Assembly: GCA_030390025.1 (NCBI GenBank)
Contig: CM059431.1
Coordinates: 120,034,001 to 120,098,000 of the forward strand
Length of the DNA: 64,000 nucleotides
Direction of reading: 5' to 3'
From: Squalus acanthias
Lineage: Eukaryota
In this document: one piece after another, positions 1-64,000 of the stretch
Numbering within the stretch: the first letter of the stretch is position 1
Layout: every line of letters starts with the position of its first letter
Notes under the pieces: generated by a model
Databases searched by the model: none
Seen by the model: the letters and a program-made list of their open reading frames with translations, nothing else
Told to the model about the DNA's origin: nothing
Program-made: the position numbers and the translations under genes

Positions 1-589
1 GTTACATCTACCCCAGAATCTTATGCACCAGCCGTCATGATATAATGAGCTTAAATTCTTAACCTTTTAAGATATTTTTGAAAGCAGTTCTTTTGATGGC
101 CAAGTGGCACTTGTGAAATAGTTCTGGTGCATTTCATGACTAATGAATGCAGTCATAGCCATGTTTGATGTGGAAATTGTGCTTTTCTTTAATGACTCAT
201 TTATGTACAGTTTGCATAAAAGAGGCAAGTGCCTCCAGCCTGGAAGCAGCATTCAGTGACTGGCCCTCATTATTAAGAGTCAACTCTGATTGCTTCAAAC
301 AAGGCAAACGTCTATCAGTTTAATGAACGATCATTGTAAGGATGAATGTATTTGTTTATGTTAGTTACACAGACAATATTACATTTATCTTGTTACCAAA
401 AATATATTTACCAGCTTTTATGGCTAATAAAAACAAATTCTAGAATTAAGATATAAAAATAATCATGATACAATCAGATACATTGGCCTGTATTTTCCTT
501 TGCTATCCCATACCAAATCGGGTGACATAGTGGCAAAAACAGCGGAAAATTTTTTGGTAGAAAGGCCGAGTGCCACCTCCCCACCCCGG

Positions 590-680
590 CCTTGACTTTC
601 CTCCCCATCCTCACCTTGACTTTCCTCCCCACTCGACCTTGATTTTCCTTCCCACTGCGGACTTGATTTTCCTCTCACGT
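590..680. repeat. ~24-bp pyrimidine-rich minisatellite, 4 degenerate copies
   Basis: Recurring cttgaYtttccYY unit near 590, 614, 638 and 661. Confidence 0.7.
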
Positions 681-1045
681 CCAAGCTGCTGCTACTGGCA
701 GCCCCTTCCCCGCCCATCGTATGCAAATACCGGCAATGGATGGGGCCCAGGTTCACGGCTCACATTCTTCCCAACCGCCTCTTTTACCATTGCTTTCTGG
801 GTTGGCCTGGTGAAAGATGGTGATAAGCTCAGAATAGTGGCAGTAATGGCCCCAAATGTTGTAAGGGAGAGGAGCCAAGTGCCTATGGGCAAGAAATTGG
901 GCTCGGTTGCACCCATTTTTTGGGCGCTACGATTGCCCTTAGGATTCCAAAATGGCATCCGTGGCACCGCGCACTCTTCTGATGTGAAGCGCACTGGACA
1001 CCATCTTGGTAAAGGCATTAGAGTGCACACAGTTAGCCTCCGACA

Positions 1046-2768
1046 GAACATAAGAACATAAGAAATAGGAGCAGGAGTAGGCCAATCGGCCCTTCGAGCC
1101 TGCTCCGCCATTCAATAAGATCATGGCTGATCTGATCCTCACCTCAAATCTAAAGAACACAAGAAGTAGGAGCAGGACCTGGCCACTCAGCCCCTGGGCC
1201 CACTACGCCACCCACAGGGCCTCGACCGATCCGAACTCAGCCTCATGTCCAATTTCCTGCCCGCTCCCCATAACCCCTAATTCCCTTTACTTCTAGGAAA
1301 CTGTCTATTTCTGTTTTAAATTTATTTAATGATGTAGCTTCCACAGCTTCCTGGGGCAGCAAATTCCACAGACCTACTACCCTCTGAGTGCAGAAGTTTC
1401 TCCTCATCTCAGTTTTGAAAGAGCAGCCCCTTATTCTAAGATTATGCCCCCTAGTTCTAGTTTCACCCATCCTTGGGAACATCCTTACCGCATCCACCCG
1501 ATCAAGCCCCTTCACAATCTTATATGTTTCAATAAGATCGCCTCTCACTCTTCTGAACTCCAATGAGTAGAGTCCCAATCTACTTAACCTCTCCTCATAT
1601 GTCCACCCCCTCATCCCGGGGATTAACCGAGTGAACCTTCTTTGTACTGCCTCGAGAGCAAGTATGTCTTTTCTTAAGTATGGACACCAAAACTGTATGC
1701 AGTATTCCAGGTGCGGTCTCACCAATACCTTATATAACTGCAGCAATACCTCCCTGTTTTTATAATCTATCCCCCTAGCAATAAAAGTCAACATTCCGTT
1801 GGCCTTCTTGATCACCTGCTGCACCTGCATACTAACTTTTTGATTTTCTTGCACTAGGACCCCCAGATCCCTTTGTACTGCAGTACTTTCCAGTTTCTCG
1901 CCATTAAGATAATAACTTGCTCTCTGATTTTTCCTGCCAAAGTGCATAACCTCACATTTTCCAATATTGTATTGCATCTGCCAAATCTCCGCCCACTCAC
2001 CCAGCCTGTCTATATCCCCTTGTAGGTTTTTTATGTCCTCCTCACTTTCTACTTTCCCTCCCATCTTTGTATCATCTGCAAACTTTGATATGTTACACTC
2101 GGTCCCCCCCTCCAAATCGTTAATATAGATTGTAAAGAGTTGGGGACCCAGCACTGACCCCTGCGGAACACCACTGGCTACTGGTTGCCAGTCCGAGAAT
2201 GAACCATTTATCCCAACTCTCTGCTCCCTGTTAGATAACCAATCCTCCACCCATGCCAGAATATTCCCCCCAATCCAGTGATTTTTTATCTTGAGCAATA
2301 ATCTTTTATGTGGCACCTTGTCGAATGCCTTCTGGAAGTCTAAATACACTACGTCCATTGGTTCCCCTTTATCCACCCTGTACGTTATGTCCTCAAAGAA
2401 CTCAAGCAAATTTGTCAGACATGACTTCCCCTTCATAAAGCCATGCTGACTTTGTCCTATTAAATTATGTTTATCTAAATGTTCCGTTACTGTCTCCTTA
2501 ATAATAGACTCCAAAATTTACCCACCACAGATGTTAGGCTAACTGGTCTATAATTTCCAGCCTTCTGCCTACTACCCTTTTTAAATAAGGGTGTTACATT
2601 AGCAGTTTTCCAATCTGCCGGGACCTTTGCTGAGTCCAGGGAATTTTGGAAAATTATTACCAAAGCATCCACAATCCCTACTGCCACTTCCCTCAAGACC
2701 CTAGGATGTAAGCCATCAGGTCCAGGGGATTTATCCGCCTTGAGTCCCATTATTTTACTGAGTACCAA
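1046..2768 (-). mobile_element. 5'-truncated CR1 LINE (ORF2 reverse transcriptase and 3' UTR)
   Basis: ORFs 2487..2768 and 1243..2514 (frameshifted): KSPGPDG, NYRPVSLTS, YLDFQKAFDKV, GVPQGSVLGP, FADD; agaacata-repeat 3' tail at 1046. Confidence 0.95.
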
Positions 2769-3135
2769 TATAACATACCAAGAAGTATGCAGAGCAGGCA
2801 GATCATGATGTCAATCAACGTGCAATGCTAATTTGACATCAGCGCTGCCATTTTGCGGCTCAACGCTCCTGCCGACGCCAACTCTTAACCTTGCACAGCT
2901 GAACACGCGTTAAGCAGCAGGAAAGGACCCCCTACCAGCGCTATTTTAAGGGATCATCGACTACTTAAAGGTTCATTGCTGGTTGATTTCTTCTGGCTGT
3001 TGCTACAATTATACATGTTTTTGGTGCTTTCCATAGTTGTTTCAAGTTTCAAAAGTCTGCAGGGAGTGGTGTGACAGGTGCTGAAGTATTTTTTTGCTGA
3101 CTTCAAGGCTCCTGCGCAATCCAGTTACTCCCAGA

Positions 3136-4290
3136 CGTGAGTGCACTAGTAGGTCTTCCTCTTGGAATAGAAGCATGACTGGGAGAATGAAAGAGGCCAT
3201 GCAGAGCAGGACAAGCTGCTAGAAGAGGGAGGAGGAGGAGGGGGAGAAGGGCTCTCAGCAGGAGACCATACCGTCCAAGGTGTTCAGGGTGCAATTGTCC
3301 TATCTGACCCTCACTCAGGAGGTCATCACTGAAATCTGCCCACTGCTGCAGCCACAACTAACAACCACAGAACAGGGCAAGGACTGCATTGCAAGTAGCT
3401 GTGACGGCGACCATGGCTATGAATTTTTATGGATCTGGTTCCTCCCAGGCTGGTGCTGGAAACATCTTGCAGTTTGCCATCCGCTGTTGCATAATGGAGG
3501 TCACTGAAGCTCTCTATTCAAAGAGAGCTAACTTCATTTCATTCCCTCTTGCCAGAGATAAGCAGGCAGAGCAAGCACGAAGATTTGCAAGGTTTGCAAG
3601 GTTTCCCCATGGTGCAGGGTGCAATTGATTGCGCGCACATTGCTTTGTGGGTGCCGCATGTCAACTCTGCCATGTACCGGAACTGAAAGGGTTTCCACTC
3701 TCTCAACATCCAGCTGGTGTGTGACCATAGGCCGCGCATCATGCAGGGCAATGCCCGATATCCTGGCAACAGTCATAATGCCTTCAATCCACGCAGTCCG
3801 CTGTGCCAGCTGTATTTCAGCCACCAATGGTGGCTACTGGGTGACAAGGGCTATCCACTGACGACATGGCTCATGACTCTGGTTCACAACCCACGTACAT
3901 GTGTGCAGCATGCATACAATGAGAGCCATGCTACCACAAGAAATGTAATATAGCAGACCATGGATGTGCTGACACAATGATTCATTCCGCTGCCTGGACC
4001 GCTCTGGAGGAGCCCTGCAGTACTCACTATTTGTAGTGGAATGCTTCATGCTGCACAACCTTGCCATCATGAGAGGATTGCCCTGCCACCACCTATCAGG
4101 TGAGAAGCTGAGGAGCAGGACGCGAGGAGGAGTGGAGGAGCAGAGGAGCAGAAGGAAGAGGAGGACGTGGAAGAGGAGGAAGAGAGGGAGGCAGAAGATG
4201 AGGAAGAGGAAGGGAGGCAGCAACCTAGACACTTACTTTCTGCCTGCGCAGTACATGAAGAACTCATTCAAGTACGATATCATTAACCTC
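3136..4290 (+). pseudogene. Harbinger (HARBI1-like) DDE transposase, disrupted
   Basis: Motifs across frames: GAIDCAHIAL, YPGNSHNAF, LLGDKGYPLTTWLMT, YNESHATTRNVI, CFMLHNLAI, then purine-rich acidic tail; stops and frameshifts. Confidence 0.85.
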
Positions 4291-4489
4291 AACCCCAATT
4301 ACCCATTCACCAACAGTCCCACACTCCTTACCTTCCCTCTGTCACTGACTATCACATTTTCCTCTCGGCCACAATGCAAAAATAAAAATCAACACAAAAT
4401 AAACATTGCAAAACAAATTTATAAATGAAATCATGACATATTGCATACAAACTTAAACAAATCACCCTTGTGCATTCCCTCAGTGCCTG

Positions 4490-5522
4490 TCTTTCATGTG
4501 CCTTTTCCTGTCCTAGTGCTCCTACGCAGTGTTAGCCCAGTGGATGCAGCATGGCTGGTGGAAGGCTGCTGAATTTCAGTGGAGGAAACTGCAGATGGCC
4601 TTGGAGGACAACCTCGAGTAGCTCTGGGCCTAGAAGGCCCAGCTTCAGACGGCATCATCTCAACATGGGCAGCAGCTGTCTGGGCTGGTTAGCTGACAAG
4701 CTACAGCAAGGGCACTGGCGGAGTAGCAGGGGTGGGAACACGAATGCTGTCATCATGAGAGAGGACAGCAGGCTCGTGCTCCATGGAGCCACTGCCACTC
4801 CCCGGGGCGGCGCTTCTGCAATCCTAGTAATCTGTTGGAGGACAGGTTGATGAACTACTGTGACACCCTGCAAGCCCCTGTGAACACTGGTATCCACAGC
4901 CATGATGGCAGCAGTCTGAGCTTGCATGGCAACAAGCTGACCTTGCTTGACTTCAGTCTGAGTTTCCATTGCAGCACTCAGACTTCTGGTGGAAGCTACT
5001 TGTACTGCAATGGAAGCTGAAACATCGGCCAACAGACGCTGCATCATGGTTGGGTCCACAAGTGTATTGATGGAATGGGCCACCAGTTCCATGCTGGAAG
5101 GGATGGGCTCCAAACTATGCGCAATACCCTGTGCCAAGTTGGTGCTGGACACCTCCATGCTCCTTGACATTGAACACAGGCTTTCTGGCAGGCTTCCCAA
5201 TGCACCAAGCATTTTGTTGTGTACACCCATCAGCCTTCATCTGTAGCCTGGCCCATTAAAGTCCTCATCTGAGTCCTCTGCAGCAGAACTCATGTGCGAC
5301 CTTGGTCCAGCGGGCTGGCACCTGCGCTATCCTTGCCCCCTGCCCTGGCTGCAGCGCACTTGTGCCCGATGTCTCACCACATGCCGATCCCACCTCTAAT
5401 CTATCCTCAAAAATACGCGCAGTGTCAGTATCTGTGCTGGTAGCTGCTAGTGTGAAATCAAGTGATGGTGTGTTTTCATCATCACTCTCTTCCTGCCTAG
5501 CCAGATTGCAATTCTTGGGTAA
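4490..5522 (-). pseudogene. Last exon of Harbinger Myb/SANT-like partner gene
   Basis: ORFs 5265..5543 and 4655..5230 (acidic then coiled-coil-like); acceptor ctttcag at 5523-5529; convergent with the transposase. Confidence 0.65.
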
Positions 5523-5560
5523 CTGAAAGGAAAAAAGACACAAGGGTAAGGTTGTGGTGA

Positions 5561-6689
5561 TGTGAAGGAAAAGCCATATAACCTATTCAGAAAAATACAC
5601 TGTCTCATGAAAGAATTCTGGCCTTATTAAAACATGACAAACTGGGTTTGGAAATTTAGAAACCTAACTATGAAAAAGCTGTGAAAGCATTCTGGCTATT
5701 GAGATAAGGTAGTTGTTGACCCTGAATAAATAACCTTATTGAAACAGAAGGTTAACGGCTCTGGCAGGCTGACCTTTGGGAATGAAACAATGGTTCACCC
5801 TGGATAAGGTGTTCTAATTTACACTTTGTAAAGAACCACAAACATCTGCCTTCGTAAAAATGACACCAAGTAAAAAACATACCTGCCGTCACACCATTTT
5901 TTATGGTAAACTTAGAACACCTAGAAAGGAGACATAATTCTGCAATGCTACCAGCTGAGGTGACTGTAAGAATTGCAGGGGTTGGCAGAAAAATGACTAG
6001 AGATAATTAGCTTACATCTGCAGAAAACTTCAAAGGAAATACCACTGGAAAAGGGTTTAAATATTGAACTATCATATGGGATAGTAGACTCGCTTTAATC
6101 GGGCAGAGCAATTCTCGGCTTCAGAGGCGGCTCTGTAAGTCTCCAACTCTTTGTACCTTGGGGATCAAAGGTATTTAATTTTGGTGGATATCCTGTAGAA
6201 CTTTGAGAACTGTAAAACTGTAGCGAAGTTAAGATTTGAAAGTAAGGTTCTCTGATAATAAGATTGTAAACTTTCTCTTTTTGAAACTGTTAATGTTGCG
6301 ATTGACTCACCAACTGTAAACTGCATGTCGGTTCTTTAATAAATCTATATATTTTTAGAATTGTCTCACATAAGACTTCTGTATCAAACTCGCAAACTCA
6401 ATCTCTGTACACTCTTTGGTGAGGAGTTGCAGAATTCTGGGGGAGTATTCCAGACCCTCATAATATCCGGAACGTTACAGTCTAGCTAAACTTATTAAAT
6501 GTGCTATCTGGAGGATAGTAACATTTTCAGGTTGTTCCTTTCCTTTAGGAGAGATAGTCCAGACCTTTAGATGCAATTACGCGTCTTTAGGATTCAGCTA
6601 CTTCAAGCTTTAGTTGAAAGTGAATGTCTGAGGAATACGCCTGATCCGGGGTAGCCCTAAAGGGGCTAGGACTAGTAATTATCCCTTCA
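5561..6689 (+). mobile_element. Solo LTR, family B copy 1 (1129 bp), in intron 2 of the Harbinger Myb-like gene
   Basis: TGTGAAGG...CCTTCA termini, 4-bp TSD GTGA (5557-5560 and 6690-6693), AATAAA near 6338; homologous to 23388-26663 in the opposite orientation. Confidence 0.85.
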
Positions 6690-6859
6690 GTGAGGGGAGA
6701 AGGGGAAAAGTAAGAGGTGCATTCTTAAACCATCTGCAGTTTGTAATTTAGAAGAGAGTGTGGGATGATGGGGAAGTGGGATGTGAGAAGAAGGATTATG
6801 TATGAGGATACCATATTCTTTGATGGTTTCAGCCCTGCCACAGGCCACGGCCTCAGCAA

Positions 6860-8481
6860 TGTAAGGGTTTGGACGTGTCTCTCAGAGACGGTGCTGGTGC
6901 GAGGTTAGGCCTTCGTTGCCTAATACTATTGCTTGCTCTGGTCTCCGGCCAGCCCTTTTGCAATAAGCACCTGTGAGTGATTCGACCCACTCACCCTTAT
7001 GGTTCTAACACTGGACTTAGGTGCAGGGAGCAGTAATGCAGAGAAAACTCAAATAGACCCGGTTGAATAGTACGAAATGGAAATCTTTATTGCATAGCGT
7101 CCAAAATCATGAAGTACATGTCATAGGCGCAAATTAACGAGAGTACAAGTATACATACATTCATAAAGCTTGGTCTATGGAAATGAAGAATGAACGGCAC
7201 ATCGTAAAAAGGGGAACACATTATACTTTAACCTTAATAAAACCACCCTCCCTTAACAATACCTACACTACGTCTAGATTTGTAGGATCGGGTAACATGC
7301 TCACCACTCGTGTTACTTCGGAGAATTTTAAAGTGAGGCACTCGGCTCGTTTCGCTGCAGCGCCTGACTGTCACGTGTTTGGAAGGGTCTCTGTACCCCA
7401 CTTGTTTATTTTCGCTGCTGCGACAAGCAGGCCAGACTCCCTGTTGTCATGAAGAACTCGACAGAACTCGGAAACGTTTGTAAAATTCAAAGAAGAGTCT
7501 TCCTGTGCTCGACACTGGTTGTCGGTAGACTTCAATGAAAAGTTCTTTATTTATATTTTCGGGCGCGGTCGGGGTTTACTGACCGTGGCGGCACGTGGAT
7601 TCTTCTCCTCTTCTTCTCGTCTCGTCTCGTCTCTTCGGGCCTCCGGGTCCAGACACCGTTTACCGACACTCGGGATGGTGCACCCTGTTACTTGCCCTTG
7701 TCGGGGCAGCTCGTTCCGATTGAGCTCCACCCAACATCCGAATAACCGACCAGTACGGCTAAAAGTCAAGAGTCAACAAAGTCCAGCCCTAAAGAAGAGC
7801 TTCAGCCAGCGATCGAGCGAGTCAAGGGAATAAGAGAGCGATGGACATTTGTTCACTATAGTTATAGTGATGTGTTCCCTTATCTCCCGCTCAAATCTTA
7901 ATGTTTGTCCTTTGTGTAATACTGGTGCACAAAACTCCCAGCATGGGGCGGTTGTCTTCTTTAACGGGTTTCGGTAGCACCTGAAACTGGCCAACTATCC
8001 GTTAATGTTTTCCCCATTGTTGACCCAGCCAGGATGTGTACGAATCGTCTCCCTGACTGGTTTTGGGGGCCCCCGAATACTTGCTTAATCACCCGTCAAT
8101 GTCTCTCTCATTGTAGAGCCGGGGGGGTATTTGTGTATTGATGTGTCTGGATGGGCCTTCGATTGCCCAGTACAATGGTCCTTACTTGTGCATGAAAATG
8201 ATTCCAGCACTTATATCTTTGCTATTGTTCCAAATGCAAACGGGTTGCATCCTGTCTTTATCAATGTTTACCGAGTATGATCCAATCTTATATTGAATGT
8301 TTATTCGACGCCATTTTGTCTGCCCACTGTGTCTCTGGAAGCTTCTGCCACGATGCTCAGCGGCCATTTTACAGGCTTCTGTGTCCTTTATTATCAGGAC
8401 AGCATTTTGTTTAATAAAACTGATCAAACGAATCTGTTTCTCTTATGTTATTTCGAATCGCGATAATTGCGAAACTTTACA
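6860..8481 (-). repeat. 3' LTR (1622 bp)
   Basis: Near-identical to 13902-15527; on - a TATAAATA near 7549-7556 and AATAAA at 7086-7091. Confidence 0.95.
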
Positions 8482-8493
8482 GTCCCTCCTGTT
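8482..8493 (-). promoter_or_regulatory. Polypurine tract
   Basis: Minus strand aacaggagggac immediately before the 3' LTR TGT. Confidence 0.65.
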
Positions 8494-8609
8494 GATGCAA
8501 ATAACTCTGCTTATCGTATCAATTAAAAATTGTGGTGAGCAAAATTATCCCAATTCTCCACATCCAAACACTCCCGGAAATTAAACTATCTATGGCCTCC
8601 ATGCAGTCC

Positions 8610-10620
8610 TCATTTCCCAGAGAAAATTACATTGTCTAAACTTGGACAAACCGTAGGCATCATTGCCTTTAAACTTAAACTTACAATTCGCTGTTGTGCC
8701 ACTTGAACTTCAGCCCTGGGTTTAAAACAGAAACTGCTGTCACTCACCGGACACCGGCTGTGCTGTCCATGCTGGTAGTGTTGCACTGCAGTGGTGACGC
8801 AATACGTTCCACCCCCTATGTATGCCACCTGTGGGGGCACATGATCTTGTGTCATTGCTTCCATGGTGCAATTCATGGGCTTCGCGCCAGCCGTTCTGAA
8901 CCCGCATTGTGGTGTTAAAAAGGCATTCAAGTGCTGGGGACACAGTATGATGTGTGCTCCCCGGCCACGACAACCCGATAGGTCGGTACCTGTCATCGTT
9001 TGCTCCCAGCGGATGACGTAAGGTGGGACCGCTGCGTAGCGAATGTGGGCTCCCCCCTGAATGACACCAATGTTCTCCACCCGGTACACCGGGGCGGGCT
9101 TTGCTGTGTCGCCCAACACCGGCATCCATAGTACTATACCCATGATGGTATGATTTGACTGTCCGCAGTCCACTGGGACTGGGTATGCCTCTGAGGCTAG
9201 CCTGAGCTGGCACGGGCTTAATGCGTTCTGAAAAGGGTGGAGCGCCTGCAGGTGTTTGTTACTTATCCAGGACGGGACCAAACCTTGTTTTAAATCCTCC
9301 AAATTACTGCGGCCCTCGCCCAGTAACCACGCCCCGTATAGTACGCACACCTCGTTCTGCGCAGCTTGGTCGGATGCATTCCGATCTTCCCTGTTCAGGG
9401 CATTTACCGTTCTCGCGTGCTTCTCCAGCTCTGCTATAATCTCTTTTAAGTGTAGTGTCATGGCCTGGTGCTCATGTACTTCAGACCCTACAACCTTGTT
9501 TTCGCTTGTGAGGATGCTTTTTAACTGTGTTTTTAAACCGTTGATCTGGGTCTGCAGCTCCACATTGTCTAGAGCGTTGACCACAGACGTTCCCGTATTA
9601 AAAGCAGTGAACACATCGTTCACAACACCCCTTCTTTGTCTCCCCACCTGACCCAAAACTTTGTGTGGTGTGGTGTATAAGCTTGTTTTGTCAACCTCCG
9701 CAAAATCAAACTCATAAAATTGCCTGAACATGTTTGTTAACAGGACCTGGTACAATTGTTCCGTTTCTTTGGGACACCACTCTGGTAAACGCACCTCGGT
9801 GAGATTTAAAATCACCGAGGCCACCGCGTAATGTACCCCTTGATATAGTATCTGGTCCGTTGGCACCAGTACCAGACCATTCCCGGGCCCCTTAGTGGTT
9901 TTAGGGCACCCTTCCTCCTGAGCCAAAGCCACCGGAATCGTGGGTGGAGACTTGCGTGGGCGTGTGATGAGTTCAGTGGCGTTTACCGGGATCGGGGAGA
10001 AAGGAGCTCCGCACCCCCTGGTGCTGACATCCCACCTCATCCCTTTCCCGTCATCCTGCCACTGTCGTAGGAAAAAATATGGATATACCCTTGGGGCAAA
10101 CGTACTTCGATCCCCACATACAAACATATATTCCCTCATCCGGTTCCCACCATTTGTCCCAACAGACTTTCAATTGTCCGTTAGTCCCCGTAATTGTCCG
10201 ATGGGTATTGTTACCCAATCGCTCCCACTCAACCGAGGAATTTCTCATAGTCTTGCTTAACTTCCGTAACCACCACCATCGGCTCAATGGGACCTTCCCA
10301 TTGCATGTCAAACAAATCCTTTTGCCGACGGTGACGCTGATTCTGGGTGCAATGATCCTCACCCTGGGACACAGTAAAGAAGTCTCTTTGTAGGCAAATC
10401 CGGATGCGCTGGAGTAAACCGTTGAATTCGTTCCCAGCCATCCCGGCTACCTTCCCTTGTGGAAATAAGTGGCGGTTTCCTCAGCCTCTCGCTCCCCGGT
10501 CCCATCCGTTGCGATAGGGGCCGTGTCCCCGGAGCAACCGAACACAACGACATCCTTGGTGAGGCCCCGATAGGCCAATCCATATCCGATCGTTGCGAGC
10601 ACTATCAGAATCCTTTCCAT
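8610..10620 (-). pseudogene. env: env-like gene: signal peptide + Ig-like domain + F-type class I fusion glycoprotein; one stop, one frameshift, no TM anchor
   Basis: ATG at 10620 reads MERILIVLATIGYGLA; in-frame TAG at 10447-10449; CLTC...W...DEGIYVC; +1 shift (possibly the A6 run at 10072-10077) into ORF 8610..10139 with furin-like RQRR (9630-9641), heptad region and Cys-rich domain. Confidence 0.8.
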
Positions 10621-10891
10621 ATCTCCTGGTTCCTGTGATCAGATAAAATGATGTAGCCAGCCTCCCAAGAGTCTCTGGCTTTTGTGAAGGGTGAGCGGGT
10701 CCCTTGACCTCGTCTCACGTAAAAAGACATGTATGCTGGATAGACTTTAACTATTCCTATCACTAACTCCCATCATTTTACCATTTACTTATAAAAATTA
10801 AACTACAATCTTACCAAACTTAAAAACACTATAAACTTAAACTTATCCTAAACTTAACTGTACAGCGCCGCCCGTTCCCAGGGCGGCCTAC

Positions 10892-12097
10892 CTAAATTCT
10901 GCGAAGGCTGCCACGAGCTTTTCCCAGTGGCGGGGGGGCACTGACCCCTTCCTTTGATCTACCGCAGCCTGTCGCTGCTGCGCTGGGACTGGGATCTCCC
11001 TGGGCTGCCTTGAACTTACGCCTGGGGGTGTACGGGGGATTTGACCACGACTTCCTGGGCTGGGGTGTCCGACTTGACCTTCGGAGGGCTACCTTGGGCA
11101 AGATCTCCAGGGCCGACGGACCGGGAACCGAGACTACCACCGTCACGGCCTGTGGTCCCACCACAGCCGCCGGCTCCGTCTCCCCTGGCTCCGCCCCCCT
11201 GGGCTCGGGATTTGCGGTTTCCGACTCCACCCTACTTGTATGTGGAACTCCACTCGCAATCCCTATCTCCCCTGTGGGCAAGATTTCCAGGGCCGACGGA
11301 CCGGGAACCGAGACTTCCACCGTCACGGCCTGTGGTCCCACCACAGCCGCCGGCTCCGTCTCCCCTGGCTCCGCCCCCCTGGGCTCGGGATCTGCAGTTT
11401 CCGATTCCACCCTGTGTGGAACTCCACTCGCAATCCCTGTCTCCCCTATGCTTGGGTCGAGGGCGAAACCTTCGTCCTCCGACCCCACCACCTCTCCGAC
11501 CGGGTCACTACCTTGATCAAGCTCTCCGAGCTCTTCCTCATCTGAATCCCAACCCCAAGAAAAGATCCTACACTTTTCCAAAATGTCTTCTCCCCTCACG
11601 CAGGCTGCTTTACCGGCCTGTGTGCCCTGCGGTTCTACCCGGGGCTGAGAGTCCCCACTCGCAGGTTTGGCCCCTCCCCTAAGACAGGCCACCGCCCCTG
11701 CTTGTGCATTCTGTGTAATCTCGCCTGCTGGAGGCTGCAGATTTCTATTCTGTTTTAGTTTGGGCAACTCTGCTACCATGGCTTGCAACTGCGGGGTGGT
11801 GAATTCCCCCGGGGTTGTTGAGCAAACCATCCCTCTGGCTTTGGATAGGGCTTGGGTCAGACCTTTTATCCTTTCCTCACAGGGCCCATGGTTTAAAACC
11901 TCATACTCCCTGCTCCTGGCTACCCTGTAGGCTGCCTTTATGTCTCTAAGCTGCCCTTCTAGCCCATCTATTTTCCCCATTAAGCGGGCGTTCTCCTCCC
12001 GCAAGGCATGCTCTTTTAACCTGGCCTCCTTACAGGAGACCCCCTCCTGTGCGTGTCTTTCAAGGGGACACAGGTAGGCAGGCTGCACCGGTTCCAG
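10892..12097 (-). CDS. ORF2: in frame after the gag TGA; divergent Gag-like coiled coil + Pro/Glu-rich duplicated segment + basic tail
   Basis: Open for ~400 codons; TGA CTG GAA CCG GTG continues the gag frame; similar to the Gag N-terminal half; no PR, RT, RH or IN motifs. Confidence 0.65.
   Translation of the reverse strand: MEPVQPAYLCPLERHAQEGVSCKEARLKEHALREENARLMGKIDGLEGQLRDIKAAYRVARSREYEVLNHGPCEERIKGLTQALSKARGMVCSTTPGEFTTPQLQAMVAELPKLKQNRNLQPPAGEITQNAQAGAVACLRGGAKPASGDSQPRVEPQGTQAGKAACVRGEDILEKCRIFSWGWDSDEEELGELDQGSDPVGEVVGSEDEGFALDPSIGETGIASGVPHRVESETADPEPRGAEPGETEPAAVVGPQAVTVEVSVPGPSALEILPTGEIGIASGVPHTSRVESETANPEPRGAEPGETEPAAVVGPQAVTVVVSVPGPSALEILPKVALRRSSRTPQPRKSWSNPPYTPRRKFKAAQGDPSPSAAATGCGRSKEGVSAPPPLGKARGSLRRI
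11095..11447. repeat. ~180-bp in-frame tandem duplication inside ORF2
   Basis: tgggcaagatYtccagggccgacgg begins at 11095 and 11275; peptide GIASGVPH...PSALEILP occurs twice. Confidence 0.9.
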
Positions 12098-13897
12098 TCA
12101 GAAGTCTGGGTTGTATGGGGCTGTTGCTACCTCCCCGTGCAAAATCATAAGAGACCGCATGGCTCCTAACATTGATTCTATCGCATCGGGATGGATAGGC
12201 ACACCAGCTCCTTTCTCAGAGACAGGCGCTTGGGTTCGGACTGCGGGAGCTTTGTCCCTGGAGTCCTTCCAGGGATTCCTGCAGTTTTTACGCCAGTGAC
12301 CTGTCTTCCCGCACCCGTAACAAACACCACTGGTTTGTGGGGCGCGATTTCCCTCCTGATGCCACTCTTTCTGAGCCGGAGCTGCGGGCTTTGCCTCATG
12401 CACCTTTCCCTTAAGGGGACGCGCTCCCGTGCTCCTAGTGTTCCGATACCCTATGGTGAGTCGATTTAGGACAGACTCCTCCGTTGTGGCGGGGTTAGTG
12501 GGATCAAACCACGCTCTGGCCTGCTCCCTGACGTCTAGCAAGCTGTTGGCTACCATGCACCTGAGCCAATGAGCTTTCCCGGCGCCGTCCAGATAGGTGC
12601 GCGCTGGCGCACCTGGGCAGCTACGCTGGTATACTGGCCACAGTCTGTCGGCGAAAACCTTCGGGGGTTCTCCCTCCATCTGTATGGTTTGACTCAATCT
12701 GACGAACGGACCTTCGTCATCCGCCCCTAACACTTCTAGGACCTCGTCCCGTAACTCCTCATAGGTTTTATTTCCCTTCTTGCTCTCATCGGAGAGACAC
12801 TGAAGGATCGAGCTATCTAAAGAGAACAGCAATATTTTGGTCTTTTCCTCATCGTCGCAGCCATTAATTGCTGCGGTCTGTTCTACTTCCCTAAAATGTA
12901 CGGAAGGGTCATCTGATTCGGACAGCTTCCGTACATGGCTAATCATTGCTCTCAGCTGGTGTGAGCTGTGGGGCAATACAAGTTGGTTCAGGACATCCCC
13001 GTCTTCCCCATTGGCTGCATTCGGGCCTCTCTTGTGACCTCGGAGCGGACACATCGGTCCCGGTCTCGACTCTACCTCCGGGGATTGTCCTACCTCGGGA
13101 ACCTCCTTCTCTATTTCCACCACTTCCTCCCTTACCCAGGTTGCCGAATAGCTGGGTGGCGCGGAGGGCACAGTGGCAAATACGTCATCTGCTTTGTCTG
13201 GTAGGGATTTTGGGAATTCCCTACCCACCTGTGGCTGGCTCGCTGATGGGCTGATGAGACACACCAAGCCGTTTGCCTTATTCAGGGCCTCTTTTAGGTT
13301 CCCTATCTCCTTCTGGCAAACACTGTGGTCGGCTCCCTCATGCCTATCCTCGAGGGCCATCTTGTATGCAGCCCTAACTCCCTTCAAGCTTTCTTCCTGG
13401 GCTTTTATCTGGTTTGCTAGGTGGGCGCACCGTTCTCTAATCCTTCCCTCGTTTAATTTTGCTTCCGTGACCTGACATTCTAGGTAATCAGTTTTAGCCT
13501 CATGGTGGTTGGCTACTATTTGGCGTTCCTGATGTAATGCATTCAATGATGCAATGAGTTTTTTTCCTCCCGTGACCTTTTCCTCCATCTCTACCTCCAG
13601 TTCCCTGATCTGAGCTGCCTGTGCCACAATGACCTGGTCCGAAAGTTGGACTTGCTTCTTGTAGCACATCAGCCAGACTGCTTTCTCCACCGACTTCTTA
13701 TGCTCTTTACTGCCTGTCCATTTGATGGCAGCGTCTAGCGGACGCTTATCCATCAGTAGGTCACTTATCCACCTTTTGGTTAAGTTAACCTTCCCAAACA
13801 CATAGTCGGCTACCCTCTCATCCATCACATTTCGCCTATTCAAACCAGGGTCTAAAACATAACTCTCCCGCTGCCAATGTCCTGCCGCGGTCGCCAT
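12098..13897 (-). CDS. gag: Gag polyprotein, 599 aa, intact
   Basis: Coiled-coil N half; PSAPPSY late domain (13148-13168); capsid MHR-like QMEGEPPKVFADRL; CX2CX4HX4C knuckle CYGCGKTGHWRKNC (~12281-12322). Confidence 0.9.
   Translation of the reverse strand: MATAAGHWQRESYVLDPGLNRRNVMDERVADYVFGKVNLTKRWISDLLMDKRPLDAAIKWTGSKEHKKSVEKAVWLMCYKKQVQLSDQVIVAQAAQIRELEVEMEEKVTGGKKLIASLNALHQERQIVANHHEAKTDYLECQVTEAKLNEGRIRERCAHLANQIKAQEESLKGVRAAYKMALEDRHEGADHSVCQKEIGNLKEALNKANGLVCLISPSASQPQVGREFPKSLPDKADDVFATVPSAPPSYSATWVREEVVEIEKEVPEVGQSPEVESRPGPMCPLRGHKRGPNAANGEDGDVLNQLVLPHSSHQLRAMISHVRKLSESDDPSVHFREVEQTAAINGCDDEEKTKILLFSLDSSILQCLSDESKKGNKTYEELRDEVLEVLGADDEGPFVRLSQTIQMEGEPPKVFADRLWPVYQRSCPGAPARTYLDGAGKAHWLRCMVANSLLDVREQARAWFDPTNPATTEESVLNRLTIGYRNTRSTGARPLKGKVHEAKPAAPAQKEWHQEGNRAPQTSGVCYGCGKTGHWRKNCRNPWKDSRDKAPAVRTQAPVSEKGAGVPIHPDAIESMLGAMRSLMILHGEVATAPYNPDF
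13879..13896 (-). promoter_or_regulatory. Primer binding site, tRNA-Arg (probably TCG)
   Basis: TGGCGACCGCGGCAGGAC is complementary to GTCCTGCCGCGGTCG-CCA, the vertebrate tRNA-Arg(TCG) 3' end as recalled; 5 nt downstream of the 5' LTR. Confidence 0.8.
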
Positions 13898-13901
13898 TTT
13901 C

Positions 13902-15527
13902 TGTAAGGGTTTTGGACGTGTCTCTCAGAGACGGTGCTGGTGCGAGGTTAGGCCTTCGTTGCCTAATACTATTGCTTGCTCTGGTCTCCGGCCAGCCCTT
14001 TTGCAATAAGCACCTGTGAGTGGTTCGACCCACTCGCCCTTACGGTTCTAACACTGGACTTAGGTGCAGGGAGCAGTAATGCAGAGAAAACTCAAATAGA
14101 CCCGGTTGAATAGTACGAAATGGAAATCTTTATTGCATAGCGTCCAAAATCATGAAGTACATGTCATAGGCGCAAATTAACGAGAGTACAAGTATACATA
14201 CATTCATAAAGCTTGGTCTATGGAAATGAAGAATGCACGGCACATCGTAAAAAGGGGAACACATTATACTTTAACCTTAATAAAACCACCCTCCCTTAAC
14301 AATACCTACACTACGTCTAGATTTGTAGGATCGGGTAACATGCTCACCACTCGTGTTACTTCGGAGAATTTTAAAGTGAGGCACTCGGCTCGTTTCGCTG
14401 CAGCGCCTGACTGTCACGTGTTTGGAAGGGTCTCTGTACCCCACTTGTTTATTTTCGCTGCTGCGACAAGCAGGCCAGACTCCCTGTTGTCATGAAGAAC
14501 TCGACAGAACTCGGAAACGTTTGTAAAATTCAAAGAAGAGTCTTCCTGCGCTCGATACCGGTTGTCGGTAGACTTCAATGAAAAGTTCTTTATTTATATT
14601 TTCGGGCGCGGTCGGGGTTTACTGACCGTGGCGGCACGTGGATTCTTCTCCTTTTCTTCTCATCTCGTCTCGTCTCTTCGGGCCTCCAGGTCCAGACACC
14701 GTTTACCGACACTCGGGATGGTGCACCCTGTTACTTGCCCTTGTCGGGGCGGCTCGTTCCGATTGAGCTCCACCCAACATCCGAATAACCGACCAGTACG
14801 GCTAAAAGTCAAGAGTCAACAAAGTCCAGCCCTAAAGAAGAGCTTCAGCCAGCGATCGAGTGAGTCAAGGGAATAAGTTAGCGATGGACATTTGTTCACT
14901 ATAGTTATAGTGATGTGTTCCCTTATCTCCCACTCAAATCTTAATGTTTGTCCTTTGTGTAATACTGGTGCACAAAACTCCCAGCATGGGGCGGTTGTCT
15001 TCTTTAACGGGTTTCGGTAGCACCTGAAACTGGCCAACTATCCGTTAATGTTTTCCCCATTGTTGACCCAGCCAGGATGTGTACGAATCGTCTCCCTGAC
15101 TGGTTTTGGGGGCCCCCAAATACTTGCTTAATCACCCGTCAATGTCTCTCTCATTGTAGAGCCGGGGGGGTATTTGTGTATTGATGTGTCTGGATGGGCC
15201 TTCGATTGCCCAGTACAATGGTCCTTACTTGTGCATGGAAAACGATTCCAGCACTTATATCTTTGCTATTGTTCCAAATGCAAACGGGTTGCATCCTGTC
15301 TTTATCAATGTTTACCGAGTATGATCCAATCTTATACTGAATGTTTATTCAACGCCATTTTGTCTGCCCACTGTGTCTCTCTGGAAGCTTCTGCCACGAT
15401 GCTCGGCGGCCATTTTACAGGCTTCTGTGTCCTTTATTATCAGGACAGCATTTCGTTTAATAAAACTGATCAAACGAATCTGTTTCTCTTATGTTATTTC
15501 GAATCGCGATAATTACGAAACTTTACA
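13902..15527 (-). repeat. 5' LTR (1626 bp)
   Basis: Direct repeat of 6860-8481, followed on - by the PBS. Confidence 0.95.
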
Positions 15528-16135
15528 GCAATGACCCTTCCAATAATGGCCAGCACCATTTCCTGCATGGGCGTTAGAAAATGCAGGCGTGCCTCTCCCC
15601 CTCTGGTTAGTTCCTTTCGCCATTGGTTGTGTGCCACCTTCTCCTGCAAGAGAGAGGGAAGTGTGTAAGTGAGTGTCATGCAATATGTTTGGGTGATGTG
15701 GCTGCCATGATTGAATAGCTGGCAGTGTGTGTAAGCTGTGAGATTTGAGTGTGAGACTTGCAGCAGTGCTAAGTGTGTCAGGGTGAGGTGAAGCATATGT
15801 ATGTTAGGTATGAGTCCTGCTTGATAGAGATTGCTGCTAGTTGAGTGATGGAGTTGTGGTGGTCTGAGCAGTGGCTGAGGCTAATGTTGCAGTTGTTAGG
15901 ATATGGCATTTGAAGATGTATTCACTGACCTTGACCAATCGTGTGAGGTTAAACATCTTGCGGCACTGCATCCAGATCCTTGGAACTAGACACCTGGCTA
16001 TCTGCTCCCACTGCTTTTTCACTGTGTATCTGGAGGGCCTCCTGGCCCCCTGTGGATACAGGACATCGCTCCTCCTTTCCCCACCTCCATCAAGACCTCC
16101 AGCTTTGGAAAACTTTGGTGCCTGCTTTCTCCCAT
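15528..16135 (-). pseudogene. Exons 1-2 of Harbinger Myb/SANT-like gene; exon 2 split by the provirus and resuming at 6859-6812
   Basis: KKQWEQIA...RIWMQCRKMFNLTR then GT donor at 15929; acceptor ttgcag at 15644, EKVAHNQ...LAIIGRVIA, continuing EAVACGRAETIKE beyond the TSD. Confidence 0.75.
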
Positions 16136-17001
16136 GTTGAGCTATTCTTCTGTCTTTCCCAGAACAGATTCAGCTCACAAAGGACTTCCAGCATCTGCTC
16201 CAGCCACAATGCACCTCCCCTTTAAGATGTGCAGGCTAACTTTAAGCAGTGCAGGCTAGCTTTAAGTAACGCTAGCAAGTATCGATTTTGGGCCCCCAGC
16301 TGATGTGTGCAGCCAATCAACAGCACAGTTAGCCCTGGCTGGGTGCAGAATCATGTTAATGAGCAGGCAGCACAAAAATGCCATGCTGCCTGCATTACAT
16401 CACACAGGCACGGGGTAATTGCGCATCCCAATCCCCACACCTATTTTCGGGGGCTATCCAATTTAGCCCCCTTTGAATCTCAGCCTAGGCCTTCAGTGGA
16501 AGACTTGTTCCAGTTTTTAGAGCCCTATAGCACTTTTAATGTTTCCTCCCATCTCTTCTGGTGCTGTCCCACTGCAGCACCACCTCGATCTTCCTGGGGC
16601 CACTGCCTGTCTTCCGCTGGCTGGCAGGGATCCCACCCATGGCCTGCTGTGAATGCATAATAATCCCAGACTGAGGAAGTTGGGTTGGTGGTTGGATGTC
16701 CTGTCCCAAACTTGTACGGGCAGATTAAGGGAAATTCAACCCAATGTTGCTGATGCAATAAAATACCTGCTCAGATAATCAATCCACACTCTTTTATTAA
16801 CTAACATTCCTCCACACTGGCAGGACACCCAAATCCTGACAGCACATTTGTCAAAAATGTTTTTGTGTTTTTCCCAAGAAGCTTTAAAATCTTTCCGATA
16901 TGGCATCCTGTGTACTGTCACTATTAAAGAATGAACAAAAATAAATGGTAGCATTGTATTTGTATAGAATATAAAGCAAGACTGCATCCCCCAAAAATGA
17001 C

Positions 17002-17365
17002 AGAAAGACTTGCATTCATATAACGCCTTTCACAACCTCAGGACGTCACAAAGCGCTTTACAGCCAATGAAGTACTTTTTTTTTGAAGTCCAGTCACTTT
17101 TGTAATGTAGGAAACGCGGCAGCCAGTTTGTGCACAGCAAGCTTCACAAACAGCAATGAGATAATGACCAGATAATCTGTTTTAATGATGTTGTTTGAGG
17201 AATAAATATTGTCCAGGACACAGGGAGAATTCCCCTGGTCTTTCTCGAAATAGTGCCGTGTGATATTTTGCTTCCACCTGAGATGGTAGATGGGGCCGCG
17301 GATTAGTGTGTTTTTCGAAAGATGGCACCTCCGACATTGCAGTACTCCCTCAGTACTGTACTGAA
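17002..17365 (-). mobile_element. DeuSINE/SacSINE1-like SINE, split by a Harbinger; resumes at ~20665-20707
   Basis: Colinear with the SINE at 45640-46068; Deu core gaaagatggcacctccgac; L2-like tail. Confidence 0.8.
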
Positions 17366-17645
17366 GGCCGCGATTTCGCCAACTTGGGTGGGTTCATGGC
17401 GGGAGAGGTCGGTCGCGGGCTGCGAGCCCGTTGCTGTCTTCATCCCACTGAAAAAAAAGATCTTACCGTAATGGGCCTTGTTAAGCCCGCCCTGCGCGTT
17501 ACCCAGCCCAATTAAAAGGTGCGGGCCTTGTAATGTCAGCGCTGATGCGTTTGGTGCCAGTATATTTAAAAGGGCCATGGCCCCATTTGATCTCACTTCT
17601 GATCTTGACAGGCTGCAGTGCTGACCATGGTTATTGGTGTGGAAC

Positions 17646-18706
17646 ATGAGTTTCCAGAGGCAGAGGGCTGCTCCTCGCTTCAGCGATGACTCCCTCAATG
17701 TTCTTGTGAAGGGAGTCCGAGCACGCAGGGAAGTTCTTTTCCCTGCCAGTGGGTGGAAGAGACCGTGGCAGCCTGGCTGCAGATAGCGCAGGAGGTGACC
17801 GGCAGTTGTGTGGTGATGCGGACCTGGGTGCAGTGCCATAAGCATTTTAATGATCTTCTAAGATCAGGAAAAGTGAGTATAAAGCCACACTCACCTTCAT
17901 GTTGCTGTGCCTGTTATCACTTACCCATCACTCTGCCTTCCTGCCCTACTCCTGCACATCCCTACTCAAACCAACATACCTTGCACCTTCACCCATCCCT
18001 CTCTATCTATCTACATTATCACATCCCCATCTTACAATGCACCCCACACACTGACCCTCATCCTAATGCAATAAAACCAACTAACAACACAAAAGGAGAC
18101 AACTTGGTATTGGCATCCAACTCCATCATAGTCTCCCTCTAAAGATCTAACCCATCCATGGAGGACATAATGCGCCAGTCGCATGAGCACATGGTTTCAA
18201 TTCAAAATAAATGGGCATCTATGGAGGATAGAAACCAAAGGCTCATAGACGTCCTTTGTAGGAGGAATGTCAGTATAGACATGGGTCCTCATCACCCCAC
18301 TGATGTGCAGCAAGGTGCTCTCCAGCTACTTGCTAGCAGAGAAGTGCGGGTGGCCCATGAGAGGGATGGTGGTGGGAGGGGACATGAAAGTGGGGGCTCC
18401 TCTCCAAGCGCTCACACTTCTACCTCCTTGCCAACCCCTCGGTCAGAGCCCCAGAAGCCTCCCTGGACAGCGATGGCTGGGTCTGCCCCTGCACAGTCGC
18501 AGGAGGAGCAGACATTAGCGGAGCCCGCACAGGCTCCAAAACCCAGAGGACAACCGCCAAAGGCGTCTAAGCAGGTGCAGCAGGGAAGTGAGGAAGCTGC
18601 CTTTACCTCTGCTGAAGCCACAGGGGTAGCACCACGTAGAAGCACTCGAAAACAAAGGTGCCACAAAAATAGAGTCACAAGGGTAGTCACTTGGGTGTTT
18701 TATTAA
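17646..18706 (+). pseudogene. Harbinger Myb/SANT-like DNA-binding gene
   Basis: ATG at 17646 MSFQRQRAAPRFSDDSLNVLV...REVLFP; WLQIAQEV...RTWVQCHKHFNDL then GTGAGT donor at 17873; C-terminal ORF 18158..18706 with PRRSTRK. Confidence 0.8.
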
Positions 18707-18960
18707 ATGTTATTGTGATGTTTATGTTCAATTAATTTCTTGTATTAAATCATTTATTTCTGTAACTTTGCGGTCCTTGCCAAATGTGTGTGCACAATTG
18801 GAAGTGGCAGAGTGAACGGTTAGGGCTAATTTACGCTCCAGCAATGGTGGTGACAGTGAAAAGATTGGACTGGTCATTGTAGGGATGCTTTATGGTGCTG
18901 CTGTGGGGTGATGCCAACTTGCCTATGCATGTGCCAGCCACATGTCTGTGCTGCGTAAAG

Positions 18961-20149
18961 TTAACTAAATCTGGTCATAAATCGGGCAGCAATGTGATCG
19001 TGTACTAGTGGCATTTGGACCGCCGGCTCTGCCAGGTCTTCCTCATCCTCATGCTGCTCCTCCTCCTGCTCCAAAGAGGCTATGCGGTCTGCACCTTGCT
19101 CCTCATGCAGCGCTAATCCTCGCTGCAGCGCTATGTTGTGCAGGGTGCAGCAGACCAAGACAATTCTGGAGACCCTGGCTGCTGCGTACTGCAGGGCTCC
19201 TCCAGATCTGTCCAGGCATCTGAAGTGCATTTTGAGCAACCCTATTGTCTGCTCTATGACACTTCTAATGTAGATGTGGCTTTGATTGTAATGTTTCTCA
19301 GCCTCGTTTGTTGTTCTTCTCAAAGGTGTCATGAGCCACGTCTTCAGGGGATAGCCCTTGTCTCCAGGCAGACAGCCGGAAAGACTGTTTGGAGGTGCGC
19401 AGAGCTGAGGGACGGTGGACTGGCACAGGATGTAAGATTCATGGCAGCTGCCAGGGAACCTGACGTACACATGAATGATGATCTTCCTATGGTTGCAGAC
19501 GAGCTGCACCTTGAGGGAGTGGAAGCTCTTGTGGATGACAAAGACTGCTGGGTTCTGATGGGGTGCCCTGATGGCCACATATGTGCAGTCAGTGACACCC
19601 TGCACCCGTGGGAAGCCAGCCAGAGCTGCAAAGCCGAGCGCACACTCAGCAACACTGGCTTCATCAGTGGCAAAGTTGATATAATTGGCGGACTTTTCAA
19701 AGAGGACATCGGTGACCTGTGGGCAGTCGACTGCGAGATGCCACAAATGTCTGCTGCAGATGCCTGGAAGGAGCCTGAGGCAAAGAAGTTGAGGGCACGG
19801 ATGACTTTGACAGCTACTGGTAAGGGGTGTCCACCTGTTCATCTGGGCTGCAGGTCTTGCTCCAGCAATCTGCGATGACCTGGCGCGATAGCCTGAGCCT
19901 CCTGAAGCACCGCTTCTCACTCATGTTGAGGAAGCTCATCCTCTGCCTGTAAACCCTGTGCTGGGGGCATTGCCTCTGGCGTGGTCCAGCCCTGCACTGA
20001 TGCCCTCTGCCCTGTGCAGCATCAGGTGGTTGAGGAGAAGGTTGGCGGTCTTGTTGTTGGTGCTGCTGGTGTGCCTGATTCTGCTGGTGTTGCGGCTGAT
20101 CATGGTCAGATTCTGAGGACCAAGGTGAGAGAGTACAAACCGTACCCAT
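18961..20149 (-). pseudogene. Harbinger (HARBI1-like) transposase, catalytic region open, N-terminus frameshifted
   Basis: [63 protein letters not shown]. Confidence 0.9.
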
Positions 20150-21609
20150 TCTGATGTAATAGAAGGCAAGTGAAGTTGAGATGACAGAAGCAAATCTGTC
20201 AATGGGGAGAGAGGTTGTTCCAATGAGGTGACACTGGATACAGAATTTGCTCCAAACACTTACAACCTGCATAAAGCTCAATCTGTCTTCCAAATGCAGT
20301 AAGCAACAGCTTCTGAGCTTGGAAAGTGAACAACTCTGAGATGGGAGCTTTTATACCACATTTGCAGCTGGCAAGTAATCAGATAATTCCATGTTGATTC
20401 AACTCCCGATCTGCTGACCTGACCTGATCCCTGAGCAGCGTGAACCCCATGGACGACCTCGTAAAATGTTAAGGTGAGCTCAAAATTCTCTTTAATAGGA
20501 TGTTAACAAAGTCATAATGACTTAAATTGCATCCCCCGCTGCTGCATGTCGGGTCTGTTCAGCACTGACAGACCTGACATCTGGGAAAGTAGCATGGCGG
20601 CGGATTGACAGCGGTACCCGACCCGCCACCAAACGCGCCCGCTGACCCCCGAAAATTTCCCCCCAAAGTGCCAGTCTAGAATATGTGCTCAAGTCTCTGG
20701 AGTGGGATGGTGAAGTGCATAAATGTGGATATTCATTGAGGATGGGAGTAGCTTGGCAATGGTGCTCTCTGCAGTTAAATAGTCTGCTGTTCACTATCAA
20801 GGGTCACACTTGAGGAAGGCACTGGCCAGTTCACAGCTCTGAAAAGTCTTACCAAGGAGCTAACATTCAAGAAATAAAGGGATAGAAGAAAATTAATAAG
20901 AATCAAAATACATAAAACAAAATATTGCTGCCTCACCCGTACCAACATTTTACACTGTCAGGGGAGCAACTGAATGTTCCAAGTTTCAGAGGAAACACAG
21001 AGCACTTCTGGGCATGCACAAACATGCATACACAATGCTGCACCCCTTACTAGGACAATCCTACTAGCTTGAGAGACAAAACTTGCACTGGTAGAAAGGG
21101 AGTGATTGTAAAACACATTGAGCTGGATTTTTCTCTGTTGGAATAGCAATGGAAAAATAGGCCTGTGAGGCCTACCCGGTACCTCCCCGCTCCACTCTCA
21201 ATTTTGCTCCGCCTATCACTGCCCAGAACGCCACTGACTGCCCCTTACCCGCTTGCCGCATGTAAATGCTGGCGGGGGGACAGAGCCCAGCCCCTTCTCC
21301 CATTTCCCTCCTGGGCTACTCCATTACCCGTGCTCCCAGGCAATAATCCCTCTAATTTATTTTTGTGTGCGCGGCACCTTTAATTTTGCACACGAGGTAT
21401 CTTAGATGGAACAGCTTGTGAGTGGCCTGCACGATACCTTCCTGATTGCTGTGCGGTCGTGCATGCGTGCAACTCAGAGGGAACATTGCTCCCCAGGACT
21501 GCTGGTGGAAGATGGCAGTAGGCTCAGAAGCTATTGCTTACTGCATACAGTGGCAGTATTGGCCCTGCTCATATCTTACCATGCAACAAGTGCCAATATC
21601 CAATTACCC

Positions 21610-22049
21610 CATCTTTGCTAACTGACATTGGCTTCCAATCATTCAATATTTAATCTTTGTGTTTAAATCCCTTCAGGGCTTCAGCCCTCCCTTTCTCTCT
21701 ACCCTCCCCAGATCTACAAACCATCTTCCCAAAACTCTGCATTCCACTAACTCAGACCTCTTGTGCATCCTCCTCCTCCCTTCATCCCACTATTTGTGGC
21801 CGTGCCTTCAGCCGTCTATGCTGCATGCTCAATAATTCCTTCTTTAACCCTCCGCCTCTCCACCTGTCTCTTCTTTAAGGTTCTCCTTAAAAGCCAATTC
21901 TTTTGGCCAAGCTTTTGGCCACCCATCTCAATAGCTCCTTCTTTGGCTAGGCATCCATTTTTTGATTACATGTCTGTGAAGCGCTTTGGAACATTTTTCT
22001 ATTCTAAAGGCACTATATAAATGCAAGTGGTTGTTGTTGTTGCTGTTGA
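21610..22049 (+). mobile_element. L2 LINE 3' fragment
   Basis: ctatataaatgcaagt + (gtt)n tail; homologous to the 58915-59340 region. Confidence 0.7.
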
Positions 22050-24341
22050 TGATGTGCAGAAATGGAGGGAGCGGGCCTAAGTATAAGTTTTGTGTGATTC
22101 CAGTCTTCCCTCATTCACCAACCTTAATAGGCCTCGACGACTATTGCATCTTCTTTCATCTTCAGGACTACTTTGCTCCTTTAAGGTCCTTCACTACCTC
22201 TTGCAGTACTCCAGTAACATCCCCACTGAAGCACTGCCTCAGTTTCCTCTTTGGTCATGGTGGGCTTCCTGTTGGCAGTGGGAATTCCGCTAGGAGCCGC
22301 ACTGCATGGCTAATAAACCCTAACCCAAGAAATTGGGTTGGGGCTGAAGGGTGGAAAGTACCCTGCCACTGGAAGGGCATCATGAGGGTAACTGTAGGTT
22401 TATTCCTCCAATAGACCGCACTGCCTGATGCACAACCTCTTATTTGAACGTTTGTTGATTTTTATTCATATTTAAAAAATAGACACTTGTAGATATTAGC
22501 TAATTTTAAGAACATAAGAAATAGGAGCAGGAGTAGGCCATATGGCCCCTTGAGCTTGCTCCGCCATTCAATAAGACCATGGCTGATCATCGACCTCAAC
22601 TCCACTTTCCTGCCCGATCTCCATATCCCTTGATTCCCCTAGAGTCCAAAAATCTATCTATCTCAGTCTTGAATATACTCAAAGACTCAGCATTCACAGC
22701 CCTCTTGGGCAGAGAATTCCAAAGATTCACAACCCTCTGAGTGAACACATTACTCCTCATCTCGGTCTTTAATGGCCTACCCCTTATCCTGAGACTATGC
22801 CCCCTAGATCTAGACACTTCCGCCAAGGGAAACAACCTGTCAGCATCTACCCTGTAAATCCCCTTCAGAATCTTTTATGTTTCAATGAGATCACCTCTCA
22901 TTCTTCTATACTCCAGAGAGTATAGACCCATTCTACACAATCTCATCATAGGACAGCCCTCTCATCCCAAGAATCAATCTAGTGAACCTTTGTTGCACCG
23001 CCTCCAAGGCAAGTATATCCTTCCTTCGATAAGGAGATTAAAAATGTGCACAGTACTCCAGGTATGGTCTCACCAAGGCCCTGTACAATTATAGTAAGAC
23101 TTCCTTACTCTTATACTCCAACCCCCTTGCAATAAAAGTCAACATGCCATTTGCCTTACTTATTGCTTGCTGTACCTGCATGCTAGGCTTTCAGTGTTTC
23201 TTGCATGAGGACACCCAAATCTCTCTGAACACCAACATTTGAAAGTTTCTCAGCATTTAAAAAATATTCTGTTTTTCTATTCTTCCTACCAAAGTGAATA
23301 ACCTCACATTTCCCTACATTATACTCCATCTGCCACCTTACTGCCCACTCACTTAGTCTATCTATATCCCTTTGCTGACTCTTTGTGTGAAGGGATAATT
23401 ACAAGTCCTAGCCCTTTCGGACTACCCCAGATCAGGCATATTCCCCAAACGTTTACCTTCAACTAAAGTTTGCGGTAGCCAGATCCCATAAGACGCTTAA
23501 TTGGGTCGAAAGGTCAGACTACCTCTCCCTAAAGGAAAGAAATGGTCTGAAGATGTTACCGTTCTCTGGATAGTATTTTTAATAAGTTTAACAAGACTGT
23601 AACCTTCTGGATATTATGAGGGTCCGGAATACCCCCCAGAATTCTGCAACTCCTTTGAGTGTACAGAATTTGAGTTTGCAAGATGATACAGAAATACTCT
23701 TTGAGACTATTCTAAAAATATATAGATTTATTAACGAACCGACATTTAGATAACATTTATTATGGCAATCGTAACTTTAATCGTTCAAAATACAAATAAC
23801 TTACATTTCTTATTCTCAGAGATCCTTATTCTCAAATCTTAACTTCGTTACATTTCCACACTTCTACTTATTTAATAATCCAGAATATCCACCAAAATCA
23901 AATACCTTGATTACCCGAGACTCAAAATTTGTAAACTTACAGAGAATGTCTGTAAAGTTGAGAAACGCTTGTCTTCCCAGCGACTTCTGACTCTCCATCT
24001 GAAAAGCTCTCATTTTTAGATCTTTTTTTAGGTGGCTTATCCTTTGAAGTTTTCCTGATGATGTAAGCTTAATAGTATCAAGTCATTCTTTGCTGACTTT
24101 GTTCTATTCTTTATTGTCATTTCAGCTGTCAGCTTTTAGACTTGTGTCCTGTTTAGGTGTTTCCAAAACCATCATAAACACAATGACAGCAATGGTATCT
24201 GTTTGATGCAATTCTTATCGAAGTCTTTCTATTGAATTTCTAATACTATTTTAACTGGTTATTATCAGTCGTTGTGACTCCATGGTATTCCAAGTTCAAT
24301 ACAAGAACAATGTAATTGCTTGGTGTATCCATTGAAGTAAT

Positions 24342-25077
24342 GGCCCAGAAATTGATCTCGCTCTGTTCCCGCGGGGGTAAGGAGCAGGCACGATCTCTCA
24401 CTCCGCGTTGGCTTTTTCAGATCCAGCTCGCACGAACTTGATGTTCTAGACATCAGCTGGGCAGTGCTTGCGTATCCCACCGGCGTAGTGAATTAGTGCG
24501 AGCTGTGGGATCACGTGACTCAGTTAGAGCCAATGGCAGCACACCATCTTCCATTCATAAGTTTCACATACGTGCTGTGAAAGCTATGAATCTTACACAC
24601 CCCCAAAATAACAGCTAAACCTCAATTAAATTAAAAAAAAACATCACATTAATAAAATAAGTATAGTTAAATAAATTAACCATTTTAAATAAAAAGTTAA
24701 ATTTTTGAAAAAATTTAAAATCTTTTAAAAAGTTATAAAAATAAACTTACCTGTCTTTAAAGTCTCTAAAAAATATATACCTGTTAAAAAAAATTCAACA
24801 TAATACTTAATTCACTACTTACCTTGTTAAAAGTGGGTCTTACTCCTCCTTTTTTCATTTCTAAAATCTTCCGTCCTTACCTGCGCGTCCAAAGCACTAA
24901 GTGCACAGCGTGCGCGCAGCCTGTAGCGCGCACGCGGTGCACCGAGGAACCGCCCCCTTTTCCAAAAACCAAGTGCCGGTTTTCAGCGCATGCGCAGTGC
25001 ATGCAGAAAACCCGCAATTGGAGAGAGAATACGCGAGAGTACGCGAGAATACGCGTAGCGGCATCAATTTTTGGCCC
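24342..25077. mobile_element. MITE family A copy 1 (Harbinger/Tourist-like)
   Basis: TIR ggcccagaaattgat / atcaatttttggccc; TSD AAT; reverse-complement homolog of 46376-47119. Confidence 0.9.
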
Positions 25078-25431
25078 AATATTTTCAAACTCGTCTTGTT
25101 TGTGTACCTTTTAGAACTTGTAAATATTTCATGCATTTCTATTTACTTCAATTGTTTTTTTATCAGACCTCGGGACTCCATATTTCAAGCTTAACATTAA
25201 AACTATTTGTTCAGCAGGCGTTTCTTTTACATGATGTCATTTCTTCAAAGCCTTCTGTAGGTATTATATTTATAATATGTAAATTGAAAACACTTTAACT
25301 CAGTGTTTACTTGTTTTCTAACTATCTCAATTGGTTGCATATTTAATCGTGTTTCCTGTCTTTAAGTTTAACATAAAACTTATTTTAAGACAGGTATTTC
25401 TTACTTGATGTCATTTTTTCAAAGGCACTTG

Positions 25432-26324
25432 GGGGGAGAAATTCAGTATCGCCCCGTTTGGGGCGCAATTATTGGCCGGGTGCAAAGATTAGCGCCTGGC
25501 GCTAATTATCGCCACTGACTGCAAACTTGACTTTTATCGCCCCTGGAGGTGATTGGAGCGCTAAATCAAGTGCTTTACACCTGTCTTAAGGCGCAAAGGC
25601 CGAGGAGCGAGGCGCTACCTCAGAGCGCTGGCGAAGCTCATGTGATGTCAGTCAGCAATGGAACACACACACAATGGCACGGGCCAGTTCTTAAAGGGAA
25701 TGGTTGATCTTGCTTTCCATCCACATCCTGCTCATTGCAACCTTGAATCTCGGCCTGGAGAGACCTGCACATCAAATCTGCTGGAAAGAACAATGGAGAG
25801 TACCAGGGAAAGAGCTCAGAGTGCAGCCCCCACAGCCTCTTCTAAATCGATACAAGGAAGGGCAAATCAAAATGAACCTGCAAAGTGCTGCTCAGTACCC
25901 AAAACTCCTTCACACAGCGTTGAATCTCTCCAGAAGTCTCTCTCCCTCTCTCTCAGAATGCGTGGTTCAAAAATGGCACCAACAATAAAAGGCAGGCAGC
26001 GGTCGCCTTTAAATAGCGTTCCCTCAGACCCTTCATGACTGCAAAACGCTCCCCTCAACCTGTCGTTGCTAGCATCAGGCGGTAAGGCAGGGGGCGCCAC
26101 TCAATATCCACTCCGGGGCGATACCGGGGCGTTGCACACTCGACTGACGTCACGATCTGCCGGCGCAGGAGATCGTGGCGGTAGTGTTTAGCGTCGCCGC
26201 AAAATGTCTAGTTAATTTCGCGAGCGGCGCAAACATCGCCGCGCCTGGGCGCTAGATGATTTGCGCCCCATTAGCGCCCTCTTAAGGCGCTAACGGGAGG
26301 CGCAACCAACTGAATTTTTCCCCC
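25432..26324. mobile_element. Non-autonomous Harbinger-like TIR element
   Basis: 16-bp TIR gggggagaaattcagt / actgaatttttccccc (1 mismatch); TSD TTG. Confidence 0.85.
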
Positions 26325-27681
26325 TTGGTTTTTTAAATGTTCTGTGCACCTGTTCGACGTGTTAGATTATAACACTTTACTTGGGTCATTCCATTGTTTT
26401 TCTCCCAAACTCTAGACATAGAGGAACCTCTAAATGGTTTGCTTCAATAGGGCATTGTCTTTGTCAATATCCCATTCCCATATCAAAGCTTGTGTTCACA
26501 GCTTTGTGTGAACAAACCATCTTATCTCATAAGCCTGTATTCTGTTTGCAGCCTGTGTCTGCTGAGGCTTATGTCTTTTAAACCCAGTATGTCATTTATT
26601 AATAATTTCAGAAATCTGTTTTTAGTTTCGTGTATTTTTCTGAATCCTGGCTATTCCTTCATATGTGTTCGCCTCACAGCTTACTGTCCCACCTAGCTTT
26701 GCATCATCAGCAAACTTGGATACATTATACTTGGTCCCTTCATCTAGGTCATTAATATAGATTGTAAATAGCTGAGGCCCCAACACTGATTCTTGCGGCA
26801 TCCCAATAGTTACAGCCTGCCAACCTGAAAAAGATCCGTTTATCCCAACTCTCTATTTTCTGTCCGTTAACCAATCCTCTATCCATACTATTATAATGCC
26901 CCCAAACCCATGAGCCCTAATCTTGTGTAATAACCTTTTATGTGGCACCTTATTGAATCCCTTTTGGAAATCCAAATATACTACATCCACTGGTTCCCTT
27001 TATCTACCCTGCTAGTTACATCCTCAAAAAACTCTAATAAATTTGTCAAACACGATTTCCCTTTCATCAAACCATGTTGACTGCCTGATCATGTTATGAT
27101 TTTCTAAGTGCCCTGATACCATATCCTTAACAATAGATTCCAGTGTTTTCCTGACAACTGATGTCAGGCTAACTGGCCTGTAGTTCCCTGATTTCTCTCT
27201 CCCTCCTTTCTTGAATAGCGGTGTTACATTTGCGACCTTCCAATCCGGGACAGTTCTAGAATCTAGGGAATTTTGGAAGATCAACACCAATGCATCCACT
27301 ATCACTTTAGCCACCTCTTTTAGAACCCTAGATATAGGCTGTCAGGTCCTGGGGATTTGTTGGCTTTTAGTCCCATTAGTTTCTCTAGTACTTTTTCTCT
27401 ACTTATATTAATTACGTTAAGTCCCTCACCTTCATTAGACCCTTGGTTCCCCACCATTTTTGGTATGCTTTTTGTGTCTTCTACTCTGAAGACAAATACA
27501 AAATATTTGTTTAACGTTTCTGCCATTTCCTTATTTCATAAATTGGCTGCCACGTTTCGCTGCATTACAACAGTGACTACACATAGAAACATAGAAACAT
27601 AGAAGATAGGAGCAGGAGTAGGCCATTCGGCCCCTCGAGCCTGCTCTGCCATTCGATGAGATCATGGCTGATCATCCAAAC

Positions 27682-30490
27682 TCAGTATCCTGTACCTGCC
27701 TTCTCCCCATATCCCTTGATACCTTTATCTTTAAGAAATATATCTAACTCATTCGTCAATATATTTAATGACTTGGCCTCAACTACCTTCTGTGGTAGAG
27801 AATTCCACAGGTTCACCACTCTCTGGGTGAAGAAATTCTTGCTCATTTCTATCCTAAATGGCTTACCCCTTATCCTTAGATTATGACCCCTGGTTCTGGG
27901 CTCTCCGACCATCGAGAACATTCTTCCTGCATCTAGTTTGTCCAGACCTGTCAGAATTTTATATGTTTCGATGAGATCCCCTCTCATTCTTCTATACTCC
28001 AGCGAGTATAAGACCAATCGAAACAATATCTCCTCATATGTCATTCCTGCCATCCCAGGTATCAGCCTTATGAATCTTCGCTGAACTCCTTCCATGGCAA
28101 GAACATCCTTCCTCAGATAAGGCGACCAAAACTGCACACAGTACTCAAGGTGTGGTCTCACCAAGACCCTGTACAACTGCAGCAGGACATCCCTGTTCCT
28201 ATACTCAAACCCTTTCGCTATGAAGGCCAACATACCATTTGCCTTCTTCACCGCCTGCTGCACCTGCATGCTTACCTTCAGCGACTGGTGCACAAGGACA
28301 CCCAGGTCTCGTTGCACCTCCCCTTCTCCCAATCTATTGCCAGTCAGATAATAGTCTGCCTTCCTGTTTTTGACACCAAAGTGGATAACCTCGCATTTAT
28401 CCACATTATATTGCATCTGCCACGCTTCTGCCCACTCACCCAACCTGTCCAAATCATCCTGGAGTTTCTCGGTATCCTCCTCGCAGCACACACGCCCACC
28501 CAGCTTTGTGTCATCTGCAAACTTGGAGATATTACATTTAGTTCCCTTATCTAGATCATTAATGTATATTGTGAATAGCTGGGGTCCAAGGACCGATCCC
28601 TGCGGTACCCCACTAGTCACTGCCTGCCACTCGGAAAAAGACCCATTAATTCCTACTCTCTGCTTTCTGTCCGCCAACCAGTTCTCAACCCAAGTCAATA
28701 CCTTGCCCCAATCCCATGTGCCTTAACTTTACACGCTAATCTCTTATGTGGGACCTTATCGAAAGCCTTTTGAAAATCCAAATACACCACATCTACTGGT
28801 TCTCCCTTATCTATTTTCCCAGTTACATCCTCAAAAAATTGCAGTAGATTAGTCAAGCACGATTTACCTTTTGAAAATCCATGTTGACTTTGTCCGATCC
28901 TGTCACTGTTTTTCAAGTGCTCAGCTATTACATCCTTTATAATGGACTCTAGCATTTTCCCCACTACCGATGTCAGGCTTACTGGTCTGTAATTCCCCGC
29001 TTTCTTTCTACCACCCTTTTTGAATAGTGGGGTAACATTAGCTACCCTCCAATCCATGGGTACAGTTCCAGATTCCATCGAATGTTGGAAGGTGATCAGC
29101 AATGCATCTACTATTTCTAGGGCCACTTCCTTAAGTACCCTAGGATGTAGATTATCAGGCCCTGGGGATTTATCGGCCTACAATCCCGTCAATTTCCCTA
29201 ACACCATTTCCCTGCAAATACTGATTTCTTTCAGTTCCTCCCTTTCATCAGACCCTATGTTCTCCAACATCTCTGGGAGGTTATTTGTGTCCTCCTTTGT
29301 GAAGACAGAACCAAAATATGCATTTAATTGGTCTGCCATTTCTTTGTTCCCCATTATAACTTCCCCCGCTTCTGACTGCAAGGGACCTACACTTGATTTC
29401 ACTAATCTTTTTCTCTTCACATATCTATAAAAGCTCTTACAGTCAGTTTTATGTTCCCTGCAAGCTTACTTTCATATTCTATTTTCCCCTTCTTAATTAA
29501 TCCCTTTGTCCTCCTTTGTTGAATCCTAAACTGCTCCCAATCCGCAGGGCTACCACTTTTTCTGGCCAATTTATATGCCCTCTCCTTGGATCTTATGCTA
29601 TCGCTAATTTCCCTTGTTAGCCACGGTTGAGTCACCCTTTTTGTTTTATTCTTATGCCACACTGGGATGAACAAATACTGTAGTTCATCCATGCAGTCTT
29701 TGAATGTTTGCCATTGACTATCCACCGTCAACCCTTTGAGTGACATTCCCCAATCAATCCTACCCAATTCGCGCCTCATACCATCGTAGTTTCCTTTATT
29801 TAAATTCAGGACCCTAGTCTCTGATTCAACTACTTCACTCTCGATCTTAATGAAGAATTCTATCATATTATGATCACTCTAACCCAAGGGACCTCGTACA
29901 ACAAGATTGCTAATTAATCCTTTCTCGTTACATAATACCCAGTCTAAGATGGCCTGATATCTGGTTGGTTCCTCGACATATTGTTCCAGAAAACCATCCC
30001 GTAAACATTCTAGGAATTCCTCCTCCACAGTATTTTTACTAATTTGGTTAGTCCAATCTATATGTAAATTAAAGTCACCCATGATGACTGCTGTGCCCTT
30101 ACTGCATGCTTCTCTAATTTCCCTTTTAATGCCATCCCCAACCTCCGTATTACTGTTTGGAGGTCTATATACCACTCCCACTAACGTTTTCTCCCCCTTG
30201 TTATTTCTCAGTTCTACCCATACAGATTCCGCATCATCAGAGCTAATATCCTTCCTTTCAATTGTGTTAATCCCCTCTTTAACCAGCAATGCTACCCCAC
30301 CTCCCTTTCTTTTTTGCCTATCTTTCCTAAATATTGAATACCCCTGGATGTTGAGTTCCCAGCCTTGGCCACCCTGGAGCCATGTTTCTGTAATCCCAAT
30401 CAAATCATATTCATTTACCTCTATTTGCGCAGCTAATTCATCCACCTTGTTCCGAATGCTCCTTGCATTAAGACACAAAGCCTTCAGGCT
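27682..30490 (-). pseudogene. CR1 ORF2 (APE endonuclease + RT), fragmented
   Basis: CLNARSI, GITETWL, VYRPP, MGDFN (29879..30478); RT in 28695..29126 and 27682..28698 with FADD. Confidence 0.95.
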
Positions 30491-30663
30491 TGTTTTTTTT
30501 AACGCTCTCAGACCTATATGAATTATTATTTACTGTGACCATGTTTGATTTAAACCGTTGAGTTCTTTGCCTTCTACTTTTGTTTTTCTCCTTCCTGTCT
30601 TTTGCTTTTATCCTTGTTTCCCTTTCCTCTGTCTCCCTGCTCTGTTCCCAACCCCCTTCCACT

Positions 30664-31610
30664 TTAGTTTAAACCCTTCCCAACAGCACTAGCAAACACT
30701 CCCCCTAGGACATCAGTCCCGGCCCTGCCCAGGTGCAGACCGTCCCGTTTGTACTGGTCCCACCTCCCCCAGAACCGGTTCCAATGACAAAGGAATTTGA
30801 ATCCCTCCCCCTTGCACCATTCCTCTAGCCACGTATTCATTTGAAATATCCTCCTATTTCTACACTGACTAGCACGTGGCACTGGTAGCAATCCTGAGAT
30901 TACTACCTTTGAGGTTCTATTTTTTAATTTACCTCCTAACTCCCTATATTCTGCTTTTAGGAACTCATCCCGTTTTTTCCCTATATCGTTGATGCCTATG
31001 TGCACCACGACAACTGGCTGTTCGCCCTCCCCCTCCAAAATGTTCTGTAGACGCTCCGAGACATCATTGACCCTTGCACCAGGGAGGCAGCACACCATCC
31101 TGAGTCTCGTTTGCGGCTGCAGAAACACCTATCTATTCCCCTTACAATTGAGTCCCCTATCACTATAGCTCTTCTGCACTTTTTCCTCCCAGCCTGTGCA
31201 GCAGAGCCACCCATGGTGCCAGGAAGTTGGCTGCTGCTGCCTTCCCCCGATAAGTCATCCCCAACTGTATCCAAAGTGGTATATCTGTTTGAGAGGAGGA
31301 TGGCCACAGGGGACCCTTGCACTACCTGCCTGCACCTCTTACTCTGCCTGGTGGTCACCCATTCACTTCCTGCCTGTACACCCTTTACCTGCGGTGTGAC
31401 CAACTCACTAAACATGCTATCCACGACGTTCTCAGCGTTGCGAATGCTCCAATATGCATCCATCCGCAGCTCCAGCACCGCAATGCGGTCTATCAGTAGC
31501 TGCAGCTGGATACACTTCCCACACACATGGTCGTCAGGGACACAGGAAGCGTCCCTGATTTCCCACATATAGCAGGAGGAGCATATCATGGGACGGAGCT
31601 CTCCTGCCAT
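30664..31610 (-). pseudogene. CR1 ORF1 (zinc finger, coiled coil, SGNH esterase), frameshifted
   Basis: CSSC...CGKC; IVIGDSIVRG; VHIGIND; DGLHL. Confidence 0.9.
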
Positions 31611-32821
31611 GACTTACTCTTTAATTAATTAATTAAAATTAAATTAAATGAATCCCACCAATTTCACTTCAATTAAATGATATACTCAAGGGCCCTTTCC
31701 CGACACTGGCCTCTGTAAAAAGCCCACAAAATTGAGTTTAACTACTTCAAAAGTACTTCATTGGTTGTAAAGTGCTTTGGGAGGTCTTGAAAGGAAAGGC
31801 ATGAGATAATGCATGTTCTTTCTTTTCATAAGATTATTTGCATTGGATTTAATTATTTTATTTTAATCACAAAGAACAGCTCATTTCCAGTAATTTGATC
31901 AAAACATAAATGATTTATAGTATTCCCTTAATTACATAATAATATTGCTATGTAAAAATTTGTAGTTAAACAATGGTTTGAAGAAAAGCTACTTACTCAT
32001 TTAAAAGATTTTGACTGGCAGAATAATCAATTTCACGTAGCGAACTGTAATGGATTTAAGTTAACACTTAATTAATGATGAGTTCGGCTAGGGACATATT
32101 AATAAACTGGAATGTTAGGAACAAGTGGGCGTCTTGGTTTCAAAGTGTCCTTTGTTTTATTTCCAACCACACTTCACTGGTTTTTACGAAGGAATGTTTG
32201 TAACAGTATGCTATACTTTGGGAGCAAATCATAGGTTTATAAACGAGAATGGGAGAAAACTTACAACTTCCTTACACAAACAGAAATGGCACTTGTTGGC
32301 TCACCTTACTGTCAGCACATGCTTTGGGACACCAAGAAAACAATACTTTGCACAATGATTAATGGAAATAGTTGAACCTAACATAAGTTATGATGCACTT
32401 ACGAATGCTTCACATCGTTACCAGCTGTTATCAGGGTGATTTTAACCCTGGTCCTCCCCCAGTTATTGTATTACATAGTATTTACTGCATAGAAACAGGC
32501 CATTCGGCCCAACAGATCCATGCCGGTTTCTGCAGAAACAGAGGGAGAGAGTCGGTGAGTGGGTGTTGAAAAGGGTTATAGAAGCTGCAGTAGTCGTCGA
32601 GGCCTACTGAGGTCAGCTTCATACCAGGTTGTTCCCGGGTATAAGCAAAGTGCTGTTTGTGCCTGTTACGAGGGCAGCAGCAACAGGTGAGCATGTGATT
32701 GGTATCAGAAAGAGAGTTGGTCGAGTGTCCTCTTGTGGTTAGTGGAGAAACATGGGATGTGGGGGTTTGAAGTATTTAGAGTGCTGGGGAGGGAGTGGTG
32801 CGGAGGAAGTGCTGTGTCCTG

Positions 32822-33094
32822 TTATAATACAGGGATGCAAAGATAGGAAGATATCATGCTCACCCTTGCTTTCCAGGTCAGGTTATTGAAGCACATCCGG
32901 CACTGTACCCACATCCCGGGGCCGATGGTGCAGGCATTGACATTGTCTGCCACCTCCCTCCAGGCCTGTTGCAACATCTGCGTGGGCAGCTTTATGCCCT
33001 CTAAGGGAAACAAGACCTGCCTGTGTGCCCTCACCTGCTCCACTATCACCAGCACCGCTGTATCTGAGAAGCGATGTGCTCTTGCCTGAGACAT
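32822..33094 (-). pseudogene. Harbinger Myb/SANT-like first-exon remnant
   Basis: ARAHRFSD...QVLFP...WREVA...WVQCRMCFNNL followed by GTGAG donor. Confidence 0.8.
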
Positions 33095-35581
33095 ATTGAT
33101 GTGCTAGTGGCAGCACTGAATTAAACTGAGTTGAATGACACCAGGCTTTAAGAGGCACGTTCATTCTTTAAATGGGGTAATGGGCCCACCGGAAATCCCG
33201 CCCTCCAATTGGACGGGCTGCTCCGCACCACTGGACATGCCTGGGCAGCCTGCCAATGAAATGTAAATAAGGCTTGACCATTAAAATGGTGTGGGCCTCA
33301 GACTGATGACATCGGGTGGGCCAACGTTCACTTAAAAATGGCCTGTAGGTAAAATCGGCCCTATGGTATCCAAAATTAACAAAAAATTGACAAACGCTCA
33401 ATGAAAGGCTGCTTTTTTCAATAAAAGATCAAACCCTTCCAAATCTGAATTATTAGCCCCAATTTTAAATCAGGATGGGAATCGGGTGGGCTAGGGCCAA
33501 GAGAAACCATCCTGAGCACAGGGAAGGTCCCCGACACTCAGGTAAGTCACAGAGAGGGTCAGGAGGGCCTTATGATCAGGAAGGGGAGGCTCAGATCGTG
33601 AGGACAGCGGAGGCCTAAACTTTCCTTGTGGGGCCTGGAGGAGCACTCCTGCTGCTCCTGGTCCCACAAGGAAAGTAAAAGACAAGTTAAGAAGCTAACC
33701 TCTTCTGGCACCTACCTTCATCTGGTGGGAAAGCCACAGAAGCTTCCCCACTCAGGCCACAAGTTAAAATAGCAGTCGGGCACCAATGATGTAACTGGAG
33801 CCTGAACTGTATATTTAGAGAAGGACCCCACTGGTTCCTTGCCGCCTGCTCAGAAAGCAGGTTAAAATTATAGACTAGAAGTAGGAAGTGGGTAGTTGGT
33901 GGGTAATTCCCCCGGGGGGATTTTTACTGTCCGTCTGCCCAGCTTCTGCCAGCTTCTGCCAGGCAGACAGGGTAAAAACTTTCCCAATTCAAAGTGCACG
34001 GTAGGTTAACTTTTTCTGTGCTCACCCAATTACTTGACTCGGATTTCACATTTTATTCCAAGCACATTCCCTACAGTGCTACAGCATCCGTTCATCTATC
34101 CATGGCAATTTCATTACTTTAGACAAACAAAACTTTGGTCTTTTGTCTGTACGGGCTCATTTTGCAGCAGTGGTAAATTGATTATTGGAAAAAAATGCAA
34201 ATAACTTGTGCACTAAATGAAAATCAATTGGCCTAAAATAATTGCAGAAGTTCAAACAAGGATTGATGTTCCGTTTATTTTTTAGAGATTTCAATGCAGA
34301 CAGACAGCGGACATGTGGAAAGGGTACTACAACTTTAAGGACATCTGTAGGTTAGAGACATTGCTATCTCTTAATTACAATTTAATTCAAATTGTATTTA
34401 ATTTCAAGAGGTGCCATCTGTGCAATTTTACTGAGAGCACTGAAAGGTTCTTAGACTAATAAATGAACGGTTGGGGGAGCTGTAGTGTTTTGTTCCTTTT
34501 CCTGATGGACGAGGGCCAATGAAAAAAGAAACAGTTACGGATGAATGTAAAGTTCCAAGAAATGATGGTTGATTAGACGATGAAGATAGGTCTCCTTTAA
34601 AGATGATCAAAGGAGTGAACAGTGCCAACCCGGCACCAAATTTGCCCCAAGGTTTCCAAGGTAAAGAATAAAACTGTGTCAGGCCAATAACTATTCTTGG
34701 CAATCTGCATTTTCCCACGTACTATTTTATACGCACTTCTGATATTGAATCCAGGAAATTAACAAGCATGTGCATTTATATATTACAATTTTACACAGCT
34801 GCAGAGAAACTGCAGATTTTGTAAAGGATGCATTTAGACTGTCAAAAAAGTTTGCAAATGAGGCCAGACGTGATTCTGAGCTTTTTTTGAGACTACAGAA
34901 GCTCCTTTTGACACAGAGACAGACCTGCATTTGTTAACTTTCTCTGTTAACTCACTAAAGGTTACATTTATGAATAACCCTTGCTTAACATATCTTCAGT
35001 CAATTGGTGCTGAAGGTTCTTTCACTTTTAGTGACCGCTTTCTCCTCTAACCAGCAATTCACAAATTGGTTAAAATGCATCAGATAGCCACAGAGTATTT
35101 TGAATTTGTCTGAAAATTTAAAAACATAACATGCTGATGGAAGACAGCTCTTTCTGGCTTTCTCTACCCCTAGTGCTAAATAGCTCATATGCCACATGAT
35201 ATTTCTTCAGTGTATTTACTTGCTCTTGTTATTGCTGTCGAGCTATCAGTTCTTTAAAACTGTATATCCCAACATGTCAGTAAAATACATAGCATTGTCG
35301 ATACGATTAAGTTAATAGACCGCTGCCAAATAATGCACATCAGCTGTTGGATTATGAAATTTTTTAATTTGTTCCCTCAGGCCAGAAAGTGTTTTTCCTC
35401 CTTCTGTGTTTGTTTTTGTTTGCAATTCTGGTTAAGCGTAAACGTAAAAGGATATTTAATATGATTTTTTTCTCATTGTGATATATTTCTAAATAAGATT
35501 ACAGACAAAAAAAAGAAGCTGTGACTGGCTGGGAACCACTGGAAAATTTACAATAAACGTACTGTTTCATTGCAGTCTAAA

Positions 35582-36235
35582 GGGGGAAAAATTGGGTCGC
35601 ACACCCTTTGGGGCACTAACTTCGCCCCGAAAAAGTTAGCGCCCCCGCACCCGAAATTGAATTGTAGCGCCCCAAGCAGGAGGTGGGGCGCTACTGGATG
35701 TGCTCCCCCTCCCTCTTGGGTTGCTACCATTCAATATCGCAGCGCTACGTGCAACAGCGCCATGCGCGTCGGCACGTAGCGCCGCGGTATTACAGACCTC
35801 TCTCCCCTGATTAAAGGGGAGGGGCCTAGCGCAGCGCGCTCCGTGGCCCTGCTGGACCACCGAGGAGTGGGTTGCCAGCAAAAGAGACCAGCACTCAAGA
35901 GGAATGCCGGGCTGACCGATCGCGGCCAGCACCCCGCAAGAGGAGGCGGAAGGGGGCAGGTGCTGGCAGGCGGTCCAAAAAAAAGGGCCGCCTGGCACCT
36001 GCCCTTTAATTTGCGCGGCCGCGGCTGCAAACACAGCACCCTGACCCTGTCCGGTGCTAGGTCAGGGGGCGCAAACAAAGTTGGCGGCCATGGCACGAGC
36101 GGGGCGTTGCGCACGGAGATGACATCATCGCCGGAGGCACAGCTCCGCGGGTCGCTACCGGCTACCGCCACCGCTAACCTCCCGCTGAAATTTGGGACGC
36201 TAACGGGAGGCGCAAAGCAACCCAATTTTTCCCCC
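35582..36235. mobile_element. GC-rich Harbinger-like MITE
   Basis: 19-bp TIR gggggaaaaattgggtYgc; internal similarity to 50699-51471. Confidence 0.85.
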
Positions 36236-36862
36236 GAAGAATCTTCTATCACTCTCCATCAGAAATATAGCTTGATGTCAAGGAATTTAAACAGGAATAG
36301 AAAATAAAAGTTGCATTACAAAGTAAATAAAAGTGCAATGCCTGTACATTTTATGATAATAATGAACTCAAAGGTTCATTTTAATCTCAAGTTTTAGTGC
36401 TCTGACAGAAAACCGTTCCCGCTGTGGTAAAATGCACGATATATGTACACCACCGTGGTCAATTTTGCCTTAGTAAACAACTTACAAATTTTGACATTAA
36501 TATCCTTCATTTAAATTCAGTATTTTTTTTAATAAATTGAGCTCATATTGCCAGTGTACTATCTGTAATGAAATATTAAGTTGTGCATTTGCATTTTTGT
36601 TGGCACTCATTAATTCAGATAAACCAGTGCTTAAACACATTTGTCACACGGATTCCTCATTATTTTCCCACAGGCAGAAACTTATTTAAGATGCTTTTTC
36701 CACTCCATCAAGGTCAGTATAATTTACACGGCATGATAGATTTATATTACCAACCATTATTTGTGTTTTAAACAAATATTTTGAGTCTTAATTTATACTC
36801 AACCTAATGAGGAAAACAGATGCTAAGCATAACTCTTGGACTGCCAGCAGCTCCAGAAAATT

Positions 36863-36985
36863 ACATAGGAACAGGAGTAGGCAGTTCAGCCTCTAGAGCC
36901 TGTTCTGCCATTCAATAAGATTGTGGCTGATCTGTACCTCAACTTCATTTACCCGCCTTTTCTCCATATCCCTTGATATCCCTAT
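36863..36985 (-). mobile_element. CR1 (or CR1-tailed SINE) 3'-end fragment
   Basis: acataggaacaggagtagg...ccattcaataagat matches other CR1 3' UTRs in the window. Confidence 0.7.
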
Positions 36986-38400
36986 ATTGTGTGTAGACTT
37001 GATTTCCTCTGCTTTCAACTGCCTGCAGCCCTCATTTATCAACCGAAAGCAAGCCTGAACAAGTTTTGACCTTGAGGAAATCAACAAGTCAGCAGTTAAT
37101 CTGCTGCACTTTCCCTTCAAGGCAGCGTGAGCAACAAACAAGATCCAGCATGCGCTCTGATTTTGGTCAGTCTGGCAATCATGACCCAGAGGGCCTTGCT
37201 TGATTGGTGTTTCGTTACAACCGATCTGTTCCTCGATAGGCTAGCAATCCCAAATTAGTCTACCTGTAATTTTGTTTTGATTGCATTGGTTTCACATCAG
37301 TTATTCTTCCTTTGCTGCACATACTTTAACCCATTATGCTATTTTACGAAGTAGTCGCCCTGCTAATTCAGGATTTCAAGTTCATGCTTTCATCCATCTC
37401 ACAGTTCCCAGGAGTGCGCCACTCTGACAGTTCCCACTTCATAGGCCTTATATAGTCCTCCTTAAGAGCAAGCACCAAAAAGTCCATTTCAAAAAGCTCA
37501 AAATTCTTCAAAACATTTACATTTTTAATGTTTAAGAGACAGTTCTGCCCTTGCTGTACCCAAACAAGCTCAGTGCTTCGCTTGCTCTCTCCACTCTCCA
37601 TCCCCATTCTTCGGTGCACCCGGGATGTGCCCATAGTGGTGCAAGTTGTTAGAAACTAGGGGTGCCTAAAAATGTATATGGCTATACGAATAATACTGTG
37701 TTTAAATGATAAGTTTTGTTTTCCTGGAAAGCTTGCATTGGAATTTGAGACAGTCTTTTTAATCAGTTAGATAAGGTGAAGCATAAATATTCAACACAGG
37801 GGCCCATAGGATGGCCCTGCCAGGCTAGTTATCTGTTGTTTGTAAGTTAGGGTTTTGACTTTGTTAATGTATCTTTAATTTGGCCAGTGAAGGCCCAACC
37901 TATGTTTCTTCCATTATTACTAATAACCATATTATAATCTCTACAGATAGAATTTGGAGTTTGCTTAACAGAACTGCTTGAGAAGATAATTAGAAGTTAA
38001 TTAGGAAAAGGCATAAAATGAAAGGAATTTGAGGAGGCCAAGTTATCCATATTAGAATGGGCCATTTGCTAGATGAAGGTGAGGTAGCGACTGGCTAACG
38101 TGCGACAGCTCTGGCTGGGGCCATGATTAAGAGGGACAGGGCCAGGCCTTGTACTTGTTGGGTTAAGGAGGATAGAGTCAAGAGAGATAAGACGAATTCC
38201 AATGGAGGAACCTTCAAAATGTAAAAACACGAAAGATAAATTGGATGAGATAATGAGACCCCCTTTTGGGGAGGGCTTTCATTCAAGAATTGAGACAAAG
38301 AACTCGACGCCCCATTGGTTGATGAGGTTTTAGAGGAACCTCTATCGGTTAAATGGTCTTGTCAATAACTTGGCCTCAGGCCCACCCCTAAAAAGATAAT

Positions 38401-39166
38401 GGCCCGAAAATTAAACCTAATACGCGAGAGTACGCACTGTGTACTCTCGCGTAATAGATCCCGAATTGCCGGCTTCCTGCATGCACTGCGCATGTGCGGG
38501 AAACCGGCACTTCGTGAATTGCAAAGGGGTTGGTTCCTAAGTGAACCGCGTGTGCGCTACAGGTTGTGCGCACGCAGTACACTTAGTTTTTTTTTCAGCT
38601 TTGAACGCGCAGGTAAGTGGTGAAGATTTTACACACAAAGAAAGCAGGCGTAGGACCCCCTTTTAACAAGGTAAGTAGTTAATTAAGTGTTATTTAAACA
38701 TTTTTTCAACAGGTTTATCTTTTTTAGAGACTTTAAAGAAAGGTAAGTTTATTTTTATAACTTTTAAAAAGATTTTTAAATTTTTTCAAAAATGTAATTT
38801 TTTGTTTAAAGTGGTTAATTTATTTAACTATAGTTATTTTATTAATGTGATGGCTTTTTTTTTAAATTTAATTGAGGTTTAGCTGTTCTTTTGGGGGTTT
38901 GTAGTATTCATAGCTTTGACAGCTCTTGCCGTCAAAACTATGAATGAAAGATGGTGTGCTGCCATTGGCTCTAACTGAATCACGTGATCCCAGAGCTCGC
39001 ACAAACTAATTGCGCCTCTGGGATATGCACACACTGCGCGGTTGCAACAGGGAGAGGCTTTGAAACTAAAGTTCGTGTGGGCCCGGAGCAAAAAGGTAGG
39101 CGTGGAGTGCAATATCGCGGGGAATCCTTACCCCCGCGGGAACCATCCATGTTTAATTTCTGGGCC
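38401..39166. mobile_element. MITE family A copy 2 (diverged)
   Basis: TIR ggcccgaaaattaaac / gtttaatttctgggcc; flanks AAT/ATT; colinear with 46376-47119. Confidence 0.88.
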
Positions 39167-40489
39167 ATTAAAAGTGACACCACAAGGGCTTGCCCACACA
39201 GACAGTGGAGGGGAGAGCTGAACAGAAGTTGCAAAGAGAAGTTGGGCTGGTCGAACACTCTTTTGAGAGTGATCCCTCGATCACCATCGAAGGCCCGAGA
39301 GAGAGAGAGAGAGAGATAGGCTGGAAGCCAGAGAACTGTTCATGCACGCCAGCCGTCTGTCCGATCGGGTCCAGTACCAGCTGTTTGTCATGGTCGTATG
39401 TTTTTGCTGTATTATTAGTGTGTTATATTCCGTCCTAAACTCCGATTAAACACAATATTGGTTTGCACTTGATCCTGTTTACCAGAGATACGCGAATCTC
39501 TACAAAGTGCCCAAGTGCAAGATGTTAATTAAGGAACCTTACCCTGACCATGGATAATCCAGTATGATCAGCAGTGGACGTTCCCCGCAGGCAGATTCCA
39601 GCACTAATGCTGGGGTCAAAGATCCATGGATTCCCATGCTTTTAAAGATTCCAAAGAGAAAGTTTAAAGCCTTCAGCCTGGATTTTCTGATTAAGTCTGC
39701 TAAGCATACCTCAGTAGTTCTGTGATGTTGGACCTGTGACCACTTTTCTGATTTTCCAATGTTACATAAGGCAGCCACGGCCAAAATGACATCATGCACC
39801 CCATTTTCCATCAATTCCATCTGATTGCACTGTTTCATCTTCTCGCCTGTATCAAGCAGAAGTCCAGGATTGTTGAACACTAGCAAGAAGATGGAAGAGA
39901 GTTTAAAGAGCATCAAAGTTCATAGCATCAGCTTAAGCTTATTTCTGAGTTATTTTTGGATAGGGTTTATGTTGTTAATTTTTACTGTCATTGACAACTT
40001 TGACATCTGCCTTTGGGCCATTTGATGAGCAGCGACCATTTCAACGCACCTCACCCCCCCCCTTCCCCACCACACAATCATTTTATTTAGTGGTCAATAG
40101 TGTTCCTATTGGGAATTCCCCTGTATCTTTGCATTTTCGATGAAGAAGGGGGGCAGTCGAGGGATGTCGGAATGGTCACCAGAGGTGCACAGACCGATCC
40201 ACTGGGATCCTCACGCCACGATCGACAGGCAGAGGCATACGCACCTGCATCTATCAGAGAAGCCTTGCTTCAGAAAGGAAACTGTCACAGAATTGCACCA
40301 CATGTTCCAAGTGGACCGAAAGCCTACATCCACCAGAGGTAACAACAGAAAATGCTGCAAACACTCAGCAGGCCAGGCAGCATCCGCGGAGAGAGAAACA
40401 GAGTTAACGTTTCAGGTCTGTGACCCTTCTGTTGTTATTTCAGATTTCCAGCATCCGCAGTATTTTGCTATTGTATCCACCAGAGGTGT

Positions 40490-41460
40490 TGTGCTGTCAG
40501 TGGCTGTTAAAGTCACAACTACCCTTAACCTTTCTGTTCATCTGGTCATTGCAGGCTGTCACGAGAGGCATCAGTAACATTAGCCAATCAGTTGCATAGA
40601 TGCATAAATGAAGTCTCAGATGCATTGCCAGCACAAGACATAAACCTCAATTCCCTTCACCATGGGCAATCAGCGGCAGCATGCGAGGGCAATGCCCGAA
40701 AGTCCAAGTACTCACAGATTGCACTTACAGGGAAGAACTTTCAACTTCGATGGGTGTGTAGAACAAGTGATATCAGATCGGCAGCCCATTAAACATCCGC
40801 CTGATTTTGCTTTACATTGACTTCAATTGGGTGGGCTGTACAACCGGCGGCCAGTCCGATCCGATGTTGCCTGTTTTACACCCTCATCAAAGTTGAAAGT
40901 TCCGGTGCTGCAGCCTTACCTGTTCCCTTACTTAATAAAGCCACCTATAGCAAGAGGAAAGGATTGCAGTCTCACAATTTGTTTCTGACCAGCAGCACTA
41001 CATTATAGAAATGAATTCTCACTTCCCCAGGAGTTGTCACATTAATGCCTTAATTTTAAGATGTTCCACTGTGCCACCACTCTTTGACCTGGGAAGACAG
41101 ATCTCTGGGAGATTAAGCTTTTCTCTGGAACCAAGACTCTTTGCACCCGTGCAGTATCCCAGCTCATATAATGAGGTTAATTCATGCAGCAAGTCATAAC
41201 TGAGTGCACCATTCATAGTTCGAAAGCACACTTCAAAAGGCTGGAACATCCCAGAGAACACTGTAGTCTAGTCCAACTAGAGTTTTAAGGATCATAGTTG
41301 TCTGTTGCATGCTACACAATTGTGCCTTACAAAGAGGCCTTATTATGGAGATCCTGGAGAAGAAAGAGTTCCACAGGTAGCAAAGCTATCAGCAAAAGAA
41401 GCCTGAAAAGGATGCAGGGGCAACATTGCAAACTGCAAGAAGAAATTGTGCTACTCTCAT
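40490..41460 (+). pseudogene. Highly degraded Harbinger transposase remnant
   Basis: LSVAVKVTTTLN, HRCINEVSDAL and FPRSCH fragments. Confidence 0.55.
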
Positions 41461-42051
41461 ACAGGAGGGCCTTCTCATGCCTTCCAAATCTGGTCAAAGA
41501 CTTCCTTCCAGATGAGAAAGAAATTCAACAGCTTTAAGACATGTGCCGAGGTAAATGACTGCTGTTCATATCTCTTACCAGTGCTCCAAAATGGCGTACT
41601 TATAACACACACACAGGGCCCAAAATTCCAGGAGTCCCGCTGTACCGGCAGAAAGTTCAGCAGAATGGAACTCCTGGCCTCCCAGACACTAGGATGCAGA
41701 CCCCATCCCCATCCCAAATCCCAGAGATAGGATCATCTGCAGGACCAGGTGGGCTAATGGCACCTGCAGGGGCACATCAGTGACACATGCCGCAGCCGAG
41801 ATCCAGAAAATTAGAGCAACACCATGCTTCTCTGAGGTCAGACGAAAGGCCCAGGAAGGGCCCAATGAAAATGATAATTTATTTTCTCCTTGGCTGTCAA
41901 TGGAGTCAGCAGTACTTCTGATTGATCCCCTCTAAGATTGATTACCTTTGTCTGCTGAAAATGTGTGTTCTTTCTTGGGGCCGACGTGGGACTCGTATCC
42001 GCTCTTAGCAGAAGAGACTTCTTCACTTTTTCAGTGTGGCTGGAATCCTAA

Positions 42052-42165
42052 ATGTGCAAGGAAGGCTTCATCATTGGAACCCATGTGGCCATACAGGCTC
42101 CTTTCGACTTAAACAGTGAAGATTTCCATTCTATCAACATTCAGGTTGTATGTGACCAGAGGAAT
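42052..42165 (+). pseudogene. Harbinger transposase fragment
   Basis: GFIIGTHVAIQAP...FHSINIQVVCD. Confidence 0.65.
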
Positions 42166-42169
42166 TGCC

Positions 42170-42932
42170 TTTTTAAAATTTGTTTATGGGATGTGGGCAT
42201 CGCTGGCAAGGCCAGCATTTATTGCCCATCCCTAATTGCCCTTGAGAAGGTAGTGGTGAGCCACCTTCTTGAATCGCTGCAGTCCATGTGGTGAAGGTAC
42301 TCCCACATTGCTGTTAGGTAGGGAGTTCCAGGATTTTGACCCAGCGACGATGAAGGATCGGCAATATACTTCTAAGTCAGGATGGTGTGTGACTTGGAGG
42401 GGAACATGGAGGTGGTGGTGTTCCCATCTGCCTGCTGCCCTTGTTCTTCTAGGTGGAAGAGGTCGTGGGTTTGGCAGGTGCTGCCGAAGAAGCCTTGGCG
42501 AATTGCTGCAGTGCATCTTGTAGATGGTACACACTGCAGCCACAGTACGCCGGTGGTGGAGGGAGTGAATGTATAAGGTGGTCGATGAGGTGTCAATCAA
42601 GCGGGATGCTTTGTCCTGGATGGTGTTGAGCTTCTTGAGTGTTGTTGGAGCTGCACTCATCCAGGCAAGTGGAGAGTATTCCATCATACTCCTTACTTGT
42701 GCCTTGTAGATGGTGGAAAGGCTTTGGGGAGTCAGGAGGTGAGACACTCACCGCAGAATACCCAGCCTCTGACCTGCTCTTGTTTCCACGGTATTTATGT
42801 GCCTGGTCCAGTTAAGTTTCTGGTCAATAATGACCCCCAGGATGTTGATGGTGGGAGATTCGGCAATGGTAATGGCGTTGAATTTCAAGGGAGACATTGT
42901 TAGACTCTCGCTTGTTGGAGATAGTCATTGCC
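42170..42932 (-). mobile_element. Non-LTR retrotransposon 3' fragment, distinct from the main CR1 family (clade uncertain)
   Basis: ORF 42232..42747 LSTIYKAQVRSMMEYSPLAW...IQDKASRLI...SKSWNSLP. Confidence 0.8.
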
Positions 42933-44984
42933 TCGTGCATGTAGAAGCCAGTCAACCTGGAAGATGCCACTGTGCATTTATTCTATCCCTTCTTGTGCTG
43001 CCATCCCTCTACTGTTGGGCACCGGCTCACTATGGCCACTGCTCTGTGGGAAGCAGATCTAATGGTTCCCATGAGGCTAGTGAAGCCTGTGAGATGCTTG
43101 TTTGCTGCTTAGCTGCAACCTATTGGAGGGTGGAAGAAATAGTCCTCTTCAATCTGGCACTCCAGGATTCTATAGGAGCAGTTTGAGCATCCATGAAAGG
43201 AGCATGGACTGTCTTAGGGCCATTATCATGTGGTTTCTACTGCAGATATCTTTGACGCTGCCATGTGCGCCATAGTGGACTGCAAGGCTTTGAATCTTTG
43301 CTCCAATGTCATGCACATGCTCCTAGTAATCTCCTCCATCAATGCTGCTGCCTGCTCTGCAGGCATATTTATTCTAAAAACAGGACTCATGACATCCAGG
43401 TCCATCAGCTGAGAGACTATACAACCTGAACCTCTGGCCAGCAATATCTTCCTCCTCATTTTCCATGAGCAACTTCTCCTGCTCACTTGTCATCCATGTG
43501 TCACTCATGCACTTCCTTCTTGCTCATTGACTAGTTCCCCCAGGGCGGATGCCTCTTAGGTGATGCTTGAGAGGGATAGAGTGAGTGTGAGTGAGTGAGT
43601 GAGTATAATGTAAAGTGCTACAAGATCGGATGTACTGCAAGTGCGTATTCTTCGTCAGGCATATCTAGAGCAGAATTCACATGTAACTTATTATACAGGA
43701 GTGAAATGAAAGTTTTGTGATATGATTAGCTGACAGTTAGGAGTAGAAATTGGTATGCATGTGCCTGATTTATGGGTGCAAAATCAGGGTTAGGAGGACC
43801 AATTTGGAGTTGGTATCCTGCGCCCGATTTCCCCAGAGGTATGCCAGCTGCCAAAACTTCTAATACGTTTGCCTGAAAGTTAGTTTAAGAGATCAGTTTT
43901 CCAGCTGAATGGAAAATAAAATATTAAAATCTGACCTGGTTATATCACTGGTGGTTCCAGATCAAAGTCTGATTTATTTTTCAGAATATTCCTCACAAGC
44001 AACCCAATGAGATAACTTGCTGGGAGCCAAGGAGAAGAGGCGCACTGAAACAAATTATCTCATTAGCTACAGCCCAAGGATTAACAAGGTCATGTCTGAA
44101 ACAATAATGGTGAAGGCAACTCATTGTCATTGTGGTTTTATTAGAACCTGTTAGCTTGCTGCCCTTTGTCAACATTCCGCTTTCCTTTTGTAATCTTGTT
44201 TTATTCTGAAGTGCTGTGTGCTTTGTCAAATTGTGCAAGTGAGGAGTGGGTAGTTATACCTGTGACACATTCTACAATGAAAGGAGTGACAGAGCACACA
44301 CATCCTTGCATGCAGGAAGTGTGTTTTAACACAAATTACTCTATTGTTCTACTTGCTGTTAATTGAAAAGAATAACAGTCAACCAATTTACACAAAGACA
44401 TAAATCTAGGGGAGATTTCAATTTACTGAATTACCTCAGTGTGGGCTGGCCCATTCCAAAGTCAAAACATAGTGACCGAAAATCCGCAGCCCTTCTGCCT
44501 TAACTCCCGGAGGAATGTGCTGGAAGGATTAGAAATTAGGCTGGGATCCTGATATGCTGCAATTTGTGGCTTCTTTGTTAGGCAGACCCCTGAGGTGTGC
44601 CCTAGTGGCGCGGGCACCTGTCATTGACATTCTAATCAGGGGACCATCCCTGACCCAGCCAACATTGGCACGGTTAGCGATGGAGTTCCAAGTGGGGATA
44701 TGCAGGCATTTATGACTAGGATGCATTCCCTTCACCCTGGATTTTTTTTGGCCCCTAAATTGTAACAACAATCTTTTATCATTGTTCCTTTAAAGTAAGA
44801 TGATCTACCTTAAAGAGAGCCTGTACCTCACTTCATTAAAGTGAGATGGATGAGCACTTCTTTCAGAGAGGGTCAAGATGTGCCCATGGATGACACTTCA
44901 GTGGAGTACTGAAGGAATACTGTACTGTTGGAGGTGGCGTCTTTTAGATGAGATGTTATAGCTTTATAATCAACTTAATACAGA

Positions 44985-45635
44985 TCAAAGTCATGGTCCA
45001 GTCTATACCTGATTGCAATCAATAACGTACCATTTAAGGTCACCGACCAATTCTGCTACCTCAGCAGCATTCTCTTACGACGACGACGACAGCACTGACT
45101 GGTTTGGGAGGGCCAGCTTCACCTTTGACAAAATAAAGCAGAGAATCTGGCAGGAACAAGAGGTTAGTCTGCCAACAAAAGTCGCTATATCCCAAGCTGT
45201 TGTCCTCACCACCCTACTGTAAGGTTCGGAGTCATGGGTCTGCTATTGCTGTCACATCAAGCAACTTGACCATTTCTACTTGCGCTGTCTACAATGTATG
45301 GCTCGCATCAAGTGGCAGAACAGGGTGCCTAACACTGATGTCCTCAAGTGCAGAAATATAACTGGAAGTTAGGCCAAATCAAAATGGTCCAGTTGCGTTG
45401 ATCCGGACATGCAATTTGTAGGCCTGATTATAGAATTCCCAAAGCCGTCCTTTACAGCGAGCTGCAGTCCAGAGGTAGTAACAGAGGTGGGAAAATGAAA
45501 CACACTAAAGGTCACCTTGAAAACTTGCAACATTAACCCAACACCTGAGAAGATACTGCCACGATGGCAGTATGTCTGCTGGGTTGGTTTGCATGAATTT
45601 GAGGCTGCGAGGATGCGAGATCTGGGTGCCAAGCG
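44985..45635 (+). mobile_element. RTE-clade LINE fragment, degraded
   Basis: ASFTFDKIKQRIWQ...TKVAISQAVVLTTLL*GSESW...LRCL...IKWQNRVPNTDVL. Confidence 0.75.
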
Positions 45636-45639
45636 CCTG

Positions 45640-46068
45640 ACACCGGACGTTTCAAAGCGCTTTGCAGTCAATGAAGTACTTTTGAAGTGTAGTCATGGTT
45701 GTAATGTGGGAAAAGCGGTGCCAATTTGCGCACAGCAAGGTCCCACAAGCAGCAATGTGATATAATGACCAGATAATCTGTTTTTTTTGTTATGTTGGTT
45801 GAGGAATAAATATTGGCCAGGACACCGGGGATAACTCCCCTCCTCTTCTTCGAAATAGTGCCATGGGATCTTTTACGTCCACCTGAGAGAGCAGGTTTAA
45901 CATCTCTCATCTCATCTGAAAGACGGCACCTCTGACAGTGCAGCACTCCCTCAGCACTGCACTGGAGTGTCAGCCTAGCTTTATGTGCTCAAGTCCCTGA
46001 AGTGCGACTTGAACCCACAACCTTCTGACTCAGAGGCGAGTGTGCTACCAACTGAGCCACAGCTGACA
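45640..46068 (-). mobile_element. tRNA-headed DeuSINE (SacSINE1-like)
   Basis: On -: A box TGGCTCAGTTGG, B box GGTTCAAGTC, core GAGGTGCCGTCTTTCAGATGAG. Confidence 0.85.
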
Positions 46069-46375
46069 CTCAAAGCAACTCATCTAGCCGCATCATCTTG
46101 CTTTCCACGTGATATACGCAGATGTATATGTGCATCCAAGATCAGCCTGTTCTCCCAACAACTGAGTCACATTTGTCGATTTAACGGGACACTCCAATAA
46201 AGCTTGGGACGGAGAGAGGGGAACTGTGCAAAATATGCAAATCTTTGAAGTTATACCTGCAAGTGTCAACAAATTGTGCTGAGCATGCCAAGTAAGGCAA
46301 CTCGATCCACTTTGACTATTCATAGCATCCTAGTCATAATGCTTGATTAGTTACAGCTCATGTGAAATATTCAAT

Positions 46376-47119
46376 GGGCCGAAAATTGATCCCGGGACGC
46401 GAGAGTACGCACTGCATACTCTCGCGTATTCCCACTCCAATTGCCGGTTTTCTGCATGCCCTGCGCATGCGCTGAAAACCGGCAATTGCTCTTCCGAAAA
46501 GGGGGCGGGGCCTGGGTGCATCGCGTGCGCGCTACAGGCTGCGCGCACGCTGTGCACTTCATGCTTTGGACGCGCAGGTAAGTAGGGAAGATTTTGGAAA
46601 TGTAAAAAGGAGGAGTAAGACCCGCTTTTAAGAAGGTAAGTAGTGAATTAAGTATTTTTTTGAATTTTTTTTTACAGGTATATCTTTTTTATAGACTTTA
46701 AAGACAGGTAAGTTTATTTTTATAACTTTTTAAAAGATTTTAAATTTTTTCAAAAATTTAATTTTTTATTTAAAATGGTTAATTTAATTAACTATACTTA
46801 TTTTATTAATGTGATGGTTTTTTTTTTTAATTTAATTGAGGTTTAGCTGTTATTTTGGGGGGGTGTAAGATTCATAAGTCTCACAGCCATGCTGTGAGAC
46901 TTATGAATGGAAGATGGTGTGCTGCCATTGGCTCTAACTGAGTCACGTGATCCCACAGCTCGCACGAATTCACTACGCCGCTGGGATACGCAAGCCCAGC
47001 ACAGCTGATGTCTGGAACATCAAGTTTGTGCGAGCTGGATCAGAAAAAGCATAAGCGAGGTGAGACATCGCGGGGAAGGCTTACCCCCGCGGGAACAGAG
47101 CGAGATCAATTTCTGGGCC
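46376..47119. mobile_element. MITE family A copy 3 (744 bp)
   Basis: TIR gggccgaaaattgatc / gatcaatttctgggcc; TSD AAT. Confidence 0.9.
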
Positions 47120-49029
47120 AATATATAAATGAGAAGTAAGTTATGTGAATATCACAGCATTGAAGGCGCAGTTCTAAATGTGGGAACATAACTTCCCAAG
47201 CCTGAGGGAATTGTTTTGTTTAACATCCAAGGCAGCCAAGACAGAACACAGAACCACCATGGAGTCCTGTTGTAAAGAACACTGCACAAATAGACTAACA
47301 CAAAAATACGGTTTGTATGGAAAGTGTCACAAATGTAACCAGTGCAGTCCTAAAAAAGAGATAAAAACTTGGAATATATATGCCCTGAATCTCAAAATAG
47401 ATTGATTAAAAATTTCTGAGATGGATTTGAGAGAAAAATTTCCATCACTAAATAATCTCGCAGTCACAAAGGTTTTGAAAATTGGGACTGCTACAGCTAA
47501 TGATTTCAGCAGATTCTTTATTAACACAACTTTAAAGGCATTCTGAACAATCTGCTTCAGCCTGCCTTAAAAGTTCAGTTGGAACCTAGAATAAGCAGGA
47601 ACACTCCGAAGAGTAATTAATGTTTCACCTACAGGGAGAACAAAAAGGCTATCAAGCATACTACATTCACATTTTTGGGGGGATGGGGAGGGATGGAGGA
47701 GGAAGGTTCCATCCTTTACAAGATAAAGAAAGATCTTCTGGAAATGGTGGTGACCTGGCACAATTGGGTCTCCGCCATATTCCTGGGGATTCCGCCAATT
47801 TCCTGCTGGAGTTATGATGGGAGATCGGCAGGACACCTGAGGAATTTCAGCCTCTTCGTACACAATGCTTACTCAGCCTCTAAACTAACACATCCTGAAC
47901 ATCTCCTTCATTGAGATCACTTGGATCATAGTCATTCATTCCAAACAAAATTGACATTGTCCTGACGTGACAGTAAATGACACTAGCATGTGCCAACGTA
48001 CTTCGCGGGCCCACAAATTTTGATGCACACCAGGAATGTGCAAGATACATCACCATGTGTTAGTACTCAGAAAATCTACCCTTATGTGGACATCTTTGCG
48101 AGGGTACACCTGGACTACTGCATCAACTGAATGTGCAGCTGAGGAAATATGTATAAAAGGTCATGCATGTGCCCATAGATTACAACTTATCAGGACAAAC
48201 AATATTAAGCTTACCTATCATAGTATGTAATAGTTGTGCCAATAACTCTGACAAAAGGAGACTAACTGTACTTCAATGATCAACATCTGTGGCAGCTGCA
48301 AAACTCTGTTTTCACCTCATCAGCTTGATTGACCACTTCCTTCACATCTGTCATTTCCTTTTAACAGGTGAATACTAATATACTAATAGAATATACTGTT
48401 ACATGTTTCCCAATTAGCAATATGGAACAAAGGAATAACAGGATTTCCTTGGGCTATGTCGTGATTTACCCTGCTGAAAATTAAACATCTGATTGGCAGT
48501 TTTATTATGCCAATTATGAACTCTTTAGGTATCCTTGTGACTGTGTATGTTCCATTATAGCTCCTTGTGGACTTGTCACTGGATTCATGAGCCACAGCTT
48601 TAAATGAGAGTGTTGATTACTTGTGAAAGTGGGAATTATATTAGGTAAAAAGTAAGAATACACTGGCATCCAGAGATTGGTTTCTTGCCCAATATACTTA
48701 ACTTAGCAGCCAAGTGGGTTCTTAGCAGCAACAATTGATGGATATATGGGTCATTTGATTTCCTTTGAGACATTGGGGAATTCAGAATTAGCCAAAAGGC
48801 CTCTTTGTTTCTCTGTGACTGAAGCAGAGATTTTGGGCAGCTGATATATTGGATTCCCTTCCTCATTTTAAACAGTGCTGTCCAGCTCAATCCCACAATT
48901 GCACCTTTCAGCTGGAATCTAAAAGATGCTGGTAGCATAGAAGGTAAGAACAATGATCACCTTTATATGTTAGCCTTGCCTTGCCTATTATCCTGCAACA
49001 GGCAACCATCGCCCACTATTGTACCCTTC

Positions 49030-49420
49030 CAGGAACGTTAGAGAACGCCTGCTTGGAGACAAGGTCTACCCACACCACACATGGTTGATGACACCCCTCT
49101 GCAACCCCACCATGTCTGAGCAGCCTAGGTATATCCAGAGCCAGAGAACTACTAGGATCATCTGGATGTAGAGGTTCAGGTGCCTGGATAGGTGCCTGAG
49201 GGCTCCCTACAATATGCTCCAGAGAAAGTCTCCTACATCATTATGCTGCATGTTGTACAACATAGCAATCCAAAGAAGATTGCATTTGAAGGAGGCAGAG
49301 CAACAGCAACTGTCATCATTTGATGAAGAAGAGTTGGGTGAAGGCGAGGAAGAAGCAGAAGAAGGAGGACCAACACAATGCCATGCAGCCAGGAATGCCA
49401 GGGATCAGTTGATAGCATAA
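49030..49420 (+). pseudogene. Harbinger transposase C-terminal remnant
   Basis: [35 protein letters not shown], acidic tail. Confidence 0.75.
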
Positions 49421-49442
49421 TGCTCAAACCCCTCCACTCAAA

Positions 49443-50449
49443 GGCCGCGATCTCGCCGGCGTTCAGAGGGCGGGTTTGGAGGCAGGTCAGAGGTTAAAGT
49501 CGTTTTGATTGACAGCGGGTTCCGCACCCATCGTCAACCCGCCTCCACACAACCTTCCCAAGTGTCGGGTCCCCAATTTGCGAATGGACCCGATACCTAG
49601 CGGCGGGAAATGGATTAAAGGCAATTAACTGCCTATTAACAGGTACTTGTGAGCAATTTTCAGGGTCTTTTTTGATTTTCCAGCTTCTGTGTCGGGTTTT
49701 ACGACATCCGGACAACACGCCAGGTAAGTGTGGTGTGTTGTGAGTCTGGCCTGATGTTTGTGAAAAGGTGACAGCTGCAGAAGTGGTGTCAAGGATGCCA
49801 TGTTGCACATGGTGAGTTTCAGAGCAAAGAAAATGTTGGTTACTGCATTTTTAACTGCAGATTTCACTGTATGACAACACAATACCAGAAACTTCACATG
49901 GGCATCGGCTAAACCTCTCCAGTGCCCACCCTTGTGTGTTGTTAGTTGGTATGCTTGCAGTAGAATGAGGGTGATTGTGAGGGGTGGCTAGTGAGATGGG
50001 GAAGTGATAAAGTAGATAGAGAGAGTTGAGTGGAGGTGCAAGGTAAGTTGGTGTCCTGGGGAGGTCTCTTCCGCTCTTGGAAGGGAAGAGAACCTCCCTG
50101 CATAACGTGACTCCCTCCATAAGCATATGGAGGGAGTCATTGGAGAGCTTGGGTGAAAGGGTTCACCTTTGTACAGTGATTGTCAGTGTTTGCAGCACCT
50201 CAATGCCGTCAAATACTGAAAACTCAACTGTCAAAATAAAATTGTGCATGGTCCCTTTAAGGAAACCGGCAGATGGTGCATCATCAAATGACATCATTAG
50301 ACCCGCTTCCTGTTAATTGGCTGGGTGGGCTTAACAAGGCCAATCAAGGGAAAATCACATCTGCAGAGTGGAGGCAGCTGGGGGCAGGACTGAAACCCTG
50401 AAACCAGCTGACCTGCACCCATCCCGACACCGATGAGAAAATCGCGGCC
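49443..50449. mobile_element. Non-autonomous Harbinger derivative with a Myb-exon remnant
   Basis: TIR ggccgcgat / atcgcggcc; TSD AAA; CREVLFP remnant on -; homolog at 56781-57640. Confidence 0.75.
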
Positions 50450-50698
50450 AAAGTTACTCAAAACCCCTCTGCATTAATAGTCCCTGTTACATCTTTCAGC
50501 ACTTCCTTAATTCTGTATTAAAGAACATTGAAACCATTCAGCCAACTTTTATATCACTGACATACTGACAATGCAGTCTCAGAAGCTGCTGTGAAAAAGA
50601 CACTGCAGAAAAAATGCCAAAAGTGATAAAGGTGATTAATTTAATGCCAAACACAATAACTGCTTTGAATTGATTTCTCACACAAGTGTAAACCCATA

Positions 50699-51471
50699 GG
50701 ACTAGAAATTTGGCTCCTTTGCGCCTGCCATTAGCGCCTCCGGGGGTGGGGGGACGCTAACGGGGCGCAAAGGGCTTATCGCCCAGAGGGGGGGGCCAAA
50801 AAAGCGCTGAGAAATTCGGTGGGCCGTTGCTGAGGCACTACCCAATAGCATCACGCCCCCGCCGGTAGCGCCCCGGGCCACTGCGTCACTGGTGATGACG
50901 TCATGGCCGTGTGTCGTGACCTCTTACCGCCCCGCGGCAGAAATGTCAGTGCCAGCCTCGCGGGTCGCGAACTGGGCTGACCTCCACTAGCGGGGCGGTA
51001 TTTAAAGGGGAGGTGCGGCCGCGACCCGCGCCGCCATTTTCTTTTTTTTGTCGATCTCCAGTTCGGCCCACCATGGTGGGCCGTGACGTGGTCCTGGCTG
51101 CCATCATGCAGCCAGGCACCGCGTCTCAGTGCTGGGCTGCTGCCATGGCACCACACTGCCCTGGTGGCCTAGTGTGGGCCATCGGAGGCCCTGCAGATTG
51201 CGCAGCATCCCGCCCCTTTAACTGAAAGGGAGGAGCGTTGAAACGCAGCAGCACTCCGTGGAGCCTCTGCCGAGTGCTGACGATCACACCACAACATCGC
51301 ATTCAGTTACCGCCCCACCAGGAAGTGGAGCATCCGCCATTGCGCCCCACTTCCTGAGCGGGGCGGTAAGCCGAATTTAGCAGCCGGGGCGGTACTTCCG
51401 CGCCGGGTGCTAAATGTCCAGACTTTACTCGGTTACCACCCCCAAACGGGGCATAACCGAATTTTGCACCC
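50699..51471. mobile_element. GC-rich Harbinger-like MITE
   Basis: Imperfect TIR; TSD ATA; related to 35582-36235. Confidence 0.7.
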
Positions 51472-52224
51472 ATAGTGCCTTTCTTAAAGAAGGTTTCCTC
51501 ACTCTATAACTCCTGCAAGGTGCTCCTCCAGTGACTTCCAGCAGAGCTGGTGGAAGGCTGCTAATGCTCATGTTGGTACCCTTGAAATGCTTGTGGGCGG
51601 TGACTTTTGTGAGCGGAAGCCTGAGAGGGCCCAGCTGTAGATTGTAGTACTTCAGCTGCTGCAGGGGCAGCCTGGCCCACCTGGCTTTGTGGCACCATAT
51701 CAGGTACTGGTTGAGGGATTGGTAAGGGAGCGGGCGTGCTGACATCCTGAGAGATGGCAACGTGTGCTGCTACTATTGCACCACTGTCACTTCCATGGGG
51801 CTGTGGCTCAACACACTCCTACTGATCTGCTGGAGAGTATACTGTAGAAGATGAGTGATGCCTTCAAAGCCCCTCGCTATCTCAACAACAGCAACTTGCA
51901 TTTATATCTCCAAGGTGGAGCATACGTTGGAGCCCAGATTCTAGATGGCAGCCATTTGAGCTGGTATCATAGACTCCTCATGCAAGGGCCCAACTGCAGC
52001 TACCCTGGAGGTGGCCACACACTCCAAGGTAGATTGCAAAGTGTTGATGCCTCATGACAGGAAGCCACACAAGCTGGAAGCAGATTCCTCCACACTTTCA
52101 ACAATGGTACGGGAACTTCCCGGCTGTTCCTGTCAAAACTACCTGCTCCTGCTCACTTGTTATGGATGCATCACCGAGTGCAGACCCATCTAACTCACTG
52201 CCCAACCCATTTGGGGTGCCAATA

Positions 52225-52563
52225 TTATGTGCCCTTGTGATTCGTGGAGAAAGATGTGAGGTAGAGAAGGGAATTGTTCAGGGTTCTGGGGAAAGTAGGG
52301 AAGGACTGTTGCCAAGTGCTATCAAGAGAAATGGAGAAATAAAGACCTGTACCCACTCTTGATGCTTTTGTCCAGTCATTGTAGCATTTCCGACATTGAA
52401 TCCAGGTTCTGGGGGTGATGCTCCAGGAACTGACCAGGTGCAGCCTCTCACCAAGCCTGGTGTTGTATGTTTTGGGAATCTTCTTCCCACTGATAGGAAA
52501 CAGAACATGCATCCTTTCTCCCATCTCTTCCTCTAAGACCTCCAGGGAGGCATCAGAGAACAC
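52225..52563 (-). pseudogene. Harbinger Myb/SANT-like exon remnant
   Basis: FSDASLEVL...HVLFP...PRTWIQCRKCYND. Confidence 0.8.
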
Positions 52564-55267
52564 ACAAATAAGGCCCGGGAGTTAAAATCAATTGGGCCTC
52601 AAACTGATAATGTTGGATGGGTGTGATGCTCGGCCTACACTGGTCTGCCCGAAACCCGGTTGTAGCTAAAATCCCCACACCACCGAGTGCCTGACATGGG
52701 AACAGTTCCGTTCAAACAGCATAAATATACTAGACATATTCACCTTTTTCATGAAAAAAATTGTATCTACTTTTAATTAAGAAAAAAAAATGTTTTCACT
52801 ATGTATGGTAAACGTATTCATCCTTATCTCTTTGAAGGGATTAAGGTCATGGTAAATCCAGATCAAATTAGGGTAATTTATGCCCTAAAAGTAATTTCAG
52901 ATATTAATTGCTTAAAATTTTAAAAGTAATTTTAATGTACCTTTTGCGTGGTGCATGTTTATTAGCTTAGGAAAAGGGAAAAAAAGCAATTCTTAAGATT
53001 GTAAGAAGCAAAGTGTTTTACAATGGCACAGAAATGTTCAAACTAACCATTGGACAAAGGGGATACAGTGGAACCTCTACCATCTCCTGATGAATAATGG
53101 AAATGAGCAGCAATCTAGAGTGGCAAATTTTGGTTTTACATATAAGACAGCAATTCTCTAGGTAGTGCAATACAAATAACATTAATTAAATGTAACCTTT
53201 CTTTGGCTGTGCAGTTGATTATATGCCAGACAGGAAGAGCTTGGCATTAGTGGGCTGTTTAATGAGGCAGGATCGCGTGCAAGGCTTTGTCCCATGAAAA
53301 CTTTTGTGGATAATTGTCCCTATTTAGAATGCAGGTAATGGATTCACTGCAAATTGCTTCCTTAAATAGTCTCTGTCTGTCCCTCTCACACCAATGAAGA
53401 ACTAACATTGAATATAGTGCTGAATTACTTTATATAAACAAAACAGACATCTTACACTCTGCAGATGAGATAAAGTAACCAGATCCATTGCGATTTTTGA
53501 GATGCTTCTGGCCCTCCCTTTTCTACTGCTGTGGTGATAGATTTTAAGTAAATACATTTTGTGAGATACAACAATCTTTGTAGTAAATGTTTTGGCAGAG
53601 CTTCATTAGCAAGTTTCAAGATAGGAATAGGCCATTCAGCCCCTCGGGCCTATACCGCCATTCTGTTAGATCAGGCCTGATCTGTAGCTTAATTCCATCC
53701 AACTGCCTTGCTTGCGCAACCCATAATCCCTTGGCTAACAAAAATCTATCAATCTGTTTTTACATTTTTAATTGACCTAGCCTCAACAGCATTTTGGAGG
53801 AGAGAGTTACAGATTCCACTACTCTTTGTGTGAAGAAGTTCTTCCTGACATCACCCCTGAATGGCCCAGTCTCCAATATTAAATTTATGCCTCCTTGTTT
53901 CGGACTTCCCCACCAGAGAAAATAGTTTCTCTCTATTTACCCTATCTACTCCCTTAATCATCCTAAACACGGCAATTAGATCATCCCTTAATCTTCCATA
54001 CTCAGGGGAATAGAACTCTAGTCTATGCCACCTGGCCTCATAATTTAACCCTTTTAGCCCCAGTTTCATTGTGGTGAATCTGCACTGCATCCCCTCCAAG
54101 GCCAATATATCCTTCCTGAGATGCTGTGCCCAGAACTGAATGCAGTATTCTCAATGGGGTCTAACCAGAGCTTAATACAACTGTCACATAACTTCAACCC
54201 CTTTGTATTCCAGCCCCATTGAGATAAAGGCCAACATTCCAATAGCCTTTATGATTGTTTTTGAACCTGTCCTCTAGCTTTTAGTGATTTCTGTACTTGG
54301 ATCCCTAAACCTCTCTGCTCCTCCACAGTTCCTAGCTTCACACCATTTAGAAAATTATCTAATCTATCTTTCTTAGGTTCAAAGTGGATGACCTCACACT
54401 TCCCCACATTGAACTCTGACTGCCACAGTTTTGCCCACTCACTTAATCTATCAATGTCCATTTGCAAATTTCTGCTCCCATCTACATTATATACTGTGCT
54501 TCCAAACTTGGTGTCATCAGCAAACGCAGATCAATGGCTCTCTATTCTTTCATCCAAGTTATTTATAAATATAGTGAAAAGTAGAGACCCCACTATAGAT
54601 CGCTGGGGGACACCACTAGACACATCCTGCTAATTGGAGTACATACCCATAATGCCGACACTCTGTTTCCTATCTCCTAACCAATTCCCCACGCATGTCA
54701 AAAGGTTGCCTCCAATTCCATGTACTCTCATTTTTGTTAACAGTCTCTTGTGTGGAACCTTATTGAATGCCTATAGAAGTCAATATAAATAGCATCCATA
54801 GAAACTCCCTTATCTACCACGTTCGTTACCTCCTCAAAAAATTCAACTAGGTTTGTTAGACATGCCATTTAGAAATCTGTGCTGGCTCTCTTTGATCAGT
54901 TCGTATTTGTCCAAATGCTCAGCCACTCTGTCCCTAATAACAGATTCTAGTAACTTCCCAACAACAGATGTTAGACTAATAGGTCTATAATTTCCTGGTT
55001 TATCTCTCCTAACCTTCTTAAATAATGGAGTGATATTGGCAATTTTCCAGTCCAAGGGGTCAATTCCTGAATCAAGAGAGTTTTGGAAGATCATGATTAG
55101 AGCATCTACAATTTCCTCACCTACTTCTTTTAATACCTTGGGGTGGAAACCATCAGGTCCTGGAGATTTGCCTATCATAAGTCTCAATAATTTCTCCATT
55201 ACCTTTTTTTTTACTTATATTAAATCTACTAAGTTCCTCCCCTTGAAATAATTTTAGTTTTCCTTGT

Positions 55268-56478
55268 ATAGGAACATGAGAACATGAGCCTGTTCAATGA
55301 GATCATGGCTGATCTGCGACCTAACTCCATATACCCGCCTTTGTCCCTTATCCCTTAATACCTTTGGTTAATAAAAATCTATGAATCTCAGGTTTAAAAT
55401 TAACAATTGATCTAGCATCAATTGCCGTTTGCAGAAGAGAGTTCCAAAATTCTACCACCCTTTGTGTGTAGAAGTATTTCCTAATTTCACTCCTGAAAGG
55501 TCTGGCTCTAATTTTTACATTATGCTCCCTGGTCCAAGACTTCCCAACCAGCAGAAATAGCTTCTCTCTATCTACCCTATCTGTTCCCCTTAATATCATG
55601 AAAACGTCAATCAAATCACCCCTTAACCTTCTAAATTCCAGGGAATACAACCATTGTTTGTGTCATCTCTCCTCTTAATTTAACCTCTGGCATCCGGGTA
55701 TCATTCTGGTAAACCTACGCTGCACTCCCTCCAAAGTTATATATCCTTCCTAAGGTGTGGTGCCCAGAACTGCTCACAGTACTCCAGGTGTGGTCTAACC
55801 AGGGCTTTGCATAGCTGTAGCATAACTTCTACCCCTTTGTATTCTCATCCTCTAGATATAAAGGCCAGCATTCCATTAGCCTTTTTGAGTATTTTCTATA
55901 CCTGTTCATTAAATTTTAATGATCTATGAACGCGGACCCCCAAGTCTCTTTGGACCTCCACTGTTTTTAGCTTTTCACCATTTAGAAAGTACCTGTTCTG
56001 TCCTTTTTAGGTCCAAAGTGAATGATCTTACATTTGCCTACATTGAAATCAATTTACCACAGTTTTGCCCATTCACTTAATCTATCAATATCTCTTTGTA
56101 ATTTTATGCTTTCATCTACACTGCCTATCTTTGTGTCATCAGCAAATTTGGATATGTGGCTTTCTATCCCATCATCTAAGTTATTAAATAATACAGTGAA
56201 TAGCTGAGGCCCCAACGCAGATCCCTGTGGGACACCACTAGTCACATCCTGCCAATTAGAGTACCTGCCCATTTATCCCTACACTCTGTCTCCTGCCACT
56301 CAGCCAATTTCCTAAACAGGTCAATTCAATTTCTTGGGCTTCAACCTCAATTAATAGTCTCTTATGAGGGACTTTATCAAATGAGGTCCATGTAAATAAC
56401 ATCCATAGACATTCCCCTGTCCACTACTTTAAGCACCTCTTCAAAAAATTCAATCAGGTTTGTCAGGTATGGCCTACC
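55268..56478 (-). mobile_element. Nested 5'-truncated CR1
   Basis: New 3' tail gaacatgagaacatg; ORFs 55348..55650 and 56054..56272 (GVPQGS, FADD). Confidence 0.85.
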
Positions 56479-56780
56479 TTGCCAGTAAGTATCTCTAGTA
56501 CTTTATCCTCATCATCTACTGTGAAGACCAATACAAAGTAAGTATTTAGCTGGTCTGCCATTTCCTAATTTTCAATTACAATATCACCTGTGTCTGTCTT
56601 TAAGGGGCCCACATTAATTTTAGCCACCCTCTTTCTCTTAATATACTTTTAAAAACCTTTAGTTTTGCCCTTGATATCCCTCACAGGTTTTTCCTCGTGT
56701 TCCCTTTTTGCAGCTCTTACTTTGTACCTTTGGCAAATTTGGATATGTGGCTTTCTACATATCCTGTTGCTGTACTTTAT

Positions 56781-57640
56781 GGCCGCGTTTTTCGGTCCGA
56801 GGTGGCTTGGGAGCAGGACAGCTGCCTTCCGGGTTCCAGACCCGCCCCCAATGACATCTGACGCACAGACGCAATTTTGCGTCAATTGGCCTTGTTAAGC
56901 CCGCCCTGTGGGCTTGCCGGCCAATTAAGAGGAAGCCGGTGTCAGATGATGTCAGTTGATGATGCGTCATCTGCTAGTTTTCTTAAAGGGGCCACGCACA
57001 ATTTTTTTTGACAGCTCATTTCTCAGTGTTTGACAGCATTGAGGTGCTGCAAACACTGACAATCACTAAGCTCTTGCACCAAGGCTCTCCAGTGACTCCC
57101 TCCTTAGGCTAGAACAGATGGCAGCTGCAGGTGAGGTTACAGAAGTGATCTGTCACTGGTGAGAGAGGTTCTCCCACTGAGGTGGGACTATATATACAAT
57201 CCAAAACTTGTCACCTACAGAAACATCTAATGCATTAAAAATGATTTTCCCAACATTTTCTTCTGAAACTCACTAGTGCACCATTGGCTCCTTCACACCA
57301 CTTCTGCAGCTGTCATCAATGCAGAAACATTACAGTAGACCCACAGCACACCACACTTACTTGGCGTGGTGTCCGGATGTCGGGAAGCCAGCAGTAGACC
57401 TGTCAAAATTGCAAAAAGCCTCGTAACTGCCTGTTAACAACCTGTTAACAAGCAGTTAAGTGGCTATAATCCTCTTCCCGCCGCTAGGTGTCGGGTCCAT
57501 GCACAAATCGGGGTCCCGACACCGGGGAAGATTGTTTGGAGGTGGGTTGACAGCGGGTTTCCGACCTGCTGTCAATATTTGCGATTTTGCCAGAATTCCC
57601 ACCTCCAAACCCGCCCCCTGAGCGCTGGCAAAATTCCCCC
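56781..57640. mobile_element. Non-autonomous Harbinger-like element inside CR1
   Basis: Reverse-complement similarity to 49443-50449; ends ggccgcg / aaattccccc. Confidence 0.7.
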
Positions 57641-58914
57641 CATACCTCTTCCAGTCCGCGGCATCTCTACTGTTCTTTGCCTTTTGATAAGCCCTTTCTT
57701 TTAGTTTCATACTATCTCTCACAACTACTTTTGATCAAGGTTGTTTAGTTACACAAGCAGAGCTCCTGCCCATTTGGGGGGTGTGCAGGTCTTGTATTCT
57801 ACCAAATACTTCTTTGAACATCTCCCACTGTTCATCTGTAGTTTTATCCTTTAATAGTTCTGTCCAGTCTACTGTGGATAATTTCTGCTTCATCCCTCCA
57901 AATTTCACCTTACCTAAATTTAAAACCTTAGTTTGTGACTCACCCTTCGCCCTCTCAAACCTAATATTGAATTCAGTCATGTTGTGGTCACTGTTCGCTA
58001 GATGTTCCCTTACTGTTAGATTGCCCACCTGGTGGACAACCGAATGGTAAGTTAGACCAGGTAGTCCACCTGGTATAATTTGCTGCAGTGGGAAAATCTT
58101 TCTTTTACCTAAGATTCCAATTTCTCAACTCTCTCTCTCTCTCTCTCTTTATCTCTCTCGCTCTTTCAGTAGTATTTAACTGTTACCAGATAGTAAAAGT
58201 ATTGTTACTGTGATCAATCGTGTGTAGCAAGCAACTACTATGACAAGTAGTTGGCTGGCTAGTAAGTTAAAATGTTCTTATGGATGAATCAAAAGTCATT
58301 ATTTGATTCCACAATGAAATATGGCCATATTGTATTAATTGACAACTTACTTTGTGATGTTAAGAAACAAGTTTTGTTTTCTCCAATCATTTTAAGCAAT
58401 CCTTTCAAACATGATTACATAAAAATGTTGAGGGCCTGTTCAGAGATAGTTAGGCTAATAGACCTGAGCATTTCTATGACGCACAAATTAGAGCTATTTT
58501 TTGGCTGCTAGTTACTTGTACCCAGCCAATTGTTCATGAGACAAAAATATATCGGATAGATCAAAAATTGGCTCTTCTCTCCACATTCAGAATTCTCAAA
58601 GGGAGTTTCAAACAATGTACACTGTAGATGAAATAAATATACAAATAAAAATAATTTAGCAAAGGAGGATAGCATGCAGAAAGAATAAAAAAAGAAAGAA
58701 AGAATTGTATTTATATTGCACCTTTCACGACTTCTGGACATCCCAAAGCACTTTACAGCCAATTAAGTAATAAAGGGAGTAGAAGAGGAAAATGAAATTG
58801 ATCAGTTATAAGTGAGGATAAGACTGAGATAAAGAAATAAGGGGATCAATTTTCATTGCCTTCGCCTGGCATAAACAGGATGGTAATGTCCTCAAAATGG
58901 AGTTGGTAGCTTTA

Positions 58915-60627
58915 CAACAACAACAACTTGCATTTATATAGCACCTTTAACATAGTAAAACTTCCCAAGGCCCTTCACAGGAGCGTTATTGGACAGATTT
59001 GACACTGAGCCACATAAGGAGATGTTAGGGCAGGTGACCAAAAGCTTGGTCAAAGAGGTAGGTTTTAAGGAGCATCTTAAAGGAGAAGAGAGAGGTGGTG
59101 AGGTGGAGAGGTTTAAGGATTGAATTCCAGAGCTTAGGGCCTTGGCAGCTGATAGCAAGACTGCCACTGGAAGGGGGGGACGAAGAAACTCAAAGATGTG
59201 CAAGGGAGCAGAATTGGAGGAACTTAGAAATCTTGGAGGGTTGTAGGGCTGGAGGAGGTTACAGAGATAGGGAGAGGCGAGGACATGGAGGGATTTGAAC
59301 ACAAGGATGAGAATGTTCAATTTGAGGCATTGCCGGACCAGGAGCCAATGTAGGTCATCAAGTACAGGGGTGATGGGTGAATGGGACTTGGTGCGAGTCA
59401 GGGTATGGGTAGCGGAGTTTTGGATGAGCTGAGGTTTACGGAAGGTGCAAGATGAGAGGCCAGCCAGGACAGCAGTGGAGTAGTCAAGTCCGAAGGTAAC
59501 AAAAGCATGGCTGAGGGTTTCAGAAGCAGATGGGCTGAGGTGGGGCGGACCCAGGCGATATTACGAAGGTGGAGATAGGCAGTTTTGCTGATGGAGAGGA
59601 TATGGGGTCGGAAACCCAGCGCAGGGTCAAATAGGATGCCGCAGTTGTGAACAGTCTGGTTCAGCTTCAGACAGTGGCCAGGGAAGGGGATGAAATCAGT
59701 GGCTAGGGAATGGCTTTGTGATGGGGGCCCAAGACAATAACTTTATTCTTATCAATATTTAATTGGAGGTAGTTACTGCTCATCCAATACTGGATGTCGG
59801 ACAAGCAATCCGACAAATCAGATGCAGTGGAAGTGTTGAGAGAGGTGGTGGTGAGGTAGAGATGGGTGTTGTCAGCCTACATGTGGAATCTGATGTTGTG
59901 TTTTCGGATGATGTCGCCGAGGGGCAGCATGTAGATGAGAAATACAAGGGACCCATGCATAGATCCTTGGGGGAGAGTCAGAGGTAATGGTGTAGGAGTG
60001 GGAAGATAAGCCATTGCAGGAGATTCTCCGGCTACGACTGGATAGATAAGAATGGAACCAAGCGAGGGCAGTCCCACCCAGCTGGACAAAGGAAAAGAGG
60101 TGTTGTATGTGGACGGTGTAGTCAACCATGTCAAAGGCTGCAGATAGGTCAGAAGGATGAGGAGAGATAGTTTATCATGCTCACAGTCACATAGGGTGTC
60201 ATTTGTGACTTTGACAAAATGAGCTTGGAGAGGGCAGGAGGGGATAGGAGAGAAACTGGAGAAAGATGCAAGTTCAGGGCTAGGGTAGGGGGGGAACCTT
60301 GGGGGAAGTTTGGCTTCATGGGCTAGGGGAAGGGAGGGATGCTGCAGAGGCAACTGAACAGATGGTCTTAATCTTAGAGACAAAGAAGTCCATTCGCTCC
60401 TCGCACTTGTTGTTGGAGGGGAGGGTGGAGGGAACTGGGGAGAGGGGTTTCAGAAGAAGGTTGGTAGTGGAGAATAGATGTCAGGGGTTATCTTTGCACT
60501 CCACAATCATCGTGGAGTAGTGAGCAGTTTTCGCAGAAGATAGCATGGCCCGATAGTGTTTTATGTAGTTCAGCCAGGTCTTGTGATGAATCGCTAAACC
60601 AGGTGTCCACCATAAATGTTCAAGTCT
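58915..60627 (-). mobile_element. L2 LINE, 5'-truncated and internally deleted
   Basis: (caa)n cttgcatttatatagc tail; VKVTNDTLC...[37 protein letters not shown]. Confidence 0.85.
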
Positions 60628-60978
60628 CCCCCAGTAACACTGGTGACGTAGCTGGCTCCATTTTTAAAGGGGCCTACCACTGAGTGTCTAAAGCTCCTGC
60701 CTGTTACAGGCGATAAGCCCCTTTTAATATTGAAATAGGTTGTGGCGGATCGCCACCTAAACGGGCGCAATCCACTTTTCCGTCCGTGGACAATAAATCG
60801 GGCACCTTGCCTTTAAGGCGCATGCTGCCTTTAAGGCATGAAAAAAGGAGTGGGCGTGGCCCTCAGGGTTTTGCAGAGAAATGTTGTAGCAGCCATTTTA
60901 CCAAGGAGATGTAATTAAAAGCTATGTGCTCCACATATTGACTCGGCCTCAATTCGTGTTTCGCGGCAGCCACAACAT

Positions 60979-60992
60979 TGGTGACCCCGACG
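60979..60992 (+). promoter_or_regulatory. Primer binding site, tRNA-Trp
   Basis: TGGTGACCCCGACG is complementary to the tRNA-Trp 3' end CGTCGGGGTCACCA. Confidence 0.85.
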
Positions 60993-61017
60993 CTCAGAAC
61001 GTATTCCGAGCACTGCA

Positions 61018-64000
61018 ATGGCAGACACGAACGCAGTTTCCGTGAAACTGCCGGAGTTTTGGGAAAACCAGCCCGAAGCCTGGTTCCTCCAAGTCGAGTC
61101 CCGGTTCTGGCTGCGACACATCACCACAGATGGGACGAAGTACGACTACCTCGTCACATCACTCGGTAGCTGCACAGTTACGAAGGTCTGGACAGCGCTG
61201 CAGAACCCACCAGAGGAGGGCAAGTATGCACATCTTAAGGCCGCGCTCCTTAAAAAATTTACGGCCTCGGCATACCAGCGAAACTGCCACCTCCTCGACC
61301 TTCCAGGCCTCGGGGATGCCTCACCGTCAGACCTCCTCGCCCACATGCTCTCCCTCACCGACGAGAGCCCACCCGGATCCCTCTTCCGCACGCTGTTCAT
61401 CCGCCAGCTACCTCTCAGCATCCACCCAGCGATCATGGCGTCCGGCCTCACGGACCTGGAAGCCCTGGCCGATGAGGCCGACAAGCTGCTGTCCGCTCAC
61501 TCCAGCCGCGACGTCACTCCGGACCTGGCAGCCACTGCCTGGGCGCGCCCTTCACTGGCCACCACGCGGCCACAAGGCCCAGCCACCGGGCTCACGGGGC
61601 CTTCGCACCCCACTAACCCGGGCCACTGTTACTATCACGCACGGTTCGGCGCCAGGGCACAACGGTGCATACCTCCCTGCTCTTTCAAGTCCGCCCCCGT
61701 ACCAGCCCCCGCGATGGCCGTGGGCCAAGTGGGCTCCCTGCTGTACGTCACGGAGGACAAAACCGGCCGCCGGTTCCTGTGCGACACTGGAGCTCAGCAC
61801 AGCATCATCCCAGCCTCCTCCCTCGACATCCGAAAGGGCAAACGAGGACTGGCGATGGCTGCTGCTAACGGCTCGGACATCCGGACGTACGGCACCCGCA
61901 CAATCACCCTCAACCTCGCTGGTCGCCGCTACCGATGGGAGTTCATCACTGCCAAGGTGCTCTCCCCTCTCATCGGCGCAGATTTCCCGTGTGCCCACGG
62001 CCTACTGGTAGACATCCCTCGACACTGCCTCGTGGACATGAACACCATGTCCCCCATCCTGGGCGCCATGGCCCCCCGTCAACCCGCCGACATGGCGTCA
62101 CAGTGCCACGCCCGGGCCACGGATGACTACTCGGCACTCCTGGCCGAATTCCCGGCCCTTACCAATCCTACCTTCTCCGCGGAGGCCGCCAAACACGGGA
62201 TGGAACACTTCATCCCCACCACAGGCCCCCTAGTGTACGCCCACGCCCGCAGGCTGGACCCGGCCAAACTGGAGATCGCGTGGACCGAGTTTGCCACCAT
62301 GGAACAGCTCAGCATCATCCGCCGCTCCAACAGTCCCTGGGCCTCCCCACTCCACATCGCCCCCAAACCAGGCGGGGGTTGGCACTCCTGCGAGGATTAT
62401 CGCAGCCTCAACGACGCCACCACCCCTGATCGGTACCCCATGCCACACATCCAGGACTTCTCGGCTAGACTGGCCGGCCGTTCAGTCTTTTCCAAGGTCG
62501 ACCTGGTGCGCGGCTACCACCAAGTCCCCGTCCACCCCGCAGACGTCCCCAAGACGGCCGTAATCACCCCCTTCGGCCTTTTCGAGTTCCTGCGGATGCC
62601 CTTCAGCCTCAAAAACGCAGCCCAGGCATTCCAACGGCTCATGGACTCGGTCCTTCGGGACCTGAAGTTCCTGTTCGTCTACCTGGACGACATCCTGGTA
62701 GCCAGTTCCTCCAAGCAGGAACACCTCGAACACCTTCGCATCCTGTTCGGGCGCCTCAGCGACCACGGGCTCATCCTCAGCCCAGCTAAATGCCAGTTCG
62801 GCCTGGACAAGATCGACTTCCTCGGCCACCACATCACCCATGCTGGGGCCATTCCCCTGCCCACCAAGGTGCAGGCCATCCAACAATTTCCCCGCCCCAC
62901 CACCATCAAAGGCCTCCAGGAGTTCCTCGGATGGTGAATTTCTATAACTGCTTCATCCCCAAAGCGGCGTCCCTCATGAGGCCCCTGTATGAAGCCCTCC
63001 GGGGCAGGAGCGGCAAGATGGCGGTCGAATGGACGGCAGACGCGTCCGCCGCCTTCGACTCCACCAAGACCGCGCTTGCCAACGCCACCCTGCTCGCGCA
63101 CCCACGGCCCAATGCCAGGGTAGCGCTCACCACGGACGCCTCCGACCACGCGGTCTGCGCCGTGTATGAGCAGTGGGTCGACGGCGCCTGGCAACCACTT
63201 GCCTTCTTCAGCCGCCAACTACACCCCCCGGAGGTCAAGTACAGCACCTTCGACCGCGAGCTCCTCGCGCTGTTCCTGGCGGTCCGCCATTTTCGGTTTT
63301 TGCTGGAGGGCCACCCCTTCACTGCGTTTGTCGACCACAAACCCCTGACGTTCGCAATGGCAAAGACAACCGACCCCTGGTCCGCCAGGCAGCAGTGCCA
63401 GCTCGCGGCAGTGTCCGAGTTCATCACGGACATCCAACACGTCTCCGGCCGAGACAATGTGGTAGCCGACTGCCTCTCCCACCCCGCCATCCACGCCGCA
63501 CACCTGGCAGTCGACTACGCTCAACTCGCAGCAGACCAGATCACCGACCCTGATCTGCTCTCCGCACCTACTAACCTACCAGGGCTACGCCTGGCCGACG
63601 TCGCCTGTGACCCAACCGCAGTCACGGTCAAGTGCGACATATCCCTATGTCAACCTCGGCCCGTCGTCCCAGCGTCCTGGCGCCGCCGGGTATTCGAGAT
63701 TCTCCACAACCTCTCCCACCCTGGCGCCCGCGCATCCATCAAATTGGTAGCCAACCGCTTTGTCTGGTGCGGCCTTCGCAAGGATGTGCGTACTTGGGCC
63801 AACTCCTGCCTAGCCTGCCAACGGGCCAAGGTGCAGCAACACATGAGAGCACCCCTCGAGTAATTTACCGTCCCTTCGCGTATATTCGACCACATCCACG
63901 TGGACATCGTCGGGCCCCTGCCGCCGTCGCAAGGCCACACGCACTTGCTGACGATCGTTGACCGCACCACGCGCTGGCCCGAGGCAATTCCACTGACCTC
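61018..64000 (+). pseudogene. Gag-Pol polyprotein with a frameshift at ~62930 and a stop at 63861-63863
   Basis: KLPEFW gag; CYYH...C...C; FLCDTGA protease; YLDD RT; TDAS RNase H; H..SH...CLAC integrase zinc motif; HVDIVGP. Confidence 0.92.

Follow-up and report, generated by a model that had tools for sequence, protein, structure and literature searches.

Proviruses that lack a functional pol and depend on helpers are known from the mouse (ETn/MusD and deleted IAP elements) and from the chicken, where EAV-HP carries gag and env with a deletion in pol. The proviruses of the ETn/MusD type have an internal deletion, keep the LTRs, the primer-binding site (PBS) and the polypurine tract (PPT), and have been amplified by trans complementation. 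Most of these pol-defective families have lost env, and we know of none of this type that retains env in hundreds of copies or has an F-type env. Among the non-autonomous elements that need their relatives, the zebrafish BHIKHARI elements (Bik-1 and Bik-2) and the chicken ENS-1 (versus ENS-3) are described as retaining gag as an open frame whose product carries an N-terminal coiled coil (10.1101/2024.03.25.586437); Bik-1 and Bik-2 have gag without pol or env, whereas the dogfish element described here keeps env and a pol remnant fused behind gag. With respect to the envelope, the lokiretroviruses are vertebrate elements with gag, a dual-RNase-H pol and an Env related to the F proteins of Mononegavirales, featuring a signal peptide, furin-type site, fusion peptide, coiled coil and membrane anchor; none were found in the 6 chondrichthyan genomes screened (Wang and Han 2020, PMC7947760). 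Foamy virus Env and the paramyxovirus and pneumovirus F proteins share a common structural core ("class Ib"), with F portrayed as a minimal scaffold that takes receptor-binding modules N-terminally or between its subunits (PMC11468914).

We analyzed a window of 64,000 nucleotides from the dogfish Squalus acanthias (all coordinates below refer to it), which contains a two-LTR provirus at 6860–15527 on the minus strand, where all the features described below also lie. Its 5' LTR (13902–15527, 1626 nt) and 3' LTR (6860–8481, 1622 nt) both have TG...CA ends and are 98.4% identical, with 23 mismatches (19 transitions, 14 in CpG context) in 1621 aligned columns and an additional 2 gap events (3 columns), giving a Jukes-Cantor divergence of 0.0144. 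This agrees with the roughly 25 differences in about 1625 positions counted in an earlier sequence-only reading of this DNA, and the complete provirus with target-site duplication, PBS and PPT that it had proposed could be located in every part. The "young" of that reading stands for the 1.4% LTR divergence of this copy, which corresponds to 3 to 33 My depending on the rate assumed. By direct reading, the element is flanked by identical 4-bp target duplications, TTGC, on the upstream (15528–15531) and downstream (6856–6859) sides, and a short purine run, AGGAGGGA (8483–8490), one base before the 3' LTR, forms the PPT. The PBS, TGGCGACCGCGGCAGGAC (13879–13896), read by eye, is exactly complementary to the 3' end of a host tRNA-Arg(TCG), covering its final 15 bases and the CCA. 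ARAGORN calls the gene as tRNA-Arg(tcg), and the pattern of its T-loop and 3' end was matched 435 times in the genome, with 0 matches to a control. The first two bases of the PBS are overlapped by the ATG of gag (13897–13895).

The gag gene (12098–13897) is open over 599 codons and ends in TGA, in keeping with the intact Gag previously claimed. In its product, a coiled coil at the N terminus is accompanied by a capsid-like helical domain and a single CCHC knuckle (Pfam zf-CCHC, E = 0.0025, below the Pfam cut-off). The structure model shows a long helix (69–183) and further helices (313–491), and its Foldseek matches to capsids are weak (HIV CA, E = 4.9e-3; MLV CA, E = 6.7e-3). The sequence-only reading had supposed an unseen pol-bearing relative, and we found such relatives in the same genome. 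The full-length members have the order LTR, gag, UGA, in-frame pol, env and LTR, with a length of ~12.6 kb (sum of parts), and their Gag contains a coiled coil and a single zinc knuckle. Two of them, L031 and L042, display gag-UGA-pol with protease (PR), RT, tether, RNase H and integrase (IN); L031 has the Pfam domains RVP, RVT_1, RT_RNaseH_2, RNase_H, Integrase_H2C2 and rve, and L042 codes for gag, a pol interrupted by two in-frame stops, and an env of 783 aa. In the one pair aligned, the window element is 92.6–96.0% identical to L031 over the LTR, gag, pol tail and start of env, or about 95% across the shared DNA.

Between the LTRs of the window element, as the sequence-only reading had held, PR, RT, RNase H and integrase are absent: in a tblastn search with the 1437-aa pol of L031 only residues 1233–1437 align, and a Pfam scan of the ORFs recovered no enzyme domain. 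Directly after the gag stop and in the same frame lies ORF2, with 401 codons from stop to stop (10892–12097), an adjacency also present in most other copies. Most of it is the acidic C-terminal tail of pol that follows the integrase (10895–11675), which matches L031 at 72% over 260 columns in tblastn and at 92.6–96% in blastn, and includes two tandem copies of a repeat of ~180 bp (60 codons; 11092–11447) whose copy number differs among loci (split matches at query position 2632/2633). Upstream of the tail, the segment at 11676–12129 has no blastn match to L031 and is specific to the pol-less lineage: it comprises a diverged end of gag and start of pol (~70 nt), followed by a ~385-nt piece of a divergent gag covering the end of the coiled coil and the start of the capsid, with 36–39% protein identity to three gag lineages. 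ORF2 is a pol remnant, of which the first ~12 and the last ~205 residues are left, with a divergent gag piece of ~125 aa between them; the "second gag-like ORF" of the sequence-only reading is a chimera consisting mostly of pol remnant, not a second gag.

ORF2 would presumably be made as a Gag-ORF2 readthrough protein. The gag stop stands in the context UGA CUA G/A in the full-length copies and UGA CUG in the pol-less ones, and UGA CUA is given as a type II readthrough context in PMC13517186. We detected no stable RNA fold downstream of the gag stop (z = −0.88, +0.93 and +0.76), and the case for readthrough therefore comes from the reading frame and the stop context, which suggest it.

The window copy is itself a relic with a broken env. 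Residues 1–183 of env, with the signal peptide and an N-terminal domain, are encoded at 10072–10620 out of frame with the remainder, and are 97.8% identical (tblastn, frame 3) to the full-length env of a relative, P0001. Residues 143–648 lie in another frame (8610–10166; frame 1, 90.3% over 506 columns) and are followed by a short out-of-place tail to the stop; this region holds the F2-like part, an RQRR cleavage site, the fusion peptide, HRA and the globular domains. A 611-bp deletion at about 8682 (8676–8690) has removed residues 649–783 (HRB, membrane anchor and tail); at this site blastn against another copy (L021) jumps from 4104 to 4715, and in the copies with both flanking pieces scored, a gap of ~600–620 bp falls at query position 5225/5227. 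The env ORF of the sequence-only reading (10139–8610, 509 aa) is hence a fragment of a 783-aa protein that is found in full in other copies, its integrity lost here to a frameshift and the deletion.

The fold assignment was made on the full-length relative, P0001. A signal peptide, the RQRR site, a hydrophobic peptide, long helices and a membrane anchor can be recognized in its sequence. A Foldseek search with its AlphaFold model, which is of middling quality (mean pLDDT 55, with residues 9–235 unmodelled), gave 233 PDB matches at E ≤ 0.001, the best being hPIV3 F (E = 1.7e-12), and all matches listed to rank 50 are paramyxovirus or pneumovirus F proteins. A VIA-align search of 48,161 chains likewise ranks F proteins in all of the top nine places (Z 10.5–11.8), with HMPV F at Z 11.1 and an rmsd of 5.6 over 281 residues; foamy virus Env comes below them (8rm1, Z 8.7; 8rm0, Z 7.9). 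By sequence, a PDB profile search yielded nothing better than E = 0.014. The predicted fold thus supports a class I fusion protein of the paramyxovirus/pneumovirus F type, with an extra N-terminal region of ~215 residues preceding the F core; the F-type env of the sequence-only reading stands by predicted fold and not by sequence.

Such an env, together with the dual RNase H, raises the question of whether the family is lokiretroviral, which would make it the first record in cartilaginous fishes of that group, the one among vertebrate retroviruses whose Env was reported to resemble F proteins in sequence. The RT tree, which places the dogfish family with frog and coelacanth relatives outside the clade of ERVs with MLV-type integrases, and the presence of frogs and the coelacanth among lokiretrovirus hosts (PMC7947760) agree with this. 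However, the RT motifs of the family, LPQGFHNSPSIFH, QYVDDLLL and LDISNGFWSIPL, are absent from the 24 lokiretrovirus consensus translations of the PMC7947760 supplement, where the first LPQGF and QYVDDLL are confined to the reference alignment and the lokiretrovirus rows read CPFGY and IYVDDIL. Further, PF00523, for which E = 2.2e-7 is reported in lokiretroviruses (PMC7947760), has no match in the dogfish env and was not among the 25 of 37 Pfam families listed for 28 family members, the remaining families each being a weaker match to one member. With the negative chondrichthyan screen mentioned above, we hold a lokiretroviral identity to be improbable.

Placement among the foamy-like (spuma) endogenous retroviruses would account for the F-type core, which foamy Env shares and for which it was recovered in the structure search, and is in line with the N-terminal coiled coil of Gag, the long LTRs and the PFV integrase (110 bits) being the best solved relative of the family integrase. 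Foamy-like elements of cartilaginous fishes have reportedly been described in a 2023 J Virol study. Against this, the dogfish Gag has a CCHC knuckle, pol lies in frame behind the gag stop, no Pfam match to foamy Env, Gag or protease families was obtained, and F proteins outscore foamy Env. The dogfish env has no sequence similarity to foamy Env or F, sits among orthoretrovirus-like gag and pol, and has a single N-terminal signal peptide, unlike the foamy leader peptide with its second membrane span. The family RT also reads QYVDDLLL where foamy viruses have VYVDDIY in the reference alignment (PMC7947760 supplement), and a spumaviral affinity is highly improbable.

Instead, the RT motifs and Gag architecture point to a lineage resembling the snakehead retrovirus (SnRV), an "intermediate epsilon-like" orthoretrovirus, and not to a lokiretroviral one. 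The SnRV primer site corresponds to an arginine tRNA. The SnRV gag stop has the context UAG GGC versus UGA CUA in the dogfish family. By eye, the RT blocks LDISNGFWSI, LPQGFH.SP.IFHQ, QYVDD.LL and K.NPKK match the SnRV row in the PMC7947760 supplement, and SnRV is described as having a Gag with a coiled coil and one zinc finger, and a pol in the gag frame expressed via stop suppression (PMC2717909, PMC1224870, PMC13517186). Unlike the endogenous dogfish family, SnRV is exogenous; it is a complex virus, 11.2 kb long, that possesses accessory ORFs (PMC12193657). Its Env tail has 136 residues versus ~20–30 (our own reading) in the dogfish family.

The pol-less layout is not unique to the window copy; uniqueness is what the sequence-only reading had named as speaking against its inference. 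In genomic word counts (≤3 mismatches, with reversed-pattern controls of 0 each time), a 28-mer across the pol-less junction occurs 605 times, the junction of integrase end and tail 881 times, and words from RT and env 1375 and 3485 times, respectively; these counts vary with the decay rate of each word and are not copy numbers. The 454-bp junction-specific segment gave 1638 first-look genomic candidates, with all 40 scored being ≥97% identical. For contigs C1–C3, 43 junction places were listed, and matching by hand put the exact env word 2.2–2.8 kb downstream of at least 21 of them. Among the further checks named in the sequence-only reading are target duplications and dN/dS. First, duplications could be determined in the window copy and in three out of four additional copies, and all of them are distinct (TTGC in the window copy; GGAG, GGCA and CACT); in three other pol-less copies, the two LTRs differ from each other at 5+1 of 541, 4 of 495 and 1 of 556 positions. 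Second, pairwise comparison of open-frame copies gave median dN/dS values of 0.34 for gag (28 pairs, 8 copies), 0.24 for env (6 pairs, 4 copies) and 0.70 for ORF2 (45 pairs); gag and env are thus under purifying selection across copies.

These values well below 1, and the 48 of 73 scored gag copies without an internal stop, would also suit retention of the pol-less gag and env for host use rather than for spread, as with the syncytins or the Gag of zebrafish BHIKHARI, a non-autonomous family that encodes gag alone and for which a role in the host is described (10.1101/2024.03.25.586437). The pol-less copies number in the hundreds, are dispersed and have near-identical LTR pairs, which is more in keeping with recent spread than with a fixed host gene, and host use is very unlikely to be the explanation. 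An increase without helpers, by segmental or tandem duplication or by the same deletion arising many times independently, is extremely unlikely despite tandem arrays on C3 (six junction matches spaced ~6.4 kb apart; two loci 7.4 kb apart), as the four copies have four different target duplications, the junction matches are spread over many contigs, and the junction holds foreign sequence without a blastn match in L031 that a simple deletion could therefore not recreate.

Returning to mobilization by full-length relatives, the foreign insert is less diverse (pS 0.037) than gag (dS 0.087) or env (dS 0.10), and a second pol-less variant has it joined to integrase-end sequence otherwise carried only by full-length copies (3 of 3 loci fetched); the pol-less derivative thus appears to recombine with its helpers. 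Because the insert postdates the diversity of gag and env, it may be that env was selected in full-length genomes and passed to the pol-less copies by recombination; the selection seen is thus no proof that a pol-less genome requires an env of its own.

Taken together, we consider it likely that a large ERV family has given rise to a non-autonomous derivative with pol deleted, of which the window element is a single insertion, and that this derivative is copied via its full-length relatives. It would have arisen when the ~385-nt fragment of a distantly related gag took the place of PR, RT, RNase H and integrase, presumably through template-switch recombination during reverse transcription, leaving the LTRs, tRNA-Arg primer site, PPT, gag, pol tail and env in place. 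Its genomes would then be transcribed and packaged by their own or a helper's Gag, possibly together with helper genomes, and be complemented in trans, with Gag-Pol from full-length relatives in the same cell performing the copying and integration. In this manner the derivative would have risen to hundreds of copies while recombining with its helpers, and it may have spread by infection rather than inside the cell.

The element lies on the minus strand of the window (15527..6860) and has the provirus layout claimed for it in the sequence-only reading. Its 5′ LTR (15527..13902, minus strand) spans 1626 nt and its 3′ LTR (8481..6860, minus strand) 1622 nt, each starting with TG and ending with CA, and a 4-base repeat, TTGC, flanks the element on each side. 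The primer site, TGGCGACCGCGGCAGGAC, is located five bases past the 5′ LTR and a short purine run, AGGAGGGA, precedes the 3′ LTR; hence, all the cis elements, namely the two LTRs, the PBS and the PPT, are kept. The primer site can be read as the exact complement of the last 15 bases of a tRNA-Arg(TCG) gene plus CCA: a pattern combining the tRNA T-loop with the primer-site complement had 435 genomic matches as against none for the reversed control, and ARAGORN identified the matching host gene as tRNA-Arg(TCG). Genes for this tRNA form long tandem arrays with a period of ~1.62 kb at G000:C26:38.99-41.88 Mb (locus L033), where the array unit also contains a tRNA-Ser(GCT) gene, and likewise form such arrays at L032. 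The gag ATG (13895-13897) overlaps the first bases of the primer-binding site (13879-13896), leaving nearly no leader between U5 and gag, so that packaging and splice-donor signals would have to sit in R/U5 or within gag itself.

Global alignment of the two LTRs gave 23 mismatches and 2 gap events (3 columns) over 1621 columns, corresponding to a Jukes-Cantor distance of 0.0144; 19 of the mismatches are transitions and 14 lie in a CpG context. Passages of PMC4422223 give both the rate assumed by Han for the elephant shark, 2.2e-10 per site per year, and a mammalian average of 2.2e-9, at which the window copy would be ~33 My and ~3 My old, respectively. Given this span, the description of the provirus as young holds only in a relative sense.

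Neither Pfam searches of the ORFs nor tblastn with a full pol found a protease, RT, RNase H or integrase in the window element, which bears out the enzyme-free interior noted earlier: of the 1437-aa pol of the full-length relative L031, only residues 1233-1437 (the last 205), i.e., the pol tail, align with it. Pol-bearing relatives with matching LTR, primer region and gag are present in the same genome. In L031, gag is followed by TGA and a 1437-codon frame with RVP, RVT_1, RT_RNaseH_2, RNase_H, Integrase_H2C2, rve and a weak SH3, and a second relative, L042, features gag, a pol interrupted by two in-frame stops, an env open for 783 codons and a 3′ LTR; the full-length layout, summed from these parts, comes to ~12.6 kb. 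The window element matches L031 at 92.6-96.0% identity over two stretches, one running from the 5′ LTR through nearly all of gag and the other from the pol tail into env, and the 454 nt separating them (window 12129..11676) have no DNA match in L031. The proposal of a helper-dependent pol-less lineage that keeps its structural genes is thus supported at the level of the family, with the env of the window copy itself being dead, and we infer that the pol-less copies are mobilised by the helper enzymes. In L031, the likeness to the window env ends at 9044 and is followed by an ORF at 9382-9903, which reads as a Harbinger/PIF-type transposase and was probably inserted into env.

The gag frame (13897..12098, minus strand) is intact, being open for 599 codons and ending in TGA, and its first methionine is retained in a skate relative at 61% identity. 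The Gag model displays a long helix at 69-183, and Pfam detects a single CCHC at 525-540; a Foldseek search with this model returned no matches at E ≤ 0.001, i.e., capsid fold matches are weak. Directly behind the TGA, and in the same frame as gag, lies ORF2 (12097..10892, minus strand; 401 codons). The earlier description of this frame as a second gag-like ORF applies to its middle; the remainder derives from the start and the tail of pol, making ORF2 a chimera. The pol start (LKPAQPVYLCPL in L031) has its counterpart in the first 12 residues, LEPVQPAYLCPL, and from GAKPAS on ORF2 consists of the acidic tail that in pol comes after the integrase, a region containing a tandem repeat of 60 codons that varies in copy number. 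Between these, ~125 residues resemble two collinear parts of Gag, namely the coiled-coil end and the capsid region's first helix, with an identity of only 36-39% to the Gags of the window family, the skate relative and a third lineage. This level of identity points to a distantly related gag, rather than a duplication of the element's own gag, as the source. At the downstream junction, the pol-less and full-length forms share GGGGCCAAACC, which fits a template switch. Across the repeat-rich pol tail (window 10896-11682, plus strand) there are also antisense open frames of 206 and 222 codons that recur in other copies and most likely arise from composition alone.

The stop between gag and the following frame reads UGA CUA G in L042, UGA CUA A in L031 and UGA CUG G in the window. 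A 2026 review (PMC13517186) lists UGA CUA as the context for Sindbis, O'nyong-nyong and a triatovirus, and notes that several retroviruses of fish and frogs have UGA stops. RNA folding 3′ of the gag stop was no better than for shuffled sequences and gave no stable structure, so that it is only the shared frame and the stop context that suggest a Gag-Pol readthrough at the UGA.

We then gauged the extent of the family across the assembly (3.71 Gb, 3882 contigs). A search with the internal region (9401 first-look candidates, 29 scored) recovered full pol-less copies on many contigs at 90-97% identity. With Gag as the query (9024 candidates), all 73 scored copies were at least 91% identical, with 48 of them free of internal stops; 23 of the 73 matches ended at residue 593 or 594, as in the full-length form, and the other 50 at 598 or 599. 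For the 454-nt segment, all 40 scored copies were at least 97% identical (1638 candidates). Counts of diagnostic words, allowing up to 3 mismatches and with zero matches for each reversed-pattern control, were 605 for the pol-less junction, 881 for the full-length junction, 3485 for env and 1375 for RT; since each word decays at its own rate, they cannot be taken as copy numbers. The counts show that the same deletion is present in hundreds of copies, the layout thus being far from unique to the window, and that env-bearing DNA is commoner than RT-bearing DNA. On contigs C1-C3, hand-matching placed an exact env word 2.2-2.8 kb downstream of the junction at 21 or more of the 43 junction places listed, a minimum because the env listing was confined to exact matches.

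These copies include independent insertions: three further pol-less copies are flanked by target duplications of their own (GGAG, GGCA and CACT), in addition to the TTGC of the window, giving four different duplications among four copies; for a fifth, on C3237, neither of two 301-bp pieces contained an LTR edge. Partial LTR pairs from three pol-less copies differ by 5 mismatches and 1 gap in 541 positions, 4 in 495 and 1 in 556, so that some insertions are younger than that in the window. Several family members stand in tandem arrays: six pol-less junctions ~6.4 kb apart lie at G000:C3:64286158-64318268, two pol-less copies lie 7.4 kb apart at G000:C3:163239468-163252755, and two full-length gag copies 11.9 kb apart at G000:C13:72624379 and 72636258. 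Elsewhere in the window, long open frames at 1246-2517 (minus strand), 27685-28722 (minus strand) and 60985-63860 (plus strand) look like unrelated retroelements; they comprise LINE-type RT fragments and a frame of 650 codons at the right end. Beyond this assembly, the pol-less-specific insert was found with 1 to 5 differences in 100-300-nt pieces in contigs from sequencing runs labelled as three other organisms, and one 301-nt contig from such runs spans the downstream junction. The pol-less form is therefore not confined to the Squalus acanthias assembly, these contigs attesting presence and not transcription; no RNA data sets were listed as covering the junction region, and the four runs presumed to be RNA consist of contigs alone.

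Some matches to the 'full-length' junction word lie only ~240 bp past gag. All three such loci examined represent a second pol-less variant, in which the insert is cut short after its first 240 nt and runs on into the final integrase codons (…SREYEDLN followed by QCKLYKPGAQGPITGAKPAS…). Deletion by itself could not turn either pol-less variant into the other. The second variant is most simply read as a product of recombination between pol-less and full-length elements, which requires that both genomes be copied together and suggests that they were co-packaged. Diversity within the insert is low (pooled pS 0.037, pN/pS 0.73; 253 pairs of 23 locus records, some overlapping the same copy), lower than in gag (median dS 0.087) or env (0.10), which is in line with recombination.

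Pairwise Nei-Gojobori estimates from open copies gave a median dN/dS of 0.34 for gag (range 0.21-0.46; 28 pairs of 8 copies) and 0.24 for env (0.19-0.44; 6 pairs of 4 copies), as opposed to 0.70 for ORF2 (0.42-0.81; 45 pairs). Thus, gag and env diverged under purifying selection, and ORF2 much less so. Three of the four open env copies reside within pol-less elements; given the recombination, however, the env value is no proof of selection during the time env sat in pol-less genomes.

In the window copy, env is split between two frames, with residues 1-183 at 10620..10072 and residues 143-648 at 10166..8676 (both on the minus strand), and residues 649-783 are absent owing to a 611-bp deletion. 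The 509-aa ORF previously taken for env is accordingly a fragment without an in-frame signal peptide, the second heptad region or the membrane anchor. The proposed F-type character is supported by the predicted fold of the full-length env. This 783-aa protein, from locus L021, comprises in order a signal peptide, ~215 unmodelled residues, the basic cleavage site RQRR followed by the hydrophobic GVVNDVFTAFNTGTSVVNAL, a long helix, a beta-rich region, and a second helix with the membrane anchor, the arrangement expected of a class I F fusion protein.

Sequence searches were largely silent on its affinities. Pfam returned nothing above cut-off for the window ORFs or for the full-length env, ORF2 and gag, and neither sequence nor profile searches of the PDB with env gave anything significant. 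A HMMER search of 1.84 billion representatives recovered 49 env relatives at E ≤ 0.001, and the 20 whose hosts were checked came from, among others, sharks (five), frogs (three), a skate and the coelacanth. Fusion_gly (PF00523) and Baculo_F (PF12259) were absent from the 25 of 37 families listed when 28 env family members were scanned; a chimeric relative outside this set matched Baculo_F below the cut-off (E 0.0011). An AlphaFold model built with 28 relatives has a mean pLDDT of 55, with values of 75-89 at residues ~240-310 and ~400-650, its sole reliable parts, and features helices at 350-444, 681-715 and 730-765. Foldseek with this model gave 233 PDB matches at E ≤ 0.001, the best being the F protein of hPIV3 (E 1.7e-12), and every match listed among the best 50 of the 233 is a paramyxo- or pneumovirus F. 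VIA-align, which is independent of Foldseek, put F proteins in the first nine places among 48,161 chains (Z 10.5-11.8), followed by the foamy virus Env (Z 8.7 and 7.9), and a language-model look-up placed env towards clusters with the Gypsy/Baculo_F and Fusion_gly families. By its predicted fold, and not by its sequence, the envelope is of the F type with an added N-terminal region. This region (residues 20-235 of the full env P0001, part of it in window 10620-10072) is modelled with a pLDDT below 50 and shows faint Ig-like hints (Ig_3, E 0.27; V-set, E 0.045 in a relative), one env relative being named 'Ig-like domain-containing' by UniRef; it is possibly a receptor-binding module. Env fragments are also annotated within host genes (P0004, P0009, P0012 and P0035, from sawshark and horn shark gene models), under the labels Niban 1-like, ZFP2-like, cadherin-related 5-like and fbxo15 isoform, and represent either annotation chimeras or exonised pieces of env.

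The full-length pol of L031 contains RT_RNaseH_2, the tether, at 470-558 and a second RNase_H at 650-792, a combination common, to our knowledge, to all retroviruses. Against solved structures, it scored 234 bits with the XMRV RT, 233 with the MLV RT and 214 with the foamy PR-RT, compared to 141 for Ty3 (RT alone) and about 55-62 for the HIV RT. The closest named relatives are 'NYNRIN-like' proteins from three frogs and the coelacanth, with 44-45% identity over RT-RNase H. A quick ML tree of the RTs, with 7 short rows dropped and drawn from rows without named reference viruses, set 16 retrovirus-like rows apart from 22 gypsy rows (support 100) and placed this family and its frog and coelacanth relatives outside the clade of ERVs with an MLV-type integrase C-terminus (support 98).

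Among printed RTs, the one most alike by eye is that of the snakehead retrovirus (SnRV), with LDISNGFWSI, CQY.FAFTF, QQYTW..LPQGFH.SP.IFHQ, QYVDD.LL and K.NPKK. The SnRV literature describes a Gag that bears a coiled coil and only one zinc finger (PMC2717909, PMC1224870) and a pol read in the same frame by suppression of the gag stop (PMC2717909, PMC1224870, PMC13517186). Both features are matched here, by the helix at 69-183 with the CCHC at 525-540 and by a pol that follows the gag stop in frame. The best reading is therefore of a putative SnRV-like lineage, a placement suggested by motifs matched by eye and not a computed one.

Our initial reading of the family as lokiretroviral accords with the tether and second RNase H, which lokiretroviruses likewise possess, and with their use, in common with foamy viruses, of F-type ('class Ib') fusion proteins. 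We gave it up on the RT motifs: the 24 printed lokiretrovirus consensus translations read CPFGY…IYVDDIL, whereas this family and its frog and coelacanth relatives have LPQGFHNSP(S/T)(I/L)FH…QYVDDLLL, and in this motif-level comparison LPQGF and QYVDDLL were absent from all 24. The authors of PMC7947760 found no lokiretrovirus in the 6 chondrichthyan genomes they screened, and our literature search for lokiretroviruses and sharks found no paper combining both. Further, unlike the lokiretroviral Env, this env gave no match to PF00523 among the Pfam families listed. Foamy membership fails: spumaretroviruses and foamy-like ERVs have a Gag without a Cys-His box and a pol not fused to gag, whereas a zinc knuckle is present here and pol lies in the gag frame, and searches for the foamy Env, Gag and protease Pfam families gave no matches. 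Spuma and Epsilon ERVs from Chondrichthyes are mentioned in PMC10699275. Errantiviruses, which are Ty3/gypsy elements with an F-type env, an RT within Metaviridae and a single native RNase H, do not fit the split from the gypsy rows in the quick tree or the tether with a retroviral RNase H.

Helper-dependent, trans-complemented defective proviruses are well known, and nearly all the familiar ones have shed env and spread inside the cell. What is unusual here is the retention of env in a form with hundreds of copies, together with a chimeric ORF behind gag, and the presence of an F-type envelope in a genome that looks neither lokiretroviral nor foamy. Taken together, these elements might represent a third deep retroviral lineage with an F-type Env, kin to SnRV, with a zinc-knuckle orthoretrovirus-style Gag and a Gag-Pol readthrough, in sharks and skates, the coelacanth and frogs. 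This lineage would be accompanied in several hosts by a pol-less 'satellite' with capsid and fusogen genes of its own, which would exploit its helpers solely for their enzymes and recombine with them; it may be more numerous than the helpers and may have moved in very recent times (LTR pairs as near as 1/556). We advance this composite picture tentatively, with somewhat more doubt than confidence. If true, it would make the F-type Env a candidate for the ancestral retroviral envelope; an F-type env in an orthoretroviral-looking genome, if confirmed, would widen the link between retroviral and paramyxovirus-type fusogens and bear on envelope origins. An element that lost nothing but its enzymes, with gag and env retained, and still built up hundreds of copies would be a retroviral satellite arisen in nature; it would allow a test of which act as the limiting 'private goods' of a retroviral swarm, the structural genes or the enzymes. 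For Squalus acanthias, with ~3,500 matches to the env word, the family is a large and recent component of the genome.

Follow-up and report, generated by a model that had tools for sequence, protein, structure and literature searches.

The window, by which we mean the whole stretch of 64,000 nucleotides of Squalus acanthias DNA that was analysed, contains one copy, itself defective, of an endogenous retrovirus that is young and numerous in an elasmobranch-type genome, and positions 10051-10620 are the damaged 5' end of its env gene. The parts of this provirus are given below together with their condition in the sister copies, which are 29 copies fetched from the same genome.

13902..15528, minus strand: 5' LTR, a 1627-column match to 6860-8482 with 98.4% identity, 22 mismatches and 4 gap positions
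12098..13924, minus strand: gag-like open frame of 608 codons from stop to stop, with an ATG at 13897
11675..12142, minus strand: stretch occupying the place of pol; full-length sisters have a pol region of ~3.7 kb here
10892..12097, minus strand: ORF2 of 401 codons, sharing the gag frame with one stop between them
10573..10620, minus strand: env start codon and signal-peptide-like segment MERILIVLATIGYGLA; ATG at 10620-10618, an ATG in 27 of 29 sisters
10360..10572, minus strand: conserved segment preceding the Ig-like one, fold unassigned, residues 17-87 (GCSG...RWPGWLG-NST-YSS...C)
10447..10449, minus strand: in-frame TAG at Env residue 58, where all 29 sisters have a sense codon
10078..10359, minus strand: Ig-like segment, residues 88-181, with CLTC as B-strand, RWWW as C-strand and D-x-G-x-Y-x-C as F-strand
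10072..10077, minus strand: homopolymer run of six bases, site of a frame shift found in 0 of 29 sisters
9642..10071, minus strand: linker and F2-like part; the F-aligned portion of the model begins near 9887
9630..9641, minus strand: polybasic site RQRR (RRRR in the query sister), followed by the fusion-peptide-like GVVNDVFTAFNTGTSVVNAL
8685..9629, minus strand: F1-like part with fusion peptide, long heptad-repeat helix and beta-rich head domains, to residue 645
8681..8683, minus strand: junction of a ~610-bp deletion; the ~610 bp are present here in 25 of 29 sisters
8610..8680, minus strand: tail out of context and stop of the shortened 509-amino-acid ORF, differing from the sisters past ...AQQRIV
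6860..8482, minus strand: 3' LTR, preceded by the purine run AGGAGGGA at 8483-8490

The gag-like frame includes a region of coiled coil and a single CCHC zinc knuckle, whose match to zf-CCHC (E 0.0025) is below the curated cut-off. The N-terminal part of ORF2 and the coiled coil of gag are paralogous (38% identity over 73 amino acids, E 5e-13), and there is a 180-bp tandem duplication inside ORF2 at 11092-11447. The window copy has no pol. Full-length sisters align to the element until position 3387 and resume at 3854, and between these points they carry a frame for PR, RT, tether, RNase H and IN, which are the contents of pol in this family. The best matches of pol among solved structures are the RT of MLV/XMRV (E 5e-70) and foamy virus PR-RT (E about 1e-63), and PFV integrase is a good match too (E 6e-17).

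The initial annotation of this locus had described a 509-amino-acid F-like ORF (10139..8610) and a hidden N-terminus upstream of it, beginning at the ATG at 10620 with a signal-peptide-like segment, interrupted by the TAG at 10447-10449 and separated from the ORF by a frame shift in the run at 10072-10077. All of these features are found at these positions on the minus strand, as are the motifs ISVTVGKRICLTC, RWWW, QLKVCW and DEGIYVC, and the most hydrophobic N-terminal 12-mer starts at Env residue 4. The upstream frame and that of the 509-amino-acid ORF overlap at the homopolymer run. A single stop in the 190 codons of the upstream frame is improbable by chance, since about nine would be expected at 3/64 per codon. 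Moreover, the stop and the frame shift are both absent from 29 of 29 sisters and are private to the window copy, and 12 of the 29 have an uninterrupted env frame of 783 codons (one of these 12 lacks the ATG). Lesions shared with the sisters would have spoken against the initial annotation, and the comparison clearly favours it: the upstream frame and the F-like ORF belong to one env gene, with the upstream frame as its true N-terminus. It could be argued that it is instead a separate small ORF or a noncoding leader and that the 509-amino-acid ORF is the entire env, because the stop and the frame shift do part the two frames. However, this holds for the window copy only, other species show conservation of the region at the protein level, and the 509-amino-acid ORF by itself lacks a signal peptide. 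This reading retains practically no probability and is ruled out by the sister-copy comparison.

The reconstructed protein had been expected to measure about 670 amino acids. This is too short, as the intact Env of the sisters has 783 and the window copy has also lost ~610 bp from the 3' end of env. The deleted stretch encodes the second heptad repeat, the membrane anchor and the tail and includes the natural stop. The window copy is unable to produce this Env, as it has a premature stop and a frame shift and lacks both the membrane anchor and pol. Nevertheless, there are many open env frames under purifying selection in the family, and the LTR pair of the window copy is only 1.6% diverged, so the family may have been infectious in this host until recently.

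The intact Env is a class I fusion glycoprotein of 783 amino acids. It starts with a predicted signal peptide (residues 1-16), and its putative cleavage site (RRRR, residues 327-330) is directly followed by the fusion peptide, with helices at 332-376 and 383-444 in the model. The sisters have a second heptad-repeat helix at 679-711, the most hydrophobic 19-mers lie at 732-756, and the membrane anchor missing from the window copy is predicted at about 734-756. The full-length AlphaFold model has pLDDT values of 80-93 for residues 400-650. Each of the 50 Foldseek matches listed for this model is a paramyxovirus or pneumovirus F protein (best E 2.8e-11), and VIA-align matches it to Langya virus F (Z 11.5, 328 aligned residues, rmsd 6.6 Å) and to the foamy virus Env 8rm0_A (Z 8.7, 274 aligned). 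The family profile also matches the foamy virus Env 8ozh_A in sequence (E 0.0021). Sequence identity between the core and F is just 6-15%, and Pfam Fusion_gly (PF00523) gave no match at E up to 10 with the window ORF or the 783-amino-acid sister protein, nor at E up to 1 among 10 relatives. According to the model, the core has the paramyxovirus/pneumovirus F fold with the topology of domains I, II and III, and the F-like character ascribed to the 509-amino-acid ORF is borne out by this fold.

Structure matches to F begin at model residue 243-245, opposite F residues 26-38. Because mature F starts opposite model residue ~245, residues 17 to ~240 are an added N-terminal module, an extension of ~225 residues without a counterpart in paramyxovirus F. 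In relatives from other species whose alignment rows span the extension, its identity is 44-74%, and seven positions preceding the Ig-like segment (C29, G63, N65, S66, S70, S71 and Y77) are invariant among the nine sequences of alignment A1. Among the 12 open copies, dN/dS is 0.37 for residues 1-225 and 0.22 for F1, values that come from non-independent pairs of copies picked as open. Judged from these sequence comparisons, the extension is a real, constrained part of the protein that evolves under purifying selection.

A search of 1.84 billion representatives yielded 46 relatives. Sharks, a skate and frogs have relatives with the same kind of N-terminal domain, and the extension is absent from one relative of 584 amino acids, P0041. 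The domain had been described as captured, and a search against host IgSF proteins had been suggested. No resembling host protein was found: host IgSF proteins are absent from the 46 relatives, and hhalign aligned the Ig-like segment in register with 14 host antigen-receptor V exons at a probability of about 1% and without significance (P 0.05-0.065), so no donor can be named. The domain type is present in distant shark and frog relatives, and therefore any capture would have been ancient. By its distribution, the N-terminal domain is apparently a long-standing part of this Env family and not a recent acquisition. That an old vertebrate retrovirus lineage, now seen in sharks, a skate and frogs, made its entry protein by adding an IgSF V-type domain to the N-terminal end of an F-type fusogen is a proposal that we hold to be evenly poised between true and false.

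The extension had also been assigned to the V/I-set of Ig domains. The signature behind this assignment is present, consisting in P0002 of C106, W116-118 and D161-x-G163-x-Y165-x-C167, and it is kept in close homologues; the best sequence and structure matches are likewise all of the IgSF V/I type. Unfortunately, the fold is not confidently predicted. AlphaFold gives a mean pLDDT of 39.5 for residues 1-230 with a nine-row alignment, and the full-length model is below 50 at residues 1-98, 117-130, 134-139 and 156-234. Because of these low values, the Ig structure matches derive from an unreliable model.

At the level of sequence, Pfam Ig_3 is the only or best match for the window copy and its sister (E 0.017-0.021), and it matches three of five family members (best E 0.0019) with 16-17 bits versus a cut-off of 30. 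When the PDB was searched with a profile of residues 88-182, IgSF proteins made up 8 of 10 matches, the best being an end-to-end match to the CRTAM V domain (E 0.019), and the top three phmmer matches of a single sequence were antibody VL chains (E about 1). Similar results were obtained with more distant proteins. V-set matches the N-terminus of the distant relative P0037 (E 0.0018, 18.9 bits versus a cut-off of 26), all 28 PDB matches of the N-terminus of the frog protein P0020 are to antibody VH (best E 0.0028), and the shark protein P0013 is named 'Ig-like domain-containing protein' in UniRef, with two non-Ig Pfam families scoring slightly above Ig_3 and Ig_2. Between subfamilies, the homology of the extension is marginal at most, as seen when hhalign was used against the N-termini of five distant relatives (P 0.013, 0.022, 0.015, 0.095 and 0.38). 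Two alignments contribute nothing to these results: the profile of alignment A1 was uninformative against the PDB because zinc-finger columns from the chimeric gene model P0005 swamp its matches, and the MAFFT alignment A4 of close and distant Ig-like segments, which misplaces the frog F-strand cysteine, was left out of searches.

Residues 89-214 of the low-confidence model were also compared with known structures. A VIA-wide search of 48,161 chains, with one chain per 40% cluster and hence less over-representation of antibodies, gave the Fc-mu receptor as best match (Z 7.0, rmsd 3.0 Å, 91 of 101 residues). This score is in the 'middling' range and no chain reached Z 8, and nearly all of the best 50 matches listed are V-type Ig domains. 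Each of the 50 Foldseek matches listed is to an entry containing an antibody (best E 2.8e-3), and Ig families dominate the ESM features with scores of 0.86-0.88, all below 0.9 and usable as a lead only. No Ig match exceeds a curated or conventional threshold (Pfam 12-19 bits versus cut-offs of 26-30; PDB E 0.002-1). Thus, support for the fold is borderline, yet it is concordant over four divergent subfamilies of Env, and residues about 88-215 probably form a V/I-like Ig fold.

A different view of the same data is that the extension folds in another, also beta-rich, way, and that the C...W...DxGxYxC pattern and the weak Ig matches reflect coincidence plus databases rich in antibodies. This would accord with the lack of any Ig match that is significant alone, the poor AlphaFold confidence, the negative hhalign comparison with host V exons, and the non-Ig families that are slightly ahead for P0013. 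However, coincidence would have to recur, as IgSF is the best or sole match class in each of the four divergent subfamilies, and the VIA-wide search still gives V-type domains almost exclusively after clustering of chains at 40%. In addition, the positions of C106, W116-118 and C167 fit the canonical Cys-Trp-Cys spacing of the V/I-set. We consider another fold to be unlikely and retain the Ig-like assignment, which leaves the function of the module to be weighed. We know of no separate attachment protein in retroviruses. We propose that the N-terminal Ig-like module acts as the head through which the surface subunit binds a receptor, and engagement of that receptor would trigger F-type refolding of the transmembrane subunit. 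A point against this is that an N-terminal appendage need not be located at the apex. We lean slightly towards the receptor-binding role.

Alternatively, the Ig-like module might mimic a host surface protein and act in immune modulation or in blocking superinfection. Viral IgSF domains that serve as decoys do exist, and a cluster of poxvirus soluble interferon receptors is included in the ESM feature list (score 0.87, a lead only). Nevertheless, no similar host protein was found among the 46 relatives, and Env needs a receptor-binding part for which it offers no other candidate. Moreover, the module is a covalent part of a membrane-anchored fusogen and is encoded 5' of the cleavage site, so it would stay on the particle as the surface subunit. 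Such a mimic or decoy is improbable in our estimation, and receptor binding is the simpler inference. Overall, the best explanation is probably that the locus is a damaged env whose intact product has an Ig-like head, putatively a receptor binder, on an F-type fusogen.

F-type fusogens were long held to be exclusive to negative-strand RNA viruses and were later found in lokiretroviruses and foamy viruses. To our knowledge, the receptor specificity of an F-type fusogen in a virus with a single Env is understood for foamy viruses only. If the proposed role is correct, an Ig-like head at the N-terminus would represent an independent second way to such specificity, and a third solution to attachment for F-like proteins beside the separate protein of paramyxoviruses and the internal RBD of foamy viruses. 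The many open copies in one genome would then offer a tractable natural system for the coupling of receptor binding to F-type triggering. The predicted core also adds cartilaginous fishes to the hosts of F-like retroviral Envs.

Paramyxovirus and pneumovirus F proteins resemble this Env in the fold of the entire ectodomain, between the start of mature F2 and the second heptad repeat, and in having a fusion peptide directly behind a polybasic site. They lack the N-terminal extension, and attachment is left to another protein (HN, H or G). The IgSF V/I-set domains that give the best sequence and structure matches (CRTAM, IgLON, DIP, Fc-mu receptor and CD8 alpha) resemble the module in signature residues and domain length. 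In contrast to these domains, the module is fused to a viral fusogen and has extra cysteines (C103, C153 and C175) and a Trp-rich E-F loop (WDKWW), and in sequence it is not significantly related to any of these domains.

The Env of lokiretroviruses, as described in the covered part of Wang and Han (Mol Biol Evol 2020, PMC7947760), is similar to Pfam PF00523 (e 2.2e-7). It is likewise a retroviral F-like class I fusogen with a signal peptide, basic cleavage site, fusion peptide, coiled coil and membrane anchor, encoded by a gag-pol-env provirus with LTRs that has amphibian relatives. The likeness to F is evident there from a sequence match to PF00523, whereas here it is evident by fold alone, and our comparison is made via Env. 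The covered part of that article contains no mention of an immunoglobulin domain or of cartilaginous fish. Similarly, no Ig domain on an F-like or retroviral Env was found in the covered portions of the literature, which include PMC7947760, PMC13524379, PMC11468914 and PMC13709493. F-like retroviral Envs are already known, and an IgSF-type N-terminal head on one of them was not found in print.

Another comparison is with foamy virus Env, whose core domains I-III are common with F according to the covered part of a report (Sci Adv 2024, PMC11468914). Both Envs combine an F-type core with an added receptor-binding domain, putative in our case. Foamy virus Env is matched by the family profile and by fold, as noted above for 8ozh_A and 8rm0_A, and the family pol also scores well against foamy virus PR-RT and PFV integrase. 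The two Envs differ at the N-terminus, where the foamy virus protein has a leader peptide and the present one a plain signal peptide. They also differ in the placement of the added domain. The covered text of PMC11468914 describes the foamy virus RBD (residues 217-543) as having its own fold and as an insertion that follows the HRC helix within the surface subunit, whereas the module described here is N-terminal, Ig-like in appearance and wholly upstream of model residue ~245.

There is a minus-strand frame at positions 10620-10051 that opens with an ATG followed by MERILIVLATIGYGLA, extends for 190 codons interrupted by one TAG (10449-10447), and carries the motifs ISVTVGKRICLTC, RWWW, QLKVCW and DEGIYVC. 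It is overlapped in a different frame by a 509-aa ORF (10139..8610), and the junction of the two is a six-base run (10072-10077). The initial annotation, whose coordinates all proved correct when the minus strand was re-read, had taken these pieces to be one env with a hidden N-terminus. This is borne out by 29 sister copies of the same env in this genome. The TAG site is a sense codon in all 29, the frame shift at the homopolymer run occurs in none, and the env ATG is kept in 27. A single open frame of 783 codons, from the start position to a shared stop, is present in 12 of the 29 (one of these without the ATG), and in the remaining 17 env is broken elsewhere, at differing sites. Because the sisters lack both lesions and 12 are open throughout, the F-like ORF and the frame upstream of it belong to one gene.

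Residue numbers below refer to P0002, the 783-aa Env protein of one open sister, which shares 179 of its first 183 residues with the window pieces. About 610 bp are absent from the window copy at 8681-8683 but are carried by 25 of the 29 sisters; three others have a larger gap, and one locus ends short of the region. With this stretch, which starts after residue 645, the copy has lost the second heptad repeat, membrane anchor, tail and natural stop. The window env is a dead copy carrying three env lesions. It lies within a provirus with the following features.

15528-13902 and 8482-6860, minus strand: LTRs (98.4% identity over 1627 aligned columns, with 22 mismatches and 4 gap positions)
13924-12098, minus strand: gag-like frame with one CCHC knuckle
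12097-10892, minus strand: second frame (ORF2), between the gag-like frame and env

There is no pol between the LTRs of the window element; about 470 bp stands in place of the approximately 3.7-kb pol region in this copy and in several sisters. Two full-length sisters have the order gag, a 1024-codon frame (protease, RT, tether, RNase H, integrase) and env. At one full-length locus (L031:4970-9895), gag (617 codons) and the PR-RT-RNase H-IN frame (1024 codons) share a frame with one stop between them, which is the layout of read-through gag-pol expression in gamma- and epsilonretroviruses. The best matches of the family pol are MLV/XMRV RT (E 5e-70), foamy virus PR-RT (E ~1e-63) and PFV integrase (E 6e-17). 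A DNA search of the 3.7-Gb genome with the env region as query yielded 5376 first-look candidates, and all 40 that were scored match at 95-100%; the window's own place and the 29 sisters were the loci compared. The window copy is a pol-less, anchor-less, dead member of a young and numerous family.

ORF2 is in the frame of gag with one stop between them, and at its N-terminus it is paralogous to the coiled-coil segment of gag (38% identity over 73 aa, E 5e-13). A similar coiled-coil piece is fused to the env N-terminus in P0038, a gene model from another species, which suggests that family members may regularly carry such an ORF upstream of env. The available text on lokiretroviruses describes an extra 'smc' gene in some genomes (PMC7947760); a family search of the window element's frames gave no match to the SMC family. 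ORF2 also contains a tandem duplication of about 180 bp (11092-11447, 93-96% identical) that encodes two copies of an ...EIGIASGVPH..RVESETA.PEPRGAEPGETEPAAVVGPQAVTV.VSVPGPSALEILP... segment.

Other elements are present in the window. A 319-codon open frame at 18961-19920 (minus strand) has a DDE_Tnp_4 transposase domain of Harbinger/PIF type (E 2.6e-30), and a second retroelement at 60985-63863 (plus strand), with DUF7041 and RVT_1 (E 1.7e-29) followed by RT_RNaseH_2 and Integrase_H2C2, extends toward the window end. RVT_1 fragments and an Exo_endo_phos endonuclease frame at 1243-2514, 27682-28722 and 29879-30529 (minus strand) suggest remains of LINE-type non-LTR retrotransposons. An inverted match pairs 6131-6689 with 23944-23388 at 79% identity.

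P0002 starts with a hydrophobic stretch and has nine N-glycosylation sequons. RRRR at 327-330 precedes GVVNDVFTAFNTGTSVVNAL, long helices lie at 332-444 and another helix at 679-711, and there is a hydrophobic anchor at about 734-756. Neither the window ORF nor P0002 matches a fusion-protein family in Pfam. The full-length AlphaFold model (36 relatives) is confident at 240-310 and 400-650 (pLDDT 80-93) and poor elsewhere. In a Foldseek search of the PDB with this model, all 50 matches listed are paramyxovirus or pneumovirus F (best E 2.8e-11). VIA-align places Langya virus F first (Z 11.5, 328 residues aligned, rmsd 6.6 A), and Z is at least 8 for 73 of 998 chains, among them foamy virus Env (8rm0_A, Z 8.7), which the Env family profile also matches by sequence (8ozh_A, E 0.0021). 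The structural alignments start at model residue 243-245, paired with F residues 26-38, where mature F begins; residues 17 to about 240 therefore form an extension that has no counterpart in paramyxovirus and pneumovirus F.

Within this extension, C106, W116-118 and D161-x-G-x-Y-x-C167 make up an Ig signature. Ig_3 is the sole Pfam match both for the window piece (E 0.021) and for the 95-residue segment (E 0.017), and it matches three of five family members (best E 0.0019), all below the curated threshold. Of the 10 PDB sequences that a segment profile finds at E up to 10, 8 are IgSF, led by the CRTAM V domain, aligned over its whole length (E 0.019), and the three best single-sequence matches are antibody light-chain V domains (E ~1). 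Among the relatives, the N-terminus of distant P0037 matches V-set (E 0.0018) and I-set (0.044), both below curated thresholds, and all 28 PDB matches of the segment from frog P0020 are antibody heavy-chain V domains (best E 0.0028). Shark P0013 bears the UniRef name 'Ig-like domain-containing protein', and two unrelated Pfam families score slightly above Ig families at its N-terminus; the N-terminus of P0048, another relative, has no Pfam match.

The model of residues 89-214, although of low confidence, superposes on V-type domains. Among 48,161 representative chains, VIA ranks the Fc-mu receptor first (Z 7.0, rmsd 3.0 A, 91 of 101 residues), with catshark CD8 alpha, NITR-11, TREM-1 and V domains of antibodies and TCRs coming next; no chain reaches Z 8, and the top score is 'middling' on the tool's scale. 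The 50 Foldseek matches listed are all antibody-containing entries (best E 2.8e-3, none reaching 0.001). The proposed Ig-like domain ahead of an F protein is thus favoured by the signature, the weak IgSF matches and the superposition, whereas no search of the segment or its relatives gave an Ig family match above a curated threshold, AlphaFold confidence is poor over the N-terminal region, and the hhalign comparison with 14 host V exons also speaks against it (probability ~1%). On balance, we regard an Ig-like fold as probable.

Only 46 Env relatives turned up when 1.84 billion representatives were searched exhaustively with phmmer; those with names come from sharks (Chiloscyllium, Mustelus, Heterodontus, Rhincodon, Pristiophorus), a skate (Rhinoraja) and the frogs Pelodytes and Mantella (16 cluster members). 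Six rows span the extension (P0003, P0005, P0007, P0011, P0019, P0027) at 37-74% identity, or 44-74% without the partly aligned P0027; P0016 and P0038 have only its first part. The extension's cysteines and Trp-rich motifs are conserved among relatives. The annotated 'genes' P0004, P0005 and P0016 (sawshark, skate) combine host exons (Niban-like, C2H2 zinc fingers, repeat) with Env fragments, and are probably annotation artefacts of ERV insertions. As ratios of means over 66 non-independent pairs from 12 copies of the same genome selected for an open frame, dN/dS is 0.37 (residues 1-225), 0.53 (88-182), 0.17 (226-329) and 0.22 (330-783). The direction is clear, and points to protein-level constraint on the whole env, including the extension, during family diversification.

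Capture of the domain from the host, as initially annotated, is unsupported, since there is no host IgSF protein among the 46 relatives and hhalign against 14 host V exons gave no match (probability ~1%). Distant Env relatives, 17-27% identical in the core, have N-termini of 140-180 residues with the same layout, and hhalign of N-termini between subfamilies gave P of 0.013, 0.022 and 0.015 in three comparisons and 0.095 and 0.38 in two; relative P0041 lacks the extension. If a domain was taken from a host, this occurred early in Env family history, from a donor now beyond recognition. The suggested role as an immune decoy is likewise unsupported.

In a single Env, an F-type fusion core is combined with a basic cleavage site and a constrained extension; on cleavage at that site, the extension would remain part of the surface subunit. 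Retroviruses have just one envelope protein, and in paramyxoviruses the F core alone lacks an attachment function; from this we infer that the extension is the putative receptor-binding part of Env.

The available text on foamy viruses describes an internally inserted RBD that meets the same problem, whereas here the module is N-terminal; the same source places the N-terminus of F-type proteins within domain II, close to the head base (PMC11468914), so that the module may lie away from the apex of the trimer. Lokiretroviruses are vertebrate retroviruses with an F-like Env, and their description, in its available text, names neither an Ig domain nor cartilaginous fishes (PMC7947760). The literature searched does not describe an Ig-type module at the N-terminus of any retroviral Env, F-like or not. 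F-like retroviral Env proteins are already known, and the N-terminal Ig-type module would represent a new variant of their design.

What the first reader, a model, noticed from the sequence alone, without database searches (positions are those of the whole stretch)
8610..10139. F-type class I fusogen lacking HR2 and a transmembrane anchor
Seen: RQRR/GVVNDVFTAFNTGTSVVNAL cleavage site and putative fusion peptide, long heptad stretch, LVPSWI, DLSGC...IILC...C...C...YC Cys cluster; no CKS-17 or CX6CC motif. The ORF ends about 130 bp before the PPT with no hydrophobic span, and the reading changes character at a GTAAGT (~8683). Inference: either a deletion, a spliced C-terminus, or a secreted receptor-blocking Env.
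Basis: partly seen in the sequence, partly recalled or inferred. Interest (0 to 1): 0.75.

Follow-up and report, generated by a model that had tools for sequence, protein, structure and literature searches.

The report
Broken F-type envelope of shark retroelement
This is a decayed envelope gene of a retrovirus-like element in a shark-like genome: it has the fold of a paramyxovirus fusion protein, but this copy has lost its membrane anchor and its secretion signal, so it is most likely a dead remnant and not a secreted antiviral protein.

Summary
The motifs, the missing hydrophobic span and the break at ~8684 are all real. The F fold is confirmed (Foldseek E 1.4e-10 to hPIV3 F; VIA Z 10.9 to NDV F).

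The 509-aa ORF is only the middle of a longer env in a pol-less LTR element (6860-15527, minus strand, 4-bp TSD, LTRs 1.4% apart). That env starts at 10620 with a signal-like peptide and a probable Ig-like domain. These are cut off from the F part by a stop (10447-10449) and a frame change (~10072). Homology ends at ~8684-8676, where relatives go on for ~130 aa with HR2, TM and tail: 9 of the 18 relatives that reach this point (44 examined) have a TM, and none shares the window's tail.

Verdict: deletion in a dead env. A secreted receptor blocker or a spliced anchor is not supported. Whether sister copies share the deletion is open. The family is the interesting part: an Ig-capped F-type Env in sharks and frogs, loki-like but unplaced without RT. 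This scan noted that layout before, on other DNA of the same genome (e1-8036072).

The parts
6860..8481 (-). 3' LTR (element-strand termini TGTAA...TTACA)
   Evidence: 1601 of 1627 columns identical to the 5' LTR; K2P 1.43%, 19 transitions and 4 transversions
13902..15527 (-). 5' LTR
6856..6859 (.). Target-site duplication GCAA (second copy at 15528-15531)
   Evidence: flanks printed
13879..13896 (-). Putative primer-binding site starting TGG, 5 nt inside the LTR and overlapping the gag start codon; primer tRNA not identified
   Evidence: role inferred from position
12098..13897 (-). gag, open, 599 aa: coiled coil, Ty3-like capsid, one CCHC knuckle
   Evidence: zf-CCHC E 0.0025, below the Pfam cut-off; Atlas Retrotrans_gag/zf-CCHC 0.95; 59% identity to a Rhinoraja protein
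10892..12097 (-). ORF2, 401 aa stop-to-stop, in frame after the gag TGA; partial gag duplicate plus a 180-nt direct repeat; no pol motif
   Evidence: residues 24-96 match gag 145-217 (38%, E 5e-13); repeat D19; motif scan
10450..10620 (-). env start: ATG and signal-peptide-like N-terminus
   Evidence: best KD 1.21; no signal predictor run; same region at the start of P0003, P0006, P0007 and inside P0039
10447..10449 (-). In-frame stop codon (first lesion)
   Evidence: four relatives align through it in one frame
10072..10446 (-). Probable Ig-like domain (C..W..DEGIYVC)
   Evidence: Pfam Ig_3 E 0.021; 37 of 39 weak PDB hits are Ig-superfamily, best E 0.087; model inconclusive
10066..10078 (-). 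Frame change between the Ig-like and F parts (second lesion)
   Evidence: P0003, P0006, P0007 and P0039 each need two frames here
8685..10076 (-). F-type fusogen core: F2-like part, RQRR site (9641-9630), putative fusion peptide (9629-9570), HR1 helices (residues 173-284), Cys-rich beta domains
   Evidence: AlphaFold model, pLDDT 70; fold searches
8676..8684 (-). End of env homology (third lesion); about 130 codons for HR2, membrane-proximal Trp stretch, TM and tail are absent
   Evidence: P0001, P0004, P0010, P0017, P0022, P0026 and P0043 all stop aligning at 8676
8491..8684 (-). AT-rich 3' untranslated stretch; the ORF reads 24 codons into it; a mildly hydrophobic off-frame stretch lies at 8584-8528
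   Evidence: no match to relatives; KD 1.57 is reached by 16% of 1000 shuffles
8483..8490 (-). Short polypurine tract

Best explanation
The ORF is the surviving middle of a pseudogenised env in a non-autonomous LTR retroelement (gag, ORF2, env; no pol) of a cartilaginous fish. In the family, Env is a type I membrane protein: signal peptide, probable Ig-like domain, F2-like part, furin-type site, fusion peptide, HR1, Cys-rich domains, HR2, TM and tail. It would work like paramyxovirus F: cleavage, HR1 extension, HR2 zippering, membrane fusion (inferred from fold). The Ig-like domain may bind the receptor (speculative). This copy has a stop, a frame change and a 3' deletion joining the end of the Cys-rich domain to the 3' UTR. 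Without a signal it cannot enter the ER, without HR2 it cannot form the six-helix bundle, and without a TM it cannot anchor, so it makes no working fusogen and no secreted F ectodomain. Shown: fold, architecture of relatives, three lesions, absence of pol. Inferred: non-function, deletion as the mechanism, helper-dependent spread.
For: Fold: Foldseek top 10 rows are all paramyxo/pneumovirus F, best E 1.4e-10. VIA top 15 rows are F or foamy Env, best Z 10.9 (rmsd 9.3, 342 aligned); the first unrelated row is Z 6.0. Truncation: P0043 (72% identity) aligns to 8676 and then has 132 more residues with a TM of KD 2.35. Of 44 relatives, 18 reach the junction, 9 of these have KD >= 2 within 170 aa, and none matches the window's last 24 aa (best E 0.66). 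P0011, P0025, P0032 and P0040 carry an N-terminal domain, the F core and a TM in one ORF. Upstream lesions. One contig of another organism (X6 record 25) leaves the window at 8683 with 14 unaligned letters. P0003 lacks a different internal part of Env, so env decay is not unique to this copy (an automatic gene model).
Against: No sister copy from this genome could be aligned: no genome is held, and the contig table shows 32 of 9964 pieces, none bridging the junction. So 'copy-specific' is not shown, and a sub-lineage may share the deletion. Nine of the 18 relatives that reach the junction show no TM; most end within 3-77 residues, one diverges and one runs into a cadherin gene model. The F part is open for 464 codons and gag is intact, but that is expected of a young insertion. 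TM-scores are only 0.36-0.42 with large rmsd in the top Foldseek rows, and sequence searches alone found no F family.
Confidence: 0.85

Rival explanations
1. The 3' deletion is not private to this copy but marks a sub-lineage of defective elements that spread with a helper's enzymes. The env is still non-functional.
For: The tail 8582-8672 is covered in all 4 runs, and variants of it occur in 4-6 contigs in 3 of 4 runs. The element already lacks pol.
Against: Depth in that bin is 33-75 times lower than in the next env bin in all 4 runs, and one contig leaves at 8683. The dip is weak evidence, because the other AT-rich gap (10766-10856) also dips 8-44 times.
Confidence: 0.3
2. A secreted, receptor-blocking Env fragment co-opted by the host, like suppressyn.
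For: The F ectodomain core is open and well modelled. The precedent of a TM-less Env competitor exists (passages of PMC13709493).
Against: No signal peptide in the ORF (best KD 0.99). The real start is cut off by a stop and a frame change. The probable receptor-binding Ig-like domain is the part disconnected. The insertion is young (LTRs 1.4% apart).
Confidence: 0.04
3. The GTAAGT at 8684 is a splice donor that brings in an anchor exon.
For: It is a perfect donor hexamer at the junction, one of 2 on the element strand. Some automatic gene models join env pieces to other sequence (P0005, P0009, P0026).
Against: No relative-like C-terminus lies in the window. The motif is part of an AAGTTT repeat also found in the other non-coding gap. 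The upstream lesions remain.
Confidence: 0.04
4. The anchor is the hydrophobic stretch at 8584-8528 in another frame, reached by a frameshift.
For: It is the most hydrophobic 19-mer in three frames of 8300-10900 (KD 1.57).
Against: 16% of 1000 shuffles reach this value; best p about 0.04 in 18 comparisons with relatives' C-termini. Relatives' TMs score 2.1-3.1. HR2 would still be missing.
Confidence: 0.03

Closest known systems
Lokiretrovirus Env (Wang and Han, PMC7947760)
   Same: Vertebrate LTR element with an Env like paramyxo/pneumovirus F. By eye, the same motif order: GP-x-G strand, basic cleavage site, HR1, P-x-aromatic motif, Cys cluster. The Gag capsid pattern is similar by eye. BHIKHARI shows pol-less loki elements exist.
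   Different: In 15 of the 16 Env proteins I saw (of 23 in the supplement; one is partial), the F core follows the signal peptide with no Ig-like insert. The paper found loki in 0 of 3 chondrichthyan genomes. This element has no pol, and its Gag has a CCHC knuckle, whereas Bik-1 Gag is described with a glycine-rich patch. The comparison was by eye, not scored.
Errantiviruses: Ty3/gypsy with F-type Env (Chary and Hayashi, 10.1101/2023.10.26.564294)
   Same: Best Atlas clusters are Baculo_F/Gypsy env (0.95) and Retrotrans_gag/Ty3_capsid with CCHC (0.95). 4-bp TSD and TG..CA ends.
   Different: That study found no intact vertebrate element homologous to the invertebrate ones, and the searched text has no hit for 'immunoglobulin' or 'Ig-like'. 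There is no RT here to place the element.
Paramyxovirus/pneumovirus F, lispivirus G, baculovirus F
   Same: Same core fold, furin-type site, HR1.
   Different: 9-16% identity. Paramyxovirus F has no Ig-like head and uses a separate attachment protein (recalled). This copy lacks HR2 and TM.
Foamy virus Env and walleye epsilonretrovirus Env
   Same: Foamy Env 8rm0 Z 8.6, a known F-related fold (PMC11468914). WEHV1 Env model E 1.4e-7.
   Different: Foamy Env has a large inserted RBD and two membrane spans. Pfam listed no Gag_p30 match for this Gag.
Suppressyn-type secreted Env remnants
   Same: Env lacking its TM.
   Different: Suppressyn keeps the receptor-binding part and is secreted (recalled). 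Here the signal and the probable binding domain are disconnected.

Membership tests
F-type (paramyxovirus-like) class I fusogen | F core fold | tested here: met
   Foldseek E 1.4e-10; VIA Z 10.9, rmsd 9.3, 342 aligned
F-type (paramyxovirus-like) class I fusogen | Basic cleavage site followed by fusion peptide | tested here: met
   RQRR at 167-170; an R-x-[KR]-R match in 11 of 13 relatives scanned, in one (P0040) only near the N-terminus. The peptide is only mildly hydrophobic (KD 0.88) and has low pLDDT.
F-type (paramyxovirus-like) class I fusogen | HR1 coiled-coil helix | tested here: met
   helices 173-214 and 223-284
F-type (paramyxovirus-like) class I fusogen | HR2 and TM anchor | tested here: not met
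   absent in this copy; TM present in 9 of 18 relatives reaching the junction
F-type (paramyxovirus-like) class I fusogen | Signal peptide in frame | tested here: not met
   cut off by a stop and a frame change
Lokiretrovirus | RT groups with the loki clade; tether plus RNase H; CGIN1-like integrase | not testable with these tools
   no pol in the element; no longer Gag-Pol relative found; no relative's DNA obtained
Lokiretrovirus | gag, pol and env between LTRs | tested here: not met
   pol absent; pol-less loki relatives exist
Lokiretrovirus | Env related to PF00523 F | tested here: met
   by fold and Atlas Fusion_gly cluster 0.93; not by Pfam HMM
Lokiretrovirus | Env sequence falls within the published loki Env group | tested here: inconclusive
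   by-eye resemblance only; loki Envs seen lack the Ig-like insert
Errantivirus (Ty3/gypsy with env) | Ty3/gypsy RT-RH-IN | not testable with these tools
   no pol
Errantivirus (Ty3/gypsy with env) | Ty3-like Gag with CCHC | tested here: inconclusive
   Atlas 0.95, a lead only; zf-CCHC below cut-off
Gamma-type orthoretroviral Env | CKS-17 immunosuppressive motif and CX6CC | tested here: not met
Epsilon-like ERV | Gag_p30-type capsid and epsilon RT | tested here: inconclusive
   Gag_p30 not listed; Env fold match to WEHV1; no RT
Co-opted secreted Env (suppressyn type) | Signal peptide and receptor-binding part in one open frame | tested here: not met
Co-opted secreted Env (suppressyn type) | Expression, orthology and purifying selection | not testable with these tools
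   no genome; contigs only
Immunoglobulin superfamily domain | C-W-C core and beta-sandwich fold | tested here: inconclusive
   motif present; Ig_3 E 0.021, and 0.0027 for P0007; 37 of 39 weak PDB hits are Ig; model pLDDT 42.6

The most novel reading that the evidence does not exclude
This copy is a broken member of an undescribed vertebrate retroelement lineage (sharks, rays, frogs; Ig-less relatives in coelacanth and eel). Its F-type Env has an Ig-superfamily domain fused in front as a built-in receptor-binding module, making a one-protein attachment-plus-fusion machine distinct from published loki Env. In sharks it has spread to high copy as a pol-less gag/gag-duplicate/env element.
Probability: 0.45. 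Interest if true: 0.62.

Novelty: new variant of a known kind. Interest (0 to 1): 0.35.

Why it matters
The truncation itself matters little: lost env ends are normal decay. The family matters more. It puts an F-type envelope on an LTR element in cartilaginous fish, where the loki survey found none in 3 genomes. It adds a probable Ig-like head not seen in the loki Envs I viewed. It offers another point for the question of how F-like fusogens are shared among retroviruses, retrotransposons, baculoviruses and mononegaviruses. A 16-member cluster of near-identical proteins in one frog, at least 11 of them 677 aa and under different locus tags, suggests recent activity of related elements.

Tried and rejected
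Own genome: not held, so no copy-by-copy alignment.

Sequence searches of the ORF: Pfam, PDB phmmer and the 41-sequence profile against PDB gave no fusion-protein hit; only fold and feature searches did.

Expression: no RNA holder listed on record; X11 is only guessed to be RNA, and all four runs laid were contigs, so neither expression nor splicing was tested.

Depth dip at 8582-8672: rejected as proof of a private deletion because the other AT-rich gap dips too. No joint at 8684 was listed, but the tables are cut.

Off-frame hydrophobic stretch: rejected as a TM.

Ig-like domain: the single-sequence model had pLDDT 42.6 and best VIA Z 5.3, inconclusive. A profile of five close Ig-like segments hit only 2 of 11 distant N-termini at E < 0.05.

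Looking for pol: longer Gag-Pol search found nothing among 8000 candidates. A metagenome scan with P0043 gave 128 pattern hits, none confirmed. A viral-contig scan could not run on the divergent alignment.

A weak tblastn hit at 16060-16206 (E 0.009) shows no Ig motif; dismissed.

The tree of 17 Env rows (of 45 held; most short fragments and the chimeric models left out, no F or loki outgroup) groups the window with P0001, P0002 and P0043 (100/100) but cannot place the family.

Earlier findings: none by sequence or place.

Literature: seven searches showed no paper describing an Ig-capped F-type Env in cartilaginous fish. The library lacks most subscription papers and Repbase, and preprint supplements were not seen.

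Full report
Observation. The ORF is on the minus strand, 10139-8610, 509 aa. There is no CX6CC, CC or LQNR core. The best 19-residue hydropathy is 0.99, so the ORF has neither a TM nor a signal peptide. The stop is 128 nt from the LTR, and GTAAGT lies at 8684-8679.

Context. The ORF sits in an LTR element at 6860-15527. The LTRs are 1.62 kb, 1601 of 1627 columns identical, K2P 1.43%, with TGTAA..TTACA ends and a GCAA target-site duplication. At the mammalian rate used by Wang and Han this gives about 3 million years (my arithmetic); shark rates are slower (recalled), so it is a minimum. Inside are an open 599-aa gag, a 401-aa ORF2 that partly duplicates gag, and env. A motif scan of the three element-strand frames found no RT, protease or integrase zinc-finger motif, only one GPY triplet in an off frame of env. 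No genome is held. The closest named relatives are from sawshark and a ray, so the host is taken to be a cartilaginous fish.

Fold. An AlphaFold model from 41 sequences (pLDDT 70, pTM 0.58) matched paramyxovirus and pneumovirus F in all top 10 Foldseek rows (best E 1.4e-10; 229 matches at E <= 0.001). In VIA the top 15 of 48161 chains were F proteins or foamy Env (NDV F Z 10.9, rmsd 9.3, 342 aligned; foamy Env Z 8.6), with the first unrelated row at Z 6.0. BFVD gave lispivirus-type glycoproteins, baculovirus F and walleye epsilonretrovirus Env. The Atlas gave Baculo_F/Gypsy env at 0.95. TM-scores are modest (0.36-0.42 in the top rows), and sequence methods alone failed.

The ORF is not the gene. 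Upstream, in another frame, lie an ATG at 10620 with a signal-like peptide, a stop at 10447-10449, and an Ig-like stretch. P0003, P0006, P0007 and P0039 carry these parts and the start of the F core in one protein, and each needs two window frames to align, switching near 10072. P0003 and P0006 are automatic gene models, but P0007 is an ORF from an assembled contig. So the first ~21 residues of the reported ORF are an off-frame reading. The Ig call is probable, not proven: Pfam Ig_3 E 0.021, 37 of 39 weak PDB hits Ig-superfamily with best E 0.087, UniRef's label for P0011, against an uninformative model.

The 3' end. Seven relatives stop aligning at 8676. P0043, 72% identical, continues for 132 residues with a heptad helix, a Trp-rich stretch, a TM (KD 2.35) and a tail. 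Of 44 relatives examined, 18 reach this point and 9 have a TM within 170 residues. The other 9 mostly end early; one diverges and one is a chimeric model. None matches the window's last 24 residues. P0003, P0009 and P0040 also have a hydrophobic span near the C-terminus but were not counted, as their scored alignments end earlier. The missing part is not elsewhere in the window (best E 0.33). An off-frame hydrophobic stretch at 8584-8528 is at chance level. The donor-like GTAAGT is part of an AAGTTT repeat that recurs in the non-coding gap behind ORF2. The simplest reading is a deletion that joined coding sequence to the 3' UTR.

Private or shared? Not settled. Contigs of four runs cover the whole stretch. 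One contig leaves at 8683, and depth falls 33-75 times just downstream, but it also falls 8-44 times in the other AT-rich gap, and only 32 of 9964 pieces are shown. Some contigs in all four runs differ in length from this copy near the frame change. Expression was not testable.

Mechanism. Family level, inferred from fold and from the HR1/HR2 six-helix-bundle mechanism (passages of PMC11468914): a furin-primed class I fusogen, perhaps with its own Ig-like attachment head. This copy: no in-frame signal, no HR2, no TM, so non-functional (0.85). The secreted-blocker, splice and frameshift readings each get 0.03-0.04.

Comparison. It works like F. Membership is open because no RT is available. Loki Env is closest in host type and motif order by eye, but lacks the Ig-like insert in the 15 Env starts seen, and was not found in 3 chondrichthyan genomes. 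The Gag looks Ty3-like by Atlas features, yet the errantivirus survey reports no vertebrate members. Relatives occur in several sharks, two frogs, coelacanth and eel.

Papers seen. PMC7947760: parts 1-3 of 4 and supplement passages (file cut when stored). 10.1101/2023.10.26.564294: abstract, half of section 6, passages; supplements not seen, and they may bear on vertebrate elements. 10.1101/2024.03.25.586437, PMC11089739, PMC13709493, PMC11468914 and 10.1101/2021.11.05.467493: passages. PMC12440569: abstract and outline. Seven searches showed no description of an Ig-capped F-type Env in cartilaginous fish.

Verdict. Observation confirmed, interpretation partly supported. The truncation is ordinary decay; the family is a new variant of a known kind. 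Interest 0.35.

Noticed in passing
window 13879-13901: The gag ATG (13897) overlaps the TGG of the putative primer-binding site, 4 nt inside the 5' LTR. The Rhinoraja relative P0059 starts with a similar peptide, so the layout may be conserved.
   Followed up: partly
window 10892-12100: ORF2 follows the gag TGA in frame and begins with a 38%-identical duplicate of gag residues 145-217. It then has Pro/Glu-rich repeats with a 180-nt duplication, and sits where pol would be. Readthrough was not tested.
   Followed up: partly
window 6860-8481 and 13902-15527: LTRs are long (1.62 kb) and hold five AATAAA sites on the element strand.
   Followed up: no
window 8400-11100: The env stretch is held by 20 of 22 listed runs, from organisms A-G in 8 studies. 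Thousands of variant contigs map to it, pointing to a high-copy family in several species.
   Followed up: partly
P0005, P0026, P0039: Automatic Pristiophorus gene models fuse env pieces to Niban, cadherin and zinc-finger genes. These may be annotation artefacts or chimeric transcripts.
   Followed up: no
P0007 and P0043: Both come from 2750-nt Logan contigs and cover the front and back halves of the env; possibly one frameshifted copy (inferred from equal length only).
   Followed up: no
P0009, P0016: These shark relatives have a different, Cys-rich N-terminal domain instead of the Ig-like one, and P0034, P0037 and P0041 have none. This suggests modular swapping of the head.
   Followed up: no
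window 60985-63860: A second, gypsy-like gag-pol region on the plus strand with an RT-like motif; apparently unrelated to this element.
   Followed up: no
window 18961-19920; 1243-2517, 27685-28722: A Harbinger-like transposase ORF and CR1-like LINE RT fragments (labels recalled from sequence look, not searched).
   Followed up: no

Follow-up and report, generated by a model that had tools for sequence, protein, structure and literature searches.

A polymerase-less endogenous retrovirus of Squalus acanthias carries, behind an in-frame UGA-C stop, a mosaic frame that is probably a remnant of pol

Mouse IAP 1-delta-1 elements are nonautonomous proviruses in which an in-frame deletion has created a novel gag-pol fusion; they are reported to cause most new insertions, and their fusion is described as acting in cis (PMC6466679). 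Some lokiretroviruses are reported to carry an extra coiled-coil gene, termed smc (PMC7947760). Our literature search found no description of the pol-less family reported here; the supplements of PMC7947760, which lay outside that search, may bear on smc. The provirus under study lies on the minus strand of the window, the whole 64,000-nucleotide stretch of S. acanthias DNA that was analyzed, and is bounded by a 4-bp target duplication (TTGC at 15528-15531 and 6856-6859). Its features are as follows.

13902..15527, minus strand: 5' LTR, starting with TG and ending with CA
13879..13896, minus strand: primer-binding-site-like 18-mer, starting with TGG, 5 nt past the LTR
12101..13897, minus strand: gag, 599 codons when counted from the first ATG and 575 when counted from MDERV
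13244..13468, minus strand: Gag residues 120-194 (numbered from MDERV), counterpart of the ORF2 module
12098..12100, minus strand: gag stop TGA, followed by CTG GAA
10895..12097, minus strand: ORF2, in frame with gag and 401 codons long, with its stop TAG at 10892-10894
8613..10638, minus strand: env, broken in this provirus
6860..8481, minus strand: 3' LTR

The two LTRs are 98.4% identical across 1627 aligned bases, and by this measure the copy is young. The gag frame spans 13924..12101, and its first in-frame ATG (13897..13895) is overlapped by the primer-binding-site-like 18-mer. Gag has an N-terminal helical region, a PSAPPSY motif, and one CCHC knuckle (Pfam zf-CCHC, E 0.001). A search for homologous proteins returned one skate protein and no other; Gag has 60% identity over its full length with an annotated protein from skate, and its N terminus, MAT..GHWQ, is common to the skate Gag homologue P0001. 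The env gene is kept across the pol-less family and found no sequence match in Pfam or the PDB; in this provirus it has a frame change near 10133-10169 and lacks the 3' part present in a 789-residue env elsewhere. An earlier note on this DNA reported that gag ends in TGA CTG and that the same frame then stays open. Both the in-frame UGA-C stop and the open frame are there: on the minus strand, the frame continues for 401 codons to a TAG at 10894..10892, and its first Met is codon 40.

What fills this frame was read from pol-bearing proviruses of the same genome. By blastn against two such copies, the LTR and gag (15444..12134) and the Pol tail and env (11675..8683) of the provirus align, and 12134..11675 has no match in either. 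Pol of the pol-bearing copies consists of RVP, RVT_1, RNase_H, Integrase_H2C2, and rve domains, followed by a tail that corresponds to ORF2 142-401. Judged by these alignments, ORF2 is a mosaic of a protease leader, an insert with a Gag-like helix, and a Pol tail, with the following parts.

11676..12135, minus strand: diverged core, running from the end of gag (last 11 codons) through TGA and leader to the insert
12062..12097, minus strand: ORF2 codons 1-12, a diverged version of the protease leader (the start of pro-pol)
11807..12031, minus strand: Gag-like helical module, ORF2 residues 23-97
10895..11674, minus strand: ORF2 codons 142-401, the Pol C-terminal tail (3' of integrase), predicted to be disordered
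11095..11413, minus strand: 180-nt (60-codon) tandem repeat of two units within the Pol tail

The leader reads LEPVQPAYLCPL in ORF2 and LKPAQPVYLCPL in the pol-bearing copies, where it precedes a DTG protease. A pattern search for a donor lineage, in which the pol-less type of leader would precede a DTG protease, gave 0 matches, a weak result given that exact matching was required. Codons 13-141 form a 129-codon insert that has no DNA match in the pol-bearing relatives and contains the Gag-like helix; its helices are predicted at ORF2 22-62 and 71-92 (pLDDT 66-72). The identity of the 260-codon tail with the Pol tail comes from both tblastn and blastn against the pol-bearing copies. Residues 117-401 are predicted to be disordered, with pLDDT below 40 in the tail, and the two repeat units share 139 nt at 96% identity with a spacing of 180; one unit is often missing among copies. 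Protease, reverse transcriptase (RT), RNase H, and integrase are all missing from the provirus, and Pfam found no protease, RT, or integrase in ORF2, only a subthreshold match to a Rab11-FIP3 coil (E 0.14). When ORF2 1-141 was searched against longer proteins, 0 of 447 candidate homologues were accepted, and the ESM Atlas returned unnamed, generic helical clusters at 0.86-0.90 and no lead. In one subfamily, the helix is joined straight to the integrase end. On account of this joint, residues 114-141 were considered as a homologue of the integrase end; the DNA alignment was too poor to claim it.

The pol-less form and the pol-bearing copies (e.g., loci L045 and L046) share their frame layout and stop codon, and in the LTRs, gag, and env the two forms are 92-98% alike. 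Identity is 92% in the LTR, 93% in gag overall (95-100% in its last 560 nt), 96% in env, and 91% in the Pol tail. They differ in having ∼1218 pro-pol codons where the pol-less form has 129. RT matches at 96-99% identity number at least 115, many of them in open frames of 1437-1496 residues; by sequence, the nearest RTs among solved structures (PDB) are those of foamy viruses and of MLV type. Potential helpers therefore exist, since pol-bearing copies with open Pol frames are found in the same genome. At two gag matches, long open frames (1798 and 2070 residues) were considered as pol and instead proved, from the sequence read at L043, to be a satellite array inserted in gag.

Measured in 40-nt steps, identity to the pol-bearing copies stays at 95-100% as far as 12141, and the next steps have 75%, 78%, and 45%. 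It drops sharply at about 12140 and is high again at about 11675. The core between these points, 460 nt long, is ∼75% like the helper, in contrast to flanks that are 95-100% alike, and only ∼75% likeness is seen for the end of gag (last 11 codons) together with the stop context and leader. The core has a history distinct from that of its flanks. It may be an old cassette whose flanks have been renewed by recombination with the current helper. A bolder version holds that the core is an old, separately evolving hitch-hiker recombined onto an active helper backbone, its helix an evolved adaptor that is delivered by read-through as a Gag-Pol mimic and lets a polymerase-less genome take over helper particles. 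That version would explain why the pol-less form seems to outnumber its helper; we consider it doubtful, if worth keeping in mind.

The Gag likeness of ORF2, which the earlier note had seen by eye, is real. ORF2 23-97 matches Gag 120-194 by BLASTP (E 4e-13; 28 of 73 residues identical, gap-free), and hhalign aligns the same 75 columns with a probability of 95.9% (E 5.9e-9). The note had proposed shuffled coiled coils as a control, and the similarity stands far above them, ∼19-21 standard deviations over the shuffles. The Smith-Waterman score of ORF2 against Gag is 141, compared with a mean of 35.7 (SD, 5.6; maximum, 65) for 1000 shuffles of ORF2 1-141. Coil against coil alone scores 139 (shuffles: mean, 29.1; SD, 5.2; maximum, 55); heptad-preserving shuffles have a mean of 30.6 (SD, 5.7; maximum, 57), and a reversed-sequence control scores 40. 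The likeness is also old and Gag derived, as the note had it: synonymous sites between module and gag are saturated (pS 0.87, pN 0.43), compared with a pS of 0.195 between two gag lineages. Identity of the module is 36-38% both with the Gag of its own element and with a skate Gag, although these two Gags are 60% identical to each other.

These data bear on the suggestion that the pol slot is filled by an accessory Gag-like gene, a divergent paralog of Gag in its entirety. The significant similarity across 75 residues speaks for it, as does a second, weaker block, QLQAMVAELPKL/QLRAMISHVRKL, which is colinear as the note had noticed; taken alone, this block is weak (tblastn with a 44-residue query, E 0.25 and 0.049), and hhalign left it unaligned. 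Only ∼75 of the 401 residues are Gag-like, however, with neither a capsid nor a zinc-knuckle part by hhalign, which aligns only 23-97, or by Pfam, and 260 residues are Pol tail and 12 protease leader. The two pol-bearing copies examined lack any such gene, and the ORF2 insert matches nothing in them but gag. The mosaic alignment contradicts the paralog reading, which is almost certainly wrong. The note's other proposal, a deletion that joined the first pol codons to an accessory Gag-derived gene, keeps its first half, since the codons after the stop are indeed the protease leader; its second half is not supported, a Gag-derived accessory gene being absent from those two relatives.

To gauge selection, we used 68 pol-less copies chosen by their gag end alone, 66 of which could be scored for ORF2. 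pN/pS was computed from 64 copies, with two control frames for each region. It is 0.30 in the last 200 codons of gag (confidence interval [CI], 0.21-0.41; control frames, 1.32 and 1.20) and 0.27 in ORF2 codons 13-67 (CI, 0.14-0.51; control frames, 1.07 and 1.08). By these values, part of ORF2, codons 13-67, is under purifying selection as strong as that on gag. The second half of the module shows no constraint (1.40; CI, 0.60-7.96), and the 260-codon tail has no frame-specific signal (0.69, versus 0.76 and 0.67 in control frames). Part or all of the module's second half is missing from 41 of the 68 copies; an in-frame deletion of 138 nt accounts for 33 of these. Because this half is so often missing and is unconstrained, the module as a fold is not essential.

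Such numbers could suggest that ORF2 is a functionless scar, open because the family is young and mobilized whether ORF2 is intact or not. The near-identical LTRs, the unconstrained tail, and the frequent loss of the module's second half fit a scar. So does the state of the frame: ORF2 reaches or passes its normal end in 34 of 66 copies and is broken in 32, about half of them; disruption in most copies, which the earlier note had named as refuting its own reading, is not seen. Both genes are readable at 28 loci, of which 15 have a whole gag and 11 a whole ORF2, and ORF2 has been lost about twice as fast as gag per base. On the other hand, a scar does not account for the frame-specific constraint in codons 13-67. 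Among indels shared by at least two copies, 13 of 15 keep the frame in ORF2, compared with 6 of 33 in the 253-nt noncoding stretch right 3' of the ORF2 stop (Fisher p 1e-5), which served as the control as the LTR lacked full-length coverage; some of this bias toward multiples of three could stem from repeat units whose own lengths (69 and 180 nt) are divisible by three. Frame-breaking lesions are nearly all private; just two, both single-base insertions within the final ∼17 codons, are shared, and the stop and its context are retained in 67 of 68 copies. We consider a scar unlikely, although somewhat less so than the two other rival readings taken up further on.

The reading that we prefer is that, in an endogenous retrovirus without pol, ORF2 is a remnant of that frame, probably expressed as a read-through Gag-ORF2 fusion, much as the autonomous relatives would express Gag-Pro-Pol. 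Leaky UGA stops and their read-through are said to have been treated by Li and Rice in 1993, and read-through gag-pro-pol junctions of MLV type carry a pseudoknot. The stop and its context read TGA CTG GAA in 67 of 68 pol-less copies, the remaining copy having TGG; of 20 further pol-bearing copies, 19 run gag, TGA-CTA, and protease in a single frame, as do the two examined first. UGA followed by C or CUA(G) is described as a weak termination context (bioRxiv 10.1101/2021.04.18.440353). Since an identical in-frame TGA-CT context is in use among the pol-bearing relatives, a Gag-ORF2 fusion of ∼1000 residues is plausible. As at other read-through junctions, a single in-frame stop splits gag from the next frame, with UGA then C (CUG in the pol-less form, CUA in pol-bearing copies). 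No stable downstream structure was detected in the pol-less form, and, unlike at those junctions, its second frame encodes no enzyme; protease, RT, and integrase are encoded in the pol-bearing relatives. The folding of the RNA past the UGA, which the earlier note had recommended, revealed no unusual stability (minimum free energy z, -0.67 to +0.65 for 81 and 111 nt from the UGA, with pseudoknots outside the model), and Rfam gave no family 3' of the UGA, only a chance sR14 match below threshold. If read-through occurs, it would thus have to depend on the short context by itself. A 7-bp hairpin picked out by eye at +24..+52 was set aside, not being common to the pol-bearing form, as was a pseudoknot built on it, which by reasoning leaves no room for loops. 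Diversity in the 30 nt past the stop is low (0.015), not uniquely so.

A further idea is that read-through shields retroviral RNA from decay, and the frame might be kept open for the RNA, with read-through ribosomes that move on for another ∼400 codons protecting unspliced RNA from long-3'-UTR decay. The Pol tail behaves as this would predict, staying in frame (indels of 180, 15, 6, 9, and 3 nt) without codon-level constraint; codons 13-67, however, are constrained at the amino acid level, which pure ribosome transit does not need, and we give the idea a low probability. Lower still, and very improbable in our judgment, is expression of ORF2 by itself, from a spliced subgenomic RNA or by internal initiation at Met40, giving a free accessory protein in place of a Gag fusion. 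Complex retroviruses do make accessory proteins by splicing, and Met40 is retained in the variants seen, but the selected region begins at codon 13, ahead of Met40, and ORF2 lies in the gag frame right past a stop context common to pol-bearing relatives. Contigs from four sequencing runs of unknown kind show a single joint in the region, which is the 138-nt deletion of a subfamily rather than a splice; these contigs are short pieces over the whole provirus and have no bearing on expression or splicing.

Under the pol-remnant reading, occasional read-through of the conserved UGA-C stop would yield the Gag-ORF2 fusion, which may enter particles via its Gag part, as Gag-Pol does, and the family would be copied in trans by enzymes of the autonomous copies. 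The first helix of the insert, on which purifying selection is as strong as on gag, might aid the element's own propagation, by analogy with what is reported for the IAP 1-delta-1 fusion. The predicted complex of Gag 60-200 with ORF2 13-100 had a score of 0.06 (mark, 0.34). The exact 35-nt pol-less junction occurs 214 times in the genome and the pol-bearing junction 32 times exactly or 44 times with a CpG-tolerant pattern, so that the pol-less family has at least 214 copies; exact patterns undercount diverged copies, and RT matches number at least 115. A polymerase-less parasite and its candidate helper retrovirus are paired in one genome, both young and abundant, and the parasite keeps the gag stop with its context and a selected short Gag-derived helix in the place of pol. 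They raise two questions, which the kept context and the selected helix make directly testable: how much a bare UGA-C context delivers in a vertebrate retrovirus, and what a nonenzymatic "Gag-Pol" adds to the spread of a defective provirus, so far a matter mainly of IAP 1-delta-1. For annotation, they are a warning against taking every open frame in the pol slot for a separate gene.

Among known systems, the smc gene of lokiretroviruses resembles the insert by description: in each case, endogenous retroviruses of fish type have an additional coding element that is helical and of coiled-coil type. The closest analogue is mouse IAP 1-delta-1 (I-delta-1), a likeness of organization. Both are internally deleted proviruses in which the deletion leaves an open frame joining the ends, a gag-pol-derived fusion in IAP, and LTRs and gag are shared with full-length copies of the same genome, as found in the pol-less form. 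IAP 1-delta-1 is nonautonomous, relies on full-length copies, and outdoes them; for the pol-less family, the corresponding figures are the junction counts of 214 versus 32-44, in which diverged copies are missed. Unlike the IAP element, the pol-less form has a whole gag with its own stop, so that a fusion would need read-through; it lacks all enzymatic domains, whereas IAP lacks some; it has a foreign, anciently diverged Gag-derived helix in the gap; and its family has kept env. Parasites that live off another parasite are a known kind, and the pol-less family is an unusual one among them.

Both ORF2, the 401-codon frame behind the gag stop, and gag itself are part of a minus-strand provirus, whose features are listed here in window positions.

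Features of the provirus
13902-15527, minus strand: 5' LTR
6860-8481, minus strand: 3' LTR, 98.4% identical to the 5' LTR over 1627 aligned bases
Within 13879-13897, minus strand: primer-binding-site-like 18-mer starting with TGG, 5 nt past the 5' LTR, overlapping the first in-frame ATG of gag
12100..12098, minus strand: gag stop TGA, next codon CTG
Ending at TAG 10894..10892, minus strand: ORF2, 401 codons in the gag frame (frame reading)
8613-10638, minus strand: broken env downstream of ORF2, with a frame change near 10133-10169

Each LTR starts with TG and ends with CA, and a 4-bp duplication, TTGC, lies on either side of the provirus. Because the 18-mer overlaps the gag ATG, there is no leader between the primer-binding site and gag. 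Gag contains PSAPPSY and one CCHC knuckle; its N terminus from the first ATG (MAT..GHWQ) is common to an annotated skate homologue, P0001. The earlier note was correct that gag ends in TGA CTG and that the same frame then stays open for about 400 codons. Pfam searches found no protease, RT, or integrase in the window provirus. Its Env lacks the last ∼135 residues, including the membrane anchor, compared with an env of 789 residues in another copy (L043:2645-5014), and Env had no sequence match in Pfam or PDB. An unrelated retroelement pol, 23 to 28% identical to the Pol of the studied family, occupies 61738-63992 on the plus strand and runs off the window end.

When the gag end was used as a query against the Squalus acanthias genome (3.7 Gb), many copies were found; the six C-terminal query residues are missing from a minority of them. 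In that minority, gag ends ...VVTGPTDATTPSTGTQ, followed by TGA CTA AAG, and the same frame continues as LKPAQPVYLCPLSYDAWKRPLVEMEVEKQKGSYLLDTGAS, which is protease; in two of these pol-bearing copies read end to end, it leads on to RT, RNase H, and integrase (Pfam) and then to a long tail. This potential helper is present in many young copies whose Pol frames are open for 1437 to 1496 residues. The window provirus is a pol-less derivative of this retrovirus. It matches the pol-bearing copies in two stretches, one that spans the LTR and gag as far as 12134 and another that starts at 11675 and extends through env. The 460 nt that separate them (the core) are unmatched, and ORF2 therefore has three parts.

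Parts of ORF2, by comparison with pol-bearing copies
Codons 1-12 (LEPVQPAYLCPL): protease leader, in a diverged version
Codons 13-141: insert, whose sole significant match in pol-bearing copies is their gag helix
Codons 142-401: Pol tail, located after integrase in pol-bearing copies (alignment)

No DNA-level similarity to the insert was detectable in pol-bearing copies. The pol slot thus holds two pol ends joined via a piece with a Gag-derived helix, and not the Gag paralog that had been proposed. The idea that the first pol codons were joined to a Gag-derived gene survives for the protease leader, but in ORF2 only the helix is Gag-derived, and codons 142-401 are Pol tail. AlphaFold2, run on a 16-copy alignment, predicted helices at residues 22 to 62 and 71 to 92 (pLDDT 66 to 72) and, from residue 117 onward, disorder (mean pLDDT 41.5). 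A second in-frame junction with the Pol tail, in which the first ORF2 helix is joined straight to the integrase end (...SREYEDLNQCKLYKPGAQG...), defines a subfamily seen at locus L028 and about ten others (e.g., L057, L060, L065, L067, and L069-L071).

The Gag similarity of ORF2 is real for one block. BLASTP aligned Gag and ORF2 without gaps at 28/73 identities (E 4e-13), and the local alignment score was 141, against 35.7 ± 5.6 for shuffles (maximum 65, n = 1000). The score also stood ∼19 to 21 standard deviations above controls that used the helical parts alone or shuffles restricted by heptad position, so the similarity surpasses that of shuffled coiled coils. Profile-profile comparison (19 ORF2 N termini, 19 Gag sequences) aligned ORF2 23-97, hereafter the module, to Gag 120-194 with a probability of 95.9%. 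The last block of the alignment originally drawn by eye, QLQAMVAELPKL, is colinear with Gag but weak (E 0.05 to 0.25 when searched alone) and was left unaligned by hhalign.

Over the 73 aligned codons, the module and its own gag differ at a saturated pS of 0.87 (mean of 0.74 in other registers) and a pN of 0.43, compared with 0.195 and 0.058 for the same codons between pol-less and pol-bearing gag. P0001, the sole database relative found for Gag, is 60% identical to it; the module is 36% identical to P0001 and 38% to the element's own Gag. Given the saturated pS and the equal distance to both Gags, the module split from gag long before the pol-less, pol-bearing, and skate lineages parted, as the suggested old duplication would have it, and is no recent self-copy. 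P0001 carries an ordinary annotation, "uncharacterized protein LOC... isoform X2", and represents either a domesticated gag or the gag of an endogenous retrovirus that received a gene annotation.

The core has a separate history, since identity to a pol-bearing copy, 95 to 100% per 40 nt over the last 560 nt of gag, drops sharply to 75 to 78% at ∼12140, over the last gag codons, stop, and leader, and returns to ∼91% at 11675. The simplest reading is that the core may be an old cassette and that recombination with the present helper replaced the sequence on either side of it. An exact-pattern search for the donor lineage gave no match.

In-frame TGA CTG GAA is present in 67 of 68 copies picked solely by similarity to the C-terminal 200 residues of Gag. 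The other, L076 (contig C1, ∼122513694), has TGG, so that gag and ORF2 would be fused directly, and two single-base deletions lie farther downstream in its ORF2. The pol-less 35-nt junction occurs exactly 214 times in the genome, and the pol-bearing one 32 times (44 with a CpG-tolerant pattern). Nineteen of 20 pol-bearing junctions fetched have in-frame TGA then CTA (18 CTAAAG, 1 CTAGAG), and the remaining one is frame-shifted upstream. With TGA-CT conserved in both forms, the UGA-C context is thus shared across a stretch only ∼75% alike. A preprint (bioRxiv 10.1101/2021.04.18.440353) describes UGA-C and UGA CUA(G) as weak termination contexts. Folding the RNA 3' of the UGA over lengths of 81 or 111 nt, as the note advised, revealed no unusual stability (z −0.67 to +0.65), and Rfam had no match; both weigh against a strong signal. 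Diversity in the 30 nt past the stop is low (0.015), yet some gag windows are equally low. Beside this shared stop context, separate expression of ORF2, by splicing or internal initiation, seems very improbable. A subthreshold Rfam match to sR14, an archaeal snoRNA, within ORF2 (11832-11884, minus strand; 22.4 bits, cutoff 38) was regarded as chance.

We estimated constraint from pooled pairwise pN/pS in 64 copies, bootstrapping over codons and taking the two other reading frames as controls; an earlier run with 33 copies gave the same picture.

pN/pS by region (95% CI; control frames)
Gag, last 200 codons: 0.30 (0.21-0.41; 1.32, 1.20)
ORF2 13-67: 0.27 (0.14-0.51; 1.07, 1.08)
ORF2 68-113: 1.40 (0.60-7.96; 0.47, 1.03)
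ORF2 114-141: 0.68 (0.37-1.33; 0.77, 0.82)
Pol tail 142-401: 0.69 (0.53-0.95; 0.76, 0.67)

Constraint on ORF2 13-67 equals that on gag, and the Pol tail has no frame-specific signal. Thirteen of 15 ORF2 indels common to at least two copies are multiples of three (+69, −138 [33 copies], −162, −36, −3, −27, +15, −180 twice, +6 twice, +9, and +3), pieces of complex events having been merged by hand; the other two each add a single base within the final ∼17 codons. Private ORF2 indels are multiples of three in 15/50 cases and single-base changes in 25/50. In a control spacer, 253 nt of noncoding DNA after the ORF2 stop in 60 copies, 6/33 shared and 5/30 private indels are multiples of three. This contrast (Fisher P = 1e-5) argues that multiplying lineages kept the ORF2 frame while neighboring DNA drifted freely, although repeats with unit lengths of 69 and 180 nt favor multiples of three on their own. 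A frame kept open only to hold ribosomes on the RNA would suit the Pol tail, not the constraint on codons 13 to 67, and we consider it quite improbable. Other counts weaken the case for selection: ORF2 is broken in 32/66 scorable copies (not most of them); among 28 loci with both genes readable, 15 retain a whole gag and 11 a whole ORF2, a per-base loss for ORF2 about twice that of gag; and the second half of the module is missing, partly or wholly, in 41/68 copies. These losses would fit a functionless scar, which we regard as unlikely beside a pN/pS of 0.27.

Two observations concern individual loci. At L043:7043-9901 (contig C1329), a long tandem array, open in several frames, takes the place of the N-terminal half of gag; "open frames" of ∼2000 residues there, apparent gag-pol fusions, are due to this array. 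On contig C3 (∼64285289-64319048), at least six pol-less proviruses lie head to tail with a spacing of ∼6417 bp; this cluster is a tandem array of proviruses, not separate insertions.

In the reading that we consider likely, the pol-less RNA would be packaged and copied by helper enzymes, and the UGA would be read through at low frequency to give a Gag-ORF2 fusion of ∼1000 residues. The fusion would enter particles via its Gag part, and the first insert helix would serve the element's own spread. This family stands above an ordinary deleted provirus in that the stop context is conserved and a Gag-derived helix in place of pol is under selection at the protein level. The literature searched held no description of the family or its layout. 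The nearest described case is mouse IAP 1-delta-1 (PMC6466679), in which a deletion creates a novel gag-pol fusion that acts in cis; these elements rely on full-length copies and cause most new insertions. Unlike that element, the pol-less provirus has an untouched gag, so that a fusion would need read-through, and it has lost all enzymes, the gap being filled by a foreign Gag-derived helix.
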